Program-made: the position numbers and the translations under genes
In this document: positions 1-64,000 of the stretch, in pieces
How the letters are laid out: each line of letters begins with the position of its first letter
Numbering within the stretch: position 1 is the stretch's first letter
Source: Candidatus Eiseniibacteriota bacterium
GTDB lineage: Bacteria; Eisenbacteria; RBG-16-71-46; JABDJR01
Length of the DNA stretch: 64,000 nucleotides
Assembly: GCA_963762255.1 (NCBI GenBank)
Contig: CAVXKA010000001.1
Coordinates: 512,001 to 576,000 of the forward strand
Direction of reading: 5' to 3'
Notes under the pieces: generated by a model
Told to the model about the DNA's origin: nothing
Database searches by the model: none
The model's input: the letters and a program-made list of their open reading frames with translations, nothing else

Positions 1-383
1 CGGCGCACCCGGATCACCGCCTCCTGCCCCGCCATCGGTCGTACCAGACAATCCTCCGCGCCAAGCACGAGCGCCTTGAGCCGAAGCTGCTCGTCCGCGG
101 CGTCGGCGGTCACCAGCACGGGTACGTGCGGCGCGGAGATCCGGATCGAGTCGAGGATGCGGAATCCCGCCTTGTCGATGAACGAGGCGTCGAGGAGGAT
201 CGCGCTCGGGCTGCGGTAGGCCAGCGCCAGGGTGATCGAATCGGGCGACGGCGTACGATGCGGGTAGAAGCCGGCGCGCTCGAAGGCCTCGCAGAGGGCC
301 TCTCCCCACTCGCCCTCCGGCACGGCAAGAACGACCCACGGGGCTTCCGTCCTGGCAACTTCTTCACGAGTCGGTCGAGACAC
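1..383 (-). CDS. Response-regulator receiver-like domain protein, runs off the window start
   Basis: Not in the ORF track. Manual translation from GTG 383, which has an upstream GGAGG: MSRPTREEVARTEAPWVVLAVPEGEWGEALCEAFERAGF...PSAILLDASF...HVPVLV...LKALVLGAEDCLVRP, a receiver beta/alpha pattern. Confidence 0.7.
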   Translation of the reverse strand, partial: MSRPTREEVARTEAPWVVLAVPEGEWGEALCEAFERAGFYPHRTPSPDSITLALAYRSPSAILLDASFIDKAGFRILDSIRISAPHVPVLVTADAADEQLRLKALVLGAEDCLVRPMAGQEAVIRVR

Positions 384-545
384 GCTGCTTCCTCCGATGA
401 TCAAGATTGAGGGGAGGGAAGGCTCGTCGCCGTCCGGTCACCGAAAGTTTCTCCCACCACCGGCGCCGGTCCCTCCCCCCACGCTCGCGGCGCCGTCCGG
501 CGGCTAGAGCCGGGTCGGCGCCGAGTGCGTGGCCCCCCTCTTCAA

Positions 546-562
546 CGCAACCGCTGTGCCAC
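546..562 (-). promoter_or_regulatory. Sigma54 (-24/-12) promoter
   Basis: Minus strand reads GTGGCACAGCGGTTGCG, with exact GG-N10-GC spacing, about 160 nt upstream of the receiver gene. Confidence 0.65.
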
Positions 563-857
563 GGGCGTGGCCGGTTTGGACCGCGGGCGCGCACGGCGTG
601 GCCGTACTCGTAATCCACGGCCCACACTGGAGTTGTGCGGAACCCCACCATCGCGCGGAATGCAATGCCGTCGAATTCCACCTCGAATCGCGCGAAACCA
701 GCCACCACCGGAAGAGGAGACTCCTCTGCGGTCGGGGGTTTTGACCCGCTCATGGGCCCCCGCCCCCATGCAACGCGGGGCGGCCGGCGGAGGAGCCGGA
801 GGAGTCCGATAACGGGACAGGAACCCTTCGTTCGGACTTTCAGCATGGGGGACATGC

Positions 858-1709
858 TTGGACGACTCGCGGTCGCTGTTCACCGATTTCACCGACGAGA
901 CGCGGAATGTAATGCCGTCGCATTACTTCATGATGCGGTCATTCCTGCACTCGCGAGTGGAGACTGGCGAACTTTCCGACGCAGAGGGCGGGGCAGAGAG
1001 CGTCGACGCCTACCTCGCCCATCTCCTCCAGTCCTTCAACGATCCCGAGCGGGCGGAGAGTGCCAAACCCTATCTCCATCGCTACGACCAGGAGGCGCTC
1101 GGGCGGCTGTCCCGATGCACGGACGCGCGACTGAAGTACAAGATCTGCAAGACCGACACGGACTTCCTCCTGGTCTCCGTCGGAATCTTCGATAACCCAG
1201 GTCAAGCGCTCATGCAGAAGCTGCACGCAGGCCCGGCGGCGCGGCGCATTCAGGAGCCGGCCGAAGAGGCCGGCATCTCGCGCGGGCCGGCGCACTACCG
1301 GTTCACCTACCAGTACAGCCAGTTGGTGCCGCGCCGGCGACCGGACTTGAGCGAGGTGATGGACAAGCTCTCGCGCGGGCTCGACCGGTACACGCGAATC
1401 CTCGCCCACTTGCGCGGCGAGTACGTTGACATCGTGGAGCAGTTGGGGCGGGGCGAGATCTATCACTTGGAGCGGACGGTGAACGCGGAAGAGCGGCGCG
1501 AGAAGCTCCTCGAGCGACAGGACGAATTCCTGGACGCCTTTGCCGGTTGGCGGCGAACGGGTGGCGGCTCCGCCCGCGCGCGCCTCGACCAGGCTATCGA
1601 GGCGCTCCAGGCGCTGGATCCGGAGTTCAAATTCGATGTCGACGTCCATTCGGGCGCCGAGAAGCAGAGGCGCGGGAACCGCCCGAGGAGGGGCGCCGCG
1701 GCCGCCTGA
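858..1709 (+). CDS. Hypothetical cytoplasmic alpha-helical protein
   Basis: 283-aa ORF with gene-like codon usage and composition; no family recognised; start uncertain. Confidence 0.7.
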   Translation: MDDSRSLFTDFTDETRNVMPSHYFMMRSFLHSRVETGELSDAEGGAESVDAYLAHLLQSFNDPERAESAKPYLHRYDQEALGRLSRCTDARLKYKICKTDTDFLLVSVGIFDNPGQALMQKLHAGPAARRIQEPAEEAGISRGPAHYRFTYQYSQLVPRRRPDLSEVMDKLSRGLDRYTRILAHLRGEYVDIVEQLGRGEIYHLERTVNAEERREKLLERQDEFLDAFAGWRRTGGGSARARLDQAIEALQALDPEFKFDVDVHSGAEKQRRGNRPRRGAAAA

Positions 1710-1840
1710 TTGGGTCTCTCTCATCCCGGCCACGGCCGGGACAGAGAGGCCACGCCTCCTCCCACGCACCGAGTACACCTGCACCATCGCGGGGGGAGGC
1801 CCCTCTTGATAAGGCCGGCGTCGCGTCCAGGCGGCGCCGG

Positions 1841-3310
1841 CTACAGCACCTTGTAGTTGGGCGCTTCCTTCGTGATGGCGACGTCGTGAGGATGGCTCTC
1901 GCGCAGTCCCGCGGTCGAGATCTGCACAAAACTGGGTCGGGTCCGCAGCTCCTCGATGGTGCGCACGCCGCAGTACCCCATGCCCGCGCGCAGCCCGCCG
2001 ACCATTTGATACACCAGGTCGTGCAGCGGGCCCTTGAAGGGAACACGGCCTTCGATTCCTTCGGAGACGAACTTCTTCTCGTCCACACCTTCCTGGAAAT
2101 AGCGATCGCCGGAGCCTTCCTTCATCGCTCCGACCGAACCCATGCCGCGGAATACTTTGAACGAGCGGCCTTCGAGGAGAATCGTCTCTCCCGGGCTCTC
2201 GGCGGTGCCGGCGAAGAGCTGGCCGATCATCACCGAGTGCGCGCCGGCGGCCAGCGCCTTCACCACGTCGCCGGAGTACTTGATCCCACCGTCGGCGATG
2301 ACGGGGATACCGTGCTTCGCAGCTTCCTCGGCGCACTGCAACACCGCGGTGATCTGCGGCATGCCGATCCCGGCGACCACGCGCGTGGTGCACGACGCGC
2401 CGGGTCCCATGCCGATCTTGACCGCGTCGGCGCCGGCGGCGGCGAGATCGCGCACGCCTTCCGGGGTGGCCACGTTGCCGCCGATCACTGGGAGATCCGG
2501 ATGCGCGCTCTTGATGCGCGTCACCGCTTCGAGCACGTTCTTCGAATGGCCGTGCGCGCTGTCGAGGGTGACCGCGTCCACGTAGACCTCGCGCAGGCGG
2601 GCCACGCGATCCATGAGATCGGCCGAGATTCCCACCGCCGCGCCCGCGCGCAGCCGCCCGTGGTCGTCCTTGCAGGCGTGGGGATATTCGAGCTTCTTCT
2701 GGATATCCTTGACCGTGATGAGCCCGCGCAGTCTGCCCTCGGCATCCACCACCGGGAGCTTCTCCACCTTGTGCCGCGAGAGGATCTGCTTCGCGTCTTC
2801 GAGGGTGGTGCCGAGCGGAACGGTGACGAGGCCGGTCGAGGTCATCAACTCGGAGACCGGAGCATCCAGGCGGACGTCGAACCGCACGTCGCGGTTGGTG
2901 AGGATGCCGACCAGCGTTCCGTCCGGACGCGTGATCGGCACTCCGGAGATGCGGAATTTCTCCATGAGTCCGAGCGCTTCCCGCAACAGCGCGTCCGGGC
3001 CGAGGGTGATCGGGTTCATGATCATCCCGCTCTCGGAGCGCTTGACCTTGTCCACTTCCTCGGCCTGGCGATCGATGGAGAGGTTCTTGTGGACGAATCC
3101 GAGGCCGCCCTCGCGGGCCAGAGCGATGGCCAGCTCGCTCTCCGTCACCGTATCCATGGCCGCGCTCACCAGCGGAATGTTGAGACGAATCGCGCGGGTG
3201 AGCTGCGTCGAGACGTCGACGGTGCGGGGATGGACGTCGCTCCTCGCGGGGACGAGAAGGACGTCGTCAAAGGTGAGTGCGAGCCCCCGCACCCGAGGAT
3301 GCCCTTCCAT
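1841..3310 (-). CDS. guaB: IMP dehydrogenase with CBS pair
   Basis: [30 protein letters not shown] catalytic Cys loop, [15 protein letters not shown]. Confidence 0.98.
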
Positions 3311-3349
3311 GCCGGTCTCCCCCGCGAATCGCGGCGATGCGGTCGCCGT

Positions 3350-4054
3350 CTACTCCGACTCCTCCGCCGGCTTCTCTTCCTTCTCCACGGGCGGCGCCGC
3401 GCTCGGCTGCTTGATCGTGAAGTAGTAGTTGGCGCCCATGCGGAACTCGCCGAACGAGGTGTTCTGGTTTCCCCACTTGTCGAAGCGGCTCGAGTCCTCG
3501 GCGAAGATCATGTGGTAGACGAAGTCCCAGTTGAGGGACACGCCCTTGTCGAAGAGGTACTCGGCGCCCACCTTGCCGTAGATGCCCGGCTTGGTCCAGT
3601 TGAGTCGCTCCGTCCCGCTGTTCGAGTACGCATAGGTGCGGAACGAGTCCTTCACGCCGAGGGAGTAGAGGCCCACACCCACGCCCACGTGCGGCCAGAT
3701 ATGGCTCTCGCCCTTTTGCCTGCGGAACTCGAGGCCCAACGTGGTGGGGACGACGGTGGCGAGGGTGTCGTCGACGCCCGCGCGGTTGTTGGGGTAGGCG
3801 TTCCAACCCCAACCGCTCTCCAAGACGCCGGCAAGACCGGTGGAAAAGTTGTACTTGAAGACAACCTGTCCGATGAAGCGGACGTTGCCTTCGCCGAAGT
3901 CGTCGCCGGTCAGGAACTTCATTCCGCCGAGGCTTCCGCCGACGCTTCCCCTGCCCACGATGTCCGCCGCCTGGACCGCGGGGGGCGCGAACGCCGCCGC
4001 CGACAGAGCCAACACGGTAACGAGAACCAGCCACGCACCGAAGCGCTTGCTCAC
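3350..4054 (-). CDS. Outer-membrane beta-barrel protein (small OmpA/porin-like barrel)
   Basis: GTG 4054 with GGAG RBS, a signal peptide, amphipathic beta-strands, and a final strand FRMGANYYF. Confidence 0.75.
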   Translation of the reverse strand: MSKRFGAWLVLVTVLALSAAAFAPPAVQAADIVGRGSVGGSLGGMKFLTGDDFGEGNVRFIGQVVFKYNFSTGLAGVLESGWGWNAYPNNRAGVDDTLATVVPTTLGLEFRRQKGESHIWPHVGVGVGLYSLGVKDSFRTYAYSNSGTERLNWTKPGIYGKVGAEYLFDKGVSLNWDFVYHMIFAEDSSRFDKWGNQNTSFGEFRMGANYYFTIKQPSAAPPVEKEEKPAEESE

Positions 4055-4130
4055 GGGAAATGACTCCTTATCGGGGATCGATCGCACGAGCGGGCTTGAC
4101 GACGGGGATGCCTCAGGTTCAAGGGCGGCG

Positions 4131-4159
4131 AGTATAGGATGGGGTCGCGGGAGTGTCAA
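4131..4159 (-). promoter_or_regulatory. Sigma70 promoter for the OMP-guaB unit
   Basis: TTGACA-N17-TATACT on the minus strand. Confidence 0.8.
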
Positions 4160-4169
4160 GGAAGCGCGC

Positions 4170-4198
4170 TTGACAGGGTTTAGCGGCTTTTCTACACT
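4170..4198 (+). promoter_or_regulatory. Sigma70 promoter for tRNA-Met
   Basis: TTGACA-N17-TACACT. Confidence 0.8.
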
Positions 4199-4252
4199 CC
4201 CGTGCCCGCTTGAGACTCGGGGGTTTCTCCGGGCCTTCCGCAGGTTTTTGGG

Positions 4253-4329
4253 GGCGGCTTAGCTCAGCTGGTTAGAGCAGCGGAATCATAATCCGCGTGT
4301 CCGGGGTTCAAGTCCCTGAGCCGCCACCA
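4253..4329 (+). tRNA. tRNA-Met (CAT), elongator type
   Basis: Cloverleaf GGCGGCT...AGCCGCC-A-CCA, D arm AGCTCAGCTGGTTAGAGC, anticodon arm GCGGA-ATCATAA-TCCGC, T loop GTTCAAGTC. Confidence 0.95.
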
Positions 4330-4379
4330 TTCATCTTCTTGTGCTGCCGCGTGTTGGAAATCGGGTCCCTGCCCGTCTC

Positions 4380-4650
4380 CAACATATCTCCAAAACGCGC
4401 CACAGGATGTGGCTCCTCCAGGAGCCGCATCGCGGCGTCGACCGCTGCCGGACTGAGGTGCATGTAGCGCTGCGCTGCGCACCAGCACTTGCAGCACCTT
4501 CCGCGTCAGCGGCGAACCGTCTGTCTGGCAGGGCACCCGTTTCCCTTTCAGACGACGGTACGCCATGAGCGCCTCGGCGAGCCGGCCCGTAAGGGGGATG
4601 CGCCGCGGGCGGCCGCCCTTCGGCATCGTCGCTGTGCCCTCCCAGACTGG
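4380..4650 (-). pseudogene. Tyrosine recombinase/integrase remnant with internal deletion
   Basis: VWEGTATMPKGGRPRRIPLTGRLAEAL...LVR in one frame and QRYMHLSPAAVDAAMRLLE (catalytic Tyr segment) in another; HxxR box absent. Confidence 0.7.
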
Positions 4651-4738
4651 ACATCCTCGGGCACGTTCCGGATGGGCCAGACCCGCTGCGGTGAATCAGG
4701 TGTTGGGGGCAGTACCGCCCCCCACCAGCCGCGACGAA

Positions 4739-5453
4739 CTAGCCCCGATGGACTTGGGGGGCACCGACTGCTGCAGGACGCTCCCTCGCCCCGAAGGTGA
4801 TCAACCACAACATCAGCGCCGCCTCGCCGAACAGGAACGGGGTGGCTATCTTGAACAAGACATCGTGGTACCGCGGCCACAGAATCCCCGTGACGCTTAC
4901 GACTACGTATGCAATGCCATTGGCTAGCAGCCAAACGCCGAGCAGGCGGGGTAAGAATCGTGCTCGGTACACCAGTAGCCCAAGAGGGAGAAGCCACAGC
5001 CCCCAGAAAAGCTCGGATGCGAGTACGCCAGCGTGGTCGAAGTTGAGCAAGAGCATGACCATGGCATCGCGCTGTGGCTCATCGTAGACGGCAAGGAAAC
5101 CAGGATCTATCAGGAACTTGAGTGTCGCTACCTCACTTGCCGCGCCAGCGATCGCCAGCGGGGCAACGATTAGGATGGGGACTACCATGAGAGCGGCGAG
5201 TTGCGGTCCGAACGTCCTTGAGAAGGCGATATAGGGCCAGTACGGAGGCGATGAAGAACAACTCGGACACTATCCCCAGCATGGTGCTGGCCCGAAACAG
5301 GGATTGATTCGCCAGGATGTTGCTTGCGGTTGCCGAAGCGTCGCCCGGGACAAAGAGCTTGCCCGGGACGTAAAGCAACACGAATGGCCCGATGAGCACC
5401 ACGGGTAGGTAGAGCCATCCTGCCAGTCGTGCGGTCCTCCTGATTAGGTGCAT
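4739..5453 (-). CDS. DUF4386-like membrane protein, frameshifted near 5211
   Basis: RRTARLAGWLYL...PGDASATASNILAN...ALYRLLKDV continues after one extra base into ...FWGLWLLPLGLLVYRARFLPRLLGVWL; possibly a sequencing error. Confidence 0.75.
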
Positions 5454-5647
5454 CCCTCTCCTCCTCGTGGGCATCCGACCGCTTTCCGGTCAGCCATGCG
5501 CCTCTGGTCGCCTACGCAACGGCCTGCGGTTGGTTGCTCCAATCACAGTGCCACGGTGTCCACCAAACCGGGTCAACTCCAGACCTCGACCCCTTGGCGC
5601 CAGAAGTCGTGAACCATCACCGAGATAGGGTCTTCGTTCCAGATGGC

Positions 5648-5674
5648 TTCAAATCCCTGAGCCGCCACCATTCA
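5648..5674 (+). repeat. att-site copy of the tRNA-Met 3' end
   Basis: TTCAAATCCCTGAGCCGCCACCATTCA versus TTCAAGTCCCTGAGCCGCCACCATTCA at 4307-4333 (one mismatch). Confidence 0.9.
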
Positions 5675-5722
5675 ATCTTCTTGCCAGATGCAGGCCTCGC
5701 CGCCGTCCGCTATCCTCGTGCA

Positions 5723-5944
5723 ATGAGCGACGACGCGCACGATCCCCCGGCAGACCCCCCTGAGTCCGCGTGGGAAATCGCCAGACAGGCCGGAGTCGAC
5801 ATGGACCTGCTCGAGGACTGCCTCCGGCTTACGCCCGAAGAGCGGATCCGCGTCCACAGTCTGGCTCTGCAGACAGGGCGGACGCTCCGAGAGGCCCTGC
5901 TGGAGTGGGAGGAACAGCGAAACAAGGCGCCAGCGGCTGAGTAG
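5723..5944 (+). CDS. Small hypothetical protein (GVDxxLLxxxLxLTPEER type)
   Basis: 73-aa ORF from ATG 5723, with TATCCT 6 nt upstream. Confidence 0.65.
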   Translation: MSDDAHDPPADPPESAWEIARQAGVDMDLLEDCLRLTPEERIRVHSLALQTGRTLREALLEWEEQRNKAPAAE

Positions 5945-5963
5945 CCGGCCCACACCCGTCGCT

Positions 5964-7104
5964 CTACGAAACCGCCACCCCCAACCCGCTCCGCCCCAAC
6001 GCCGCCAGGAACGCCCCCGGCTCGATGCACCGCTCCTGCGGCATCGCGCCCTTCTCCGCCACCTCGCCGCGTGCCAGCATCATCAGCACCACCGTCGCCG
6101 GATAGGCCGTGGTGCGCATCATCGCGGAGAGCCCGTGCTCCGTGTCCGGATACTCGATCATCGTGTACACCCGGGTGAACGCTTGCCCGGCCCGAAGGCC
6201 CCGCGCGGTCACCCGCAGCAGGATCGCATCCGGCTCGCCGCGATCCAGCACCGGCCCCGCCGCTGCCGCGAACAGCGCGCGCGGCTTCACCTGTGCGCCC
6301 TCCACCACGACCGGCGCAGACGAGAACAACCCCAACTGCTTCATGGCCAGGATCGACCGCCCGTGCCCCGGATAGCGGATCGTCTTGTAGTTGAGCCGGC
6401 GCACGCGGCCGCGATACGTCTCGGGAAGGGTGGAGACACCGCCCGATGTGTTGAACGCCTCCAACGTGCCGAACGGCGCCGGAAACTCCAGCTCTTCGAA
6501 GTCCCCCGGGCATTCCACGACGCACGGCTCGCCGTTCTCCAGAACCACACCGTCCTCGATGTACTCGTTGATGAGCCCCTCGATGTTGAACACGAGCGAG
6601 TAGTCCATCGGGCCGCCCCGCCGCTGCGGGATCCCGCCCACCCGGATCTCCACGCTCTCGGCCACATCCATCGCGTTCACAGCGTCGGCCGCCAACACCG
6701 ACACCATCCCCGGAGCCAGCCCACAGTCGGGGACAATCGTGATCCCCGCCGAGCGCGCTTCGGCGTCCAGAGCCAATTCCTGCCGCACCACGTCGTTGTT
6801 GCCACCCAGGTCGCAGAAGCTGCATCCGGCCGCGACCGCCGCGCGTGCAAGCCCGACATTGAACCGGTAGGGCGCCATGCTCAGCGCGGCCTGAGCGCCG
6901 CGCAATAGCCGGACCGTGCCCTCGACGTCGGCGGCGTCCCACTGCACGGCCTTCATCCGCGCATCGCCCCAGCGTCCAGCCAACGCCTGCGCGCGCCCGA
7001 AATCCGAATCCGCGATCGTGATGTCGGTCAGATCGCTTCTGCCGGCTCAGATCGAACGAGGCCGCCTGAGCCATGAGCCCCGCGCCAAGGAGCACCACCC
7101 GCAT
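5964..7104 (-). CDS. Saccharopine dehydrogenase / lysine 6-dehydrogenase family, frameshifted near 7037
   Basis: MRVVLLGAGLM Rossmann start in one frame; FCDLGGN, DCGLAPG, GLINEY, LEAFNTSGG and YKTIRYPGH in the next frame. Confidence 0.88.
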
Positions 7105-7273
7105 GCAACACCTCCCGTAGAGAAAACCCAAGCAAGCATCGGCCGAAGCACGCCCGCGGCGCAACCCCCGCAAGAGCGCAACCCCCGCAAAGTCACCCCA
7201 CACGATCCTCCAAAGCGCTAAGCTCTCCACCGGACGGGGCATGCGCGCCCCTCCGGGAACGAGGGCGAGAGCC

Positions 7274-8716
7274 ATGCTCGAACAACGGGTTCTGGACTTC
7301 TTCACCCACACGTGTCCGACACAGCCCGGCGACAGTCTTCTGGTGGCGGTCTCGGGCGGCGTCGATTCCACCGCGCTGCTCCACTTACTTCTGGGCGTGC
7401 ACGACACGCTCGGCGTCGCCCTCCAGGTCGCGCACCTCGACCACGGCATCCGCGGTGAGTCAAGCCGAGAGGATTCCCGCTTCGTGGCCGAGATGTGCCA
7501 GGAGATGGGTCTCACCCTCCATCGCCGGCGCGTCGACCTCCTCGCGCGCCACGACAAGGAGGGCGGCTCGCTGGAGGCGCTGGCGCGCCGCGAACGCTAC
7601 ACATTCCTGAGCGAAGCACGCGCGGTGGCCGGCGCCCGTTGGGTCGTGACCGGCCACACCGCGGACGATCAGGTCGAGACCTTTCTCTTGAATCTCTTGC
7701 GCGGGGCGGGGCCGCGAGGCCTCGGCGGGATGCTCCCGGTAGGTCCCGGCTTCATGTGCCGCCCGCTCCTCACCACCTGGCGCGACGAGATCATCGAGTA
7801 CCTCGAGGACGAAGAGCTTCCCTATCGCATCGATCCCACCAACGAGGACGTCACCTTCACGCGCAATCGCATCCGCCACCGGCTGGTGCCGGTGCTCGAT
7901 CGCGAGTTCGGCGCCTCGGTGCGTCCCGCGCTTTCGCGCGCTTCGCAGCTCATGAACGAACTGGATGAGTACTTGAGCATTCAGGGCGAGCGCATCCTCA
8001 GAGCGGCCACCCGCGATGAGGAATCCGTCGGCGATGGGCTGGAGATCCGTCTCTCGACGTCGGTGCTTCGCGAGCATCCCCGCGTGCTTCAGCGTTCGGC
8101 CATCCGCGCGGTGTTCGAGGATCTGGCCGGCGGCCTCGAGGAGTTCACCCTCGCGCACGTGGACGCGATGCTCGATCTGGTGGAGCGCGCCGAGGGCTCC
8201 GGCGCGGTGGACCTGCCGCGCGGGCTCAAGGCCCACCGAGAGCACGACGCGCTGACCGTGGAGATCGCGCCCGAGGCGGCCGCCGCGTATGCCGTCCCCG
8301 AGCCCTCGCCCCCCCTCGACCTCGACCGCACCGGTCAGATCCGCTGGGGGCCTCTCTACATGAAGTGGATCCACGCCGCCCCCGCGGACATGCCGATTCC
8401 GGCCTGGGCCGACACCCCCGGCCACGCCTGCTTCGACCTCGAGGCGCTGGTGCCCCCGGTCTTCGTGAGGGCCGTGCGGCCCGGTGACCGCCTGGCGCCG
8501 TTCGGGATGGAGGGGACCCAGAAGGTGAGCGACCTTCTCATCAACCGGAAGGTGCCCCGCCGCATCAGGACTCGAGTGGCTCTCGTGTGCGACAATGGGG
8601 GGTCGGAAGGCGGCGAGCGGATCCTGTGGGTGGCCGGCCACCGGCGGTCGCGCCACGCGTCGGTCGATCCGGACACGTCTCAAGTCGTTTGTTTTGAAGC
8701 CGAAACGATAGTCTAG
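7274..8716 (+). CDS. tilS: tRNA(Ile)-lysidine synthase
   Basis: [11 protein letters not shown]-loop, [24 protein letters not shown]-terminal TilS domain. Confidence 0.96.
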
Positions 8717-8774
8717 CTTGACGCCTCGAAAGGACTGCGCACGAATGATCTTGGAGAAGGGCGAATCCATTCCA

Positions 8775-10826
<2,052 letters not shown>

Positions 10827-10838
10827 GGGCGACGGCGC

Positions 10839-11693
10839 ATGAGCCTGACGACGAAACCGCCGCCCTGGCGCTTCCGGGGCGGCGGTTTCGATTTCAGCCG
10901 GGCACGGGTTGCGGGCATCGTCAACGTGACCCCCGACTCCTTCTCCGACGGCGGCCGGTTCCTCGATGCCTCGGCGGCGATCCACCACGCCGAATCGCTC
11001 GTCCGCGAGGGGGCCGACCTTCTCGACGTCGGCGGGGAGAGCACCCGTCCCGGCTCCGATCCGGTCTCCGTCGAGGAGGAACTTCGACGAGTCGTGCCGG
11101 TCATCCGCGAGGCCGCGCGTTTCGGCGTGCCGGTCTCCATCGACACCGCCAAGCCCGCGGTGGCGCGCGAAGCCATCGAGGCGGGCGCCGCGATCGTCAA
11201 CGACATCACCGCCCTCGGCGATCCGGCCATGGCCGGTCTGGCCGCGGAGTCCGGCGTCGGGCTCATCCTGATGCACATGCGCGGCACCCCGCGCACGATG
11301 CAGGACGCTCCTCACTACGACGATCTCCTGGGTGAGATTCGAGAGTTCCTGATCGAGCGGCGGGCCCGCGCCGAAGCCGCCGGCGTCCCCCGCGAGCGCA
11401 TCGTGCTGGACCCGGGCATCGGCTTCGGCAAGACGACGGCGCACAACCTGGAGATCCTGAGCCGGCTTGCCGAGATCGTCGCCCTCGGCTCCCCGCTCCT
11501 GGTCGGCGTGTCCCGGAAGCGTTTCATCGGGGCGGTGACCGGCATCGAGGATCCCGCCGAGCGCCTCGCGGGGAGCCTCGCCGCCGCGGTGGCGGCCCGA
11601 TCGGCGGGCGCCGTACTCGTTCGAGCCCACGACGTCCGGGCCACTCGTGAAGCCCTCGCGGTGGCCGACGCGATCCTGCGCGGCCGCCAGTAA
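10839..11693 (+). CDS. folP: Dihydropteroate synthase
   Basis: GIVNVTPDSFSDGG, GGESTRPG, DPGIGFGK, SRKRF, RAHDV. Confidence 0.97.
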   Translation: MSLTTKPPPWRFRGGGFDFSRARVAGIVNVTPDSFSDGGRFLDASAAIHHAESLVREGADLLDVGGESTRPGSDPVSVEEELRRVVPVIREAARFGVPVSIDTAKPAVAREAIEAGAAIVNDITALGDPAMAGLAAESGVGLILMHMRGTPRTMQDAPHYDDLLGEIREFLIERRARAEAAGVPRERIVLDPGIGFGKTTAHNLEILSRLAEIVALGSPLLVGVSRKRFIGAVTGIEDPAERLAGSLAAAVAARSAGAVLVRAHDVRATREALAVADAILRGRQ

Positions 11694-11777
11694 GTTCTCG
11701 CCTTTGCCGCGCGTGGAATGCGAGAATCAGGACGGCAGCGCTCCCCACCCCTGTCGCACCGCGAATCGGCTTTGAAC

Positions 11778-12590
11778 ATGCTGGATCTACTGCGGAAATA
11801 CTGGCGGGACATTCTCGACGTCCTCATCCTGGCCAGTCTGTTCTATTACTTGTTCCGCTTCATCCGCGGCACGCGCGCGGCACAGATGTTCGTGGGGCTC
11901 CTCATCATCGTGTTCGCATCGATCGGTGCCGGCCTGCTTCAGCTCGACGGGCTCAACTGGATGATCTCGAGCCTGCGCACGGTGTGGGTACTCGCCTTCC
12001 TCATCATCTTCCAGCCCGAGCTCCGCAAGGCCCTCACGTCCCTGGGCGGCGGGAAGGTCTTCAGCTCGTTCACGCGCGGGCGCGAGTCGTCGATTCTCGG
12101 CGAGTTGGTCCGGGCGGTGGAAGGACTCTCCGAGAAGCATCTGGGCGGGCTGGTGGTCATCGAGCGCACGGTGGGACTCAAGAACATCGTGGAGACCGGA
12201 ACGCTGCTCGAGGGGCGGGTCTCGGCCGAACTCCTGATGACCATCTTCACCCCGCCGTCGCCGCTGCACGACGGGGCGGTCGTCATCTCGGGGACGCAGG
12301 TCGTGGCCGCGGGGTGCATCCTTCCGCTGAGCCAGAATCCGCGCCTCGCCTACGCGCTCGGCACCCGCCACCGCGCCGCGCTCGGCATCAGCGAGGAAAG
12401 TGACGCGATCGCGGTGGTGGTCAGCGAGGAGACGGCTCAGATCTCTATCGCGGAGGGCGGGCGCCTTATTCCCAACCTGGATCCGGGGACGCTTCGCAGC
12501 ACGCTCGCCACCCTGTTCAAGGCACGCCCGCAGCCCCAACCCCCTACGGAGAACGAAGCTAGGCCGGAAGAGGCGGCGGCTCGCACCTAG
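11778..12590 (+). CDS. dacA: Diadenylate cyclase (c-di-AMP synthase, CdaA type)
   Basis: Three N-terminal TM helices, IFQPELR, PLHDGA and GTRHRAA motifs. Confidence 0.94.
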   Translation: MLDLLRKYWRDILDVLILASLFYYLFRFIRGTRAAQMFVGLLIIVFASIGAGLLQLDGLNWMISSLRTVWVLAFLIIFQPELRKALTSLGGGKVFSSFTRGRESSILGELVRAVEGLSEKHLGGLVVIERTVGLKNIVETGTLLEGRVSAELLMTIFTPPSPLHDGAVVISGTQVVAAGCILPLSQNPRLAYALGTRHRAALGISEESDAIAVVVSEETAQISIAEGGRLIPNLDPGTLRSTLATLFKARPQPQPPTENEARPEEAAART

Positions 12591-12897
12591 CCCCGGAGCG
12601 ACGATTCTGTTCTGTGTATGACCGTCATTCACAAAAAGTATAGGCTAATCGGACCCCCCCCTCCTATTCTCTGGCCCGCTCTAACGACCGGGACGACGCC
12701 TGACCAGGCGTTCCCATGGAAGCTCGTTCGCCAGGCCCGATGGCTAGCCGCGCCGCCGGAAACCGGAACGAGTGGGTACGAGGGCTTTGACAAGGCGGAT
12801 CAACTGCCAAGTCGATGGCAGGATCCGCCGGGGTCCCGTTCGGGGCTCTCAGCGGCAGCCGGCAAGGCCGGCTTAAAGATCGGAAGACAAGGAAACC

Positions 12898-13497
12898 ATG
12901 AAGACCAAACTCTTCGTGTCCGTTGCTCTTGTGCTTGCGGTGGGCCTGGCGGGATGCGCAAAGGTCCCGGCGGAGAAGGTGACAGCGGCGGAGACTGCGC
13001 TCAGCGCAGCGATGTCTGCGGAAGCCCAGATCTATGCCCCGCAGGCGGTGGCAGCGGCTCGTGACTCCCTCAACGCCGCGAAGGCGGAGATCGAGGCACA
13101 GAACAAGTCGTTCGTGCTGATGCGCCGCTACGGCAAGGCTACCGCGCTCCTGACTGCGGCGGAAACCGCCGCCACCAACGCGGCCCAGGAAGCCACCACG
13201 CGCAAGGCGCAGGTTCGCGCCAACGTGGAAACCCTCATGACCAACGCGACCGCTGCGGTCGACTCGGTGGCCACGCTGCTGGCCAAGGCGCCGGTGGGCA
13301 AGGACAACCGGGCCGACGTCGAGTTGATGAAGGCGGATCTCGAGGCCATGCGGACCTCGTTGACCGACATCCGCGGCCTGTACGATCAGGGCGCCTACAT
13401 GGACGCCCAGACCAAGGCTGAGGCGCTCATGGAGCAGCTCAACCGGATGGCCGCCGAGATCGAGGCAGCCAAGGCCGCCAAGGCCATGAAGAAGTAG
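12898..13497 (+). CDS. Ala-rich helical lipoprotein (DUF4398-like)
   Basis: Lipobox LAGC, AEAQIYAPQ motif, coiled-coil composition, ends AKAAKAMKK. Confidence 0.8.
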   Translation: MKTKLFVSVALVLAVGLAGCAKVPAEKVTAAETALSAAMSAEAQIYAPQAVAAARDSLNAAKAEIEAQNKSFVLMRRYGKATALLTAAETAATNAAQEATTRKAQVRANVETLMTNATAAVDSVATLLAKAPVGKDNRADVELMKADLEAMRTSLTDIRGLYDQGAYMDAQTKAEALMEQLNRMAAEIEAAKAAKAMKK

Positions 13498-13520
13498 CTC
13501 CGCCTGGAGCTCATGTGGAG

Positions 13521-13554
13521 AAGAGCCGGGTCAACATGACCCGGCTCTTTCCTT
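13521..13554 (+). terminator. Intrinsic terminator after the lipoprotein gene
   Basis: AAGAGCCGGGTCA-ACA-TGACCCGGCTCTT followed by TCCTT. Confidence 0.7.
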
Positions 13555-13567
13555 ATACTCTGTGACC

Positions 13568-14698
13568 ATGCACAACCCGTCGTTCCCTCGTATGACCTCC
13601 GCCCGCCGTCTTCGCGGGTGGTGGATCCTGACTGCCTCGGCCACCCTGTTCTTTGCCGAGGGCTGCGGCCGGGTGCCCGTCGAAGACTTCCGGCCCGCCC
13701 AGGCCGCTCTCAATCGGGCGCGCGAGGCTCGCGCCGAAGAGTACGCGCCCGCCGCGCTCGATTCCGCTCAGGCGTTTCTCGCGCGCGCCTCGGCGATGAA
13801 CATCTCGGTTCCCCGCACCTGGTACGGGTGGCCCAAGTCCGACTTGATACGAGGCGCCATCACGGAGTCCGTCCGCTGGTCGATCCTCGCGGTCGACACC
13901 TCGGACAGCCTTCACACTGACAGGATCCACCGCAACCGCGTCCACCTGACGGGAGCGGAACGAGAGCTCCGCGCCATCGAGAGTCAGCTTTCGAACGCAT
14001 CCGGCAAGCGCACCAATCGCCGCCTGCTCCGCCAGGCGCAGGTCGATCTCAAGGAAGCCGGGAAGTGGCTGGACCGCGGCGAAGCCGCCCGAGCGGAGGC
14101 CGTGCTGGCCCGCCTGCAACTTCGCTCCTCCGATCTCGGCACGCGGGCGGCCGAAGATCTTCGCCGATTCGACAATCCAGATGCCCAGAAGAACTGGCGC
14201 AAGTGGCTCACCGAGGGCATGCGAATCGCGCAGAACGGACGCAAGCTCCTCGTCATCGAAAAGGAGTCGCGCACGAGCTACCTCGTACACAAGGGGCGGG
14301 TGCTGTACCGGACGCCGGTGGACCTGGGCGTCGAGGGCACGCGCGTCAAGACGAGCCAGGGCGATCTCGCCACCCCCGAAGGTCTTTACACGATCACCAA
14401 GAAGAAGGGGAACGGCCAGACCAAGTACTACAAGGCGCTTCTCCTCGACTACCCCAACGCCGAGGACGTGGCCCGCTTCCGCGCGCTGAAGAAGCGCGGC
14501 GCAATCAGCGCGAACGCGAGGCTGGGCGGGCTGATCGAAGTGCACGGCGACGGGGGGCGCGGCGAGGACTGGACGCTGGGCTGCGTGGCCATCGGCAACT
14601 CGGAGATGGATCGCCTCTACCGAGAACTGAGCGTGGGCGACAAGGTCGCGATTGTGGGTCGCGTGCCCGAAGACGTGTTGCGGGGAACGGCCCGATGA
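13568..14698 (+). CDS. L,D-transpeptidase (YkuD) family lipoprotein with helical N-terminal domain
   Basis: GDLATPEGLY, YKALLLDYPN, IEVHG...WTLGC catalytic His/Cys; AEGC lipobox-like. Confidence 0.9.
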   Translation: MHNPSFPRMTSARRLRGWWILTASATLFFAEGCGRVPVEDFRPAQAALNRAREARAEEYAPAALDSAQAFLARASAMNISVPRTWYGWPKSDLIRGAITESVRWSILAVDTSDSLHTDRIHRNRVHLTGAERELRAIESQLSNASGKRTNRRLLRQAQVDLKEAGKWLDRGEAARAEAVLARLQLRSSDLGTRAAEDLRRFDNPDAQKNWRKWLTEGMRIAQNGRKLLVIEKESRTSYLVHKGRVLYRTPVDLGVEGTRVKTSQGDLATPEGLYTITKKKGNGQTKYYKALLLDYPNAEDVARFRALKKRGAISANARLGGLIEVHGDGGRGEDWTLGCVAIGNSEMDRLYRELSVGDKVAIVGRVPEDVLRGTAR

Positions 14699-15324
14699 GC
14701 CGGCGCGCAGTGTGGTTCGCCGGTCTGACCGCGGCCTGGTGTCTCGTCTCGTGCAGTCAGCCGAGCGCGGAGATCAACATCGACGAACTCCGCAAGCAAG
14801 ATGCGGAGATCCGCAAGGAAGTGCAGGAGCTGGCGAAGACTCAGAATCAGTTGAGCAAAGAGTTCGCCAAGCTCGGACCCCGCGGCACCTACGTCGTCGT
14901 CGACACCTATCGCAACGAGATCTCGCTCTTCAAAGACGACAAGCTGGTGGTCAGGGACCACTGCTCGACCGGAACCAACTCGACCTTGGTGGATTCCCTT
15001 TCGGGACGCGAGTGGACGTTTCGCACACCCCGCGGCCAGCGCACCATCCGCAGCTCGGCCAAGGCCGACCCGGTCTGGATCCGCCCCGATTGGGCGTTCG
15101 TGGAGGAGGGGCTGCCCCCGCCCAAGAGCTACGACGAGCGCCTCGAGGAAGGCGTGCTCGGGAAGTACGCCCTTCCGATCGGCGACGGGTACTTCATCCA
15201 CGGCACACTCTACACACGTCTTCTGGGCTATCCCGCCACTCACGGCTGCATCCGCGTCGGCGACAAGACCCTGGAGACCATCGTGAAGGACGCACGTGCG
15301 GGCACCCCGGTTGTCATCTACTAG
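14695..15324 (+). CDS. L,D-transpeptidase (YkuD) family lipoprotein
   Basis: ATGA overlap with the upstream gene; LVSC lipobox; CSTG, TPRG, PVWIRPDW, FIHGT...ATHGCIRV. Confidence 0.9.
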   Translation: MSRRAVWFAGLTAAWCLVSCSQPSAEINIDELRKQDAEIRKEVQELAKTQNQLSKEFAKLGPRGTYVVVDTYRNEISLFKDDKLVVRDHCSTGTNSTLVDSLSGREWTFRTPRGQRTIRSSAKADPVWIRPDWAFVEEGLPPPKSYDERLEEGVLGKYALPIGDGYFIHGTLYTRLLGYPATHGCIRVGDKTLETIVKDARAGTPVVIY

Positions 15325-16045
15325 GCGCATCGGGCGAGCTGCGGCGCTGCTGGGGATGGCCCTGCTCGGCGCCGGCTGCGGGGAGAAGCGCCCCGCCCCT
15401 TCCAGCTCCGAAGCCGGCCGCGTCCTCGCCACACACGACTCCCTCCTCGCGGCACGCGACGCACGCCTCTACGAGGTCGCCTGGCTGCGATCCGAGCTGC
15501 GCGCCGCGCGTGAGAAGACGCCCTACCTCGTCCTGGACTTCGACAGAAACGTCGTGTGGTTGAAGGTCGGCGGAGCCGCATTCGACTCCCTTGTAGTCGG
15601 CGATCACGACCTCGACATCCCCGACGCGGATACGCTCGGGTTGGGCTCGCTGCATCGCATCCTGGCCGCCGAAGTCCTTGCCGCGCGACCGGCCAAGCTC
15701 GACGTGGACACCACGGTGGACAAGGCGGCGGCGATCCTCGCCCGGATGATCCCGCCGCGCCCGAAGCCGCTGCGTTTCGTGATCCACTCCGAGGACTTGA
15801 GCGTTCGCTTCACCGCGGGCAAAGTGCGCACTTGGGAGGACATCAAGCTCTTTGTGCAGCGCTCGTGGGGAGCCCCGCCCGACAGCATCGCCTCGGAGCC
15901 CCGCACGCGGCTCGATGTCGTGATCAACGCCGAGGACCTGACGCGGCTCGAGCACTTCGTGGATCGGCGGATGCCGCTCCTCCTGCGGTTCTCCCCCCAG
16001 GAGCGCGAGCGGCTGATGCGGCACGATGCAGAACATCGAGATTAA
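15311..16045 (+). CDS. Hypothetical lipoprotein, possibly a degenerate YkuD fold
   Basis: TTG 15311 gives MSSTRRIGRAAALLGMALLGAGC; PYLVLDFDRNVVWL resembles the first YkuD strands; no His-Cys motif. Confidence 0.6.
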   Translation: MSSTRRIGRAAALLGMALLGAGCGEKRPAPSSSEAGRVLATHDSLLAARDARLYEVAWLRSELRAAREKTPYLVLDFDRNVVWLKVGGAAFDSLVVGDHDLDIPDADTLGLGSLHRILAAEVLAARPAKLDVDTTVDKAAAILARMIPPRPKPLRFVIHSEDLSVRFTAGKVRTWEDIKLFVQRSWGAPPDSIASEPRTRLDVVINAEDLTRLEHFVDRRMPLLLRFSPQERERLMRHDAEHRD

Positions 16046-16538
16046 GACCTCGCTCCCCGATCCCGCGGTCGTCGAGTCGCGCGTGCGCGCCGCGGGGGCG
16101 GCGTTCCAGTGGTCCCACCGCCAACGCGACGTCTTCTTCCGGGTGCCGGCGGGGTATCTGAAGCTGCGCACCTCGGAGGGAGGCGCGGGCGAGTTGATCG
16201 CCTACGACCGCGCGGCCGGCACCGATCCGCGCCCCTCCGATTACGACATCGCTCCAGTTGCCGAACCCGCCGCTCTGGAAGCGGTGCTGTCGCGGAGCCT
16301 CGGGACGCGAGGCGTCGTCGAGAAGGTGCGCCGGCTCTACCTCTGGCGGCACACGCGGATTCACCTGGACGAGGTGACGGGGTTGGGGTCGTTTCTGGAG
16401 CTGGAAACGGTGGTGCGCGGCATCTCGCGCGAGGATGCCGAGACGGAAGCGCGGGAGCTGATCGGAATCCTGGAGCTCGATCCGGCGCGGTTTCTGGACC
16501 GACCGTACCTGGAGATGCTCGAATCCCCGGGTGCTTGA
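16026..16538 (+). CDS. CYTH-domain protein (class IV adenylate cyclase-like)
   Basis: NIEIK, QRDVFF, LKLR, VEKVRRLY, IHLDEV.GLGSFLELE. Confidence 0.88.
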   Translation: MQNIEIKTSLPDPAVVESRVRAAGAAFQWSHRQRDVFFRVPAGYLKLRTSEGGAGELIAYDRAAGTDPRPSDYDIAPVAEPAALEAVLSRSLGTRGVVEKVRRLYLWRHTRIHLDEVTGLGSFLELETVVRGISREDAETEARELIGILELDPARFLDRPYLEMLESPGA

Positions 16539-18341
16539 TCAGCCCAAATCCGCGCGGTCCGAATCCCCCATCGTCATGCCGGCCGGGAAGTATTCCGCCC
16601 ACCGCGCATCGACTTTCCGCGCGGTGTCGGGATCGCAGAAGAGCTCCTCGGGGAAGCCGGGCTTCAAGCGCGCGTCAATGACCACCGGCGCGCGATAGGT
16701 CACGTGATGCCGCGTGACCTCGAACCCCGCGGCGTGGATATCCGCGCCGGGCTCGAAGCGCGTGAAGGTGGTCCAGAGGAACCTCGGCACGCTCCGCACC
16801 GCAGCGCCCGCGTCGTCCACCAGCACGAGGAGCGGCCAATCACGGAACGATTCATGACGCGCCAGCCGCACCGGAGCCGCCGGGTCCTCGGCGAAGGACG
16901 GCCCCGACACCACCAGACATCCGCCGCAGAACACGCGCGTCTCGCGCACGTCTCCCGGAGGCTCACCGGCGAACTCGCGCGGCAGCTCGCGGATCGGCTC
17001 GCCGACGCCCAGGAGCACCCCCTTCGAGCCCTCGTTCACCTTCGGCCCCGTATAGTCGAGGGTGTCCATGGAGAGGTTCGAGAAGACGTAGAGATCGCTG
17101 CGGAAGTCGGCACGCGCCAGCACGTGCTCCAGCACCGCGCGGAAATCGCGAAGATCCATCGGCTGATCCAGCACGAGCAGGAACTTGGTCAGCGAGAGCT
17201 GCCCCTCGCCGAGGATGCGAAACGCCGAGGCCATCGCCTCGCGCTTGTAGCGCTGCTTCACCACCGCGGCCGCGAGAGAGTGATAGCCGGTCTCGCCATA
17301 GGACCACAGATCGACCACCGACGGCATCACCAGAGGGAACACGGGCGCAAGCAACTCTTGCAGGAAGTCGCCGATGAAGAAGTCCTCCTGACGAGGCTTT
17401 CCGACCACCGTCGCCGGGAAGATCGGATCGCGCCGGCGCAACAGCGCGCGGCAGCGGAAGACCGGATAGTCGTGCTTGAGCGAGTAGTACCCGTAGTGAT
17501 CGCCGAAGGGGCCTTCCGGCGCGCGCTCGTGCGGGGTCACCTCGCCGACCAGCACGAACTCGGCGTCGGCGGGGACGGGGAGGGAACCGGCCGGGTTTGC
17601 CGCCATCGAGAGCTTTCCACCCAAGACCAGCGACGCCAGCAATAGCTCCGGCACGTTCTCCGGCAGCGGTGCGATCGCGGCCAGGATGAGCGCGGGCGGT
17701 CCACCCAGGATGACGTTCACCGGCAGCGCCTCGCCGCGCGCCTCCGCAATCGCGTAGTGGAAGCCGCCCCCCTTGCCGATCTGCCAGTGCATGCCGGCCC
17801 GGATCGCGTCATGGATCTGGATGCGGTACATGCCGAGGTTATGGCCGCCCGTCTCGGGGTGCTCGGTGTAGACAAGCGGCAGCGTGAGGAACGGGCCGCC
17901 GTCGCCGGACCATGTGGTGAGCGTGGGAAGACGACGCAGGTCGGGAGCCGTCTCGCATGTCTCGAGCACCGCGCCGCCCCGCCGCTGCCGCAGCCCCACC
18001 TTGGCCAGCGCGCCGATCGTGCCGCGTTGGCCCCATAGCTTGGGCCATGTAGGCGGCATGAGCCGCTCCGGCATCGCCGCGATCGCGCGCACCAGCTCGC
18101 GGGGGCGCGGGCCGAACGCCATCTCGACACGCTTCGCGGTCCCGAACAAGTTGGTCACCACGGGGTACGGCGATTCGCCGACCCGGGTGAACAGGAGGGC
18201 GGGCCCCCCGGCGGCGATCACGCGGCGATGCACCTCGGCGATCTCAAGGCGCGGATCCACCGGCGCCGAGATTTCGACCAGTTCCCGCTCGGCGCGCAAC
18301 GCCTCGACAAAAGTCCTCAGATCGCCCGCAGGCGGACTCAG
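16539..18341 (-). CDS. UbiD-family decarboxylase (long form, MqnL-like)
   Basis: DLRTFVEAL, GGPALLF, NLGMYRIQ, EGPFGDHYGYYS, VGKPRQED; probable CTG start at 18341. Confidence 0.92.
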   Translation of the reverse strand: MSPPAGDLRTFVEALRAERELVEISAPVDPRLEIAEVHRRVIAAGGPALLFTRVGESPYPVVTNLFGTAKRVEMAFGPRPRELVRAIAAMPERLMPPTWPKLWGQRGTIGALAKVGLRQRRGGAVLETCETAPDLRRLPTLTTWSGDGGPFLTLPLVYTEHPETGGHNLGMYRIQIHDAIRAGMHWQIGKGGGFHYAIAEARGEALPVNVILGGPPALILAAIAPLPENVPELLLASLVLGGKLSMAANPAGSLPVPADAEFVLVGEVTPHERAPEGPFGDHYGYYSLKHDYPVFRCRALLRRRDPIFPATVVGKPRQEDFFIGDFLQELLAPVFPLVMPSVVDLWSYGETGYHSLAAAVVKQRYKREAMASAFRILGEGQLSLTKFLLVLDQPMDLRDFRAVLEHVLARADFRSDLYVFSNLSMDTLDYTGPKVNEGSKGVLLGVGEPIRELPREFAGEPPGDVRETRVFCGGCLVVSGPSFAEDPAAPVRLARHESFRDWPLLVLVDDAGAAVRSVPRFLWTTFTRFEPGADIHAAGFEVTRHHVTYRAPVVIDARLKPGFPEELFCDPDTARKVDARWAEYFPAGMTMGDSDRADLG

Positions 18342-20620
18342 TGCATTCCTCCCTGCTTGCGCAGCACGTTCAGCGCGCTTCCGGCGCGGAACCACTCGAT
18401 CTGCTCCCGGTTGTAGCTCTGCTTGAGCTCCACCCGATCGGTCGTGCCGTCCTCGTGGTGCAGCACCGCGAACAGGTTCTTGGCCGGGGCCAGCGACTCG
18501 AGCCCCTCGATGGTGACCGTGTCGGTCTCGCGCACCTTCTCATAGTCCGCCGAGTTCACCAGCGTGAACGGAAGCACACCCTGCTTCTTGAGATTGGTCT
18601 CGTGAATGCGCGCGAAGGACCGCGCGATGATCGCACCCGCACCCAGGAGCCGCGGCGACATCGCCGCGTGCTCGCGGCTCGATCCCTCGCCGTAGTTCTC
18701 GTCCCCCACGACCACCCACAGCTTCCCCTGCGCCTTGAGCGCGCGGGCCGCCTCCGGCACCGGCCGGTCCTTCTCGCCGGTCACCGGATTGCGGGTCACC
18801 CCGCGGCCGCCGGTGAACGCGTTGATGGCGCCGGTGAACATGTTGTCGCTGATCCGGTCGAGGTGCCCGCGGAACTTGAGCCACGGCCCCGCCGGGGAGA
18901 TGTGGTCGGTCGTGGTCTTCCCCTTGGTCTTGAGCAGGAGCGGCATCTCGCGGTAGCGGTCGAACTGAGGCGCGGCGAACGGCGTCAAGCGCTCCAGGCG
19001 CTCGCTGGTCGGCGACACCGCGACCTCGATCGCGTCCGGGTTCTCCGAAGGCGCGATGTACCCCTCGCGCGCGAACACGAAACCGCTGGCGGGGACTTCC
19101 GGCGCCGGCTTCGGCGGCTCCAGCTTCCACTCCTTCCCGTCCGCGCTCTTGAGCGCATCGCGGCGCGGGTCGAACGAGAGCCTCCCACCGAGGCCCAGCG
19201 CCATCACGATCTCGGGGCTGGCGATGAAGGCGAGCGTCTCCGGGTTCGCGTCGTTGCGTCCCGGGAAGTTGCGGTTGAAGGTGGTGACGATCGAGTTCTT
19301 CTCGCCCTTCTGGATCTCGTCGCGCTTCCACTGGCCGATGCACGGACCGCACGCGTTGGCGAGCACGGTAGCCCCCGCCGCCTCCAGCGCGGCCATCTGG
19401 CCGTCGCGACGGATGGTGGCCATGACCTGCTCGCTGCCCGGCGTCACCAGGAGCGGCATCGCCAGCTTGGATCCGTGTTGCGCGGCTTGCACGGCCACGT
19501 CGGCGGCCCGGGAGATGTCCTCGTAGGAGGAATTGGTGCAGGAGCCGATGAGGCTCACCGAGATGCGATCCGGATACGCGTTCTCCGCAACCGCCTTCGC
19601 CACTTCGGAGAGCGGCCGCGCCAGATCCGGGGTATGCGGCCCCACCAGATGCGGCTCGAGCTTCGAGAGATCGAGTTCCAGGATCTGATGGAAGAACTTC
19701 TCGGGGTGCTTCTCCACTTCGGCGTCGGGGGTGACAAGATCGCGATTGGCGCGCGCGAGATCGGCCAGGGCTTCTCGGCGGGTGGCCCGCAGATAGGTGT
19801 CCATCCGGTCGTCGAACGCGAAGACCGAGGTGGTGGCGCCGAGTTCCGCACCCATGTTGCAGATCGTGCCCTTGCCGGTGGCGCTGATCGAGGCGGCGCC
19901 AGGGCCGAAGTACTCGACGATGCAGTTGGTGCCGCCCTTCACGGTGAGCTTTCCGCACACCCAGAGGATGACGTCCTTGGGCGCGGTCCAGCCCGACATC
20001 GTGCCGGTGAGGTGCACGCCGATGAGCTTCGGCTGCAAGACCTCCCAGGGGAATCCGGCCATGACGTCCACCGCGTCGGCGCCCCCCACGCCGCACGCGC
20101 ACATGCCGAGCCCGCCCGCGTTGGGCGTGTGCGAGTCGGTTCCGATCATGAGGCCGCCGGGGAACGCGTAGTTCTCGAGCACGACCTGGTGGATGATCCC
20201 CGAGCCGGGTTTCCAGAAGCCGATGCCGTACTTGGCCGAAACCGTGCGCAGGAATTCGTAGACCTCGCGGTTCTCGCTGTTGGCCGTGTCCAGGTCCGGC
20301 GTCGCGCCGGAATGGGCGCGGATGAGGTGATCGCAGTGCACGGAACTCGGCACCGCGGCCTCGGACTTGCCGGCCATCATGAACTGGAGGAGTGCCATTT
20401 GGGCGGTGGCGTCCTGCATCGCCACGCGATCGGGGCGGAGTTCGAGGTAGGCCTCACCGGCGGCGAGGTGCTGCTCGCGCGGCTTGTCGAGGTGACCGAA
20501 GAGGATCTTCTCGGCGAGCGTAAGGTGGCGGCCCAGGCGTCCCCGTACGATTTCGAGGTTGTTCCGCGAACGGGCATAGACGCGCTGGACGAGTTCTTGC
20601 GTGGTTTCGATCTGTGCCAT
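18338..20620 (-). CDS. Aconitate hydratase (mitochondrial-like type)
   Basis: DRVAMQDATAQMA, HCDH, DSHTPNAGG, GSCTNSS, ACGPCIG, TTDHISPAG, GSSREHAA. Confidence 0.96.
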   Translation of the reverse strand: MAQIETTQELVQRVYARSRNNLEIVRGRLGRHLTLAEKILFGHLDKPREQHLAAGEAYLELRPDRVAMQDATAQMALLQFMMAGKSEAAVPSSVHCDHLIRAHSGATPDLDTANSENREVYEFLRTVSAKYGIGFWKPGSGIIHQVVLENYAFPGGLMIGTDSHTPNAGGLGMCACGVGGADAVDVMAGFPWEVLQPKLIGVHLTGTMSGWTAPKDVILWVCGKLTVKGGTNCIVEYFGPGAASISATGKGTICNMGAELGATTSVFAFDDRMDTYLRATRREALADLARANRDLVTPDAEVEKHPEKFFHQILELDLSKLEPHLVGPHTPDLARPLSEVAKAVAENAYPDRISVSLIGSCTNSSYEDISRAADVAVQAAQHGSKLAMPLLVTPGSEQVMATIRRDGQMAALEAAGATVLANACGPCIGQWKRDEIQKGEKNSIVTTFNRNFPGRNDANPETLAFIASPEIVMALGLGGRLSFDPRRDALKSADGKEWKLEPPKPAPEVPASGFVFAREGYIAPSENPDAIEVAVSPTSERLERLTPFAAPQFDRYREMPLLLKTKGKTTTDHISPAGPWLKFRGHLDRISDNMFTGAINAFTGGRGVTRNPVTGEKDRPVPEAARALKAQGKLWVVVGDENYGEGSSREHAAMSPRLLGAGAIIARSFARIHETNLKKQGVLPFTLVNSADYEKVRETDTVTIEGLESLAPAKNLFAVLHHEDGTTDRVELKQSYNREQIEWFRAGSALNVLRKQGGMH

Positions 20621-20762
20621 GGCCTTCTCTCCTTGGGCGATTTGGAAGCCCAAGAGCATAGACCAAACCGCCCGAGGTGTTCACCCCGGGCGATCCGGTT
20701 GGCGAGAAGGGATGGCCGGCGGCCATCTTGGGCGCGTTGGGGGATCGCCGCGCCCGGGCGAT

Positions 20763-21467
20763 TCAACGATACATCTGCTTGACTCGACTCCAGCTCGTGG
20801 CCTCGACCGGCACGGGCGGCCGACAGGCAGGCACGCGTATGCCCCCGCCGTCGGTGAGGAACCTGACCAGCGGCTTCGTGCCGTTCTTGCCCACGGCCCC
20901 CGAGAGATCGCGCCCCCCCTTCACGAACCAGAGCCCCTCGGTGGGTGGGGCGACGCTTTTGAAGCTGACGATCAGCACGGGATCGTCTGGATCGGTCGGG
21001 TAGGACACGCCATCACCGTCGGGCACCAGCCCCCCCTCGCAGAACCCGACCTTCATGCCGTTCGTGTGGCAGTCCTGACCGAGGCCGGGCTCGTTGAACC
21101 CATACGAGTCCTCCGCCACCTCCAGGGAGCAGACCGACTCCGATTCCCCACCGAGCGTGATGCCGCTGTCACCGTCAAGGATGATGCTGCTCGCGGCCTC
21201 GCCTTCGCATTCGAAACGGATGGAGATATGGCTGGGGTCGCGATAGGTGATCCGTCCCTGATCCACGCGGTACAGACGGTAGGTGTAGGTGTACAGCCCA
21301 TGAATGTCCGGTCCCTGCACGTCCGAGATGACGCCGAAGTCGAACCCGACATCCTGCTGCTCCGCCACGCCGTCCCAGCATGAGTCGGCGAACGCGGGAG
21401 AGTAGATGATGAGAAGACCCGCCGCAGCGAGTGCGGCCAGGATAATGCGTCTTAGCACGATGACCAT
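20763..21467 (-). CDS. Secreted Cys-containing protein with C-terminal SWxxVKxxYR motif
   Basis: Signal peptide ending AFA; C-terminus PPVPVEATSWSRVKQMYR. Confidence 0.75.
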   Translation of the reverse strand: MVIVLRRIILAALAAAGLLIIYSPAFADSCWDGVAEQQDVGFDFGVISDVQGPDIHGLYTYTYRLYRVDQGRITYRDPSHISIRFECEGEAASSIILDGDSGITLGGESESVCSLEVAEDSYGFNEPGLGQDCHTNGMKVGFCEGGLVPDGDGVSYPTDPDDPVLIVSFKSVAPPTEGLWFVKGGRDLSGAVGKNGTKPLVRFLTDGGGIRVPACRPPVPVEATSWSRVKQMYR

Positions 21468-21529
21468 CCCTTCGTTAAATGCCGGCGGCGCCTTGCCAAG
21501 GGACACCGCCCCCCCAATTGCGTCACGAC

Positions 21530-21576
21530 AAAAAAAACAGGGACCCCTCCTCGTCAAATGGACGAGGAAGCGCCCC
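21530..21576 (-). terminator. Intrinsic terminator upstream of the secreted-protein gene
   Basis: Minus strand GGGGCGCTTCCTCGTC-CATTT-GACGAGGAGGGGTCCC followed by TG and T8. Confidence 0.7.
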
Positions 21577-21848
21577 ATCGGTATGGATCAAGCAATGACA
21601 GCTGGGCCGGCGCCCGCCGGCCTTCGCTTCGTGTTCCCGGACATAATGGTACCATGAAAATCACGGGCGGATCGCAACATTTATTTTCTCAACGAAGGGA
21701 ATTTGCGCGCCCGAAGGCAGCCGATTCGTGCGGAGTCCATGTTCGTTGCATTTCACAAATAGTGGGTGAAATTCCCCGTTGGACGCGCCGGGATGCGCCG
21801 TTGCCGCATCCGAAGGGGTTCTAGCGAAAGAAGACGCGCGTCAGACCG

Positions 21849-22943
21849 CTATTTTTGCGGGAAATGTCGGAATCCGAGGGGGGGCAGCGACGCCCACCCC
21901 CCTGCGTGCGGGACAAAAATCCCCGCTCGACCCTCGGCGACTTCTCCGATCTCGGTAATCGGGATTCCAGCCAGCCGCCCCTTGTCGCGGGCCCGCTTCG
22001 CGGCGCGGGGAGGCAGCGTGAAGAGAAGTTCGTAATCCTCGCCGCCGCGCAGGCACGCCACGACCGCGTGCTCGCCCAGGGCGTGGGCCAGGGCCTCGAA
22101 CCGGGGCCGGATCGGCAGGCGGTCGGGGTCGATGTTGAACCGCGCTCCCGACTCGGCGAGGTGGCCGAGATCGACGGAGAGGCCGTCCGAGAGGTCGATG
22201 AGGCTGGTGGGCCGGAGCGCGCGCAGTGCGAGCGCGAGTCGAACGCGCGGCTCGGGGAGAAGGAAGCGCCGAAGCGCCGCCGCGGCTTCGACGTCGCTCG
22301 TGCGCAGCTCGCGCCGCCATGCGGGTTCTCCCGCGGGCGGAGGAAACCAGGGATCGCGGGCGGTCCGCTTGCGGCCGCTCGGGGCGGCCGGGAGCACTGC
22401 CGAGAGGAGGCGAAGCCCAAGATAGGCCAGACCCGGGCGCCCGGAGACGAACACCCGGTCGCCGGGACGCGCCCCTGTCCGAAGCAGCGGTTTCCCGCTC
22501 GGGAAGCCGCCGAGCAGAAAAACCGTGACGGAGATGCGTTCGCCGCGCGCCAGGTTCCCGCCGATCACCTGCACGCCTTCGCGGCGCGCCAGCCGGCGCA
22601 TGCCGCGATACATCCGCTCTACGGCCGAGACCGACGTCGTCGGGGGGAGGATGAGCGAGACCAGCGCGTGGGTCGGCCGGCCACCCATGGCCGCGGCGTC
22701 GGAGAGGTTGGCGGCCAGCGCCTTGTGCCCGACTTCCTCGGGGAGAAACCACGCTCGATGAAAATGCGTCCCCTCGACGAGGACATCCGTGGTGAGCAGT
22801 GCGTGAGTGCCACGCAGAGGAACGACCGCAGCGTCGTCGCCGATCCCGACGCTGTCGCGCGGGGGCGCACCGAGAACCCGGGCGATCCGACGGATAAGGC
22901 CGGTCTCACCCAGGTCAGCGACGGTGAGCTGAGGGTCGGTCAG
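21849..22943 (-). CDS. thiL: Thiamine-monophosphate kinase
   Basis: In-frame extension above the ORF-track start gives LGETGLIRRI...GIGDDAA...TTDVLVEGTHF...NLSDAAAMGG; also IDLSDGL and GGEDYELLFT; probable CTG start. Confidence 0.93.
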   Translation of the reverse strand: MTDPQLTVADLGETGLIRRIARVLGAPPRDSVGIGDDAAVVPLRGTHALLTTDVLVEGTHFHRAWFLPEEVGHKALAANLSDAAAMGGRPTHALVSLILPPTTSVSAVERMYRGMRRLARREGVQVIGGNLARGERISVTVFLLGGFPSGKPLLRTGARPGDRVFVSGRPGLAYLGLRLLSAVLPAAPSGRKRTARDPWFPPPAGEPAWRRELRTSDVEAAAALRRFLLPEPRVRLALALRALRPTSLIDLSDGLSVDLGHLAESGARFNIDPDRLPIRPRFEALAHALGEHAVVACLRGGEDYELLFTLPPRAAKRARDKGRLAGIPITEIGEVAEGRAGIFVPHAGGWASLPPLGFRHFPQK

Positions 22944-23140
22944 CGGACCAACCTGACGACGTAGCCCGCGCCCTTCTTGCTGAGCTGGACCTTCTCCTCG
23001 CGGGCCAGCCAGCCGACCCCCATCTGGACCATGGAAGGAGTCTGCTTGAGCTCCTCCTTGATGTCGTTCAGAGAGGCCTCGCCAAGCCGCTCCAGAAGAT
23101 GGTAGATATCACCGGCGACGAAACCGACCTGGTTATTCAT
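22940..23140 (-). CDS. Small winged-helix protein (DUF2582-like)
   Basis: VGFVAGDIYHLL...MGVGWLAREEKV. Confidence 0.85.
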   Translation of the reverse strand: MNNQVGFVAGDIYHLLERLGEASLNDIKEELKQTPSMVQMGVGWLAREEKVQLSKKGAGYVVRLVR

Positions 23141-23181
23141 CACGAAAACCTCCTCTTGTTGCCTTGGTTGAAATCGCAGCA

Positions 23182-23210
23182 AGCTTAGGCATTCGGGGGG
23201 ATGGGGTCAA
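23182..23210 (-). promoter_or_regulatory. Sigma70-type promoter for the wHTH-thiL unit
   Basis: TTGACC-N17-TAAGCT. Confidence 0.55.
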
Positions 23211-23330
23211 GATGAAGGGTCCATCCGACATGATGAGTCATCTATTCGGGGGGAAGAACGGTCCGATCCCCCGGAATCGACATCTGTTCTCGGGGAGAAA
23301 TGGGGCGCACAATACCTTGAGGAGGAAATC

Positions 23331-24140
23331 GTGAAGCGCCTAATCGTCACCCGCCCCGGTCGCAAGATCCGTCTCAAAGACATCCGGACCGACGACGAAC
23401 TCGGTCTCGGCAGCAAGGAAGAGGCACACGAGCTCCTGAAGGCGGACCTGGAACGCCTGGGCGAACTCCAGCATCTGCTTTACGCCGACGATCGCTTCGC
23501 CCTGATGATCGTTCTCCAGGCCATGGACACCGGGGGGAAGGACGGGACGATCCGAAACGTCATGTCCGGGTTCGACCCCGTGGGCTGTGTCGTGACGTCG
23601 TTCAAGGTTCCCACGGAGGACGAACTGGACCACGATTTTCTTTGGCGCATCCACAGGGCGGTGCCGCCTCGGGGCGTGATCGGCGTGCTCAACCGATCGC
23701 ACTACGAAGACGTGCTCGTGGTGCGCGTGCACAAGCTCGTATCCAGGGAGACTTGGAAGCTTCGCTACCGCCAGATCAATGACTTCGAGCGGATGCTCAC
23801 CGAGAACGGCGTTCCGATCCTCAAGTTCTTCCTGCATATCAGCAAGGAGGAACAGGCGCTCCGGCTCAAGGCGCGTCTAGAGGACAAGACCAAGAACTGG
23901 AAATTTTCGCCGGCGGATATCGAGGAGCGCAAGCTCTGGAAGGATTATCAGGCGGCGTTCGAGGACGCCATCAACGCGTGCACCACGAAGTGGGCGCCGT
24001 GGCACATCGTTCCCGCCGACAAGAAATGGGTGCGAGACTGCGTCGTCGCCCGCGCCCTGCTCGAAAAGCTGGAGTCGCTCGATCTCCGGTACCCGAAACC
24101 GCTCTCCAAGGCGGCACTCTCGAAGATTGTGATCGGCTAG
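23331..24140 (+). CDS. ppk2: Polyphosphate kinase 2 family (polyP:nucleotide phosphotransferase)
   Basis: QAMDTGGKDG Walker A, SFKVPT, HDFLWR, NRSHYEDVL, KFFLHISKEEQ, WKFSPADI. Confidence 0.94.
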   Translation: MKRLIVTRPGRKIRLKDIRTDDELGLGSKEEAHELLKADLERLGELQHLLYADDRFALMIVLQAMDTGGKDGTIRNVMSGFDPVGCVVTSFKVPTEDELDHDFLWRIHRAVPPRGVIGVLNRSHYEDVLVVRVHKLVSRETWKLRYRQINDFERMLTENGVPILKFFLHISKEEQALRLKARLEDKTKNWKFSPADIEERKLWKDYQAAFEDAINACTTKWAPWHIVPADKKWVRDCVVARALLEKLESLDLRYPKPLSKAALSKIVIG

Positions 24141-24158
24141 ATTCCCGGATCAGCAGGC

Positions 24159-24187
24159 TTGTAGTAACGGGCGAGGAGAAGTAGTAT
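24159..24187 (+). promoter_or_regulatory. Possible sigma70 promoter for the Omp85-kinase-NTT operon
   Basis: TTGTAG-N17-TAGTAT, followed by an AT-rich patch. Confidence 0.4.
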
Positions 24188-24309
24188 GAAGGCCTGCGGA
24201 GTTCATTAGACTTAATTCGTCAATTATCGGGCTCCGTCGCGTGGAGGATTGTGTCGCAATTGTACAAAGCACTCGCTCGCCCGCCGACGACCCCAGAAGA
24301 GACCCGACC

Positions 24310-25689
24310 ATGTCGCGCTCGATCAATTTGATTCGTTTTTGCATAGGGCCCCATGTTTCCCTCAGGGTCTCCCATCTTCTGGCTCTCCTGGCCTGCGTAA
24401 TCGCCTGTTTCTCCTCCAACGCCACCGGGGCCGACCCCCGGTTCGGTGATTCCACCTGGGTGGCCCCCGTCATGCCGATCGTGGGGGATCCCGGAAGCGC
24501 GGGCCCACGGGTGGCCGAGCCGGATCGCGAGCGCGCGTGGGAAACCGCGCTGCGTACGCCGTTCCGCGTCGTCTTCCTTCCGCTGCGCTTTCTGGCGCGT
24601 GGCATGGAGGCCGGCGTGGGTCATTTCGGAGGGAAGTTCCTCGACCCGAAGCCGAAGGAGGCGCCACGGCCGGGGCTGGCCCTCGGACCGCACGTGGACC
24701 TCAGCGGCGCGAGCGACGGACTCGGCGGGATCGGAGCGGGACCGGCCCTCACTTGGACCGGGTTCCCGACCGCGGATTCGCGGATGGTGGCGTCAGGCAC
24801 GATGTCCATCAACGATCGCCGCCGCGCACGTCTTCGTGGGGTGGTCGGAGATCGGCGCCTGGTCGGCCTTCTCCTGCGGGTCGACTACGAGTACCGGCCG
24901 GACCGAAGCTACTACGGCATCGGGAACGACGCGCGAGAGTCGGACCGTGCCTACTACCGCCTCGAGACCACGAGCGCAGAGGCAGGGTTGTTCTACGGGG
25001 CCTCGCCGCTGCGCCGCGTGCGGCTTCTGGGCGGCTACTCGGGGATTAGTCCGGGCCGCGGATACCACGGAAGCCCCCTGCTCGACGACGTGTTCACGCC
25101 GGGGAGCGTGCCCTACGACCGCGTAGCCACTCGCGTTCTCACGTACGGAATCGCCGGAGACCTGGCCACCCTCGATGACTTGGCTGTCCCGTCGCTCGGT
25201 CTTCACGGTCGTGCCGAGCTGAGGCAAGCGGCGGGCATGCGCGGAATCGACCCTGATTACACGCAGTGGCTGGTCGAGGGCCGGGCCTACGTGCCGGTGT
25301 TCGCCCACCGCCGCGTGCTCGCCCTGCGCGCCCTGTACACCGGCGTGGATCCGACCGGCAGTACGTCGGTCCTCCCCTTCTATCGTCTCCCGGTGACCGA
25401 AAACCCGTTCCGCCTCGTCGGCTATGCCTCGCAGCGCTTCCGGGACCGTCAGCTCATCCTCTGTCGCATCGAGTACCGCTGGATCATCGGGCGCAATCTG
25501 AGCGCGGTGGCCCTGTACGAACTCAGCGAGGTGGCTTTCGAAAGGCGGGCGTTCACCCTCCGGAGCATGCACTCGGCGTGGGGGGGCGGCCTCCGTCTGG
25601 GAATGAACGACGCGACGGCTGCTCGCCTCGAGTTGGGGAAGAGCGTCGAGGGGCTCCATGCCGTCCTGCGGTTCGCGAGCGACTTCTGA
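24310..25689 (+). CDS. Omp85 (BamA/TamA)-like beta-barrel outer-membrane protein without evident POTRA domains
   Basis: Signal peptide; YYGIGN; LPFY...LVGYASQRFRDR (VRGY-like loop); IEYRW; WGGGLRLG; terminal Phe. Confidence 0.8.
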   Translation: MSRSINLIRFCIGPHVSLRVSHLLALLACVIACFSSNATGADPRFGDSTWVAPVMPIVGDPGSAGPRVAEPDRERAWETALRTPFRVVFLPLRFLARGMEAGVGHFGGKFLDPKPKEAPRPGLALGPHVDLSGASDGLGGIGAGPALTWTGFPTADSRMVASGTMSINDRRRARLRGVVGDRRLVGLLLRVDYEYRPDRSYYGIGNDARESDRAYYRLETTSAEAGLFYGASPLRRVRLLGGYSGISPGRGYHGSPLLDDVFTPGSVPYDRVATRVLTYGIAGDLATLDDLAVPSLGLHGRAELRQAAGMRGIDPDYTQWLVEGRAYVPVFAHRRVLALRALYTGVDPTGSTSVLPFYRLPVTENPFRLVGYASQRFRDRQLILCRIEYRWIIGRNLSAVALYELSEVAFERRAFTLRSMHSAWGGGLRLGMNDATAARLELGKSVEGLHAVLRFASDF

Positions 25690-27353
25690 TGCGAGTTCTC
25701 TTCGTCACCCCCGTGCTCATCTTCTTCTCAGTTATTGCGACCCCCGGGGCCTCTCCGTCCCACGCCGCGGACGACTCGCCGAAGCCGGGAATCAACGACA
25801 GCACGTGGGTGGATCACGATGGCCTTCCCATTGCGCAGCCTCCCGATTGGGGGCCGACTCTCTGGGGTAGCCTGTTCCGCGAGGGAATCGTCGAGCCTCT
25901 ATCCCACATGTTCGACGTGCCCGACAAGCTGCTGAGCACCACGGAGGTTTTCGGCGCGGATCCGGAGCGCGAGGCGGTGAACGTGAACGCGTTCGACGAA
26001 GCGCCCAACTCGACTTGGTTCACGAACCGCAACCACATGCGAGCCGTGCCGGTGACCGAGTTCGAAGAGGCCCACGGCGCGCTGCGACCCACGAAACCAT
26101 GGACCATCAAGAAACCGAAGCAAGGCGGAAACACCGTGGGCTTCCAGATCAAGGATGCCGACGGTAAGAAGTGGCTCGTCAAGCTGGATCCGGCCGGTTA
26201 CCCGCAGCTCAGCTCGGGCGCGGACCTGATCACGAGTAGCCTGCTCCAGGCCGCGGGCTACAACCTCCCGCACAATCCGATCGTGAGTTTCCGGCGAAGC
26301 GATCTCAAGATCGATGAGGATCTGCTGCAAGGTAAGGAGGGGGCGCCGTTCACGGAAGCCGACCTCGATTCGCTGCTCGCATCGGGCGCGCTCCTGTCGG
26401 ACGGCAGCTACTCGGGTTTCGCCAGCCTGTTCCTCTCCGGCCACGTGCTGGGCTCTCCGAGCACACGCCGGCTTCGCCCGGGCGATACGAACGACTGGTA
26501 CTCGCACATGAACCGCCGCGAGCTTCGCGGTCTGTACGTGTTGAGTTCCTGGCTCAACAGTTGGGACACCAAGGATCTCCAGTTCCTCGACACGTTTGTC
26601 GAGACGCGAGACAGCCTGGGACACGTCGACCATTACATACTCGACGTAGGCGCGTCTCTCGGCGTGGGAGCCGAGGGGCCGAAGAAGCTGGCGAGCGGGT
26701 TCGAGCACACGATCGACTTCGAGTGGACCGCATGGCGGATCCTGAGCCTGGGCTTTGTCGTGGAACCCTGGCGCCGGGCCCGCCAAGAAACCGGCATTCC
26801 CTCGGTGGGGAACTTCGAGTCGGCGGTCTACAAACCGGCCAAGTTCAAGGCCCTGGTACAACACCCGGCGTTCCGTGAGATGACGGACCGGGACGGCTAC
26901 TGGGGAGCCAAGATCGTGGCGTCCTTTTCCAATGCCCAGATCGCAGCGGCGGTGGACGCGGTCCACTACGAGGACCCGCGTTCCGCCCCCTACCTGGTGC
27001 GATGCCTGATCGAGCGGCGCGACAAGACCGCCCGCTACTGGTTCGACCGGGTCGCCCCCTTGGACTTCTTCTCGGTGCGAGACGGGGTGCTGCGCTTCCA
27101 CGACTTGGCGGTGGACGTCGGCCTGGCGCAGCCTCGGGCCTATGAAGTGAAAGCCCGATCACCGGAAGGCGGTGTTTCGATGGGCGAGAAGGCCCGCCTG
27201 AGCGACACGGCACTACTTCTGATTGACCTCGGTAACATCGCGTCCCGCGTTTCGCTCGAGTTCTCCATCGCGGGGAACGGAGCGAAGCCGACGCGCGTGG
27301 AGCTGAGACGAGGGGGCTCTGGATGGGTGATAACTCAAGTACGGCACGGATGA
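25689..27353 (+). CDS. Exported protein with a probable atypical kinase (HipA/PI3K-like) fold
   Basis: TGATG overlap; signal peptide; KQGGNTVG, WLVKLD, WLNSWDTKDLQFLD, YILDVGASLG. Confidence 0.7.
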   Translation: MRVLFVTPVLIFFSVIATPGASPSHAADDSPKPGINDSTWVDHDGLPIAQPPDWGPTLWGSLFREGIVEPLSHMFDVPDKLLSTTEVFGADPEREAVNVNAFDEAPNSTWFTNRNHMRAVPVTEFEEAHGALRPTKPWTIKKPKQGGNTVGFQIKDADGKKWLVKLDPAGYPQLSSGADLITSSLLQAAGYNLPHNPIVSFRRSDLKIDEDLLQGKEGAPFTEADLDSLLASGALLSDGSYSGFASLFLSGHVLGSPSTRRLRPGDTNDWYSHMNRRELRGLYVLSSWLNSWDTKDLQFLDTFVETRDSLGHVDHYILDVGASLGVGAEGPKKLASGFEHTIDFEWTAWRILSLGFVVEPWRRARQETGIPSVGNFESAVYKPAKFKALVQHPAFREMTDRDGYWGAKIVASFSNAQIAAAVDAVHYEDPRSAPYLVRCLIERRDKTARYWFDRVAPLDFFSVRDGVLRFHDLAVDVGLAQPRAYEVKARSPEGGVSMGEKARLSDTALLLIDLGNIASRVSLEFSIAGNGAKPTRVELRRGGSGWVITQVRHG

Positions 27354-28994
27354 CGACACGCACGCCGGACTCTCATACCGGTCGAGGCGGAGGCAGGCGC
27401 TTTGCCTTCGCAGCCGCGATCCTTGTCGTGCTCCTCGGCTGCGGCCACATCGGGCGTCTGCAGTACGTAGCCCAGCCCGTTTCTCCGGCGTCGACGGACA
27501 GCACGGAACTGAAGGCGTTCGTGGGGCCCATGCCTTGGCATCCCGCTGTTCGGCGACACGGCGATCGGCTTGGTGCCGGGCACCGCGGACTCTTCGATTC
27601 GCTTCCTGGGACGGCTGCGCAGCGGATACGCGGCGGATACGCTGAACATCATCCTGTGCGGCGACAACCGCCCGGGCTACCGCCTTGGGCGTCTCGCGCC
27701 GCAACTCCAGACCATCCGGCAGGGGGTCTCGCTGAATCCTCTCAAGGTCCTGCGCGCTCTGGTCACCATCCCCTACGCGATCGTGAAGGGACTGTATCCC
27801 GACTTCGCGCTCATCCGCGAGATTCCACCCATGATCAAGCGCATGCCTAAGTGGGGGCGCGAGCACGAAGTCATGGAAGCGATGCTGGTGAAGATCGATT
27901 CGCTGGAGACCCACGGGCAAGACGTCGCGGCGGTGATCAATGTCGGAGACGTCGTGAAAGACGGACGGTACCCCTCTCACTGGGAGCGATTCCTACGACT
28001 CACCCACCCACTCACGTCGCGGGTGCCTTACTTCCCCGTCCCCGGGAACCACGAGCGCACCGACACCGTGGAAGGGATCGAGAACTGGTGGACCGCGACG
28101 GGCCTGCCGGTCGGCGGTGATCGTCTCTATTACTGCTTCGATTCCGCCGATGGGTGGGTTCGATTCATCGCTCTGGATTCGAACCCGATCGTGAACTCAG
28201 GGAGCCACTGGACGCGTGAGGTCCAGATCAAGTACGCCGAGGAGCAATTCACCTGGTTGGTGGAGCGGGTCAAGGAGCACCGTGGGCCGGTGCTGGCCCT
28301 GCTGCATCACCCGCCGTTTTCGGCCGGCACGCACCGCCTCGAGTGGCAGAGAGATGAGTTGCTGCTCGAACAGCGCGAGCGCATGGTGCGGGCGTTGCAC
28401 GAGTCCGGAATCGCAGCCGTCGTGAGCGGGCACGATCACTCCTACCAGCGCGCCCTGCTCACCTGGCCCGATGCCGTGCTCATCGTCCTCGTCTCGGGCG
28501 GCGCTGGATCGCCTCTGCACGACATCCCGCTGCCCGCCGAGAGCGCGCGGTTGTTCAGCGAGTACAAGGTGGCCGGCTCGGTCGTGAAGCCCGAGAACGT
28601 CTTCACCAGCCAGGTGTTCAACTTCACCCACTTGCGTCTTTGGTTCGGCGGCGGCGATTTCTATACGTATGCGGTCGACCAGAACTCGAAGACGACGCTG
28701 ATCGACAAGGTGGAGATCGATCTCAACCGGTACGGCACGCCGGAGATCGATCAGCACAAGATGGTCATCCCGCCGTCCGGAGGGCCGTCAGAACCCTCGG
28801 AGGACAAGGCAAGCACGCCGGACTCGACCACGGCCACGGCCGATTCGACCACGGCGAGCGAGCGGCTCCTCTCGAAGCCGCCGCCGAGCGGGGAGTCCGA
28901 GCAACAGGGAATCAGCCCTGACAAGCCTGACTCCGTCTCGGTCAAGCCGCAGACCCCTCAGACGCCGGTGCCGGGCACGGGGCGACCCAGATAA
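27350..28994 (+). CDS. Lipoprotein metallophosphoesterase (calcineurin-like), frameshifted near 27524
   Basis: ATGA overlap; LLGC lipobox in the first frame; GDNR, GDVV, GNHE, HHP and GHDH in the next frame; Ser/Thr/Pro-rich tail. Confidence 0.85.
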
Positions 28995-29031
28995 TGCAGC
29001 ACGTGCTTTTGCGCACGAGAACGATGGAGGA

Positions 29032-30441
29032 ATGGACATGACCACCACCGCGTCCGACCGAGGCAAAGACGCCGGGCCGCTGAGCAAGGACTCCAAGAGT
29101 CTGCTCGACCGCTTTCTGGGGATCTTCGCGGACGTGCGCGGCGGGGAGGGTGTAACTGCGCTCCTCTTGATGTTGAACATTTTCCTCCTGCTCGCGAGTT
29201 ATTACCTGCTGAAGACGATTCGTGAGCCCCTCATCCTGGCCGGGTCGGGCGGGGCGGAGATAAAGAGCTATTCCGCGGGGGTGATCGCGGGTCTCCTCCT
29301 CATCCTCGTGCCGCTCTACAGCATGCTGGCCTCACGTGTGTCGCGCGTCAAACTCATCAACGGGGTGACGCTGTTCTTCATCGCCTGCCTCGTTGCGTTC
29401 TTCTTTCTCAGCTTGAGTGGGGTTTCGATCGGCGTCGCGTTCTTCATCTGGGTCGGGATCTTCAGCATGATGATCATCGCCCAGCTCTGGGCGTTTGCTA
29501 ACGACGTGTACACCGTGGAGCAGGGAAAGCGGCTGTTCGCCATCGTGGGCTTTGGAGCGTCCCTGGGGGCCATCGCGGGGTCCTTCGTGACCGGGCAACT
29601 GGTGAAGGTGTACGGCCCCTACCCCTTCATGCTCGGCGCCGCGGGGTTGCTCGGCCTGTGCATGGTGCTCACGACTGTCATCCATTTCCGAGAGAAGCGC
29701 CGGCTCGCGGGCGCACCGCCGGCCGCCGGGGGCGGAGCGGGTGCGGACGCTGCCGTCGAGGAGACCGCCAACGTCGAGGCTCCCGTGAAGGGGCGCAGCG
29801 GCTTCGCCCTCGTTCTATCGGATCGATACTTGCTGCTCATCGGGCTCTTGATGCTTCTCGTCAACCTTGTGAATACGACCGGGGAGTACATCCTGGGAAA
29901 GACGGTCGTTGATCTCTACGCGGCAACCCATAGCGCCGGCGCTGGATCTCTCGACGAGGGAAAAGTGATCGGGGAGTTCTACGGCAACTACTTCACCGTG
30001 GTCAACGTTCTCTCGGCCCTCATCCAGGCTCTTGTTGTCTCACGCGTATTGAAGTACTTCGGCGTGAAGGTGGGGCTGCTCGTTCTGCCCGTGGTGGCGC
30101 TCATCGGCTACGGCGCCATGGCGTTCATCCCGTTGCTTCCCTTCATCCGCTCGGTGAAGCTGGCGGAGAACTCGATCGACTACTCGCTGCAGAACACCTC
30201 GCGAAACGCTCTCTATCTGCCGACGAGCCGGGAGGCGAAATACAAGGCGAAGCAAGCCAATGACACCCTCTTCGTGCGCTTCGGGGATCTCTGTTCGGCG
30301 GGGCTCGTCTTCGCCGGTGTCACATGGCTGGGATTCACGACGAAGCAGTTCGCCCTCACAAACGCCGCGCTCGTCCTCGTCTGGCTCGTCCTCGCGATCG
30401 TGATCGGCCGGCGTTTCCAGAAGCTCGCGAAGACAGCCTGA
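29032..30441 (+). CDS. NTT/TLC-family (Npt1-like) nucleotide transporter
   Basis: About 12 TM helices; YYLLKTIREPLIL, QLWAFANDVYTVEQGKRLF, DYSLQNTSRNALYLPTSREAKYKAK, RFGD. Confidence 0.88.
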   Translation: MDMTTTASDRGKDAGPLSKDSKSLLDRFLGIFADVRGGEGVTALLLMLNIFLLLASYYLLKTIREPLILAGSGGAEIKSYSAGVIAGLLLILVPLYSMLASRVSRVKLINGVTLFFIACLVAFFFLSLSGVSIGVAFFIWVGIFSMMIIAQLWAFANDVYTVEQGKRLFAIVGFGASLGAIAGSFVTGQLVKVYGPYPFMLGAAGLLGLCMVLTTVIHFREKRRLAGAPPAAGGGAGADAAVEETANVEAPVKGRSGFALVLSDRYLLLIGLLMLLVNLVNTTGEYILGKTVVDLYAATHSAGAGSLDEGKVIGEFYGNYFTVVNVLSALIQALVVSRVLKYFGVKVGLLVLPVVALIGYGAMAFIPLLPFIRSVKLAENSIDYSLQNTSRNALYLPTSREAKYKAKQANDTLFVRFGDLCSAGLVFAGVTWLGFTTKQFALTNAALVLVWLVLAIVIGRRFQKLAKTA

Positions 30442-30449
30442 GGCTATCC

Positions 30450-33170
30450 GTGACTCCGGTGCAAGTCTTCGGCCATGTCCTCCGCCGGCTCGGACTCGAG
30501 CCCGAGGAGAATAGGCTCCTGGGCCTGATGGGCGCGCTCTGCGCAACGCTCATGTGCGCCTACACGGTCGCGAAGGTCGTGCGGGATGCGCTGTTCCTGC
30601 AGGAGTTCGGCGCGCTCTCGCTCCCCTATGCCTATGTCGCCGTCGCGCTCGTGTCGGTGGCGTTCGTGTGGTTCGAGAGCCGGCTCGCCCGACGGTTGAC
30701 GCGTGTGGGCGCGACCTGGTTCAACCAGTACACCGCGATCGGGTTCAGCGTGGCCGCCGCGTTGATCCTGCCGCATGCCCGGCACTGGACGGCTGCGGTG
30801 TTCTATCTGTGGACCGGCAGTCAGGCCATGATGCTGATTCCGCATTTCTGGCTGCTGGCGCTCCATTTCTGGGATTCCCGGCGCGCGCGCCGCATCTTCC
30901 CGCTACTCGCCGGTTTCGGGCTCATCGGCGGACTCGCCGGCGGTGCGATCGCGGCCTGGTTGGCGCCGTTGGGCCTGGTCGCGCTCACGTGGATTCTGTC
31001 GGGGCTGCTCGTGGTGGCTCATGTGCTCACGCGCATCGTGAAGCCGCGCAGCACGCGCCTCGTCGCCGCCCTGGACGCATCGCCCGGCGTCTCCAGTTGG
31101 GAGATCATTCGGCGATCCCCGTACATCAAGGTCATGGTCGCCGGCCTCGCGTTGTCGGTCATCGTCGGGACCCTGGTCGATTTCCAGTTCAAGTTCTTCG
31201 CCCAGCAGCTCTACCCGGATCCACACGCCCTGACTAGATTCCTCGGCGCTTTCTACGTCGGGCTCAACGCTTTGGCGATGCTGCTCCAATTCGGCGTCGC
31301 CGGATGGCTGTTGCAGCGCTTGGGCCTGGGGACATCCATGGGATTGCAGCCGGGAACCGTGCTGTTGTTCGCGACGCTGACGGCGGTCACCAGCGGAGGA
31401 TGGGTGGTCATCGCAATGCGATGGATTCAGGGTGTCACCGCGCAGACGCTGGGAAAGTCGGCGGCCGAGATCTACTTCGCGGCGGTCCGCCCGAGCGAGC
31501 GCCGGCGCATCAAGCTCGCGATCGACACGCTGGTCGAGCGCTGGTCGGATGCGGCGGCCGGCATCGCGCTGATCGTCGTCCTGCGCGTCCTCCATGTTCC
31601 GATTATGTTCATCGGCGTCGGGACGGCCGTCCTGGCGGCAGCGTGGATCGTCGTGGTGTGGCGCCTGCACATGCGCTACGGCTCGGCCTTCGAGCAGGCC
31701 CTGAGCAGCCGCTGGATCGAGCCTGACGTGGCGCCCGAAGCGATGCGGATCCCCTCGGCGCGCAAGGCGCTGCTGCTGGCGTTGAACGACGACGATGAGC
31801 ACCGAATCGTGTTCGCGCTCAAGCTGAGCGAGAGCGCTAGCGATCCGGCCGTTGCACGCGCGGTGCGAGACTGCCTCCGGCACGCCTCACCCGGAGTGCG
31901 CACGGCGGCAATGAGAGCGATGGAGGAGACCCGCGCGCCCGACCCGGACGGCATGATCGAGGGTTTCCTGCGCGATCCCGACGAAGGCGTGCGCCGCGCC
32001 GCGGTCGGCTACCTGCTCGTCCTGAGCGAGCAACCGATCGAGTTCGCGCGCGGTCTGCTTGAGGGCGACGACCCGACGCTCCGGCAACATGTTGTAGACG
32101 AGCTGTTCGATCGCCCCTCCGAGGCGCGCGGCGTGTTGACGCCGGCGTGGGTCGATGCCCGGGTCGCGGCCGGAACGCGTGAGGATCTGCTGCTGGTCGC
32201 GCGTGCGCTCGGCGCGATGTCCTCCAACGCAGCTGCACCGCAACTGAGAACGCTATTGGATCACGAGGATACCGAGATCCAACGAGCTGCGCTGCGCTCC
32301 GCGACCCGTCGGCCAAGCCGCATCTTCGTCGACCTCCTGGTGCCCATGCTGCTGAGGCCGGAGTTGAGCCATGAGGCCCGACGGGCCCTGTCCGCGCTCG
32401 GGGATCCGGCTGTGCCCGCGCTCCGGCGGCTGCTGAGCGGCGATCAGGGCGCGCGAGCCCGGGCCATCGCCGCGCGCGCGCTCGCACAGATTGCGACCCC
32501 GCAAGCGATCATTGCACTCATGACCCTGGTACGCGGCCCCGACGTACGCCTGCGCCACCTCGGGCTCCAGAGCCTCGCGCATGCGCGGTCGCGCAACGGC
32601 CGGCCGGTAGTCCCGCGCGCCCTTGCCCACCGGCTGTTTCTGAGAGAGTTGCTCGAGTACCGCGGATGTCTCGAGCCGGCCCGTGCGCTCGAGGCGAGTT
32701 CCGTGCCCGAGCTTCGCCTACTCGCCGAGAGCTACCGCGAGTGGGCCGACATGGCCCTCGAGCGGGCCTTCGACGCCCTGGCCTGCTGGTACGAGCCCAA
32801 ACCGCTCTTCGGCGTCTTTGACCGGCTCAGGTCGATTCAGCCGGAACGCACGTCGACCGCCCTGGAGTATCTTGGACATGTGTTGCCGCGCGCGATCTTC
32901 AAACCGGTTAGCCGGATCTTCGAGAAGACTCCGGAAGACGTCGCCGTGATCGGGTCCGAAGCCGACACGCTCGCGGGTTGGATCCGCGCCGCGTGGGAAT
33001 CGGACGACGACTGGCTGCGCGCCTGTGCCGTAAGAGCCGCGCGCCACGTCCAGGGATTCGATCTCGGGCTGTTCACCGCCGCGGCTGACGACAGTCCCAT
33101 TGTTGGCGCGGAAATCGCATCACTTTCCGTGCCCACGCGCATCGGGACGATACAGGCGGTGCCATGCTGA
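30450..33170 (+). CDS. NTT-family membrane domain fused to HEAT repeats
   Basis: AYTVAKVVRDALFL, LVDFQFK, KLAIDTLVERWSD, then HEAT repeats (LRDPDEGVRRAAV, LDHEDTEIQRAAL, DDDWLRACA); GTG 30450 with GAGG. Confidence 0.85.
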   Translation: MTPVQVFGHVLRRLGLEPEENRLLGLMGALCATLMCAYTVAKVVRDALFLQEFGALSLPYAYVAVALVSVAFVWFESRLARRLTRVGATWFNQYTAIGFSVAAALILPHARHWTAAVFYLWTGSQAMMLIPHFWLLALHFWDSRRARRIFPLLAGFGLIGGLAGGAIAAWLAPLGLVALTWILSGLLVVAHVLTRIVKPRSTRLVAALDASPGVSSWEIIRRSPYIKVMVAGLALSVIVGTLVDFQFKFFAQQLYPDPHALTRFLGAFYVGLNALAMLLQFGVAGWLLQRLGLGTSMGLQPGTVLLFATLTAVTSGGWVVIAMRWIQGVTAQTLGKSAAEIYFAAVRPSERRRIKLAIDTLVERWSDAAAGIALIVVLRVLHVPIMFIGVGTAVLAAAWIVVVWRLHMRYGSAFEQALSSRWIEPDVAPEAMRIPSARKALLLALNDDDEHRIVFALKLSESASDPAVARAVRDCLRHASPGVRTAAMRAMEETRAPDPDGMIEGFLRDPDEGVRRAAVGYLLVLSEQPIEFARGLLEGDDPTLRQHVVDELFDRPSEARGVLTPAWVDARVAAGTREDLLLVARALGAMSSNAAAPQLRTLLDHEDTEIQRAALRSATRRPSRIFVDLLVPMLLRPELSHEARRALSALGDPAVPALRRLLSGDQGARARAIAARALAQIATPQAIIALMTLVRGPDVRLRHLGLQSLAHARSRNGRPVVPRALAHRLFLRELLEYRGCLEPARALEASSVPELRLLAESYREWADMALERAFDALACWYEPKPLFGVFDRLRSIQPERTSTALEYLGHVLPRAIFKPVSRIFEKTPEDVAVIGSEADTLAGWIRAAWESDDDWLRACAVRAARHVQGFDLGLFTAAADDSPIVGAEIASLSVPTRIGTIQAVPC

Positions 33171-33901
33171 GCCCGGTGGAGCGCGTGCTCATCCTCAAGG
33201 GGGCGGACCTTCTGAGGGATGTCGGGCCGCGTCACCTGCTCGGGCTGGCGGAAGTGGCCCGCGAGATCGAAATCGCGGCGGGCGACACGATCTACAACGC
33301 CGACGATCCCGCGGACGCGCTCTACCTCGTCGTGGAGGGCCGCGTGCGGCTCATGACCGACGACAAACCCCTCTCCGAAGTGGGGCCGGGCGAGGCCTTC
33401 GGGACTTGGGCGCTGGTGGACGAGTCCGAGCGCGGCCATCGCGCCGAGTGCATCGAGGACGGTCTGGCTTTGGCGCTCCACCGCGACGAGTTCTACGACG
33501 TGGCCGCCGGAGACCTGTCGCTCCTGCAAGAGGTCCTGCGGGCCCTGGCAAAGCGTCTTCGCGCCCTCGTGGCGGAGCGGCCCGAGGAGGCCCGCGTCGA
33601 AGGTGAAGGGATCGAGAAGCCGGAGGCGATGGCGGCCCCGGAGACGGCAGAGGCCGTTTCCAGCACCGTCGCCGCTGTCGACGCCGCGACGACACCGCAA
33701 GCAGTGACCCTGCCCGAGCCGGCCAACCCGCCCAACGCCGGGCCCCCGGACACCGTGGACGCACCTGACGCGCCCGCGCCCGACGCCGCAGCGCCCACGC
33801 CCGGCGCGGAGCCGCCCGCGCCCGGGGCCGGGGCGACGCTTGCGGCCGCCGCGCTGGGAAAGACGCCTCCTGAGCCACCTGATGCCTTACCATCATCATG
33901 A
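33164..33901 (+). CDS. Cyclic-nucleotide-binding domain protein with Pro/Ala-rich tail
   Basis: ERVLILK, AGDTIYNADDPADALYLVVEGRV, GPGEAFG; overlaps the upstream stop. Confidence 0.85.
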   Translation: MLSPVERVLILKGADLLRDVGPRHLLGLAEVAREIEIAAGDTIYNADDPADALYLVVEGRVRLMTDDKPLSEVGPGEAFGTWALVDESERGHRAECIEDGLALALHRDEFYDVAAGDLSLLQEVLRALAKRLRALVAERPEEARVEGEGIEKPEAMAAPETAEAVSSTVAAVDAATTPQAVTLPEPANPPNAGPPDTVDAPDAPAPDAAAPTPGAEPPAPGAGATLAAAALGKTPPEPPDALPSS

Positions 33902-33930
33902 TCCGGATCGGCGAAGACGCCGCACCGAGA

Positions 33931-33939
33931 TGATAGAAT
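33931..33939 (+). promoter_or_regulatory. Extended -10 element before the CYTH-CHAD gene
   Basis: TGATAGAAT, 9 nt upstream of ATG 33949. Confidence 0.5.
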
Positions 33940-33948
33940 TGAGTAGAG

Positions 33949-35721
33949 ATGACAGCTGCGACACACGTCCCACCCGGTGACGTCGATCAACTCGAAACCG
34001 AGTGGCAGTTCACCTCCCCCGAGCTGCCCGCGGTCGAGGAGTGGCTTCGCGCGCACCCGAGCCGCCAGGGCGTGGACATCGGCGAGCCCGACACGCGCCT
34101 CCTTCGGGACGTCTACTACGACACCGAGGACCACCGGATCCACCGCGCGGGCTTCACCCTGCGCATCCGCGCGGTCGGGGACCGCAACGAGGCCACACTC
34201 AAGGCGCTGGCCCCGGCTTCAGACGGCCTGCGTGTCCGCCGAGAGATCACGCATCCCCTCACCGAGGACGACCCACGCGATCTCTTCGTGAGCCAGAGCC
34301 CGGTGGGGATGCGTCTGCGCCGCTTGTGCCGAGTGACCGAGCTGAGGCCGATCGCCGAGATCCATACGGAGCGGCGCACGTTTCCGCTGCTCGCGGGAGG
34401 AGAGCCGAAGGGCTCGCTTGCGCTGGACCGCAGCGCGCTCACCGACGCCTCGGGGCGCGTCCACCATCTGCAACGGGTGGAGGTAGAGGCCGCCGGCACG
34501 GCTACCGACGCGCTTGTCCCCTTCGTCGAAAAGTTCCGTCAGAGCGAACGGTTGGCCCCCGCAGAGGAGTCCAAGGTCGAATGGGCGCTGCGCACGCTCG
34601 GCCTCAACACGGACTGGATGCTCGATCTCGGCCCGACCAAGGTGGAGCCGACGATGAGCGTGGGCGAGGTCGCATTCGCCGTGCTGCGCAAGCAGCTCGG
34701 CGCGTTCCTCCGCCACGAGCCGGGAACCCGGCTGGGTGACGATCCCGAACATCTCCATGACATGCGGGTGGCCGCGCGCCGGATGCGCGCCGCGCTGCGC
34801 GTCTTCGAGGACGTGCTTCCGCCGAACCCGACGGTTCGCTATCTCGCGGGCCTGCACGAGGTGGGGCAGGTGCTCGGGCGAGTCCGCGATCTCGACGTGC
34901 AGATCGAGCAGATCCGAAATCGCCGGAGGCTGCTCGTCGCGGCCGGCCCCTCGGATCTCGATCCCCTGCTCCAGCGACTCTCCGACAAACGCGAGCTCGC
35001 CCGCGAAGACATGATCGCGACTCTCAGTTCCGCACACTATCGCCGTCTGGTGCGCTCGCTGACCGCCTGGGTCCGCACCGGTCCCGGCCGCCGTACCGCG
35101 GCCGCGGTCCCCTCGCGCACCGCCGCTCCGCTTCTCATCCGTCGCGCCCGCCGCCGCGTGATGCGCACGGCGCGCCGCCTGGAGCCCTCATCGCCCCCGA
35201 CTGCGTACCATGAGCTGCGCATCCGCTGCAAACGGTTCCGCTACACGATGGAGTTCCTGCAACCGCTCTACGGCGCTCCGGCCGCGCGCCTCACGGAGGC
35301 ATTGGTGGACGTGCAGGATTGCCTCGGCCTCCACCAGGACGTGCAGGTGTCGATCGCGCTCATGCGACGGCTCGCCGAAGACCGCGAGGCGCCGCTCCCG
35401 GAAGGGACCGCTGTGGCGGTGGGCGAACTCACGCAACTCTGCGCGACCCAGGCCGAGGAGCTCCGAGGGCAATTCCCAAAGCTCTTCAGCCACGTCGAGG
35501 GCAAGCGCTGGCGATCGCTGCGCGGAGCGATGCTGGCCGCCACCGAGGCGCTCGCCGCAGACCTCTTCCGCCAGGCGCATCTCGACGCGGCACAGACGCA
35601 GCGAGCGCGCCTGAGCGCGCCGGCTCGCAACGTGGAGGAGGCCTCCAGCCCGAGCCCGGATCCGTGCGAGCTGAAGCCGGTCGCGCCCGTGGAGGACCCG
35701 GAGCATCCATGGAACTCGTGA
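33949..35721 (+). CDS. CYTH + CHAD domain protein (polyphosphate-binding)
   Basis: ETEWQF, DVYYDT, LRIR, VEVE; then DPEHLHDMRVAARRMRAAL, RDLDV, HELRIRCKRFRY, QDCLGLHQD. Confidence 0.9.
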   Translation: MTAATHVPPGDVDQLETEWQFTSPELPAVEEWLRAHPSRQGVDIGEPDTRLLRDVYYDTEDHRIHRAGFTLRIRAVGDRNEATLKALAPASDGLRVRREITHPLTEDDPRDLFVSQSPVGMRLRRLCRVTELRPIAEIHTERRTFPLLAGGEPKGSLALDRSALTDASGRVHHLQRVEVEAAGTATDALVPFVEKFRQSERLAPAEESKVEWALRTLGLNTDWMLDLGPTKVEPTMSVGEVAFAVLRKQLGAFLRHEPGTRLGDDPEHLHDMRVAARRMRAALRVFEDVLPPNPTVRYLAGLHEVGQVLGRVRDLDVQIEQIRNRRRLLVAAGPSDLDPLLQRLSDKRELAREDMIATLSSAHYRRLVRSLTAWVRTGPGRRTAAAVPSRTAAPLLIRRARRRVMRTARRLEPSSPPTAYHELRIRCKRFRYTMEFLQPLYGAPAARLTEALVDVQDCLGLHQDVQVSIALMRRLAEDREAPLPEGTAVAVGELTQLCATQAEELRGQFPKLFSHVEGKRWRSLRGAMLAATEALAADLFRQAHLDAAQTQRARLSAPARNVEEASSPSPDPCELKPVAPVEDPEHPWNS

Positions 35722-36212
35722 TCGTGCGCCACGCCGTGGCCTTCGACCGCGATTCCACGCGATGGCCGGACGACGACGACCGTCCGCTCAGCCCCGAGGG
35801 GATGGAGCGGTTTCGCCGGGTGGCGCGGGGTCTCGGCCGCGTCGTTCCCGAGGTGAGCGCGCTCTATGCGAGCCCCCTCGTGCGCGCCCGACAGACCGCG
35901 GAGATTTTGCAGGCCGAGGCCCACTGGCCGTCGCCGCAGCTTCTCGACGCTCTGCGCCCCGAAGAGCATCCCGAAACCCTGCTCGCAACGCTGCGCCGCG
36001 CGGGCGCGGACGAGTGCATCGCCGTGGTCGGCCACGAGCCGCATCTGCATGATCTCGTGGGGTTTCTCGCCTGCGGCCGACGGCACGGTCTGGCGGTGGA
36101 CATGAAGAAGGGTGGCGCCGCCACGATCTCCTTCACCGGCGGGGATGTCGGGCCGGGGGCCGGGCGCCTCGAGTGGCTCCTTCCCCCAAAGACGATCCTG
36201 AAGCTCCTTTAG
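35709..36212 (+). CDS. sixA: SixA-like histidine phosphatase
   Basis: MELVIVRHA, RPLSPEG, SPLVRARQTA, VGHEP, KKGG. Confidence 0.9.
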   Translation: MELVIVRHAVAFDRDSTRWPDDDDRPLSPEGMERFRRVARGLGRVVPEVSALYASPLVRARQTAEILQAEAHWPSPQLLDALRPEEHPETLLATLRRAGADECIAVVGHEPHLHDLVGFLACGRRHGLAVDMKKGGAATISFTGGDVGPGAGRLEWLLPPKTILKLL

Positions 36213-37723
36213 CTGCGCGAGCGGCGGGGCGCAGCGATCTCCAGATCCCTTCCGAACGCGCGGCGGAACCGGTCGCGGAACTTCGGCGGGTCCCACGTCG
36301 AGAGCGCGTCCATCCGAAGCACGAGTGCATCGCCGGTGTCCCGCGCGTTGACATGCGGCCGGTGGGCGGCGGGGAGCCGCTGCTCGATCTCGTCGGCCAG
36401 CGCGAGGAGGATTCCCGCTCGGCGCAGCGAGGCCAACTCCCGCGCCTGCATCATGGGACGGTAGCGCCTGAACGTCTGATCTTCGTCGTCGGCCAGCGCC
36501 ACCACCGCGGCCACCAACAGAATGTCGCGGTGCATGAACCCGAGGAGCCCGGTCGTGCGCAGGATCATCGCGGTGTGCTGGTGGCGCCGGTAGTAGTCGA
36601 TGCTGCGGCCGATATCGAGCACGTAGGCGGCGTGGTCGAGAATCTCCCGAGCCATCGGCGAGGCATGCGGCGACATCACCCGCCGCAGATCGGCGACCAG
36701 CGCGCAGCGCCGGCGGGCGCGGGCTGCATCCCATGAGGCGAACCGCGCGGCGAGAGCAGCGATCGACCGGGCGCGCACGGTCTCCGGGGTCGGCATCCCG
36801 ATGCCGGTGGACGCCAGAACGATCCCTTCCCGGACTCCCTGCCCGGCCACGACGAGACGGTCGGCACCGATATGATCCATGACCAGCTCGGCGACGAGGC
36901 TCCCCCCTACGATGGAATCGGCGCGTTCGCTGTTGAGCCCGGGCAGCGCGGCGCGCGCGGACGAGCGATTCGAGGCGAGGAGCACACCCACCTCCTGAAG
37001 GTGGTGCCGGGTGAGTTCATAGCCGTGCAGGCGGGGCACCGGGTAGTCGCGCCGCCGCGCGTCCACCTTGGCCAGGTTGCGGATGGTGCCGCCGGTGCCC
37101 ACGAGGACGTCATCGCCCTTCATGGAGGGAATCCCCGCCGCGGCCAGCGTCTTCTGAGCGTGCGCGCGAAGGCGGTGGATCTCGCCTCGACCGGGCGGAT
37201 CCCCCTTCAAGAATCGGTCATTGAGCAGCAGGGCGCCCAGCGGCAGGCTCCAAACGCGGCGCAACCGCCGCTTGCGGAATTGGGCAAGCTCCGCGCTTCC
37301 CCCGCCGATGTCGAGCACCAGGCCGTGCTCCACCGGCAGCCCGTAGACGGCCCCCAGGAACGCATTCCGCGCCTCACTCGCGGCGTCGAGCGCGAGGATC
37401 CGCAGGCCAAGCTCGCGGCGTACGCGGTCCAGGAATTCGCCCCCGTTGGCCGCCTCGCGCACAGCGGCGGTGGCCACGCCGATGACCCGCTTCGCCCCGC
37501 ACGCGCGGGCCAATTGGCGGAAGTCGCGCAGCACGACCAGCGTGCTCTCGATGGCGCGGCGCTTTAGTCGGCCCTGGGCATCGATCTCGCGGATGAGCCG
37601 TAGCGAAGCGCGCTCGTCGGCCAGCACTTCGGCGCAACCGTCGGCCGCAACGCGGAACACGACCACGCGCGCCGAGTTCGACCCGATGTCGATCACCGCC
37701 ACCGTGGAGACACCGGCTCTCAC
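36209..37723 (-). CDS. ppx: Ppx/GppA exopolyphosphatase
   Basis: IDIGSNS, ATAAVREA, DIGGGSAE, GTGGTIR, ERADSI, GVREG. Confidence 0.93.
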   Translation of the reverse strand: MRAGVSTVAVIDIGSNSARVVVFRVAADGCAEVLADERASLRLIREIDAQGRLKRRAIESTLVVLRDFRQLARACGAKRVIGVATAAVREAANGGEFLDRVRRELGLRILALDAASEARNAFLGAVYGLPVEHGLVLDIGGGSAELAQFRKRRLRRVWSLPLGALLLNDRFLKGDPPGRGEIHRLRAHAQKTLAAAGIPSMKGDDVLVGTGGTIRNLAKVDARRRDYPVPRLHGYELTRHHLQEVGVLLASNRSSARAALPGLNSERADSIVGGSLVAELVMDHIGADRLVVAGQGVREGIVLASTGIGMPTPETVRARSIAALAARFASWDAARARRRCALVADLRRVMSPHASPMAREILDHAAYVLDIGRSIDYYRRHQHTAMILRTTGLLGFMHRDILLVAAVVALADDEDQTFRRYRPMMQARELASLRRAGILLALADEIEQRLPAAHRPHVNARDTGDALVLRMDALSTWDPPKFRDRFRRAFGRDLEIAAPRRSRS

Positions 37724-39867
37724 TCCTTGAGCGCCTCCCTGGAGCGCGCCGGCTTCTTGGCTTCGACCTCCGCGCGAGCCCGCGCCATGAACACGTCCTG
37801 TGCACCCAGCGGCTTCTCACCGGGTGCCGGACGGCGTCGGACATAGGCGCCGTCCGAATCGCAATCCCAGCGCGAGTAGTTGTCCGTCTCGTAAACGTCC
37901 AGGATCGAGGAGAGTTCGGCCTGGAGTCGTGGATCGGTGATCGGCGCAATGCTCTCCACGCGCCGGTTCAAGTTCCGCCTCATCCAGTCGGCGGAACCCA
38001 GATAGAACTCCGGCTGCCCGCCGTTCAGGAACTCGTAGATGCGGCCGTGCTCGAGAAAACGCCCGACGATGCTGAAGACACGGACGGTCTCGGAGAGGCC
38101 GGGCACGCCCGGTCGCAGGCAACACAGCCCGCGCACGTTGAGGGACATGGACACGCCCGCCTGAGCCGCCTTGTAGAGCTCGCGAATGATGTCGGGGTCC
38201 TGGAGCTGATTCATCTTGGCCCGAATCCGCGCCGGCCGCCCCGCACGCGCATGCTCCGCCTCGCGCGCGATGAGTTGCATGAATTTCGACCGCATGTAGT
38301 GAGGAGCGACGATCAGCTTGGCGTAGTCGCTGAGAGGCATGGCGCCGGTGAGCTGGTTGAACAGTGCAGCGACGTCGCGACACAGCTCGGGATCGCAGGT
38401 GAGCACGCCGATATCCTCGTAGAGACGGGCGGTGCCGGTGTTGTAGTTGCCGGTGCCCACGTGCGCGTAGTGGCGGACCACTCCGCGCTCCTCGCGCACG
38501 ACGAGCGCGAGCTTGACGTGGGTCTTGAGCTGCTTCACACCGTAGGAGACGTGGGCCCCCTCGCGCTCGAGGAGCTGACCCCAGGCGATGTTGGGTGCCT
38601 CGTCGAAACGCGCGGTGATCTCGACCAGCACCGCGACCTGCTTCCCCCGCCGCGCGGCCTCGGCGAGAGCCTGGACGATCGGCGAGTTGCTGTTCGTGCG
38701 GTAGATGGTGAGCTTGATCGCCAGCACCTGCGGGTCCTCGGCGGCGGAGGCGATGAACCGCAGCACCGAAGACTCGAAACTCTGGTACGGGTGAAGAAGC
38801 AGGATGTCCCCCCGGCGGATCTCGGCAAAGATCGCCGAGGGATCCGCGGGGTCGAGCTTGCGTAACCGAGGGTGGTCGACCGGCGTGTGAGGGGGTGCGA
38901 GAAGATCGCCGCGATCCGATACGTGCAGGCTCAGCAGATCGCCCAGGCCCAGAAGCGTCTCGGAGGGATAGACGTCCTCGGCGGGCACCCGAAGCTGCTC
39001 GGCGAGCCACGCTCGCAGCGGCTCGGGCATCTCGCTCGATACCTTCACCCTCACGATCCCCGCGAAGCGGCGCGCCTTCAGCTCGCGCGAGACCTGCCGG
39101 ACGATGTCCCCCGGCATCAGCGCGTCCGAGGCGGCCTCGTAGTCCGGGATCTCGCCCTCCGCTCCCCGCGTCACCCGGAAGAGAGAGAACCGGAAACGGT
39201 GATCCCCGGGAATGAGGAGATCGAGATGCGCGCCCACGACCTCTTCCAGGGGGACGAAACCGCCTTGGTCGGGGAGCTTTACCCAGCGCGGCAGGTTCGT
39301 CGGAATCTTGATACGCACAAAGCGCTCGCGCTCGCCCGCCGCGTCCCCCACCAGGACGGCGAGGTTGAGACCCTGATTGCTGATGAAAGGAAAGGGGTGC
39401 TCGGCGTCCACCGCGAGCGGGGTCAGGATGGGGAGGATCGTCGAGGTGAAGTAGTCGCGCAAGTAAGCCTGCTGCTCCGCGCTGAGTCGCGAGGTGCTCA
39501 GGATGGGGATCCCCGCCGCTTCCAGTTCGGGGAGGATCTGCTCCTGCATGACAACCGATAGCGATCGCATCTGGCGGCGGATCTCATCGCGGCAGGCATC
39601 CAACTCCTCGGCAGGAAGGCGCCCGTCGAGGGACCGCTTCACCACCCCCTGGCGGACCTGCCGCTTGAGCCCGCCGATCCGCTTCATGAAGAACTCGTCG
39701 TGGAGCATGCCCATGATGCCCACGAACTTGACGCGCTCGAGGAGCGGAAGATCGGGGTCCGAGGTGAGCTCCAGCACCCGTCGGGCGAAGGCGAGCCAAC
39801 TCAGTTCCCGGTTGAGGAAAATCTGGAAGGAGTCGAGTGCCACATCGGGCGATATCTCTTGCGTCAC
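37720..39867 (-). CDS. ppk1: Polyphosphate kinase 1
   Basis: NRELSWLAF, HPFPFISN, HPYQSF, ARFDE, KTHVK, GTGNYN, SIVGRFLEH, GSADWMRRNL. Confidence 0.97.
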   Translation of the reverse strand: MTQEISPDVALDSFQIFLNRELSWLAFARRVLELTSDPDLPLLERVKFVGIMGMLHDEFFMKRIGGLKRQVRQGVVKRSLDGRLPAEELDACRDEIRRQMRSLSVVMQEQILPELEAAGIPILSTSRLSAEQQAYLRDYFTSTILPILTPLAVDAEHPFPFISNQGLNLAVLVGDAAGERERFVRIKIPTNLPRWVKLPDQGGFVPLEEVVGAHLDLLIPGDHRFRFSLFRVTRGAEGEIPDYEAASDALMPGDIVRQVSRELKARRFAGIVRVKVSSEMPEPLRAWLAEQLRVPAEDVYPSETLLGLGDLLSLHVSDRGDLLAPPHTPVDHPRLRKLDPADPSAIFAEIRRGDILLLHPYQSFESSVLRFIASAAEDPQVLAIKLTIYRTNSNSPIVQALAEAARRGKQVAVLVEITARFDEAPNIAWGQLLEREGAHVSYGVKQLKTHVKLALVVREERGVVRHYAHVGTGNYNTGTARLYEDIGVLTCDPELCRDVAALFNQLTGAMPLSDYAKLIVAPHYMRSKFMQLIAREAEHARAGRPARIRAKMNQLQDPDIIRELYKAAQAGVSMSLNVRGLCCLRPGVPGLSETVRVFSIVGRFLEHGRIYEFLNGGQPEFYLGSADWMRRNLNRRVESIAPITDPRLQAELSSILDVYETDNYSRWDCDSDGAYVRRRPAPGEKPLGAQDVFMARARAEVEAKKPARSREALKE

Positions 39868-39900
39868 CGGTCCCCCCTTGGCGGCAAGCCTATCATGGCG

Positions 39901-42900
39901 CTAACGCGCGATTCGCATCAGGCGCCGCACCTCGGTGTGTCCGTCCGCGATGAGCCGGTAGAAATAGAGTCCGGCAGGCACGGCCACCGCGCGATCGTCT
40001 TCGCCGTCCCATCCGGCCACGTGATCGCCCGCCTGGAAACGGCCGTCGAGAAGCCTGCGGACACGCCGGCCGGCCACGTCGAAGATCTCCACCGTCACGT
40101 CCGCGTCCCGAGTGAGGGTGAAGCCCATGCCGGTCGCGCTCCGGAACGGGTTCGGAGAAGGACCGCGCAGAGTGACCGCGAAAGGCGGCGGAGCCTCGGG
40201 CGGGATGACCGGCGTATAGGTGTCCTCGAGAATCGAGAGCAGGGTGTTGGGAGACGGGTGACGAACGATGTTGTAGCGCCGCGAGGGCCAGAAGACCTCG
40301 ACCGAGTCCACCGTCGCATCGACGGGAAACCCGAACAACTCCGGTACGCGGCTCTTGGATGCCCAGCCTACGTTCGTTCCTACTTCGCGCGCCTGAACAT
40401 GCGATCCTGCATGGACGAGGATGAGGGCGCCGATCCCGTCGCGGTTTGCCATCTGACCACGAAGCGTCACCTTGAGCCAGGGCCGCGGGGAGGCTCCGTC
40501 GTTGAGACCGTTGATGTAGAGCTGGTTCGACTGACAACTGCTGCTGGTGCAGCCGCGGGTCAGATAGAGATCCGCATCGCCGTCCGCGTCCACGTCCACC
40601 CACGAACAGCCCAGGTCGGGCCCGGTGGTATTCACAGGCGCGGGGACATCGTCGACACGGGCCATGGTCCCGCCCAGGTTCTGGAACATGAGATTGCCGG
40701 TGGAGAGGTTCACGACGAAGAGATCGAGATCCCCGTCCAGGTCGTAGTCGATGAAGCCCGAGCCGGTGGCGCTGTTCGGGTCGTTCACACCGTAGCGGAT
40801 CGCCTCGTTCGTGAACGAACCGTCGCCGCGGTTCAGGTAGAGCGCGTTCTCGCCGGTCGAGGCGACAAAGAGATCGAGCCGGCCGTCGTTGTCGACGTCT
40901 CCCCAGCTCGCGCCCTGCGCGCCGGTCGCTGAGGCGATGCCCGCGGAATCGGTCACGTCCTCGAAATGGTTCCCGCCGAGGTTGTGATAGAGCACATGCG
41001 CCGGGGCGTCGAGCTTGGCGACGAAGAGATCCGGCATCCGATCGCCGTCGTAGTCTCCCCAGGCGCAGGCGTAGGCATTGCCGCCGTCGATCAGAGAATC
41101 GAACCCGGCGGAGGGGGCGACGTCGGTGAACGTCCCGTCCGCATTGTTGTGCCATAGCGCGGAAGCATAATCGCGGGAGATCACGACGAGATCCAGCCAC
41201 CCGTCGACGTCGGCGTCCGCCCAGGCGGCGTCGAACTCGCGGCCCAGGTCTGCGACGCCGCTCGCCGCGGTGGCGTCGGTAAAGCGGCCGTTACCGAGGT
41301 TCTTGAAGAGCCCGTGACCGGTGACGAAGAGATCGGGGTCCCCGTCGTTGTCGTAGTCGCCCCAGGCAACCCCCACGCCCCCTTCGGGGCTGCCGAGACC
41401 GGCCGCCGCGGTGGAATTCACGAAGGAGCGATTGCCCAGATTCTGATAGAGCGCATCGACCGCAGCCGCGGACCCCCCCGCGGTGTTGTTCACCACGTAG
41501 CAATCGGGGTCGCCGTCGTCGTCGTAGTCGCACCACCCCGCGCCCACGCTGTATCCGGCGTTGGAGATCGGCGCCGTCGTGGCGATCGCGGTGAGGGCAA
41601 GGGCGTTGAGACTCCCCCGAAGGGCCCGCACGTCGTAGGAGCCGTACTCCGCGTAGGTCGCCCTATCCTTCGCCTCACGGTGCACCTTCACCACGTACAC
41701 CCCGTCGACCGAAGCCGTGGCGGTCACGATCGAGGAAATGTCGGCCGTGTTGCGATCGGCGTTGTAGGCGATCAGGCTCGACGAGGGATCGAACACCTCC
41801 AGATAGGTGTCGCCCCAGCCCAGCACGTTGAGCGTCTCCACCACCAAGGGATCTCCCGCGGCAAGCGTGAGGCGGTGATAGTCGACATCACCGGCGCCGT
41901 AGAACGTGTGGTGGGCCGGAGTTCCGTCCAGCGGCAGGTCGGTGGCTTGGGCCACGGAACCGTCGGGCTCGAGCGCGTCCGGGAAGTACTCGACGCCGAG
42001 CGCGCCGAAGACGGCCTTCATCTCCTCGTAGAACCCGTTGGCGACCGGAGCGTTCATCCATCCTTCCCAGAAATCCTCGAGGCTCACGGTCGTCGCCGTC
42101 TTGAGCGGTCCGGTCAGCACCTCCCAGATCTGGGAGCGGGGGAGGGTAAGGGCGTCGTCGTCGAGTGCGGGCGCCTCGTCCGGCGTGTCGGGACCGTCCT
42201 CGATGTCCCACAACAGGGACTGCACGACCACCTCGCTCGCCGTCCCCTTGACCGCGTAGCTCGGGCCCTCGCACTCGTAGGAAAAGATGAGCTGGCCGTC
42301 GCCCGTCCCGCCGCTCGTGTCCACGTACCACGCCGGATGGGGATCGCCGGCGAGACGACGCGCCGCCGATTGGAAGTAGGACGCCCATCCTTCGCTCCAG
42401 GACAACCGCACGTCCTGATTGCTGTCGTCGACATAGTGCGTCCCGCCGGAGGAATCGTCTTTGGAGTAGAGCGCGGCGGCGTAGTGGCCGTACTCGTGGA
42501 TGATGACGCAGTCGTCGTATCCATCGCCGCCGACCAGGTAGATCGCGCTCTCCATCCGGGAGAAGTTGGTGCCTTTGGTGGAAGTCGAATTCCAGTACGC
42601 GCGAAGGGCGGCCGAAGGAAGGCTCCCGGTGAGGGACTGGATCAGAAGCGCCCCGTCCACACAGCAATCGAGAACGTTGAAGGCCTCTCCCCCCATGAGC
42701 GGTTCCACCACGAACTCGCCGACGTGGGTGCCGCTCGCCGGCTTCTGGAACGAGGGCGTGGCCGCCGAATAGGCCACAGGATTACTGGACGAGACGCGCA
42801 CACGCAGGTCGAGGCCCGGCCAGTTCTGAATCGTGCTCAACACCTTCACGGTAAAGGTGTCGGTGTCGAGCACGTCGACCGCGGTCAGGCTGAAGTTCCC

Positions 42901-43632
42901 CGAATCGTCGGTGCTGCCGTTCGCCACGCGGGTCTGCAGCGTGCCCTGGATCCGATAGAGCTCCACGTCGGCCCGCCGGATGGGCTTCACCGGGTCATCG
43001 GCGGAGAGATCGTGGAGGAAACCGTTCTGGTCAAACACGCGGTCCCGGTAGAAGAAGCGGCCGGTGAAGGTAAGGACCGCCGAGGGCGAGCCCACCACAG
43101 TCGAAGCCGCCGCCCCGGTCACGCCACCCGCGATCGGCGAGGCCGGGAACTCCAGCAGGGATCCCTCGGCAAGTCGGAGAAGGCGCCCCCCGCGCGCGGC
43201 GGGTTCGTAGAACCGCGAGGGGGTGAGATCCAGCGAGGCCCCGACGCTATAGCGACCGGTGCGTGAGACGACGGCCACCTGTGCGCGCAGTGCGGCGGTC
43301 GGACCCTCGGGAGCGCGGACACGAACGGGAAACGTGAGCGTCTCCCCAACCGCGGCGGGGCCATCGAAGACAGGCCGCGGGTCGAGCATCTCGAGCCCCT
43401 CGGGGGGGGCCACCGTGAGATGGATCTCTTCGACAGGCAGACGGGGCGTGATGCGGATCTCGGTATCCACGACGACCCCGGGGGTTACGGCTCCGAGGGC
43501 CTGCCACACGACTTCCACCCCGGGGAGGGGCTTGCACCCTTCGCCGCCAACGGAGGGGGCAGCCGATAGCGAAAGCGCCGCCGACACGGGCAGCGCCACG
43601 AATAGAAGCGCGCGGACTGAGGGAAGTCTCAT
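39901..43632 (-). CDS. Large secreted protein: zinc-metallopeptidase-like domain, PPC-like domain, FG-GAP/ASPIC-UnbV region, FlgD-Ig/T9SS-like C-terminal domain
   Basis: Signal peptide; IIHEYGH...WSEGWA; repeated WGDYDNDGDPDLFV; NRDGIGA; PNPF...IFDVAGRRVR...WDG...GLYFYRL. Confidence 0.85.
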   Translation of the reverse strand: MRLPSVRALLFVALPVSAALSLSAAPSVGGEGCKPLPGVEVVWQALGAVTPGVVVDTEIRITPRLPVEEIHLTVAPPEGLEMLDPRPVFDGPAAVGETLTFPVRVRAPEGPTAALRAQVAVVSRTGRYSVGASLDLTPSRFYEPAARGGRLLRLAEGSLLEFPASPIAGGVTGAAASTVVGSPSAVLTFTGRFFYRDRVFDQNGFLHDLSADDPVKPIRRADVELYRIQGTLQTRVANGSTDDSGNFSLTAVDVLDTDTFTVKVLSTIQNWPGLDLRVRVSSSNPVAYSAATPSFQKPASGTHVGEFVVEPLMGGEAFNVLDCCVDGALLIQSLTGSLPSAALRAYWNSTSTKGTNFSRMESAIYLVGGDGYDDCVIIHEYGHYAAALYSKDDSSGGTHYVDDSNQDVRLSWSEGWASYFQSAARRLAGDPHPAWYVDTSGGTGDGQLIFSYECEGPSYAVKGTASEVVVQSLLWDIEDGPDTPDEAPALDDDALTLPRSQIWEVLTGPLKTATTVSLEDFWEGWMNAPVANGFYEEMKAVFGALGVEYFPDALEPDGSVAQATDLPLDGTPAHHTFYGAGDVDYHRLTLAAGDPLVVETLNVLGWGDTYLEVFDPSSSLIAYNADRNTADISSIVTATASVDGVYVVKVHREAKDRATYAEYGSYDVRALRGSLNALALTAIATTAPISNAGYSVGAGWCDYDDDGDPDCYVVNNTAGGSAAAVDALYQNLGNRSFVNSTAAAGLGSPEGGVGVAWGDYDNDGDPDLFVTGHGLFKNLGNGRFTDATAASGVADLGREFDAAWADADVDGWLDLVVISRDYASALWHNNADGTFTDVAPSAGFDSLIDGGNAYACAWGDYDGDRMPDLFVAKLDAPAHVLYHNLGGNHFEDVTDSAGIASATGAQGASWGDVDNDGRLDLFVASTGENALYLNRGDGSFTNEAIRYGVNDPNSATGSGFIDYDLDGDLDLFVVNLSTGNLMFQNLGGTMARVDDVPAPVNTTGPDLGCSWVDVDADGDADLYLTRGCTSSSCQSNQLYINGLNDGASPRPWLKVTLRGQMANRDGIGALILVHAGSHVQAREVGTNVGWASKSRVPELFGFPVDATVDSVEVFWPSRRYNIVRHPSPNTLLSILEDTYTPVIPPEAPPPFAVTLRGPSPNPFRSATGMGFTLTRDADVTVEIFDVAGRRVRRLLDGRFQAGDHVAGWDGEDDRAVAVPAGLYFYRLIADGHTEVRRLMRIAR

Positions 43633-43744
43633 GGACTGGGGATCCTGGGTGCATCGGTGTCGAGGGGGGATGCGCGCAGGAAAGTGTACGCCCGGGGGGC
43701 AGGAAAACAAAGGGCGGGGAGGCGCCCCTCCCCGCCCTCGGAGG

Positions 43745-44989
43745 TCATCGCAATCGGACGATTCGGCCCGCTGCGGAGGGCCGGCCGTCCACCGTGACCT
43801 TGACAAAAAAGATGCCCGCGCCGACATCCAGACCCGCGGCATCGCGCCCATCCCATGCATACCCATGGTCGCCGGCGCCCAAGACACCTTCGGCCAGAGT
43901 GCGTACAGGGCGGCCGGCCACATCGAAGACTTCGGCGCGTACTTCGGACGACGCGTTCTCCGGAGCCAAGGTCAGTGACACATGCGCATGAGTCATGACG
44001 GGGTTGGGACGCACCGAGAGCGCGACGAGCGGGCGTAAGCCGGACTCGCCGTCACCGGGAACGGCGGTCACCGGGTAGGCGCACTGGACGATGCAGTGGT
44101 CGTCGATATCGCTCACGTAGATGGCTACGCCGGCCCCGGGCCGCACGGCCACACCAACGGGGCGGCTCAGCGCGCCCTCGCCGTCCGCGCCCCACTCGGC
44201 GAGATACGTGCCCAAGCCGGTGAACTTCTGAATGCGGTCGTTGCCGGAGTCGGCCACGTAGACGGCGCCGTTGATGTCGACAGAGACCGAGTAGCAGGCG
44301 GTGAACTCCCCGGGGTCGCTTCCGAAGGTGCCCCACTTGGCACTGAAGAAACCCGCGGGAGAGAATTTCTGGATCCGGCTGTTGCAGGTGTCGGACACAT
44401 AGACGAACCCCTCTGCGTCGATAGCGAGACCGGTGGGGCACATCATTTGTCCGTCACCGCTTCCGGTGCTTCCGAACTGCCTTTGAAACGTCCCGCTGGG
44501 TGCGAAGATCTGAACGCGGTTATTGCCGTTGTCGGCGACGTAGATCTGCCCGTCGGCGTTGACGCCGATTCCCCACGGGAATGAGAACTGCCCGGGGTCG
44601 CTGCCGGAACTCCCGAAGGCCAGGAGCGAGTCGCCGTTGCTCGAGAACTTGATCACGCGGTCGTTGCCCGAATCGGCCACATAGACGTTGCCGGCCGGGT
44701 CCGTGGCGATGCCTCGCGCACTGTGAACCCCGCCCCACTTGCCCAGGAAGTCGCCGGAGGCGGAGAACTTCTGGATGCGGTCATTCTGGGAGTCTGCGAC
44801 ATACACGGTGCCATCCGGGGCCACTGTCACCCCCCAGGGACCGTAGAAATCACCGTTGGGGGCGGCGAGGCCGCAGCAACCCAGAGAACCCCACTTTCCG
44901 ACGTACTCGGGTGGGGCATCTGCATTCGAAATTGAGGCAAATCCCGCAATCAAAATCGCTGTCAGCAAGCTGGCCGCAGTCCACTGCAT
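43745..44989 (-). CDS. Secreted NHL-repeat beta-propeller with FlgD-Ig/T9SS-like C-terminal domain
   Basis: Repeated PxGIAxDxxGxVYVADSGNDRIQKF; C-terminal PNP...VFDVAGRPVRTL...WDG. Confidence 0.88.
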   Translation of the reverse strand: MQWTAASLLTAILIAGFASISNADAPPEYVGKWGSLGCCGLAAPNGDFYGPWGVTVAPDGTVYVADSQNDRIQKFSASGDFLGKWGGVHSARGIATDPAGNVYVADSGNDRVIKFSSNGDSLLAFGSSGSDPGQFSFPWGIGVNADGQIYVADNGNNRVQIFAPSGTFQRQFGSTGSGDGQMMCPTGLAIDAEGFVYVSDTCNSRIQKFSPAGFFSAKWGTFGSDPGEFTACYSVSVDINGAVYVADSGNDRIQKFTGLGTYLAEWGADGEGALSRPVGVAVRPGAGVAIYVSDIDDHCIVQCAYPVTAVPGDGESGLRPLVALSVRPNPVMTHAHVSLTLAPENASSEVRAEVFDVAGRPVRTLAEGVLGAGDHGYAWDGRDAAGLDVGAGIFFVKVTVDGRPSAAGRIVRLR

Positions 44990-45422
44990 TCTCGTCACTG
45001 GTCCTTCCCGGGGGCAATCGTCAGCACAACTCAATCGGCAACTCCATGTCTGTAAAAGCCTTGAAACCCCTCTGGGCACGGACAGGATTGTGAAATCCTC
45101 CGCTCCGCGACGGGTCTGCTCCCATGCCTGAGCTGCGCTCCATGGACAATGGGTCCATGTAGGAGCCAGAAGCATGCCACGACACCCCAACCCCTGTCTT
45201 GAGTGGCGCGGCGGGGCGCGCGGGCGACGTGCGGAGCGCGCAGGCGAGCCGCAGAGTGTTTGAGCGGTCCCAATCCGATCTGATTTGCAACACTCACTGC
45301 CAAAAGGGCAAGAGTGGGCCCATTCGGTACTCGGTGTTTCAACTTGAAACCAGGCCGTTCAGCAGGGTAATTGCCTAATTATTAAAACGTTACGGATTCA
45401 CTTTGCCTGGTATGATGCCCTG

Positions 45423-45438
45423 TGGCATCCTGATTGCC
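45423..45438 (+). promoter_or_regulatory. Sigma54 (-24/-12) promoter upstream of groES
   Basis: TGGCATCCTGATTGCC with GG-N10-GC spacing; AT-rich tract about 40-55 nt upstream. Confidence 0.55.
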
Positions 45439-45595
45439 TTCTAGTAATGGCGAAGGGTGGCAGACCGCCCGGTGAGTTTGCCCATCTGGCACGGTCCGAT
45501 CGCCACCGTCATCCGGTTATCATCCCGGGCCGCTCGCGAGTGGCAGGGTTGGATCACAAACCGTTATTTCCCAAACTCAGTAAAGGAGTGAGACC

Positions 45596-45883
45596 ATGAA
45601 GGTCACGCCTCTTTCCGATCGAATCCTCGTCAAGCGCCTTGAGGTCGCCGAGGAGCAGCGGGGCGGAATCATCATCCCCGACACAGCCAAGGAGAAGCCG
45701 CAGCAGTGCGAGGTTATCGCGGTGGGCCCCGGTCGCATGACCGACGAGGGCAAGCGCCTCGTCCCCGAAGTGAAGAAGGGACAGCGCGTATTGATCGGTA
45801 AGTACTCGGGCACCGAGGTGAAGATCGACGGCCACGAGTACATCATCCTTCGCGAAGACGACATCCTCGGAATCGTCGCATAG
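45596..45883 (+). CDS. groES: Co-chaperonin GroES
   Basis: PLSDRILVK, GGIIIPDTAKEKP, KYSGTEVK. Confidence 0.98.
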   Translation: MKVTPLSDRILVKRLEVAEEQRGGIIIPDTAKEKPQQCEVIAVGPGRMTDEGKRLVPEVKKGQRVLIGKYSGTEVKIDGHEYIILREDDILGIVA

Positions 45884-47647
<1,764 letters not shown>

Positions 47648-47722
47648 TCCGGTCGTTCCGTTCTTCCGCGGTCGAGGCCGGCGCGAGAGGCGCCGGCGAG
47701 ACCCGAAAGTCGTTTCGACGAG

Positions 47723-47756
47723 AGAGCCCCGGGAGCTATCCCGGGGCTTTCTTTTT
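47723..47756 (+). terminator. Intrinsic terminator after groEL
   Basis: AGAGCCCCGGGA-GCTA-TCCCGGGGCTTT followed by CTTTTT. Confidence 0.85.
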
Positions 47757-47823
47757 GGCTCCCCGGGCGGTTAGAGTTCGAGGCCCCGTCCCGCTGCGCC
47801 ACGCAACTGGAGGATCTTTCAAC

Positions 47824-49611
47824 ATGGCCGCACCGATGCTCGACTACCGCATCCGATTCACCGAACCCTGGGCCCACCTGGTGGACATCGAACTCACGGT
47901 CCCCGTGGCCGTCGGGCAGGCGGCGCTGGATTTCTGGATGCCGGTGTGGACACCGGGTTCGTATCTGGTGCGCGAGTACGCGCGGCATATCGAGTCGTTT
48001 TCGGCCTCGGACGCCGGCGGGCGGGCGTTGCCGTGGCGCAAGACGAGCAAGAACCACTGGGAGGTGGAGCCCGGCGGCGCCGATTGCGTCGTGGTCCGCT
48101 ACCGGGTGTACGGCCACGAGATGTCGGTGCGCACGAACTGGGTGGAGGATGGGTTCGCGTTCTTGAACGGCGCGTCCACATTCCTGACCGTTCGCGGGAT
48201 GGAGAAGCAGCAGCACCGCCTGACCATGGAGATCCCGGCGTCGTGGGCCGGGGTGTGGACCTCGCTGGAGCGCGCCGAGATCGGCGCCGGCTCGGCCGGC
48301 AGTGGCGCGGCGGCGCCGGGCGAGTCGGTTCACATCTTCGTCGCCCGCGATCTGGACGAGCTGGTCGACTCGCCGATCCTGGCCGGCAGCCCCGCGGTCT
48401 ACGACTTCACGGTCGACGACAAGCCGGTGAGCCTGGTGAATCTGGGCGAGGGCGGACTCTGGGACGGCGCCAAGACCGCGGCCGACGTCAAGCGCATCGT
48501 CGAGGTCTACCGCGATCTGTATGGAAGTCTCCCGTTTTCCAGCTACGTTTTCTTCAACCTCATCGTGGAAGGAAGCGGCGGACTCGAGCACAAGAACTCC
48601 TGCGTGCTCATGGCGTCCCGCTACGCGTACCGCAAGCGCAGCGCCTACATCGATTGGCTCGGGCTCGCCAGCCACGAGTTCTTCCACGTGTGGAACGTGA
48701 AGCGAAGCCGGCCCGTTGCGCTGGGCCCTTTCGACTACGAGAGCGAGAACTACACGCGCAGCCTCTGGGTCGCGGAGGGGATCACCAACTACTACACCGA
48801 TCTCATGCCGCGTCGCGCCGGGCTCACCACCGACAAGGAGTTCCTGGGAGAGTTCTCGAAGCTCCTCGACACGCTCCAGAATACGCCGGGGCGCGCGCTC
48901 CACTCGCTGGAGGAGTCGAGCTTCGACGCGTGGATCAAGCTCTATCGGGCGGACGAGAACACCTCCAATACCACGATCAGCTACTACGTGAAGGGGGCGG
49001 TCGTGGCGTGGCTTCTGGACGCAGAGATCCGCCGCGTTACGGGCGGGAAGCGGTCCCTGGACGACCTCATGCGCCTGCTCTTCATGCGCCACGCCGGTGA
49101 ACGCGGGTATTCGGAGGAAGATGTCGAGCGCGCGGCGGCGGAGGTGGCGGGCGTTTCGCTGGACGCGTTCTTCGATGCGTGCGTGCGCGGGACCGGGGAG
49201 TTGGACTACGCCGGGGTGCTGGGATGGTTGGGATTGCGTTTCAAGCCCGTCGAGGCGGATGGCGAGGACGGACCCAAGGTATGGCTCGGTTTGGAGACAC
49301 GCGCCGACAACGGGCGGCTCCTGGTGAAGTCCGTGCGGCGGGATGGACCGGCGCGCGCGGCCGGCATCAATGCGGACGATGAGATCCTGGCGGTCGGCGG
49401 CTATCGGGTGACCGCGACCAACCTCAACGAGCGCTTGCAGCAGTACGAGCCGGGCGAGCGGGTCGAGGTGATGCTCGCGCGGCGCGATGCGGTTCGCGTG
49501 GCGCCGATCACGCTGGCGCCCCACGCGGGTTCGCCGTGGAAGCTCGAGGCCAATCCCGGGGCCGCGACAGAGGCGGCGGCGCAGCGCGAGGCGTGGTTGG
49601 GGCGGGGGTAG
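47824..49611 (+). CDS. M61 glycyl aminopeptidase family protein with PDZ domain
   Basis: MPVWTPGSYLVREY, GGLEHKNS, HEFFHVWNVKR, LWVAEG, ISYYVKG, C-terminal PDZ. Confidence 0.93.
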   Translation: MAAPMLDYRIRFTEPWAHLVDIELTVPVAVGQAALDFWMPVWTPGSYLVREYARHIESFSASDAGGRALPWRKTSKNHWEVEPGGADCVVVRYRVYGHEMSVRTNWVEDGFAFLNGASTFLTVRGMEKQQHRLTMEIPASWAGVWTSLERAEIGAGSAGSGAAAPGESVHIFVARDLDELVDSPILAGSPAVYDFTVDDKPVSLVNLGEGGLWDGAKTAADVKRIVEVYRDLYGSLPFSSYVFFNLIVEGSGGLEHKNSCVLMASRYAYRKRSAYIDWLGLASHEFFHVWNVKRSRPVALGPFDYESENYTRSLWVAEGITNYYTDLMPRRAGLTTDKEFLGEFSKLLDTLQNTPGRALHSLEESSFDAWIKLYRADENTSNTTISYYVKGAVVAWLLDAEIRRVTGGKRSLDDLMRLLFMRHAGERGYSEEDVERAAAEVAGVSLDAFFDACVRGTGELDYAGVLGWLGLRFKPVEADGEDGPKVWLGLETRADNGRLLVKSVRRDGPARAAGINADDEILAVGGYRVTATNLNERLQQYEPGERVEVMLARRDAVRVAPITLAPHAGSPWKLEANPGAATEAAAQREAWLGRG

Positions 49612-49842
49612 CGGCCAGGGCAAAGCGTCGTCCAAATGGCGGCCCCCCTGACGATTTCGGATGGCCCGGTCCGGTTTCCGGGACCAGCGGGAAGAGCCTT
49701 CAACAACCGTCTCGGGCTCGTCGGTGCCCGGGCGCCGTGGTAGGCTGACAGCCAAAGACGGGGGTGATTCTTCCTGCCTCGGCATCACTCCACGACAGTC
49801 GACAATGTGACGCAGCCATACTGCCCAACGATGGAGGATGCC

Positions 49843-51120
49843 ATGCGCGGCCCGCGCGTTCTTCCTGCTCTCCGGAACTGCTTTTTGATTTCCCCCTATC
49901 TTCTGGCCGTGACCGCGCTCCTGATGATGCCGCTGGGTTGCGGAGAGGATAAGCCGAGCACGCCGGTGGCGGTGAGCGTGGAGCCGTCGGCGGTGAGCGT
50001 GCGGGTTGGGCAGACGCACCAGTTCGCGGCGACGGCGACGGGGATGAGCGATCAATCCGTGACATGGTCGGTCGACGGTGACAGCACGCATGGTGCGATC
50101 GACTCAACCGGTCTCTACACGGCGCCGGACAGCGTGCCCAACCCTGCGGCGGTAACCGTGCGGGCGACGACCAAGGCCGACCCGAGCAAGAGCGGGACGG
50201 CGATCATCACGATCTCCAACATCCCCGATCTGCCCGGGTTTGCCGGCGTGCCTGCGGGCTCGTTCACGATGGGGGACGGCAGCTCAATCTCCTACTGCGG
50301 GACTCAGGAGCACGCTGTAACCCTGACGCGCGATTTCTACTTGGGTCAGACCGAGGTGACGAACCAGCAGTACTTGGCGGCGATGCAGTGGGCTCTGAAC
50401 CAGGGATACGTGGCGGTCCTGGATTCGGTCGTCTACGACCGCCTGGACGGGAGGAGTGGGACGGATATCGCGCTGCTGTATCTCGCGGACTCCGGCTCCG
50501 AGATCCGCCTCTCCGGCACCGTCTTCTTGCTGCGCGATGCCGGCCACAAGATCAACGCAAACCACCCGGTGAAGGAAGTGACCTGGTACGGGGCCGCAGC
50601 GTACTGTGACTGGTTGAGTCTGCAGGCGGGGCTGCCCCGGGCGTACAACCACGAAACCTGGACCTGCAATGGCGGGGACCCTTACGCAGCGGAGGGTTAC
50701 CGGTTGCCGACAGACGCGGAGTGGGAGTACGCCGCGCAGTACAACGACGGGCGAATCTATCCCTGGGGAAACGAGGGACCGGACTGCGACCGGGCGAATT
50801 ACTATGGCTGCAAGGGCGTTTGGACGGAGCCGGTGGGGAGCCAGGTAGCAGGGCCGGAGAAGACGATCCTGGACAAGGGACTCTTCGACATGGCGGGGAA
50901 CGTGCGGGAGTGGTGCAACGACTGGCACACGTGCAGCCTCGGTACCGCCGCCGCGCAGAACCCGCCAGGCCCGTTGTCGGGGAGCGACCGCACGCTTCGG
51001 GGTGGGTCGTGGTACACCTACAGTGGCGGCTACCTCCGGTGCGCGGACCGGGACGGCGCCCCCCCGTCGAGCAAGGACTCCTACGGCGGGGTTCGTGTTG
51101 CCAGGACCGTTGCGCCCTGA
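49843..51120 (+). CDS. Lipoprotein with Ig-like domain and FGE-sulfatase (SUMF1) domain
   Basis: LGC lipobox; GSFTMG, TEVTNQQY, YRLPTDAEWEYAA, GLFDMAGNVREW, LRGGSW. Confidence 0.9.
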   Translation: MRGPRVLPALRNCFLISPYLLAVTALLMMPLGCGEDKPSTPVAVSVEPSAVSVRVGQTHQFAATATGMSDQSVTWSVDGDSTHGAIDSTGLYTAPDSVPNPAAVTVRATTKADPSKSGTAIITISNIPDLPGFAGVPAGSFTMGDGSSISYCGTQEHAVTLTRDFYLGQTEVTNQQYLAAMQWALNQGYVAVLDSVVYDRLDGRSGTDIALLYLADSGSEIRLSGTVFLLRDAGHKINANHPVKEVTWYGAAAYCDWLSLQAGLPRAYNHETWTCNGGDPYAAEGYRLPTDAEWEYAAQYNDGRIYPWGNEGPDCDRANYYGCKGVWTEPVGSQVAGPEKTILDKGLFDMAGNVREWCNDWHTCSLGTAAAQNPPGPLSGSDRTLRGGSWYTYSGGYLRCADRDGAPPSSKDSYGGVRVARTVAP

Positions 51121-53516
51121 CTCGGCCCGGCCCCCTTTCTTACCGCTTCCAGCACCTTGACCGCCAGATCATGCATGGAGAACGGCTTCTGGAGGAAGTT
51201 CACGCCCGCGTTCAGTACGCCATTCTGCGCAATCACATCAGCCGTATGGCCTGATATGAACAGGATCGGCACATTGGGGTGACGCGCGCGCAACCGCTCC
51301 ACTAGCTCCGGGCCGTTCATCTCGGGCATCATGACATCGGTGATTAGCAGACGAATCTCGCTCCCGTGATCCTCGCCAAGCTGCAAGGCCTCGCTCGCCC
51401 TGCCCGCGGCCAGCACCCGATACCCCAACTGCTCCAGCATCATCGTGCCCATGGTCAGGAGCATCGGCTCGTCCTCCACCAGGAGCACGGTCTCGCCACT
51501 GCCCATGGGCAGATCTGCATCCCCCTCGACGGCGGGACCGGCGACTTGCCCCCCGCACTGGGGCAGATAGATGCTGAAGGTCGTCCCCTTCCCGGGTTCG
51601 CTGTCCACATCGATGAATCCGTGGTTCTGCTTGACGATGCCATACACCATGGACAGCCCGAGACCGGTCCCCCGGCCCGCCCCCTTGGTCGTAAAGAAGG
51701 GCTCGAAGATCTGGTCGAGGATCCTCTTGTCCATGCCCGATCCGTCGTCGCCTACGGCCAGCAGCAGGTAGTTCCCCGCTTCAGCGCCCACATGCGTGGC
51801 ACAGTAGGTCTCGTCCAGGGTCACGTTCCTTGTCTGAATGGTGATCTTGCCCCCCCCGACAATGGCATCCCTGGCGTTGACGCATAGATTCACCAGGAGC
51901 TGGCTCAACTGGGCGGGGTCCATCATGACGGGAGACAGATCGACCCCGGGCAGCCAGGCGACTTCGATGTCCTCCGCAATGAGCCGCTGCAGCATCCTGA
52001 GCATGCTCTCCACGGCCTTGTTCAGGTCAAGCACCACCGGTTTGATGGTCTGCTTGCGGGCGAAGGCCAACAACTGCTGGGTGAGATCCGCCGAGCGCGT
52101 CGCGGCGTTGAAGATCTCCTCGAGATCCGCGTGCAGCAACTCGGTCGGGTCCACCCTCTTCATAGCCAGCTCCGTATGACCGAGGATCACGCCGAGCATA
52201 TTGTTGTAATCGTGCGCTATACCACCCGCCAGAAGGCCCACCGCCTCCATCTTCTGCGACTGGCGGAGCTGGGATTCCAGGATGCGCCCCTCGGTGATGT
52301 CCTCCACCATCTCGATTGCCGCCACAATTTCGCCCGATGCGTCGCGGATCGGAGACGATACGACGCGGTAGTTGCGCACCCCGTGGACTTGCGGTGTCTC
52401 CGTCTCACTCTCATGCACCAGACCGTCCTGCAGCGTCTTTCGAGTCGGGCAGTACTCGCAGATCGCCTCGCGCGGCGGATGGTTGAACGAACGAAAACAG
52501 ATGCTGCGTTGACTTGGGTCGACGGCGGGAAACCACTCCCGCATCCGGCGGTTCAGCTCAAGAATCTCCATCTTGGGGCTGATGAGAGCCACACCTATAT
52601 CGATGTTGTCCAAGATGCTGCGCAGCTTGGCGTCGCTCGCCGCCAAGGCCTCCTCCGCCCGCGTGCGCTCGCTGATGTCATAGTAGGTTCCCAGCAGGCC
52701 GACGATTGCCCCACCCTTTGCCCGGAGCGGCACCTTGCTAGTCAGCAGGTGAATGCAATTTCCCGATGGCGTCGTCTGCGTCTCCTCGAAAAGTTGCTTC
52801 GCTTCCCCGCTCTCGATCACCGCCCGGTCATCGGCCCGGTAGAGTTCGGCCTGCGCCCGCCAACACATGGCATAGTCGTCCTTGCCAATGATGTCCTCGG
52901 GTTTCTCGAACCCGGCGTCCCGGGCAAACGCTACGTTGCAGCCAAGGTACAGCAGGTTTCTGTCTTTCCAGAAAACCCGAACCGGTATGGAGTCGAAGAT
53001 TCCATGAAGCAATTCGCGCGAGTCCCACAGCGCCTGATCAGCCCGCTTGCGCCCGGTGATGTCGCGGATATTGCACTGGATCACCTTGCTATGATCCACT
53101 TCATAGACATTGCTGACGAACTCTACCGCGACGGACTTCCCACTCCGCGCTATCAGTGGCAGATCGTCATATCGGACATACTCGCTATCCTGCAGGGTCC
53201 TGAAGGCGTCTATGGAAGCGGCAACGTCCTTGAATGCTCCGAGGTCCCAGATGTGCTGCCCGACTACCTCTTCAAAGGTGTGATCGAGTAGCTGCAAGAG
53301 GAAGGGATTGACGTCGACCACCTTGCCCGAATCGGCATCGAGGATCAGGATGCCGTCCTTGGCCGATTCAAAGAGCCGACGGTAGCGCTTCTCGGAGTCT
53401 TGAAGCGCCTCGGCGACCCCCTCCTTCTTCAACAGCGCCTCGTTCAGCGACGCGACCCGCCGGGTCAGCTCAGCATTGGTGAGGCGAAGTTCGTTCTCGG
53501 TATTCTTGTCGGACAT
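51081..53516 (-). CDS. Cytoplasmic multi-PAS hybrid histidine kinase with receiver
   Basis: Three PAS domains, QSQKMEAVGLLAGGIAHDYNN, NLCVNARDA, FEPFFTTK, GTGLGL, and receiver LITDVMMP...FLQKPF. Confidence 0.95.
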   Translation of the reverse strand: MSDKNTENELRLTNAELTRRVASLNEALLKKEGVAEALQDSEKRYRRLFESAKDGILILDADSGKVVDVNPFLLQLLDHTFEEVVGQHIWDLGAFKDVAASIDAFRTLQDSEYVRYDDLPLIARSGKSVAVEFVSNVYEVDHSKVIQCNIRDITGRKRADQALWDSRELLHGIFDSIPVRVFWKDRNLLYLGCNVAFARDAGFEKPEDIIGKDDYAMCWRAQAELYRADDRAVIESGEAKQLFEETQTTPSGNCIHLLTSKVPLRAKGGAIVGLLGTYYDISERTRAEEALAASDAKLRSILDNIDIGVALISPKMEILELNRRMREWFPAVDPSQRSICFRSFNHPPREAICEYCPTRKTLQDGLVHESETETPQVHGVRNYRVVSSPIRDASGEIVAAIEMVEDITEGRILESQLRQSQKMEAVGLLAGGIAHDYNNMLGVILGHTELAMKRVDPTELLHADLEEIFNAATRSADLTQQLLAFARKQTIKPVVLDLNKAVESMLRMLQRLIAEDIEVAWLPGVDLSPVMMDPAQLSQLLVNLCVNARDAIVGGGKITIQTRNVTLDETYCATHVGAEAGNYLLLAVGDDGSGMDKRILDQIFEPFFTTKGAGRGTGLGLSMVYGIVKQNHGFIDVDSEPGKGTTFSIYLPQCGGQVAGPAVEGDADLPMGSGETVLLVEDEPMLLTMGTMMLEQLGYRVLAAGRASEALQLGEDHGSEIRLLITDVMMPEMNGPELVERLRARHPNVPILFISGHTADVIAQNGVLNAGVNFLQKPFSMHDLAVKVLEAVRKGAGPSQGATVLATRTPP

Positions 53517-53560
53517 CGTCGAAACCTTGGTGGGTGTCTCTGCCCCCTGGCGACCCGCCT

Positions 53561-53600
53561 GTCTGCCCGCTGCCAAAGCAGTCTGCCCGCTGCCAAAGCA
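53561..53600. repeat. Perfect 20-bp tandem duplication
   Basis: GTCTGCCCGCTGCCAAAGCA twice. Confidence 0.9.
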
Positions 53601-53772
53601 GACAGTAGAAGGATTGCACTATACTTTCAAGACGCCCGTTGTTGTATTTGGGGAAATGTGGATGGGGGGGCACAAGGACGGCGCAGCGGCGCGGAGGAGA
53701 ACGCGGCGGGGCTAGACTGGGCGCAGAGCTCCGCCCGGGTGGGGGAGGCGGAGGGCTCTATAAGCGGCGGAC

Positions 53773-54379
53773 CTAGTCGCGATAGGTGGCCTTGAGATGG
53801 CCCCAGCTCGTGGGCAACGTCGGCACCGGGGTCATGAACTCGAGCAACACGGCGTCGGCGGTCACAAAGCGCTTGCTGGCGCCGTTATAGCACTGGTCGG
53901 TGGCGGTGTGGGACACGCGCACCTTGTGACCCGCCCCGGGCGTGAAGTGACCCTGGCCCACGTAGATGAGCTGGTCGGCGTTGGTCGCGCAGGTCGCGCT
54001 TCCCCGCATGTTCACGTAGAACGTCCTGAGTCCCGTTGCCGTCGACAATCGAGACCTTCACGTTCTCAGCGTTCGGGCCTTTGTTCGAAGAGGTGGCGAC
54101 CCCCCAGGTGAGGAAGATGTGGTAAGTCCCTTCGGTCACGATCGGGGGGATGAAGTCGGCCCACGCGGCGCTGTTCTTGGTGGAACGCGAGCCGTTGGAG
54201 CAAGTTGTCTTATTGCTCTTGGAGGAGCTGTTCTCCCAGCCGGTGCCGCCTTCGACATAGGCGCCGCCGGAAGAACATTTGGCTTCGACAACGACGGGGG
54301 CAACCTCCGAGAATCCGTTGGCGGCCCAGACACTCACGAACGCTGTCGTGCAGATCGCGGCAATGATGCTTCGCTTCAT
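53773..54379 (-). CDS. Secreted golvesin/CBM-like beta-sandwich protein with C-terminal SWGxLKxxYR motif, frameshifted near 54026
   Basis: Signal peptide; ADFIPPIVTEGTYHIFLTW, then after one extra G ...VTADAVLLEF-MTPVPTLPTSWGHLKATYRD. Confidence 0.7.
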
Positions 54380-54517
54380 GATGCTCCCCCCGATGCAGAC
54401 TCCCCGACAGGGGTGTCGGTAAATTTGGACGTGCATCATTTTCCCACGTCGGCGACTGCAATTCAATTTTAAACTTCCAAATTTCTCGGCCACCCGCGCC
54501 CCCGGCCGAGGGGGCGG

Positions 54518-57500
54518 CTACCACCCGGGCGAGATGAAGAGCCCGAAGTGTCCGCCGCGCTCGGGGCGCTGGAAGGGGTACGCGTAATACCCCTGTAAGA
54601 TCAATGCTCCCAATATGTTGAAGCGCGCTGCGAACCCGGTGCTAAAGACGGGGATGCGCCCCTCGGCGCTGCGAGCCCATTTCAGCTCGAGATCCATCCC
54701 CTGGGGGTCGTCCTGCCACCAGGCCACCCCCCCATCGACAAAGACGGAGAATTCGGTGGGGATATAGGGGAAGTTCAAGAGCCCGTAGGTCTTGGTGCCC
54801 AGGACCGGCACCCGGACCTCGAGGTTCACGACCCCGATCCGGCTGCCTTCCAGCCGATCGAACACCGCGCAGTTCTCGCCGAAGGGACACTCGGATACCT
54901 GAAAACTTCCGCTACGGTAGCCGCGCACCAGCGACTCGTACCCGAGGAAGAGCGGGTTCAAGCGGTCGCTCCCCGAGTCCGACCCGTAGCGCCCCACGTG
55001 CAGAGCGCGAAACGCCACCGTCACCGGGTTGAAGAACTGATAGCGCCGGTAGTCGGCGAGCAGAGTCTGATAGTGCAGGGTGCCGAAGGTGGGGCTGTAT
55101 TCGAGCCGCGACCGCGCGCCGTTGATGGGTGAAGTGAACCCGAAGAACGAGTTGTCGTGGACGAGAGCCACGGTGGGACGGATGAGGCTCACCCCGGCTG
55201 GCGCGGAGAGGTTCTCCTCTCGCACGTCGGTGACCGGCGTGCCGTCCGAAAGCTGGATCTGGGTCTGGGCCTCGCGGCTGAAGCTCAGATACGTGTAGCC
55301 CATCGAGGCTTCGAAGCGCCGCGTGGAGCTGAACGGATAGAAGCCGACGAGCGACACCTCGTCGGAGAAGATGCGCTCCCGCACGTCGTACACCTTGTAG
55401 CCGGGGTGCTCCGATCCGTCGTCAAACGTCACCGTGGTGTCTTGGATTCCGGTGTAGTAGCTGACGTAGGGCACATGGCCGACGATCCCGCCCCAACTCA
55501 CCCGGCGGACGCGGTTCAAGTAGGTCGCCTCGGCGCCGATGTCCTTGATCCCTCCATTGGCGGCCACGGCGGCGCCTACGACATGGTTGCCCAGCATGTC
55601 GCTGAAGTACGCGGTCACGCCGCCGCCTATCGAGGCGCCGAACCGGTCCATGCTCACCCCGGCGCTCACCGCCCCGATGTAGTCGAGCTTGATCGAGGGC
55701 TTGTAGCGGTTGGTGGCGAAATCGGGCTGAGGAGGAAGGCCGGTCGCGGGATCGCCGAGATAGCGGGCGATGAAACTTCGAGGAGCCGACACGTCGGGGG
55801 GAAGGGTGCCCGGCGGCACCGGGCCCGCAACGTAATCGCTGTCCGAACGGGTCCTCGACCACGCGAACAGGGAGTCGGGCATCCCCGGAATCCCCATCCC
55901 GGGCTTCCGGCCGCGGGGCGGGCGCTGCGGACGGGCCAGCACGGTCACGCCGACCGTGGAGGAATCCGGAACCACCCCCGCCGCGGCCAGGGAATCCGCT
56001 CGCGCCTTCCGGGCCACGATCAACGCCGCGGCCAGGGAATCGAGCTTGGCCCGCTCACCCTGCGACGCCCGCGCGAGGAGGGTGTCCGACTCGGCGAGCG
56101 GCACGCCTTGCGCGGCCTCGCCGTCGAGGCCGTACACGTTGTACTCGGCCTTGGCGAACACCGAGAACATGACGCGGCCGGTCCCCCGCGACACCGAGAT
56201 GGCCGGCGACAGTTCACTGATCCCGCTCACACCGGTGGCAAGCGTTGTGACTCGGTGGATCTCCCCGCCGGAGAGATTCATGCGGTAGATGTCGCTGAAC
56301 CCGTCGCGGTCGGAGATGAAGTAGAGGCTTTGGCCGTCGGGGGAGAACTGCGGATCGATGTGCTTGGCGCCGGGGAACGGAGCAAGCGTCCGAATCTCCC
56401 CGCTCGCCACGTCCATGAGCCCGATGTGCATCTTCTCGTAGGTCAGCTTCTCGAAGTCGGTGCCCGGGCCGCGATCGGTCACGAACGCGAGCGTCCCGCC
56501 GTCCGGCGACCACGCCGGAGACAGCTCGGCCTCGCGACCGTGGGTGATCTGCCGCGTGTCCTCGGTCTTCAACTCGACGAGGTAGAGGTCGCTGATCCCA
56601 CCCGCGGTGCCCGAGAACACGATCGAGCCGCCGTCCGGCGACCACGCCGGGTTGGCGATCCCGCCCACATCCGGCACGCGAATGCGTTGACGCGTCTTGC
56701 CCGACTCGGCGTCCACGATCACGATCTCGTTGTTGCCGTCCGCGAAGACCACGAAGGCGAGGCGTCGACCGTCCGGCGACCAGGAGCCCGCCGAATCGAT
56801 GAAGCGCAACGCGTCGTAATGGGCATCCGTGGCGGAGCTGGTCAGACGCTTGAGCACCTTGCCGGTGCGCGCGTCCGCGACGAAGAGATCGATCGAGAAC
56901 AGATCGCGCTCGGAGAGGAACGCGACCCGAGAACCGTCCGGGCTCAATACCGGAGCGATGTTCACGGTCCCCCCGTCGAGATCGGGGGCGAGGACCTTGA
57001 GCCCGGCGGAGTCGGGCGGCGTCCGCCCGACCAGGTCGAGGCGATACGCGCGCCGCGTGTCCTCGGCCCACGCCTTGGACAGCGTGTCCGGCCCCATTCC
57101 GGTGTAGCGGGCGAAGGCGTACTCGATGTTGCGGCGCCCGGCGGCATAGAAGATCTTGCGCACCGTATCGTCGCCCCAGCGCCCGCCGACGTAGGCCCAG
57201 AGCGCCTGACCGTAGCGATAGGGGAAGTACTTGGAGTCCGTGGTGAGCTTCTTGATCGTGGGGAAATCGTCGTGGAGCACCGCGTCCCGGAGCCACATCG
57301 CGGTGTTGGGATCCCGGCGGCCCACCGAGAGGTACTCCGCCATTCCCTCGACGAGCCACAACGGCATCCGCTCCATGCGAAAGACCAGGCTGTCTTCGTT
57401 GGCCTGCGCAATGTCGTACTGGAAGACGTGCACCAACTCGTGGCCGAGCACGTGATCGGTGCTGGCGTAGTCGCCGGTGAGCGGCAGCACGATGCGGCTC

Positions 57501-57871
57501 TTCGCCGACTCGGTTACGCCCCCCGTGCCTTCACCGAGGAATCCCTCCAGCACGTTGGTCTGCTGGAAGTCGGCGTGGTTGGCGTAGAGGATGATCGGCT
57601 TGCGCTCCTTGGGCGCGTGCTCGAGCGCGGCCACGTAGCGGTCGTACCAGCGCTCGGCCATGCGGCCGAGGTCGCGCGCAGCCTGCTCCTCCTGAGGGTA
57701 GTAGTGGATGTCGAAGTGGTCCGTGGAGAGCACCCTGAATCGGAAATGCTCGTACTGGACCTTGTTGCGTCCGAAGTACTGCGCGCTTGCTGGGGTGGCG
57801 ACGACACCCAGGGTCAGTGCGGCCAGGATGCCGGCGGCGAGACCTCGGCGGATGTTCAGACGACGGCGCAT
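54518..57871 (-). CDS. Omp85-family outer-membrane protein with N-terminal zincin-like domain and TolB/PD40 propeller
   Basis: QYFGRNKVQY, HELVHVFQ...WLVEGMAEY, repeated PAWSPDG, LVRGY, terminal FISPGW. Confidence 0.88.
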   Translation of the reverse strand: MRRRLNIRRGLAAGILAALTLGVVATPASAQYFGRNKVQYEHFRFRVLSTDHFDIHYYPQEEQAARDLGRMAERWYDRYVAALEHAPKERKPIILYANHADFQQTNVLEGFLGEGTGGVTESAKSRIVLPLTGDYASTDHVLGHELVHVFQYDIAQANEDSLVFRMERMPLWLVEGMAEYLSVGRRDPNTAMWLRDAVLHDDFPTIKKLTTDSKYFPYRYGQALWAYVGGRWGDDTVRKIFYAAGRRNIEYAFARYTGMGPDTLSKAWAEDTRRAYRLDLVGRTPPDSAGLKVLAPDLDGGTVNIAPVLSPDGSRVAFLSERDLFSIDLFVADARTGKVLKRLTSSATDAHYDALRFIDSAGSWSPDGRRLAFVVFADGNNEIVIVDAESGKTRQRIRVPDVGGIANPAWSPDGGSIVFSGTAGGISDLYLVELKTEDTRQITHGREAELSPAWSPDGGTLAFVTDRGPGTDFEKLTYEKMHIGLMDVASGEIRTLAPFPGAKHIDPQFSPDGQSLYFISDRDGFSDIYRMNLSGGEIHRVTTLATGVSGISELSPAISVSRGTGRVMFSVFAKAEYNVYGLDGEAAQGVPLAESDTLLARASQGERAKLDSLAAALIVARKARADSLAAAGVVPDSSTVGVTVLARPQRPPRGRKPGMGIPGMPDSLFAWSRTRSDSDYVAGPVPPGTLPPDVSAPRSFIARYLGDPATGLPPQPDFATNRYKPSIKLDYIGAVSAGVSMDRFGASIGGGVTAYFSDMLGNHVVGAAVAANGGIKDIGAEATYLNRVRRVSWGGIVGHVPYVSYYTGIQDTTVTFDDGSEHPGYKVYDVRERIFSDEVSLVGFYPFSSTRRFEASMGYTYLSFSREAQTQIQLSDGTPVTDVREENLSAPAGVSLIRPTVALVHDNSFFGFTSPINGARSRLEYSPTFGTLHYQTLLADYRRYQFFNPVTVAFRALHVGRYGSDSGSDRLNPLFLGYESLVRGYRSGSFQVSECPFGENCAVFDRLEGSRIGVVNLEVRVPVLGTKTYGLLNFPYIPTEFSVFVDGGVAWWQDDPQGMDLELKWARSAEGRIPVFSTGFAARFNILGALILQGYYAYPFQRPERGGHFGLFISPGW

Positions 57872-57887
57872 GGTGCTCTTCCCTCGG

Positions 57888-59015
57888 TCAAACCCTGTCC
57901 AACTCGATCTTCATCGACAAGAATTCCATCAGATCCTTGAGGGAGAGAACGCCGACCAGCTTCTGTCCTTCCACTACCATGAGGCGGCTCACCCCGTGGA
58001 CGCGCATCCGGGTGAGGGCCTCCATCGCATCGGTGCCCGGTCCGATGGTGTTTTCCTCGGAACATCCTACCGCAATATCCCGCACTCGCACCCAATCCCA
58101 TTTCTCGCGGGGCACCTGCTTCACCTGGGCCAGGGTCACGCACCCATCGAGTCGCCCTTCGTCCACCACCGGATAGAGCTTGTGGTGGGTACGGAAGACG
58201 TAGTCCTCGACCAGATCCCTCACGTAGGTCGCCGGGTCCACGGTGACCGGATCCGGGGTCATGAACCGCCGGACCGGCTCCCCTTCCAGGGCTCGGCGCA
58301 GAACGAGCTGCTGGTAGGTCTGGCCCGCCGCACCGCGCAGGAAGAGTCCGATCAGAAGCCACCAGATCCCGCCCACCGTATTCCCGCGAACGATCGAGAC
58401 CACTCCGAGGATGATGAGCAGAACGCCGAAGCCGGAGCCGATGCTGGATGTAACCCGGGTCGCCCAGCGGATGTTCCCGGAGCGCCCCCAGAGAATGGCC
58501 CGCAACACCCGCCCGCCGTCCAGGGGAAACGCGGGAACGAGGTTGAAGGCGGCGAGCACGGCGTTGATCCAGGCGAGGTACTGGAGGACGCCGAGAACGG
58601 GAATCCCGACCCTGCCCACCAGAGCGCGGCTCAGACCCATCGCAACCCCGGCCAGAACGAGGCTCGACAGCGGGCCCGCTCCGGCCATGAACAACTCTGC
58701 CCGAGGGCTCGGGGGCTCGCTCTTCATCTCCGCCACCCCGCCGAAGATGAACAAGGTGATGCCGCTTATCTCGATGCCGAACCGGCGCGCGACCAGCGAG
58801 TGGGACAGCTCGTGAAAGACGATCGACAGGAAGAGCCCGAGCGCTCCCGCCACACCCATGGCCAGATAGACGGCCGAGGACAGGTGCGGATGGCGGTCGG
58901 GGAAGAGGCCCGCCGAGAGCGACCACACGATCATGACCGCGATGAAGACCCAGCTCAGGTCGATGCGGACGGCGAACCCGAATAGCTTGAAGAGCGTGAT
59001 GGATCTTCCGAACAT
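57888..59015 (-). CDS. Site-2 protease (M50) with CBS pair
   Basis: HELSH, FIFGGVA, NLVPAFPLDGGR, two CBS domains. Confidence 0.94.
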   Translation of the reverse strand: MFGRSITLFKLFGFAVRIDLSWVFIAVMIVWSLSAGLFPDRHPHLSSAVYLAMGVAGALGLFLSIVFHELSHSLVARRFGIEISGITLFIFGGVAEMKSEPPSPRAELFMAGAGPLSSLVLAGVAMGLSRALVGRVGIPVLGVLQYLAWINAVLAAFNLVPAFPLDGGRVLRAILWGRSGNIRWATRVTSSIGSGFGVLLIILGVVSIVRGNTVGGIWWLLIGLFLRGAAGQTYQQLVLRRALEGEPVRRFMTPDPVTVDPATYVRDLVEDYVFRTHHKLYPVVDEGRLDGCVTLAQVKQVPREKWDWVRVRDIAVGCSEENTIGPGTDAMEALTRMRVHGVSRLMVVEGQKLVGVLSLKDLMEFLSMKIELDRV

Positions 59016-59026
59016 ATCCACACTCC

Positions 59027-59072
59027 TTGCACCGGACGGCCCGTTCCCGTTGCGCCGGACGGCCCGTTCCCG
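59027..59072. repeat. 23-bp tandem direct repeat in a divergent intergenic region
   Basis: TTGCACCGGACGGCCCGTTCCCG then TTGCGCCGGACGGCCCGTTCCCG. Confidence 0.85.
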
Positions 59073-59120
59073 GCTTTGAGCTTATACGATCCGGAGCGAT
59101 CGCGTGATAGGATCGCATCC

Positions 59121-62100
59121 ATGACGGCGCGGTCGGCGTTCGAGGTGTGGGCGCATCCCGATGTGATGCGATTGGAGCGGGAGTTGGCCGCCCGTGTGCG
59201 CGCGCTGCGCGCTTCCCCCGCCGATGCGTTCGATCCCGTCCTGGTGCTGGTCCCGTCGCGCCGCCAGATGCTGCGGACGCGGGAAATGCTCGCGCGCGAG
59301 GCGGGCGCGCTGCTCGGCGTCGAAGTGCTCACGCATCAGGCCCTGGCCTACCGCCTCGTGGAGGCGGATCCCGAGCGCCCGGCGCCGGCGCTGGCCTCCC
59401 GCGCGCTCCGCGAAACGCTGGTCGAGTCGTTGCTGGAGTCGCGCACGGAGAGCGCGAAGGAGGGCACGCTTGCCGGCTATGTCGGCGAGCACCCCACCGC
59501 GTTCGGCCCCTTGACCGGCGTGCTGCGGGAGCTGCGCGAGGCGGGAGTGACCGCCGAGGATCTGGAGCGTGCCGGCGACGGGCGCTACACCGCCGAGCTG
59601 GCATCTCTCCTGCGTGAGTACGAAGAGGCGCTGGCGCGATTGGCCGCCGCACCCGCGGGGTGGACCGATCGTGCGGGGCTCGCGCGGCTGGCGGCGCGCG
59701 CCGCTCTGGGGGGGCGTGTTCCGACGTATCGCGCGGTGCTCCAATACGGCGCCTACGAATTGATCGGCATGAACCTGGAGTTGGTGCGCGCGCTCCCCGC
59801 GCGTGAGCCGAAGGTCTTTCTCGTTCCCGGGGACGTCGCCGCGCCCGCGTGGCGCCACTCGCTGCGGTTCTTCGAGCGTCACCTCGGGGTGACGCCGCGG
59901 GCACTCCCCGAGGACGGGGAGGTTCGCGTGTTCGTCAGCGCGGCGCGCGCGCTCCGGGAGGCGGACACGGGCGCGGACGGTGCGGCGACACGCGCGACGG
60001 CGCCGATCGCGTTCATGCACACGCAGGGGCCCGAGGCCGAACTCAACGCCGCCGCGCGCGCCGCGCTGCGGCTCGTCGGTGACGGCGTGCCCCCTCACGA
60101 GATCGGGATCGTGGCGCGCACGCTCGATCCCTATGCCGCGCTGGCCGAGACGGTCTTCCAACGCCACTTGCTCCCCGTCGATTCCTCGGCGACGCTCCCG
60201 CTGTCCCGCCATCCCAAGGCTCGCGCATTCGTGCTCCTGGTGCGCGCACTGGCGGAGGACTTCGAGCGGCAGACGATGGTGGACCTGCTCCGCTCCCCCT
60301 TCCTCCGGCACGGCCTTCCCGAGGAGAAGCGCCGTCGCTGGCGCCCCGACACATGGGATCGCTGGTCGCGCCGCTACTCGATCGTGGCCGGTGCGTCCGC
60401 GTGGACCGAGGACCTTCCGTCGGCGCTGCGCAACGAAGCGCCGCCCGTCTGGCTGGAGGACGATCCCGAGGAGACGAAGCGATTCGAGGCGCGCCACGCC
60501 GACGACGTGGCGTCGGCGGAGACGCTGGCCGCGACGGTGCGGGAGTGGGTCAACGCGCGCGCCGCGTGGCGCGCGTGCCGGACCGGCGCCGAGCACGCAC
60601 AGTTCTTGCGCGCGCTCGCCGCGCGGTGGATCCGCCGATGGAACGAGATCGACCCCGGCAACGCGCCCGACTCGCGCGCGATCCGCGGCGCGCTGCAAGG
60701 CATTCTCGACGAACTGGAGTCCCTGGATGCCTGCGATGCCGCGCTCGGCGATTTCGAGTTCGAGCGACGCGGACGCAGGTGCAAGCGAGCCGCTCGGCTT
60801 GCACGACGTACTGAGCTTCGTCGAAACCTCGGTCGATGACGCCCGACTCCCCTGGCCCCCGGTCGACGGCGTGCGGTTCCTCGACGTGATGCAGGCCCGC
60901 GGCCTCGCGTTCAGACACCTCTTCCTCATCGGCTTCAACGCGGATCTCCTGCCGCGCAGACCGCGCGAGGATCTCTTTCTACGGGATCGCGTACGCGAGC
61001 GGCTCCGCGAGGCAACCGCGAACCCGCTTGCCGTGCGTCGCGAGGCTCGCGAGGAGGAGTGGCTCCTGTTCGCGATGACCGTGGCGGCGGCGGTCGAGTC
61101 GCTCACCGTGATCTGGCAGCGGGCGGATGCCGAGGGCAAGGCACGCACGGTTTCGCTCTTCCTGCGCGAACTCTCGCGCGTGGCGACCGTCCCGCCGGAT
61201 CCGGCAAGAGATTCGATGAACCCGGTGCGCGTGCCGACCCATCCGGCGCGCGCGGCGGAGCACCTGATCGACCGCCACGGGCTCCTCTCTCGCGAGGAGG
61301 CCGCGCTGCTGGCCGCCGATCTCGCGTCGCACCCGGATCGCGGGCTCACTGCATTCCTCAAGGGCCTCGATCCCGACCTGGAGCGCGCGCTCGGGCCGGG
61401 CATCTCGCTCGCTCGCTCGATCGAGCGGTTCGAGGGCGACCCCAAGGATGCATGTCTCGGATTGCGCTTCGACGGGTATCTCCCGGACGGGCTCGGATGG
61501 GAGCGGCACTTCTCCGCATCCAGCCTGCGCACGCTTGCGCGCTGCCCGCAAACCTTCTTCTTCGAAAAAGTGCTGGGGGTGCGACCGCTGGAGGACGCCG
61601 CCGAGGAATATCGCTTCGGCTCACGGGAACTCGGCAGCCTCGTCCACGAAATTCTGGAGCGCGTATTCCGGGATCTTGACGAGGAGAAGCGGCTGCGCGG
61701 CAAGGACGACCCGGCCGATCTGACGCGCGCGGGGCTTCGCGCGCTGCGCCTGCGCTGGAAGGAGGCGCTCGCGCCCATGCGCAACCGCATGCACGCGCAC
61801 TACCCGGTTCTGTTCGAGCACGCGGAGGCGCTCTGGTTGGCCGAGATCGAGGCGTTTCTCTCGTACGACTTGGATCGGCTGGCCCGCGAGGGTTACCGTT
61901 TCAAGGGCACGGAGGTTGCGTGCCAGGCGGAAGTTCCCCTCGCGCGCGGAGCGGCTCTCTTGCGCGCCGAAAAGATCCCGCTCGATCTCCTCACTGCCGC
62001 GGCCAAAGGCGTGCCGCTCTTGCCGATCATCGGAGTATTCGACCGCGTCGTCACGGACGCGTCGGGCTCGTGGCTCGTGAGCGACTACAAGACAGCGGGT

Positions 62101-62550
62101 GATCTCGATCGGCAAGTCGACGCGGGAAGCTATCTGACCGCTCGTGACTGTCAGGCGCCGCTCTACGTGCTGCTCGCCGAGGCGGGCGGCGCTCCGGCTG
62201 GAGCGCGATCAGAGCTGCTGGGCGTCGGGCCCGATTTCCTTCCCGAAGGAGGGGCGGCGCGAACGGGCGCGGTGCCGCTCGACCCGGAGGCGTTCGACGG
62301 AGCGCGCGCGGGTTTCGAGGAAACGCTCGGCGTACTCGCCTCCTCCGCGCGGCGCGGGCGATTCCCGTTTTCCACCGGCGGCCACTGCGACTACTGCGAG
62401 TTCACCTCGGCGTGCCGCCGCTTCCACTATCCGAGCCGCGTGCGGGTGGAAGGCCACGAGGAGTACGCGACCTACTTCGCGACGCAGTCCAAGACGCGGA
62501 CCAAGCCCACCCTCGCCGATGTGCGCGGCGGCGAGGAGGACGAACGGTGA
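59121..62550 (+). CDS. addB: AddB-like subunit with C-terminal PD-(D/E)xK nuclease, frameshifted near 60748
   Basis: VLVPSRR, IGIVAR, ARGLAFRHLFL, FSASSL..LARCP..FF, GSLVHEILE, GVFDRV, DYKT, Q..LY, CDYCEFTSACR Fe-S Cys. Confidence 0.8.
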
Positions 62551-64000
62551 GAGCGAAACCGCTCCCCGACGCCGATGCCCGCGTCCGCGCGGCCACTGTC
62601 TTCGACACCAACCTCGTGGTGGTGGCCGGCGCCGGCACCGGCAAGACGAGCCTCCTCGTGGAGCGGGTGTTGAACCTGGTCTTGACCGGCCGGGCGGCCC
62701 TCGGCGAGATCCTCGCCATCACCTTCACCGACAAGGCCGCCGGGGAGATGCGCGAGCGCGTGGCCGAGGCGCTGGACTCCATTCTCGCCGGCGGAGGCGG
62801 CACGGATGACGAGGCGTCCCGCAGCCTCGCCTGGCTGCGCGGCTCGGCCAAAGGTCCCTGACGACGCCATTCGCGAGCGCGCCGTGGCCGCGATCGAGAT
62901 GCTCGACACCGCGCCGATCAGCACGATCCACTCCTATTGCTCCGATCTCCTGCGACGATTCGCCGACCGCGCCGACCTTCCGCCTGAATTCGGCGTGGAC
63001 GAGGGGCTGAGCCAGGAACTGCTTTTCGAAGAACTCTGGCCCGACTTTCTGGCCGAGGAACTCGGCGCCGACGCCACGCGGGTGGCGCTCTGGCAACGCG
63101 TGCTCGATGCGTTCGGGGAAGCGGAGATCGAGGAGACGGCTCGCGTCATCGCGCTCGCCGACGCCGCCGCCGACCTCCTCGCCGCCGAGGGCTATCGCTC
63201 GCTCGACCTGCGCACACTGTACGGAGCGCGTGTCGGCGCGCTGCTTGCCGATCTGGAATCCGCGCGCGGAGAGATCAAGGCGCGCGCCAACTCGAAGATG
63301 CCCCAGATGCTGGATAGCCTGCTCGTGCTGCTGCGCGCGTTCGCGGACGGGGGTGCCGAGGCCGTTCGAGCGGTGGATGCGGAGCGTCTCCCCCTCCCCG
63401 ATATCTGGGACCGCTCGAAGAGCTTCACCGCCGGCGGGGTCTCCGACGAGCGCAAGCAACAGATCGAGAGGGCGGCCACCGACGCGCTCCGGCTCTTGCG
63501 TTCTCTGCGCGAGGCGAACGAACCCGAGATCGCCGCGCTTCTCGAGGCGCTTCGCCCGTTCGCCGCCTTGTTCCGCCGTCGCATCCGCCGCGACGGCATT
63601 CTTGCCTACGAAGATCTCCTGCTGCTCGCGCGCGATCTCCTGCGCGACCGCCCCGAAGTGCGCCGTGAAGAGGCCGAGCGCATCCGTTACATCCTGGTGG
63701 ACGAGTTCCAGGACACCGATCCGCTCCAATACGAAATCGTATTCCTGCTCGCCGCCAAGGACCGCACCTCGCGGATCGCCGACCCCTTCGCCGCCGAGAT
63801 CGAGGCCTCGCGCCTCTTCATCGTGGGCGATCCCAAGCAATCCATCTATCGCTTCCGCGGCGCCGACATGGCCGCGTTCGTACGCGCGACCGATCTCGTG
63901 AAGGAAGCGGGCGAGGCGCAGAGCCTCATCACCAATTTCCGCAGCGTTCCCGATGTCGTGGATCCGCTCAATCGCCTTTTCGAAAGGTGGATCGGGCCGC
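62547..64000 (+). CDS. addA: AddA-like UvrD helicase, partial, frameshifted near 62853
   Basis: GTGA overlap; AGAGTGKT, AITFTDKAAGEMRER; next frame ISTIHSYC, LVDEFQDTDPLQ, VGDPKQSIYRFRGAD, NFRS. Confidence 0.88.

Follow-up and report, generated by a model that had tools for sequence, protein, structure and literature searches.

Six plus-strand genes (g1–g6, positions 24310..33901 of the 64,000-nucleotide stretch analysed, hereafter the window) of an uncultured bacterium, probably one of the Eisenbacteria, make up a gene set that is widely conserved yet undescribed: we found no published description of a module of barrel, kinase and carrier. The best-supported reading of the set, to which we give a probability of about 0.45, is an envelope phosphotransfer module in which an exported kinase would dock on an outer-membrane barrel and be fed by exchangers of the NTT/TLC type. 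The reading draws on the order of the genes and the folds of their products, on the conservation of the catalytic residues, on signals for export, and on adjacency and genome-level co-occurrence; a g1:g2 interface is also predicted. The sequence-only reading made earlier, in which ATP is exported to a kinase in the envelope, is partly supported.

The genes g1 (24310..25689) and g2 (25689..27353) are joined by a TGATG at 25687-25691, and g2 and g3 (27350..28994) by an ATGA at 27350-27353. A 37-nt gap (28995-29031), with GGAGGA ahead of the ATG, precedes g4 (29032..30441), and 8 nt separate g4 from g5 (30450..33170), which starts with a GTG at 30450 and overlaps g6 (33164..33901) by 7 nt (33164-33170). 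The sequence-only reading had listed six co-oriented genes with these junctions, and every gene, coordinate and junction was found as it gave them. It had also assigned export signals to g1, g2 and g3; each of the three proteins has one N-terminal hydrophobic segment in the window, and export signals are present in their homologues too. The arrangement is shared by dozens of genomes and is therefore far above chance.

On its AF2 model, g1 (459 residues, with an N-terminal signal) is a 16-stranded barrel of the Omp85 superfamily, of the BamA/TamA/Sam50 type. The model (pLDDT 84.2) has 16 strands over residues 122-457 and a helix at 76-110. A VIA fold comparison over residues ~119-459 gave a Z of 26.4 to Sam50 (309 residues aligned, r.m.s.d. 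of 3.1), 25.0 to the TamA barrel and 24.5 to the BamA barrel, which upholds the earlier assignment of g1 as an Omp85 barrel. The window protein scores 21.1 bits against Pfam Omp85 (PF01103), under the gathering cut-off of 24, and matches NCBIfam Omp85_fam in part (E 1.7e-11); the g2-adjacent partners at other loci pass the Pfam model (25.0-42.3 and 80.7-84.5 bits). No family match to a POTRA domain was found in g1 with Pfam or NCBIfam, and the modelled region ahead of the barrel consists of a low-confidence segment and one helix. Modelled in this way, with no folded periplasmic N-terminal domain, g1 fits the noNterm Omp85 subfamily (Heinz & Lithgow, 2014, PMC4104836; Leptospira paralogues, PMC11358297), which the available portions of these articles describe as 16-stranded barrels with a short periplasmic N-terminal part and of unknown function. 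It differs from them in its strict pairing with a gene for a kinase fold, and in a conserved segment, 59-75, that is predicted to hold g2. The Leptospira paralogues have other neighbours (e.g. DUF1566, Big-domain lipoproteins), and PMC11358297 does not use the word 'kinase'.

As judged from sequence, g2 (554 residues) founds a large family (2388 clusters at E<=1e-3) that has no entry in Pfam, and the window protein gave no match in Pfam or NCBIfam. The AF2 model (pLDDT 65, with 182 residues under 50) points to a bilobal kinase fold in the atypical branch of the protein-kinase-like superfamily. The top Foldseek matches were Fam20C (E 2.1e-5) and PI4KII-alpha, and VIA ranked CtkA first (Z 14.0; 239 residues aligned, r.m.s.d. 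of 5.0), followed by Fam20C (12.8), PI4KII-beta (12.4), actin-fragmin kinase (11.6), HipA (11.3) and CotH (11.2). The VIA matches span residues ~126-456, and g2 matched atypical kinases only. Kinases are recognized by a catalytic Lys, the Asp and Asn of the catalytic loop and the Asp of the DFG motif, all of which are found at the level of the g2 family: among 41 diverse members, K165 is present in 41, D293 and D319 in 40 each, Glu or Asp179 in 35, and position 298 is Asn in 36 and Gln in four. The window copy carries Q298 for the metal-binding Asn, D179 for the helix-C Glu and V320 in the DFG motif.

The window g2 was not matched by the Fam20 (PF06702) or HipA (PF07804, PF20613) models; HipA_2 matched weakly in four of the 41 relatives (best E 7.4e-5). 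Of two g2 profiles compared with PDB sequences, neither found a kinase, A1 giving one weak match to a de novo designed protein (E 0.16) and A2 nothing. The protein appears to have, besides its signal peptide, a pair of conserved docking motifs in the N-terminal part, the kinase fold and a C-terminal β-sandwich. It has the bilobal fold and the Lys, Asp-x4-Asn, Asp-Phe-Gly signature in common with the HipA, CtkA and PI4KII kinases, but is set apart from them by the signal peptide, the docking motifs and the β-sandwich, and by having neither an antitoxin partner nor a HipA match. Its N-terminus is of the Sec type in Eisenbacteria, and lipoboxes are found in homologues from Gemmatimonadota and Alphaproteobacteria. 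The earlier claim that g2 is an exported kinase fold is borne out by the fold matches, the conserved catalytic residues and the export signal.

Modelling of the barrel and the kinase together, as had been proposed with the sequence-only reading, predicts that g2 is docked in its folded state at the periplasmic face of g1, beneath the barrel and not inside it. The ipSAE of the complex, which is the model's confidence and not a measurement, was 0.66 (0.65, 0.67 and 0.66 in the individual runs), compared with 0.00 for the best control; 58 of 80 solved complexes attain that mark, as do two of 110 mismatched pairs. At least 43% of the contacts agree between runs, with a partner pLDDT of 80 or more. 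The predicted interface joins residues 59-75 of g1 and barrel residues 334-335 and 389-401, located at periplasmic turns by a strand count on the AF2 model, to residues 33-46, 94-109 and 270-275 of g2.

With a passenger gene behind a barrel gene, the locus has the look of two-partner secretion (TpsB/TpsA, e.g. FhaC/FHA), in which an Omp85-superfamily barrel gene likewise adjoins that of its exported partner. Through the barrel, g2 could then reach the surface or other cells as an effector kinase or toxin similar to secreted CtkA or HipA-type kinases; the best structural match of g2 is indeed the secreted kinase CtkA, and the Leptospira work (PMC11358297), in its available part, discusses noNterm Omp85 proteins as possible translocases. 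This is highly improbable given that g1 has no POTRA domain and g2 no TPS-like β-helix, that the modelled complex sets folded g2 under the barrel, that g2 is 60-73% identical across Eisenbacteria, unlike fast-evolving effectors, that many of its homologues are lipoproteins, and that a search among longer proteins for a fusion of g2 to a barrel gave two matches, neither with a Pfam domain. A true two-partner system, with two POTRA domains and a TPS β-helix, was considered for g1 and g2 and rejected, g2 being modelled as a kinase fold and a β-sandwich; the barrel gene also comes first here.

From its Pfam score and motifs, g3 is a calcineurin-like metallophosphoesterase: it scores 50.8 bits against Metallophos (PF00149; gathering cut-off 21.5), and its translation shows GD, GDxxD, GNHE, a His and GHDH, in agreement with the metal-binding motifs that define these enzymes. 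It had been described from the sequence as a lipoprotein phosphoesterase. Both halves of that description hold, with a single hydrophobic segment and an LLGC lipobox, but they do not form one open frame here. The lipobox reading frame (27350 onward) and the phosphoesterase reading frame (27570-28994) differ, with the break upstream of the Metallophos domain. A frameshift of 1 base near 27539-27545 splits the gene in this assembly but not in close relatives: contigs that are ~95% identical, from three public runs (X1-X3), have one base fewer at 27539. In homologues the upstream peptide runs on in a single frame, and the two parts share a frame (derived from the coordinates) at nine of the nine loci where both were matched.

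The carrier g4 (469 residues, ~11 hydrophobic peaks) can be placed by Pfam among the TLC/NTT-like carriers of the MFS (TC 2.A.12), with 55.5 bits to TLC (PF03219; cut-off 21) over model positions 159-364 of 491 only, while its 50.4 bits to the NTP/NDP exchange transporter model TIGR00769 of NCBIfam fall below the cut-off of 387.2. Its match in the PDB is ADP,ATP carrier protein 1 (9j3n; E 3.7e-9). The product of g5 (906 residues), polytopic like g4, combines an MFS (TLC-like) carrier with C-terminal HEAT repeats (HEAT_2, 68.8 bits); the membrane half scores 17.3 bits to TLC (E 0.0022; cut-off 21), and its counterparts at loci L065 and L067 pass with 28.5 and 34 bits. The last protein, g6 (245 residues), is a putatively cytoplasmic cyclic-nucleotide-binding protein (cNMP_binding, 55.5 bits) with a Pro/Ala-rich tail and no hydrophobic segment. 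An NTT-HEAT fusion with a cyclic-nucleotide-binding gene downstream has been described as an operon-like bacterial arrangement of unknown function (Major, Embley & Williams, 2017, PMC5381601, available in part); g5 would fit this with its TLC-like carrier domain ahead of C-terminal HEAT repeats, and g6 follows it immediately. This agrees with the earlier characterization of the pair as a known unit of no settled function. The present locus differs in its partners, since an Omp85 barrel, an exported kinase and a phosphoesterase are not mentioned in the available portion of PMC5381601, and in the sub-cut-off membrane half of this copy of g5.

The conservation of these genes was assessed at the level of loci and of genomes. 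Upstream sequence of 1400 nt or more is available for g2 at 68 loci; at 62 of these the gene immediately ahead, on the same strand, is Omp85-like, and one further adjacent Omp85 (L103) was recognized by Pfam. NTT-like genes are present in 14/14 g2-positive and 2/27 g2-negative genomes of the same class, and TLC family matches in 7/8 g2-positive and 14/73 g2-negative genomes of a Gemmatimonadota sample, where one g2-positive genome (G101) has no TLC match. The Fisher p values of 3e-9 and 2e-4, respectively, are both overstated because related genomes are not independent. In four mixed families of the class the presence or absence of carrier and g2 agrees genome by genome. The dependence is one-sided, with g2 almost never found without an NTT-like gene and NTT-like genes present without g2, which fits a relation between a supplier and a user. 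The gene order recurs at L065, L067 and L084 with 22-39% identity and Pfam-confirmed Omp85, TLC and cNMP_binding; TLC and HEAT are combined in L065 and L067, and the NTT-HEAT counterpart of L084 matches HEAT_2 and MFS_1 only, with TLC unmatched. The neighbourhood survey that had been suggested for g2 thus showed strong co-occurrence.

The earlier claim that the six genes are one system stands as regards their frequent co-occurrence, but only the barrel and the kinase are invariable, and the six are not one obligate unit. Thirty loci have 6 kb or more of sequence on each side, and at 13 of them none of the phosphoesterase, NTT, NTT-HEAT and cNMP genes is nearby. These are frequent neighbours mainly in Eisenbacteria-type loci, and g3 is absent from most others. 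Most barrel–kinase pairs of Gemmatimonadota stand alone among variable, unrelated neighbours (e.g. bPH_2, Lon, OpuAC, LytB). Such isolation would suit two separate things: a structural or biogenesis pair in the outer membrane, with g2 a kinase fold working without ATP from the carriers or a pseudo-enzyme, and an NTT, NTT-HEAT and cNMP set with an unrelated role at the cytoplasmic membrane, the two being joined only through shared regulation or ancestry. A g4 orthologue (51% identical) in genome G003 has none of g1–g3 nearby, and the NTT-HEAT unit has been described by itself (PMC5381601, in its available part). We regard this separation as quite unlikely in view of the genome-level co-occurrence in two phyla, the match within the four mixed families and the conserved catalytic residues of g2. 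The adjacency also re-forms in differing orders and orientations across loci, and at least 8-9 changes in NTT-type adjacency are needed on the g2 tree.

In the window, the g1–g6 block sits within a polyphosphate gene island. A plus-strand gene for a PPK2-family polyphosphate kinase (23331..24140; Pfam PPK2, 230 bits) ends 170 nt upstream of g1; it scores 375.9 bits to TIGR03709, over the cut-off, and 318 bits to its nearest equivalog, ADP-polyphosphate phosphotransferase, under that cut-off. A plus-strand gene for a CYTH and CHAD protein (33949..35721; CHAD 208 bits, CYTH 49 bits) lies 47 nt downstream of g6, and PPX and PPK1 come next on the other strand. The membership of the two flanking genes in the module is uncertain. 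The island lends some local support to the alternative raised in the sequence-only reading, inward scavenging, in which the barrel would admit external nucleotides, polyphosphate or fragments of nucleic acid, g2 and g3 would process these in the periplasm, the NTT-like carriers would import the nucleotides and the polyphosphate enzymes would store the phosphate. To our knowledge, all characterized NTTs are nucleotide importers, into cells or plastids. Calcineurin-like nucleotidases of the periplasm are familiar, UshA and CpdB among them, and g3 shows a weak resemblance to a diphosphonucleotide phosphatase as well as to cyclic-nucleotide phosphodiesterases. We nevertheless consider scavenging to be unlikely: we know of no Omp85 barrel that acts as a solute channel, a full and conserved kinase signature would be needless for binding or hydrolysis, and most loci that are not of the Eisenbacteria type lack the phosphoesterase. 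PPK2 or other polyphosphate genes are near the module at only 2/79 other loci and at 0/13 loci from relatives, and no CYTH-CHAD gene was found beside it at any of the 79.

For the envelope phosphotransfer module, the fixed core would be the POTRA-less barrel with the exported atypical kinase on its periplasmic face. Nucleotide would be delivered to g2 across the inner membrane by g4 and by g5, the latter with a cytoplasmic HEAT domain and g6 as its partner. The exchangers would trade outgoing ATP for incoming ADP, since ATP is abundant in the cytoplasm and would be consumed by the periplasmic enzyme. The phosphoesterase may either remove the nucleotide that the reaction yields or undo the phosphorylation, and in this genome the upstream PPK2 could regenerate ATP from polyphosphate. 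We infer the kinase activity of g2 and its substrate (protein, lipid or glycan), as well as the role of g3, the substrate and direction of g4 and g5 and control by cyclic nucleotides.

A parallel is offered by Fam20C, the Golgi casein kinase with which g2 appears to share a structural lineage. This eukaryotic secretory-pathway kinase acts outside the cytosol, and an ATP/ADP exchanger of the ER/Golgi supplies its nucleotide. By analogy, both systems would have a kinase outside the cytosol that depends on a nucleotide antiporter, and a luminal nucleotide phosphatase would match g3. The carrier families differ, so that for the carriers the likeness would be functional and not homologous, g2 has no Pfam match to Fam20C, and here the compartment is a bacterial one, enclosed by an outer membrane with porins. 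Periplasmic ATP should leak through porins, which counts against the module. Also counted against it were the import direction of characterized NTTs, the partial TLC match of g4 far under TIGR00769, the sub-cut-off TLC score of g5, the 13 bare loci, the genome G101, the residue variants and pLDDT of the window g2 and the frameshift in g3.

A further extension, in which PPK2, g1–g6 and CYTH-CHAD form one polyphosphate-fuelled unit, is very doubtful. PPK2 would make ATP from stored polyphosphate and returning ADP, cNMP-gated NTT-type exchangers would ship this ATP to the periplasm, and the kinase under the Omp85 barrel would spend it on the outer membrane or cell surface. If this were true, it would amount to an ATP economy outside the cytoplasm that is able to run off a phosphate store. 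More generally, the gene set hints, short of proof, that some bacteria may send ATP to the periplasm for phosphorylation there.

The six genes of the block (g1–g6; window positions 24310–33901, forward strand) are all present and co-oriented, with the junctions described in the sequence-only reading. The genes for the Omp85 barrel (g1) and the exported kinase-fold protein (g2) are joined by TGATG at 25687, and g2 is joined to the gene for the lipoprotein phosphoesterase (g3) by ATGA at 27350. Between g3 and the TLC/NTT-like carrier gene g4 lie 37 nt, with GGAGGA ahead of the ATG at 29032; an 8-nt gap precedes the GTG of the carrier–HEAT gene g5 at 30450, and g5 overlaps the cNMP-binding gene g6 by 7 nt (33164–33170). 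The export signals claimed for the first three products were also recovered: a single hydrophobic segment lies at the N-terminus of each of g1, g2 and g3, the last of which also has an LLGC lipobox. Hydrophobicity marks g4 and g5 as polytopic, and no hydrophobic segment was found in g6 or in either flanking protein (PPK2 and CYTH-CHAD). A promoter scan of the block gave 0 promoters and nothing above shuffles, and six terminator-like sites were found against 6.9 expected from shuffles. An Rfam scan of 22500–36500 returned no riboswitch or RNA family, the sole match (CrfA) being sub-threshold (25.3 bits against 38). Relatives carry in-frame insertions of 15 nt at 24479 in g1 (public runs X2–X4) and of 18 nt at 29770 in g4 (run X1).

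The assignment of g3 as a lipoprotein phosphoesterase stands (calcineurin-like phosphoesterase, 50.8 bits), but its description as a single gene does not, as a one-base frameshift near 27539–27545 had been missed. In the window sequence g3 is split over two frames, with a lipobox ORF from 27350 and a phosphoesterase ORF at 27570–28994. Because homologues read through the junction in a single frame and the base at 27539 is absent from the contigs of relatives of approximately 95% identity (three public runs, two studies), the break is either a strain-specific mutation or an error of assembly. As the source genome (4.14 Mb, 93.6% complete) is in 3 contigs, an indel error in the consensus is possible. 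The family as such is intact.

No Pfam or NCBIfam family matches g2. Clustering at 90% gives 947 family matches, every named one of which is hypothetical, and clustering at 50% gives 2388 clusters at E ≤ 1e-3 (556 at E ≤ 1e-30). The 30 nearest Atlas clusters are all without a name; in the nearest three that were shown, Acidobacteriota and Myxococcota are the most frequent phyla, and record titles and cluster labels spread the family over Eisenbacteria, Gemmatimonadota, Acidobacteriota, Myxococcota, Alphaproteobacteria and others. The model of g2 (pLDDT 65) was matched by Foldseek to the atypical kinases Fam20C and PI4KII-alpha, and VIA-align gave Z scores of 14.0 for CtkA, 12.8 for Fam20, 12.4 for PI4KII, 11.6 for actin-fragmin kinase, 11.3 for HipA and 11.2 for CotH. 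Profile searches with g2 found no kinase among PDB sequences. The kinase signature is retained in a set of 41 diverse members, with Lys165 present in 41/41 and Asp293, Asn/Gln298 and Asp319 in 40/41 each; the subfamily of the window has Gln298, Asp179 and Val320. Homologues from Eisenbacteria begin with Sec signals, and those from Gemmatimonadota and Alphaproteobacteria have lipoboxes. The structural matches, the retained catalytic residues and these N-termini support the exported kinase fold proposed for g2. Only two longer forms were found, neither fused to Omp85 or NTT, although such an absence is weak evidence. In these relatives (P0277, 1151 aa, and P0278, 1160 aa) the C-terminus is extended by approximately 680 residues that contain no Pfam domain, and the catalytic-loop Asp position of P0278 is not Asp in a pairwise alignment.

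The barrel g1 falls just short of the Pfam Omp85 cut-off (21.1 bits against 24). Its model (pLDDT 84) is a barrel of 16 strands, with nothing but a flexible segment and a single long helix ahead of it, that superposes on the barrels of Sam50, TamA and BamA with Z scores of 24–26. As modelled, g1 is a member of the POTRA-less 'noNterm' Omp85 class of Heinz & Lithgow (2014; PMC4104836). The function of this class is still open according to a Leptospira paper (PMC11358297).

Modelling of the barrel–kinase complex, as proposed in the sequence-only reading, was carried out with mature g1 and g2, each supplied as an alignment, and three controls. The predicted complex scored 0.66 (0.65, 0.67 and 0.66 in individual runs) against 0.00 for the best control; 58 of 80 solved complexes reach the 0.66 mark compared with 2 of 110 mismatched pairs. 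At least 43% of contacts agree between runs, with a partner pLDDT of 80 or more. On g1 the confident contacts comprise the conserved N-terminal segment 59–75 and barrel residues 334–335 and 389–401, which strand counting in the g1 model would place at periplasmic turns; on g2 they comprise the conserved N-terminal motifs 33–46 and 94–109 together with residues 270–275. In this prediction, which is not a measurement, g2 sits as a folded protein beneath the barrel on its periplasmic side, an arrangement that speaks against the rival explanation of two-partner-like secretion of a kinase. We know of no complex comparable to that predicted for g1 and g2. The mature N-termini of the two proteins have a GDSTWV/DSTWV motif in common (g1 residues 46–51, 24445–24462; g2 residues 37–45, 25797–25823), which is kept in Eisenbacteria-type homologues and absent from those of Gemmatimonadota; the g2 copy falls inside the predicted interface.

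The neighbourhoods of g2 homologues were surveyed at 13 loci from class-level relatives and 79 from species-representative genomes, the latter retrieved with alignment A1 and biased towards Eisenbacteria-like and Gemmatimonadota members, with Acidobacteriota and Myxococcota hardly sampled. Of the 68 loci where the upstream sequence was long enough to judge, 62 have an Omp85-like gene immediately before g2 in the same orientation. Among the other six, L103 has an ORF with a Pfam Omp85 match at that position, and the ORFs checked upstream of g2 at L041, L085 and L092 include no Omp85; the ORF check covered these four, L037 and L102 being the other two. The 42 loci of at least 45% identity, where many contigs end early, have a phosphoesterase in 28 cases, an NTT in 23, an NTT-HEAT fusion in 25 and a cNMP gene in 25. 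Where at least 6 kb was available on both sides (12 of these loci), an NTT-type gene was found at eight, all four genes at four and none at three. At the 37 more distant loci, mostly from Gemmatimonadota, the corresponding counts are 5, 5, 7 and 4, and of the 18 that have full flanks, ten lack all four genes; neighbours at these distant loci are variable and unrelated. In the survey suggested in the sequence-only reading, the barrel–kinase pair is thus the constant core, and the phosphoesterase, carrier and cNMP genes are often found nearby chiefly at Eisenbacteria-type loci.

The placement of the NTT-HEAT and cNMP genes also varies, being divergent upstream or co-oriented downstream. The full gene order recurs at 22–39% identity in three MAGs, two of Alphaproteobacteria and one unclassified (L065, L067 and L084). 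Pfam confirmed Omp85, TLC and cNMP_binding in all three and TLC plus HEAT in L065 and L067, the L084 counterpart having HEAT_2 and MFS_1 and no TLC. On a FastTree tree of g2, NTT-type adjacency requires 9 changes, at least 8 of them forced by well-supported branches, compared with a mean of 14.1 for shuffled labels. Some genomes, and even single contigs, contain two or three barrel–kinase pairs, only one of which adjoins carriers (L031 and L034 on one contig, L026, L087 and L056).

The carrier g4 passes the Pfam TLC threshold (55.5 bits) with a match that spans just part of the model, and is far short of the NCBIfam exchanger cut-off. In g5, which combines an MFS carrier with HEAT repeats, the TLC match is sub-threshold in the window copy (17.3 bits) and above threshold in distant counterparts. 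The cNMP-binding protein g6 completes with g5 the unit of a carrier–HEAT fusion and a cNMP-binding neighbour reported without a function by Major et al. (2017; PMC5381601), in agreement with the earlier statement that this combination is known and its function unsettled.

Co-occurrence was assessed at the genome level. Among 41 class-level genomes, g2 is present in 14 and an NTT-like match in 16, the latter in 14/14 g2-positive and 2/27 g2-negative genomes (G003 and G024). In four mixed families the presence and absence of the two agree genome by genome, as compared by eye between two tables. Of 81 Gemmatimonadota genomes sampled evenly, eight have g2 and 21 have a TLC match: seven of the eight g2-positive genomes (the exception being G101) and 14 of the 73 g2-negative genomes, one of which (G098) is unpublished. 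The Fisher p values of 3e-9 (class) and 2e-4 (Gemmatimonadota) are overstated because relatives are not independent. NTT-like genes also occur without g2, so the relation is one-sided. In G003, a complete genome from the same family, a g4 orthologue of 51% identity stands by itself, with the NTT-HEAT and cNMP pair at another site (L112 and L113); neither a protein query nor a profile found a g2-family member there. This one-sided dependence fits carriers that supply and a kinase that relies on them. A rival explanation is two unrelated modules, a barrel–kinase pair and carrier genes. That many barrel–kinase pairs have no carrier gene nearby is an objection to the export of ATP to g2 proposed in the sequence-only reading.

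In the window, g1–g6 lie within a polyphosphate gene island. A PPK2-family kinase gene (23331–24140, forward strand), nearest to ADP-polyphosphate phosphotransferases, is directly upstream and co-oriented after a 170-nt gap; a CYTH-CHAD gene (33949–35721, forward strand) is directly downstream of g6, co-oriented after a 47-nt gap; and exopolyphosphatase (36209–37723) and PPK1 (37720–39867) genes follow on the reverse strand. Among the 79 other loci, PPK2 is near the module at two (L030 and L034) and CHAD, PPX and PPK1 at none, and this rarity makes the polyphosphate context a lead for the genome of the window only. When an ancestral polyphosphate locus with the module inserted was considered, the CHAD proteins of family relatives were only approximately 30% identical. 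A 488-aa ORF without a Pfam match (35268–36734, reverse strand) overlaps the exopolyphosphatase ORF by approximately 525 nt; either one start call must be wrong or the 488-aa ORF must be spurious. Beyond PPK1 lies a 1340-aa protein (39901–43923, reverse strand) with FG-GAP, ASPIC/UnbV, PPC and FlgD-Ig domains.

The best-supported reading is a refined form of the original one, a carrier-supplied envelope kinase, with its catalytic and transport steps all inferred. The kinase g2 would be tethered to the periplasmic face of the barrel g1 and would rely on NTT-type exchangers for its nucleotide, the HEAT and cNMP components would act at the cytoplasmic side, and the phosphoesterase g3 would clear the product or reverse the phosphorylation. 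Further objections to ATP export are that TLC matches are weak in the carriers of the window, that ATP in the periplasm should leak through porins and that, to our knowledge, the characterised NTTs are importers; the rival explanation here is inward scavenging of nucleotides or phosphate. A literature search found no published description of the module, although neighbours of this kind could be listed in the supplementary tables of Major et al. (2017) or of the papers on Omp85.

The common view is that the periplasm has no ATP and that processes in the envelope are powered through energy coupling from the inner membrane. The module is a dedicated and widespread gene set that combines transporters of the ATP/ADP-carrier type with an exported kinase predicted to dock on an outer-membrane barrel, and this joining of carriers and exported kinase makes the question of periplasmic ATP directly testable. 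A common functional context would result for four uncharacterised families: the noNterm Omp85 proteins, the NTT-HEAT fusions, the NTTs of free-living bacteria and the g2 kinases. If the carrier-supplied kinase reading is false, the strict barrel–kinase pairing would still define a new outer-membrane complex; if it is true, bacteria would have in this module an equivalent of the kinases of the eukaryotic secretory pathway together with their nucleotide antiporter.

Follow-up and report, generated by a model that had tools for sequence, protein, structure and literature searches.

A predicted exported protein family with an atypical kinase-like fold, encoded beside a putative POTRA-less Omp85 barrel in many diderm phyla

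Here we describe KIN, the product of a gene in a Candidatus Eiseniibacteriota genome, which almost certainly combines export from the cytoplasm with an atypical kinase fold, and which belongs to a large, unnamed family that is genetically bound to an outer-membrane barrel and statistically linked to homologues of ATP/ADP carriers. The best explanation, which we hold at about even confidence, is that KIN would be a Sec-exported enzyme serving as an envelope phosphotransferase that works with the barrel and is possibly fed by the carriers. The periplasm is taught to be free of ATP, and the known envelope phosphorylations get round the need for it; a widespread exported family with an intact-looking kinase site challenges this picture.

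Results

The gene cluster and its kinase-like product

The window analysed here is a stretch of 64,000 nucleotides from contig CAVXKA010000001.1, in which the following genes are considered:

24310..25689, + strand: Omp85L, putative POTRA-less Omp85-family outer-membrane barrel (AF2 model, Foldseek, sub-threshold sequence models)
25689..27353, + strand: KIN (P0001), predicted exported atypical kinase-fold protein of 554 aa (open ORF)
27350..28994, + strand: MPE, exported (lipoprotein-signal) calcineurin-like metallophosphoesterase (Pfam Metallophos, E 3.5e-13)
29032..30441, + strand: TLC1, carrier of the NTT/TLC family, ATP/ADP-translocase-like (Pfam TLC PF03219, 55.5 bits against a cut-off of 21)
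30324..33170, + strand: NTT-HEAT fusion carrier (Pfam HEAT_2, E 5.5e-19; MFS_1 and TLC sub-threshold)
33164..33901, + strand: cyclic-nucleotide-binding protein, right after the NTT-HEAT gene (Pfam cNMP_binding, E 5.5e-15)

The ATG of KIN and the stop codon of the ORF upstream have one base in common (TGATG), and the ATG of MPE in turn overlaps the KIN stop (ATGA). Within KIN we distinguish:

25689..25766, + strand: predicted Sec signal peptide, residues 1-26 (read by eye from the sequence)
26079..27053, + strand: kinase-like catalytic core, about residues 131-455 (structural alignments, hhalign, conservation)
26118-26141, + strand: Gly-rich loop KQGGNTVG, residues 144-151 (motif read in the ORF)
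26181-26183, + strand: K165, within WLVKLD, residues 162-167, from nt 26172 (motif and conservation)
26223-26225, + strand: D179, within SSGADLI, residues 175-181 (motif and conservation)
26475..26531, + strand: family-specific conserved loop and helix, residues 263-280 (conservation)
26565-26567 and 26580-26582, + strand: D293 and Q298, within WDTKDLQ, residues 292-298, from nt 26562 (motif and conservation)
26643-26645, + strand: D319, within YILDVG, residues 316-321, from nt 26634 (motif and conservation)
27054..27350, + strand: C-terminal fibronectin-III/Ig-like beta-sandwich, residues 456-554 (structure matches)

The initial annotation had read this frame as a signal-peptide-bearing protein with a cryptic kinase active site, of the kind that automated annotation would probably call hypothetical. 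The frame and the five motifs quoted for it are present at the positions given there. By eye, the N-terminus is Sec-like, consisting of MR, 17 hydrophobic residues and SHA|AD, with cleavage guessed to fall after S-H-A; a crude in-house script found a hydrophobic N-terminal segment in 134 of the 138 aligned family members and a lipobox-like motif in 62/138 (~45%). The protein is indeed labelled hypothetical in databases, and on KIN every Pfam and NCBIfam model stays below its threshold (0 NCBIfam families), the sole Pfam row at E<=0.1 being ORF_12_N, at 14.3 bits and below its cut-off. The Pfam models for Fam20C (PF06702), PI3_PI4_kinase (PF00454), CotH (which we take to be PF08757) and Pkinase gave no match to KIN, no PDB chain was matched by sequence even with the family profile, and the family was not found in the literature searched. 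It nevertheless comprises 2388 representative clusters spread over many diderm phyla: metagenome-assembled genomes carrying the diverse loci are labelled Acidobacteriota, Zixiibacteriota, Latescibacterota, KSB1, Ignavibacteria, Gemmatimonadota, Rhodothermales/Cytophagia, Krumholzibacteriia, Calditrichaceae and Kofleriaceae.

A bilobal fold of the atypical-kinase type

An AlphaFold2 (AF2) model of KIN (pLDDT 91.1, pTM 0.91) arranges the motifs in kinase-like order. The Gly-rich loop sits between strands 138-143 and 151-155, K165 ends strand 161-166, D179 lies on helix 175-189, the D293-Q298 segment follows helix 282-289 and D319 follows strand 310-317. In an exhaustive VIA-align structure search of this model against 48,161 chains, just 14 reached Z>=8, every one an atypical kinase. 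CtkA aligned best (Z 14.3, rmsd 3.7, 227 residues), followed by Fam20C (Z 12.8, 258 residues), PI4KII-alpha (12.4), CotH (12.2), HipA (11.6), actin-fragmin kinase (11.6) and MavQ (10.2). Over all structural comparisons of the model the ranges are Z 14.3-15.2, rmsd 3.7-3.9 and 227-233 residues for CtkA, Z 12.3-13.2 and 244-260 residues for Fam20C, Z 12.0-12.6 for PI4KII and Z 9.9-11.6 for HipA and HipT structures, with the alignments covering model residues 131-458. Nearly all the top PDB matches listed by Foldseek likewise had a kinase fold; PI4KII-alpha, CtkA and Fam20C gave E-values between 4.5e-5 and 5e-4 (probability 0.99-1.00), and SidJ was among the weak matches (E 7.6e-3). The nearest named clusters in the ESM atlas (Fam20C, HipA_2, PI3_PI4_kinase and LepB_N, at 0.79-0.81) are a weak lead in the same direction. 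The predicted structure thus bears out the proposed bilobal kinase fold, and a place for KIN in the structural neighbourhood of CtkA, Fam20, PI4KII, CotH and HipA is well supported by the modelling. The C-terminal domain matched fibronectin-III domains at middling scores only (Z 7.2-7.9, rmsd 2.4-3.1, 73-90 residues).

Conservation of the active site

Two sequence sets were compared with KIN: an alignment of KIN and 137 full-length representatives at ~27-53% identity (n=138), and a close-clade set of 120 sequences at >=58% identity. The conservation of the lysine and both aspartates, on which the kinase proposal had been made to depend, held in both. Across the diverse alignment K165 is kept in 130/138 sequences, D293 in 134/138 and D319 in 135/138; in the close clade each occurs in at least 119 of 120, with D319 in all 120. 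Because they are conserved across the 138-sequence alignment, the motifs go beyond chance. Elsewhere in the diverse set G147 (133/138) and G151 (123/138) of the Gly-rich loop are retained, as is D167 (132/138); position 179 is acidic (E in 86/138, D in 32/138), and K165 and D/E179 are the predicted pair of beta-3 lysine and helix-C acidic residue. Position 295 is K in 61 and R in 50, position 298 is N in 128 and Q in 6, and D319 is followed by F320 (117/138) and G321 (107/138), which gives a family consensus of WLNHxDxKxxNTLD ... HYLIDFG. Conservation of an ATP-site lysine, a catalytic aspartate and a metal-binding aspartate, roles assigned from sequence, is well supported for the family.

At three places in the active site the protein in the window is off this consensus: Q298, where the family has a near-invariant asparagine predicted to bind metal; V320, through which its DFG-type motif reads D-V-G; and S291, which replaces the histidine ahead of the catalytic aspartate. 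Both Asn-to-Gln and Glu-to-Asp are stably established in its own clade, in which position 298 is Q in 90/120, N in 25/120 and D in 5/120, and position 179 is D in 119/120. The invariance of K165, D293 and D319 would argue against pseudokinase decay.

The same residues fall into register with HipA-like catalytic residues. An hhalign comparison of the family profile with four HipA_2 proteins (probability 86%, E 5e-6, 144 columns) sets K165 opposite the lysine in YVAKFR, aligns D293 and position 298 to the Asp and Asn within NVDRTPRN, and places D319 at the aspartate in IDHG. Membership of the Pfam family HipA_2 (PF20613, cut-off 27 bits) was considered and rejected: the window protein has no match at E<=0.1, sub-threshold hits (~18 bits, E ~2e-3) occurred in 2/69 relatives and in one genome scan, and KIN is not filed there because nothing scored at or above the gathering cut-off, leaving a relationship at profile-profile level only.

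Immediately ahead of the catalytic loop lies a motif particular to the family, R263-x-D-D266-P-N268-D269-x-x-P-H273-E-x-R276-R277-E-L-R280-G, modelled as coil and then helix 277-289. Its residues are strongly conserved (R263 135, D266 137, N268 127, D269 138, H273 137, R276 132, R277 138 and R280 138, each of 138), and a metal or an anionic substrate might be its ligand.

The partner barrel

The Omp85L frame is open from a GTG at 24241, with its likely start at ATG 24310. Sequence models fall short of their thresholds (Pfam Omp85 PF01103, 21 bits against a cut-off of 24; NCBIfam Omp85_fam, E 2e-11, also sub-threshold), and Foldseek retrieves the barrels of TamA and BamA with E-values from 2e-11 to 1e-10. 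In the AF2 model (pLDDT 81.2) residues 122-455 form 16 strands, and all that precedes them is a signal helix and a single long helix, with no POTRA domain. As modelled, Omp85L has the 16 strands and the lack of POTRA domains that define the 'noNterm' Omp85 class, which, as the relevant passage of Heinz and Lithgow (2014, PMC4104836) suggests, takes part in the biogenesis of membrane proteins; that passage makes no mention of a kinase-like partner of the kind that Omp85L has.

The barrel gene stands directly upstream of KIN in 17 of 20 same-phylum loci and in 66 of the 72 diverse loci with enough upstream sequence. Among the six exceptions, two have Omp85L directly downstream and two have it upstream but farther off or ahead of a tandem copy. 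In some genomes the pair is tandemly multiplied (loci L064, L107 and L136). That Omp85L and KIN, with their overlapping start and stop codons, form a near-obligate two-gene unit is well supported. Two-partner secretion (TpsB plus TpsA) was rejected as a description of this unit, given a barrel model without POTRA and a KIN protein without any Pfam domain.

Carriers and phosphoesterase

Downstream genes accompany the unit more loosely. A TLC1-like or other NTT-type gene lies within 8 kb of KIN in 18/20 same-phylum loci, and an NTT-type gene lies within the same distance in 32/80 diverse loci, or 17/42 of the diverse loci with full flanks; 48/80 have no NTT inside the fetched flanks, and the carrier link is not obligate. 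Rough arithmetic, from 1-6 TLC matches per genome of 2-7 Mb, puts chance proximity at ~1-3%. In a phylum sample (n=201), 88 genomes have both KIN and TLC, 13 KIN only, 11 TLC only and 89 neither, a table that overstates the association because related genomes are not independent. In one family of the phylum (f13), KIN is present in 14/14 genomes and TLC in only 4/14. MPE was seen in 12/20 same-phylum and 11/80 diverse loci, and the cyclic-nucleotide-binding gene in 20/100 KIN loci. That KIN is conserved as a partner of an Omp85 barrel and of NTT carriers, a point absent from the initial annotation, is the most informative fact about this locus.

The second carrier scores 14.7 bits against the TLC model, sub-threshold, and its true start probably lies downstream of 30441. 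The MPE reading frame is broken in this assembly by one extra base near 27539; homologues at two loci (L050 and L051) are intact in a single frame, and in contigs assembled from three DNA runs, which belong to three studies, one base is missing at 27539.

Polyphosphate genes in the neighbourhood

The changes at positions 298 and 179 had been taken as possible signs of another phosphate donor, for example polyphosphate (polyP). Genes of polyP metabolism do flank the cluster in the window, PPK2 1.5 kb upstream and CYTH-CHAD, PPX and PPK1 6.6-12.5 kb downstream, which gives the idea local support only; their presence is not conserved near KIN elsewhere. PPK2 is near KIN in just 1/100 loci and CYTH-CHAD in 0/100, its +6.6 kb offset being only partly covered by the flanks, and none of PPK1, PPX, CYTH-CHAD and PPK2 occurs in 17-19 kb flank extensions of four relatives (both sides in two, downstream only in two; two of the relatives are of the same order). 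The Q298/D179 clade is, moreover, much larger than a single genome, and polyP synthesis takes place in the cytoplasm. An exported kinase that depends on polyP and has adapted to this donor through Q298 and D179 is on these grounds extremely improbable.

Discussion

KIN is rather likely to be an active phosphotransferase. In partnership with the barrel, which may be its anchor, platform or substrate, it would act within the periplasm, either at the outer membrane or beneath it. On the model of ATP provision to the ER and Golgi for Fam20C, the NTT/TLC carriers might run as exporters, a direction that we infer by analogy, and so bring a nucleotide donor into the periplasm; that a carrier-delivered nucleotide is the donor of KIN seems possible, if somewhat doubtful. 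Exported MPE could reverse the modification or process the spent nucleotide. A bolder generalisation is that free-living diderms of many phyla perform ATP-dependent phosphorylation in the periplasm, with NTTs exporting ATP and retrieving ADP, a barrel-docked kinase modifying outer-membrane or periplasmic molecules and a phosphoesterase resetting them; we regard it as rather unlikely.

Several other readings have to be weighed against an envelope phosphotransferase. Kinase folds may carry out other chemistry, as SelO does in AMPylation and SidJ in glutamylation, and KIN might be a barrel-partner pseudokinase or catalyse a different nucleotide-dependent transfer. The off-consensus Q298, V320 and S291, the 263-280 Arg/Asp/His motif, which has no nameable counterpart in known kinases, the weak match to SidJ, and a periplasm that to our knowledge is generally held to lack ATP all speak in this direction. 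Pseudokinases, however, usually lose some catalytic residues, whereas here K165, D293 and D319 each persist in no fewer than 130/138 diverse and 119/120 close sequences and the glycines of the loop are kept; co-occurrence with NTTs also fits a consumer of nucleotides, which would allow a non-kinase nucleotide transfer as well. We consider such chemistry, or none, fairly improbable.

Nucleotide or phosphate scavenging, in which barrel, phosphoesterase and KIN would process extracellular nucleotides or organophosphates and the NTTs import the products, would agree with the direction of transport in characterised NTTs, with the exported phosphoesterase often found in the module and with the phosphate and polyP genes (PPK2, CYTH-CHAD, PPX and PPK1) of the window. 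It is quite improbable: scavenging offers no obvious task for a kinase fold whose ATP site is intact, the invariant core is barrel plus KIN and not the phosphoesterase or carrier, the phosphate-gene context is not conserved, and we know of no Omp85 barrels acting as solute channels. A kinase displayed on the surface or secreted, with the Omp85-like barrel as its dedicated exporter or anchor as in two-partner or type V secretion, would account for the strict adjacency of barrel and cargo-like genes, and the tandem pairs resemble diversifying surface systems; the best structural match, CtkA, is moreover a 'proinflammatory kinase' of H. pylori by its PDB title. The barrel model, however, lacks the POTRA domains that TpsB and type V exporters carry (background in part of Heinz and Lithgow 2014, PMC4104836). 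Pfam detects no TPS domain in KIN, the lipoprotein-like members suit periplasmic anchoring, and inner-membrane NTT carriers could not feed an extracellular enzyme, so that surface display appears very unlikely.

Were an envelope phosphotransferase supplied by carriers correct, bacteria would have their own equivalent of Fam20C and the ATP carrier of the ER/Golgi, and a role would follow for two orphan groups, the NTT and NTT-HEAT carriers found in free-living bacteria, which are enigmatic, and the POTRA-less Omp85 proteins. The idea comes with concrete proteins: a kinase-like enzyme, a barrel and two carriers. Should the donor hypothesis fail, KIN would still mark a new and sizeable branch of the atypical kinase fold outside Pfam and NCBIfam.

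Comparison with known systems

CtkA (PDB 3akj/3akk/3akl), an atypical Ser/Thr kinase of H. pylori that leaves the cytoplasm by secretion, aligns with model residues 131-459 at an identity of only 10-12%. With ~280-290 residues, it shows in these alignments nothing that corresponds to the N-terminal extension of KIN, to its 263-280 motif or to its FN3-like domain, and we know of no Omp85 or NTT partnership for it. Fam20C, the Golgi casein kinase, and its Fam20 relatives (PDB 4kqa, 4kqb, 5yh0 and 5xom) give the longest alignments, from model residue 35, and Fam20C is the closest named ESM atlas cluster (0.81, a weak lead). Fam20C too is a signal-peptide-bearing kinase in a non-cytosolic compartment, with its ATP supplied by a carrier; unlike KIN it is eukaryotic, bacterial Fam20-like clusters aside, and the two are ~10% identical, with PF06702 unmatched.

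HipA_2 provides the only sequence-level link of the family, with lysine, catalytic Asp/Asn and metal-binding Asp in register. The HipA_2 proteins fetched, of 254-259 aa, begin at the kinase N-lobe and by eye have no N-terminal hydrophobic segment, and their loops read D-R-x-x-R-N and D-H-G where the KIN family has D-x-K-x-x-N and D-F-G. The lipid kinases PI4KII-alpha/beta and Legionella MavQ, and Bacillus CotH, an extracytoplasmic (spore-coat) bacterial kinase, have the fold group in common with KIN and differ from it in partners, in compartment and in sequence-model membership. LpxT, which has no kinase fold, illustrates how known envelope phosphorylation avoids ATP. According to part of its description (PMC2229476), it phosphorylates lipid A on the periplasmic side of the envelope and, unlike KIN, is a phosphotransferase of the membrane with a link to the synthesis of undecaprenyl phosphate.

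As for the carriers, the relevant passages of Major, Embley and Williams (2017, PMC5381601) state that all characterised NTTs import nucleotides and that NTT-HEAT type proteins of free-living bacteria are uncharacterised. Those passages mention neither an exported kinase-like protein nor an Omp85 barrel, and the word 'export' is absent from the main text. The NTT-HEAT proteins that they describe have the same architecture as the one reported here together with an adjacent cNBD, and the window contains an NTT, an NTT-HEAT and a cNBD.

A predicted exported protein with a conserved kinase-like active site

The open reading frame at 25689-27353 on the forward strand, 554 codons long, encodes the kinase-like protein examined here (KIN). 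Its ATG overlaps the TGA of the upstream ORF by one base (TGATG), and the ATG of the following gene overlaps its own TGA (ATGA).

Genes of the KIN cluster and its surroundings (coordinates in the window, strand, product)
22940-23182, reverse, small, divergent DUF2582 winged-helix protein upstream of PPK2 (Pfam E 1.6e-16)
23331-24140, forward, PPK2
24310-25689, forward, Omp85-like barrel
25689-27353, forward, KIN, kinase-like gene
27350-28994, forward, metallophosphoesterase with lipoprotein signal
29032-30441, forward, ATP/ADP-translocase-like carrier (NTT/TLC)
up to 33170, forward, carrier with HEAT fusion (NTT-HEAT)
33164-33901, forward, cyclic-nucleotide-binding protein
33949-35721, forward, CYTH-CHAD
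36209-37723, reverse, PPX
37720-39867, reverse, PPK1

The KIN N-terminus, composed of MR, a 17-residue hydrophobic stretch and then S-H-A/A-D, reads as a predicted Sec signal by eye and by a crude script. The same script detected a hydrophobic N-terminal segment in 134/138 family members and a lipobox-like motif in 62/138, and export of KIN, as proposed in the initial annotation, is well supported. The pentapeptide DSTWV is common to the mature N-termini of the barrel (GDSTWVAP, 24424-24438) and KIN (NDSTWVDH, 25794-25808), a sharing that may be meaningless, with ~0.08 chance 5-mer matches expected between two proteins of ~500 residues by rough arithmetic.

All of the kinase motifs quoted in the initial annotation lie where it had placed them, and the observation is real. 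Conservation was tested directly in an alignment of 138 rows, comprising KIN and 137 full-length proteins (500-620 aa) from the best 150 representatives, 13 shorter fragments being left out. The conserved core spans approximately residues 90-485. Within it, the Lys and both Asp residues assigned to the active site are retained (K165 in 130/138, D293 in 134/138 and D319 in 135/138), together with K144 (123), G147 (133), G151 (123), D167 (132), N298 (128), F320 (117) and G321 (107 of the 138); position 179 is E in 86 and D in 32, and position 295 is K in 61 and R in 50. The resulting consensus, WLNHxDxKxxNTLD ... HYLIDFG, has, as read from the alignment, the classic form of a kinase catalytic loop followed by a DFG motif. 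Also among the most conserved stretches of the family is the motif R263-x-D-D-P-N-D-x-x-P-H-E-x-R-R-E-L-R-G, in which D269, R277 and R280 are each present in 138/138.

KIN itself departs from the consensus at S291, Q298, V320 and D179, and changes of this kind had raised the alternatives of altered donor use or a pseudokinase. All 120 relatives with at least 58% identity have D293 and D319, and 119 have K165; position 298 carries Q in 90 of them, N in 25 and D in the remaining 5, and position 179 is D in 119. Judged from this pattern, the four departures are clade traits and probably not signs of decay.

An atypical kinase fold outside named families

An AlphaFold2 model of KIN built from the 138-row alignment (pLDDT 91.1, pTM 0.91) places the motifs on the expected secondary-structure elements. 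In a Foldseek search against the PDB, nearly all of the top matches listed were kinase-fold proteins, led by PI4KII-alpha (E 4.5e-5), CtkA (8.9e-5) and Fam20C (4e-4) and followed by YabT, HipT and classical protein kinases. A second structural aligner gave Z 15.2 for CtkA (rmsd 3.9, 233 residues aligned), Z ~13 for Fam20C (257-260 aligned, from model residue 35-39), Z ~12.5 for PI4KII and Z 10-11.6 for HipA/HipT. When the model was compared with 48,161 chains in a search independent of Foldseek, 14 chains reached Z>=8, every one of them an atypical kinase: CtkA, Fam20C, PI4KII-alpha, CotH, HipA, actin-fragmin kinase, a bacterial Ser/Thr kinase (7wcf), HipT and MavQ. FN3 domains came next below these, matching residues ~450-545 at an only middling Z of 7.2-7.9. 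The model and the 14/14 result leave the kinase-fold proposal of the initial annotation well supported, and alignment to known kinases suggests that its active-site residues would cluster in space.

The KIN family is also linked to HipA-like kinases at the level of sequence profiles. For comparison with HipA_2 (PF20613), four genes from genomes of the same class as the window (L052-L055) were translated and aligned; against this profile, hhalign matched the KIN family profile with a probability of 86% (E 5e-6, 144 columns); in that alignment K165, D293, position 298 and D319 fall on the HipA_2 motif residues Lys, Asp, Asn and Asp, respectively. These four are ordinary HipA_2 kinases of 254-259 aa which, unlike KIN, show no N-terminal hydrophobic segment by eye. 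A Pfam scan of 69 of the 137 relatives, roughly every second one, returned sub-threshold HipA_2 matches in 2/69. As a weak lead, the nearest annotated clusters to KIN in a protein language-model atlas were Fam20C, HipA_2, PI3_PI4_kinase and LepB_N (0.79-0.81).

KIN matched no NCBIfam family and nothing above threshold in Pfam, where the sole row at E<=0.1 was ORF_12_N (14.3 bits vs a cut-off of 26.7). Searches of PDB sequences returned chance matches only, both with KIN by phmmer (cathepsin propeptide, E 0.005) and with the family profile (designed armadillo repeat, E 1.7). Homologues number at least 947 in a 90%-clustered collection; among the matches listed, all named ones are "hypothetical protein" and the closest named ones come from MAGs labelled Candidatus Eisenbacteria. 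An exhaustive search of 50%-identity representatives gave 2388 matches at E<=1e-3, of which 556 also pass E<=1e-30. Searching the window's own genome yielded 1 match and no paralogue; several genomes of the phylum sample carry 2-4 matches. A full-text search found no description of the family, or of a barrel/kinase/NTT module, in the literature searched.

The barrel and the kinase-like protein form the core of the locus

The predicted structure of the barrel protein (pLDDT 81.2) contains 16 strands, lacks a POTRA domain and matches the barrels of TamA and BamA (E 2e-11 to 1e-10), which fits the "noNterm" Omp85 class as described in the portion of Heinz and Lithgow 2014 (PMC4104836) drawn on here. 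Predictions of a complex between barrel residues 38-459 and KIN residues 28-554 scored 0.27 and 0.31, short of the 0.32 mark and without controls, and speak neither for nor against binding.

Conservation of the neighbourhood was followed in two sets of loci. Twenty same-phylum loci with 8-kb flanks, taken from long contigs, were searched by tblastn with the window's proteins: the barrel lies directly upstream of KIN in 17/20, with an NTT-type gene in 18/20 and the phosphoesterase in 12/20. A pattern scan of species-representative genomes with a 20-row sub-alignment yielded at least 580 confirmed cross-phylum loci, of which 80 were kept and searched with profile HMMs built from same-phylum homologues. 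Lineages represented in the scan include Acidobacteriota, Gemmatimonadota, Rhodothermales and Myxococcota. Of the 80 loci, 72 have at least 1300 nt of sequence ahead of the kinase-like gene, and in 66 of these a same-strand barrel gene immediately precedes it. Among the exceptions, the barrel is directly downstream in L106 and L108, upstream after a gap in L130, shared by two tandem kinase-like genes behind it in L136, and convergent in L122; no barrel was found in the L118 locus. NTT genes occur in 32/80 cross-phylum loci (17/42 with full flanks) and the phosphoesterase in 11/80. On these counts the core consists of the barrel and the kinase-like protein, and the carriers and phosphoesterase are frequent accessories. 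A cyclic-nucleotide-binding gene is present in 20/100 KIN loci. The barrel/kinase-like unit is also seen in tandem, as three pairs in L107 and two pairs in L064.

Possible phosphate donors

Across a phylum sample of 201 genomes, the kinase-like gene is found in 101 and a TLC match in 99; both occur in 88 genomes, the kinase-like gene only in 13, the TLC match only in 11 and neither in 89. Without the unpublished genome G015, which enters no other result, the kinase-like gene is in 100/200 and the counts become 87, 13, 11 and 89. Since related genomes are not independent, this cross-table is descriptive only. A single family of the phylum (f13) holds 10 of the 13 kinase-only genomes, the kinase-like gene being present in 14/14 of its members and TLC in 4/14.

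According to the portion of Major et al. 2017 (PMC5381601) drawn on here, NTT and NTT-HEAT genes, often followed by a cyclic-nucleotide-binding gene, occur uncharacterised in free-living bacteria, and the characterised NTTs, from parasites and plastids, are all importers; nucleotide export into the periplasm is therefore something we infer. By analogy with the ATP supplied to the secretory pathway for Fam20C, the NTT carriers may export into the periplasm, and periplasmic ATP-dependent phosphorylation fed by them is plausible, if unproven.

The initial annotation had named polyphosphate as an example of an altered donor. PPK2, CYTH-CHAD, PPX and PPK1 do bracket the KIN cluster in the window's genome. 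Elsewhere, PPK2 occurs in 1/100 KIN loci (0/20 same-phylum) and CYTH-CHAD in 0/100. PPX and PPK1 lie 8.9-12.5 kb downstream, out of reach of the 8-kb flanks searched in the 100 loci, and were tested by four extended relatives only. Flanks were lengthened by 17-19 kb, in both directions for two of these relatives and in the downstream direction alone for the others; two of the four come from the same order. The lengthened flanks contained none of PPK1, PPX, CYTH-CHAD and PPK2. Polyphosphate context was rejected as a conserved feature, and because none of these four genes travels with KIN elsewhere, the polyphosphate-donor idea has the context of one genome as its basis.

Integrity of the reading frames and traces of expression

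In every sequencing run the share of sampled words was at most 0.23. The region is covered by contigs ~95% identical to the window that come from DNA runs of three studies; one contig runs across the whole of 25000-29000, differing by 196 substitutions and one gap. Their sole indel, a base missing at 27539, appears in all three runs, and the KIN frame is therefore intact in these relatives. In the assembly the phosphoesterase is frameshifted, with its lipoprotein signal (ATG 27350, ...LVVLLGC...) in the frame of 27350 and its body in the frame of 27513; by frame arithmetic, the extra base at 27539 separates the two. The homologous genes of L050 and L051 each run in one uninterrupted frame, and the break may be either an assembly error or strain-specific. 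Expression finds a weak hint at best, with DNA carry-over possible, in short contigs of the metatranscriptomic library X20; these match 25090-25253, 26537-26684, 27540-27681 and 28442-28562, which are parts of the genes for the barrel, KIN and the phosphoesterase, and each shows 0-9 differences.
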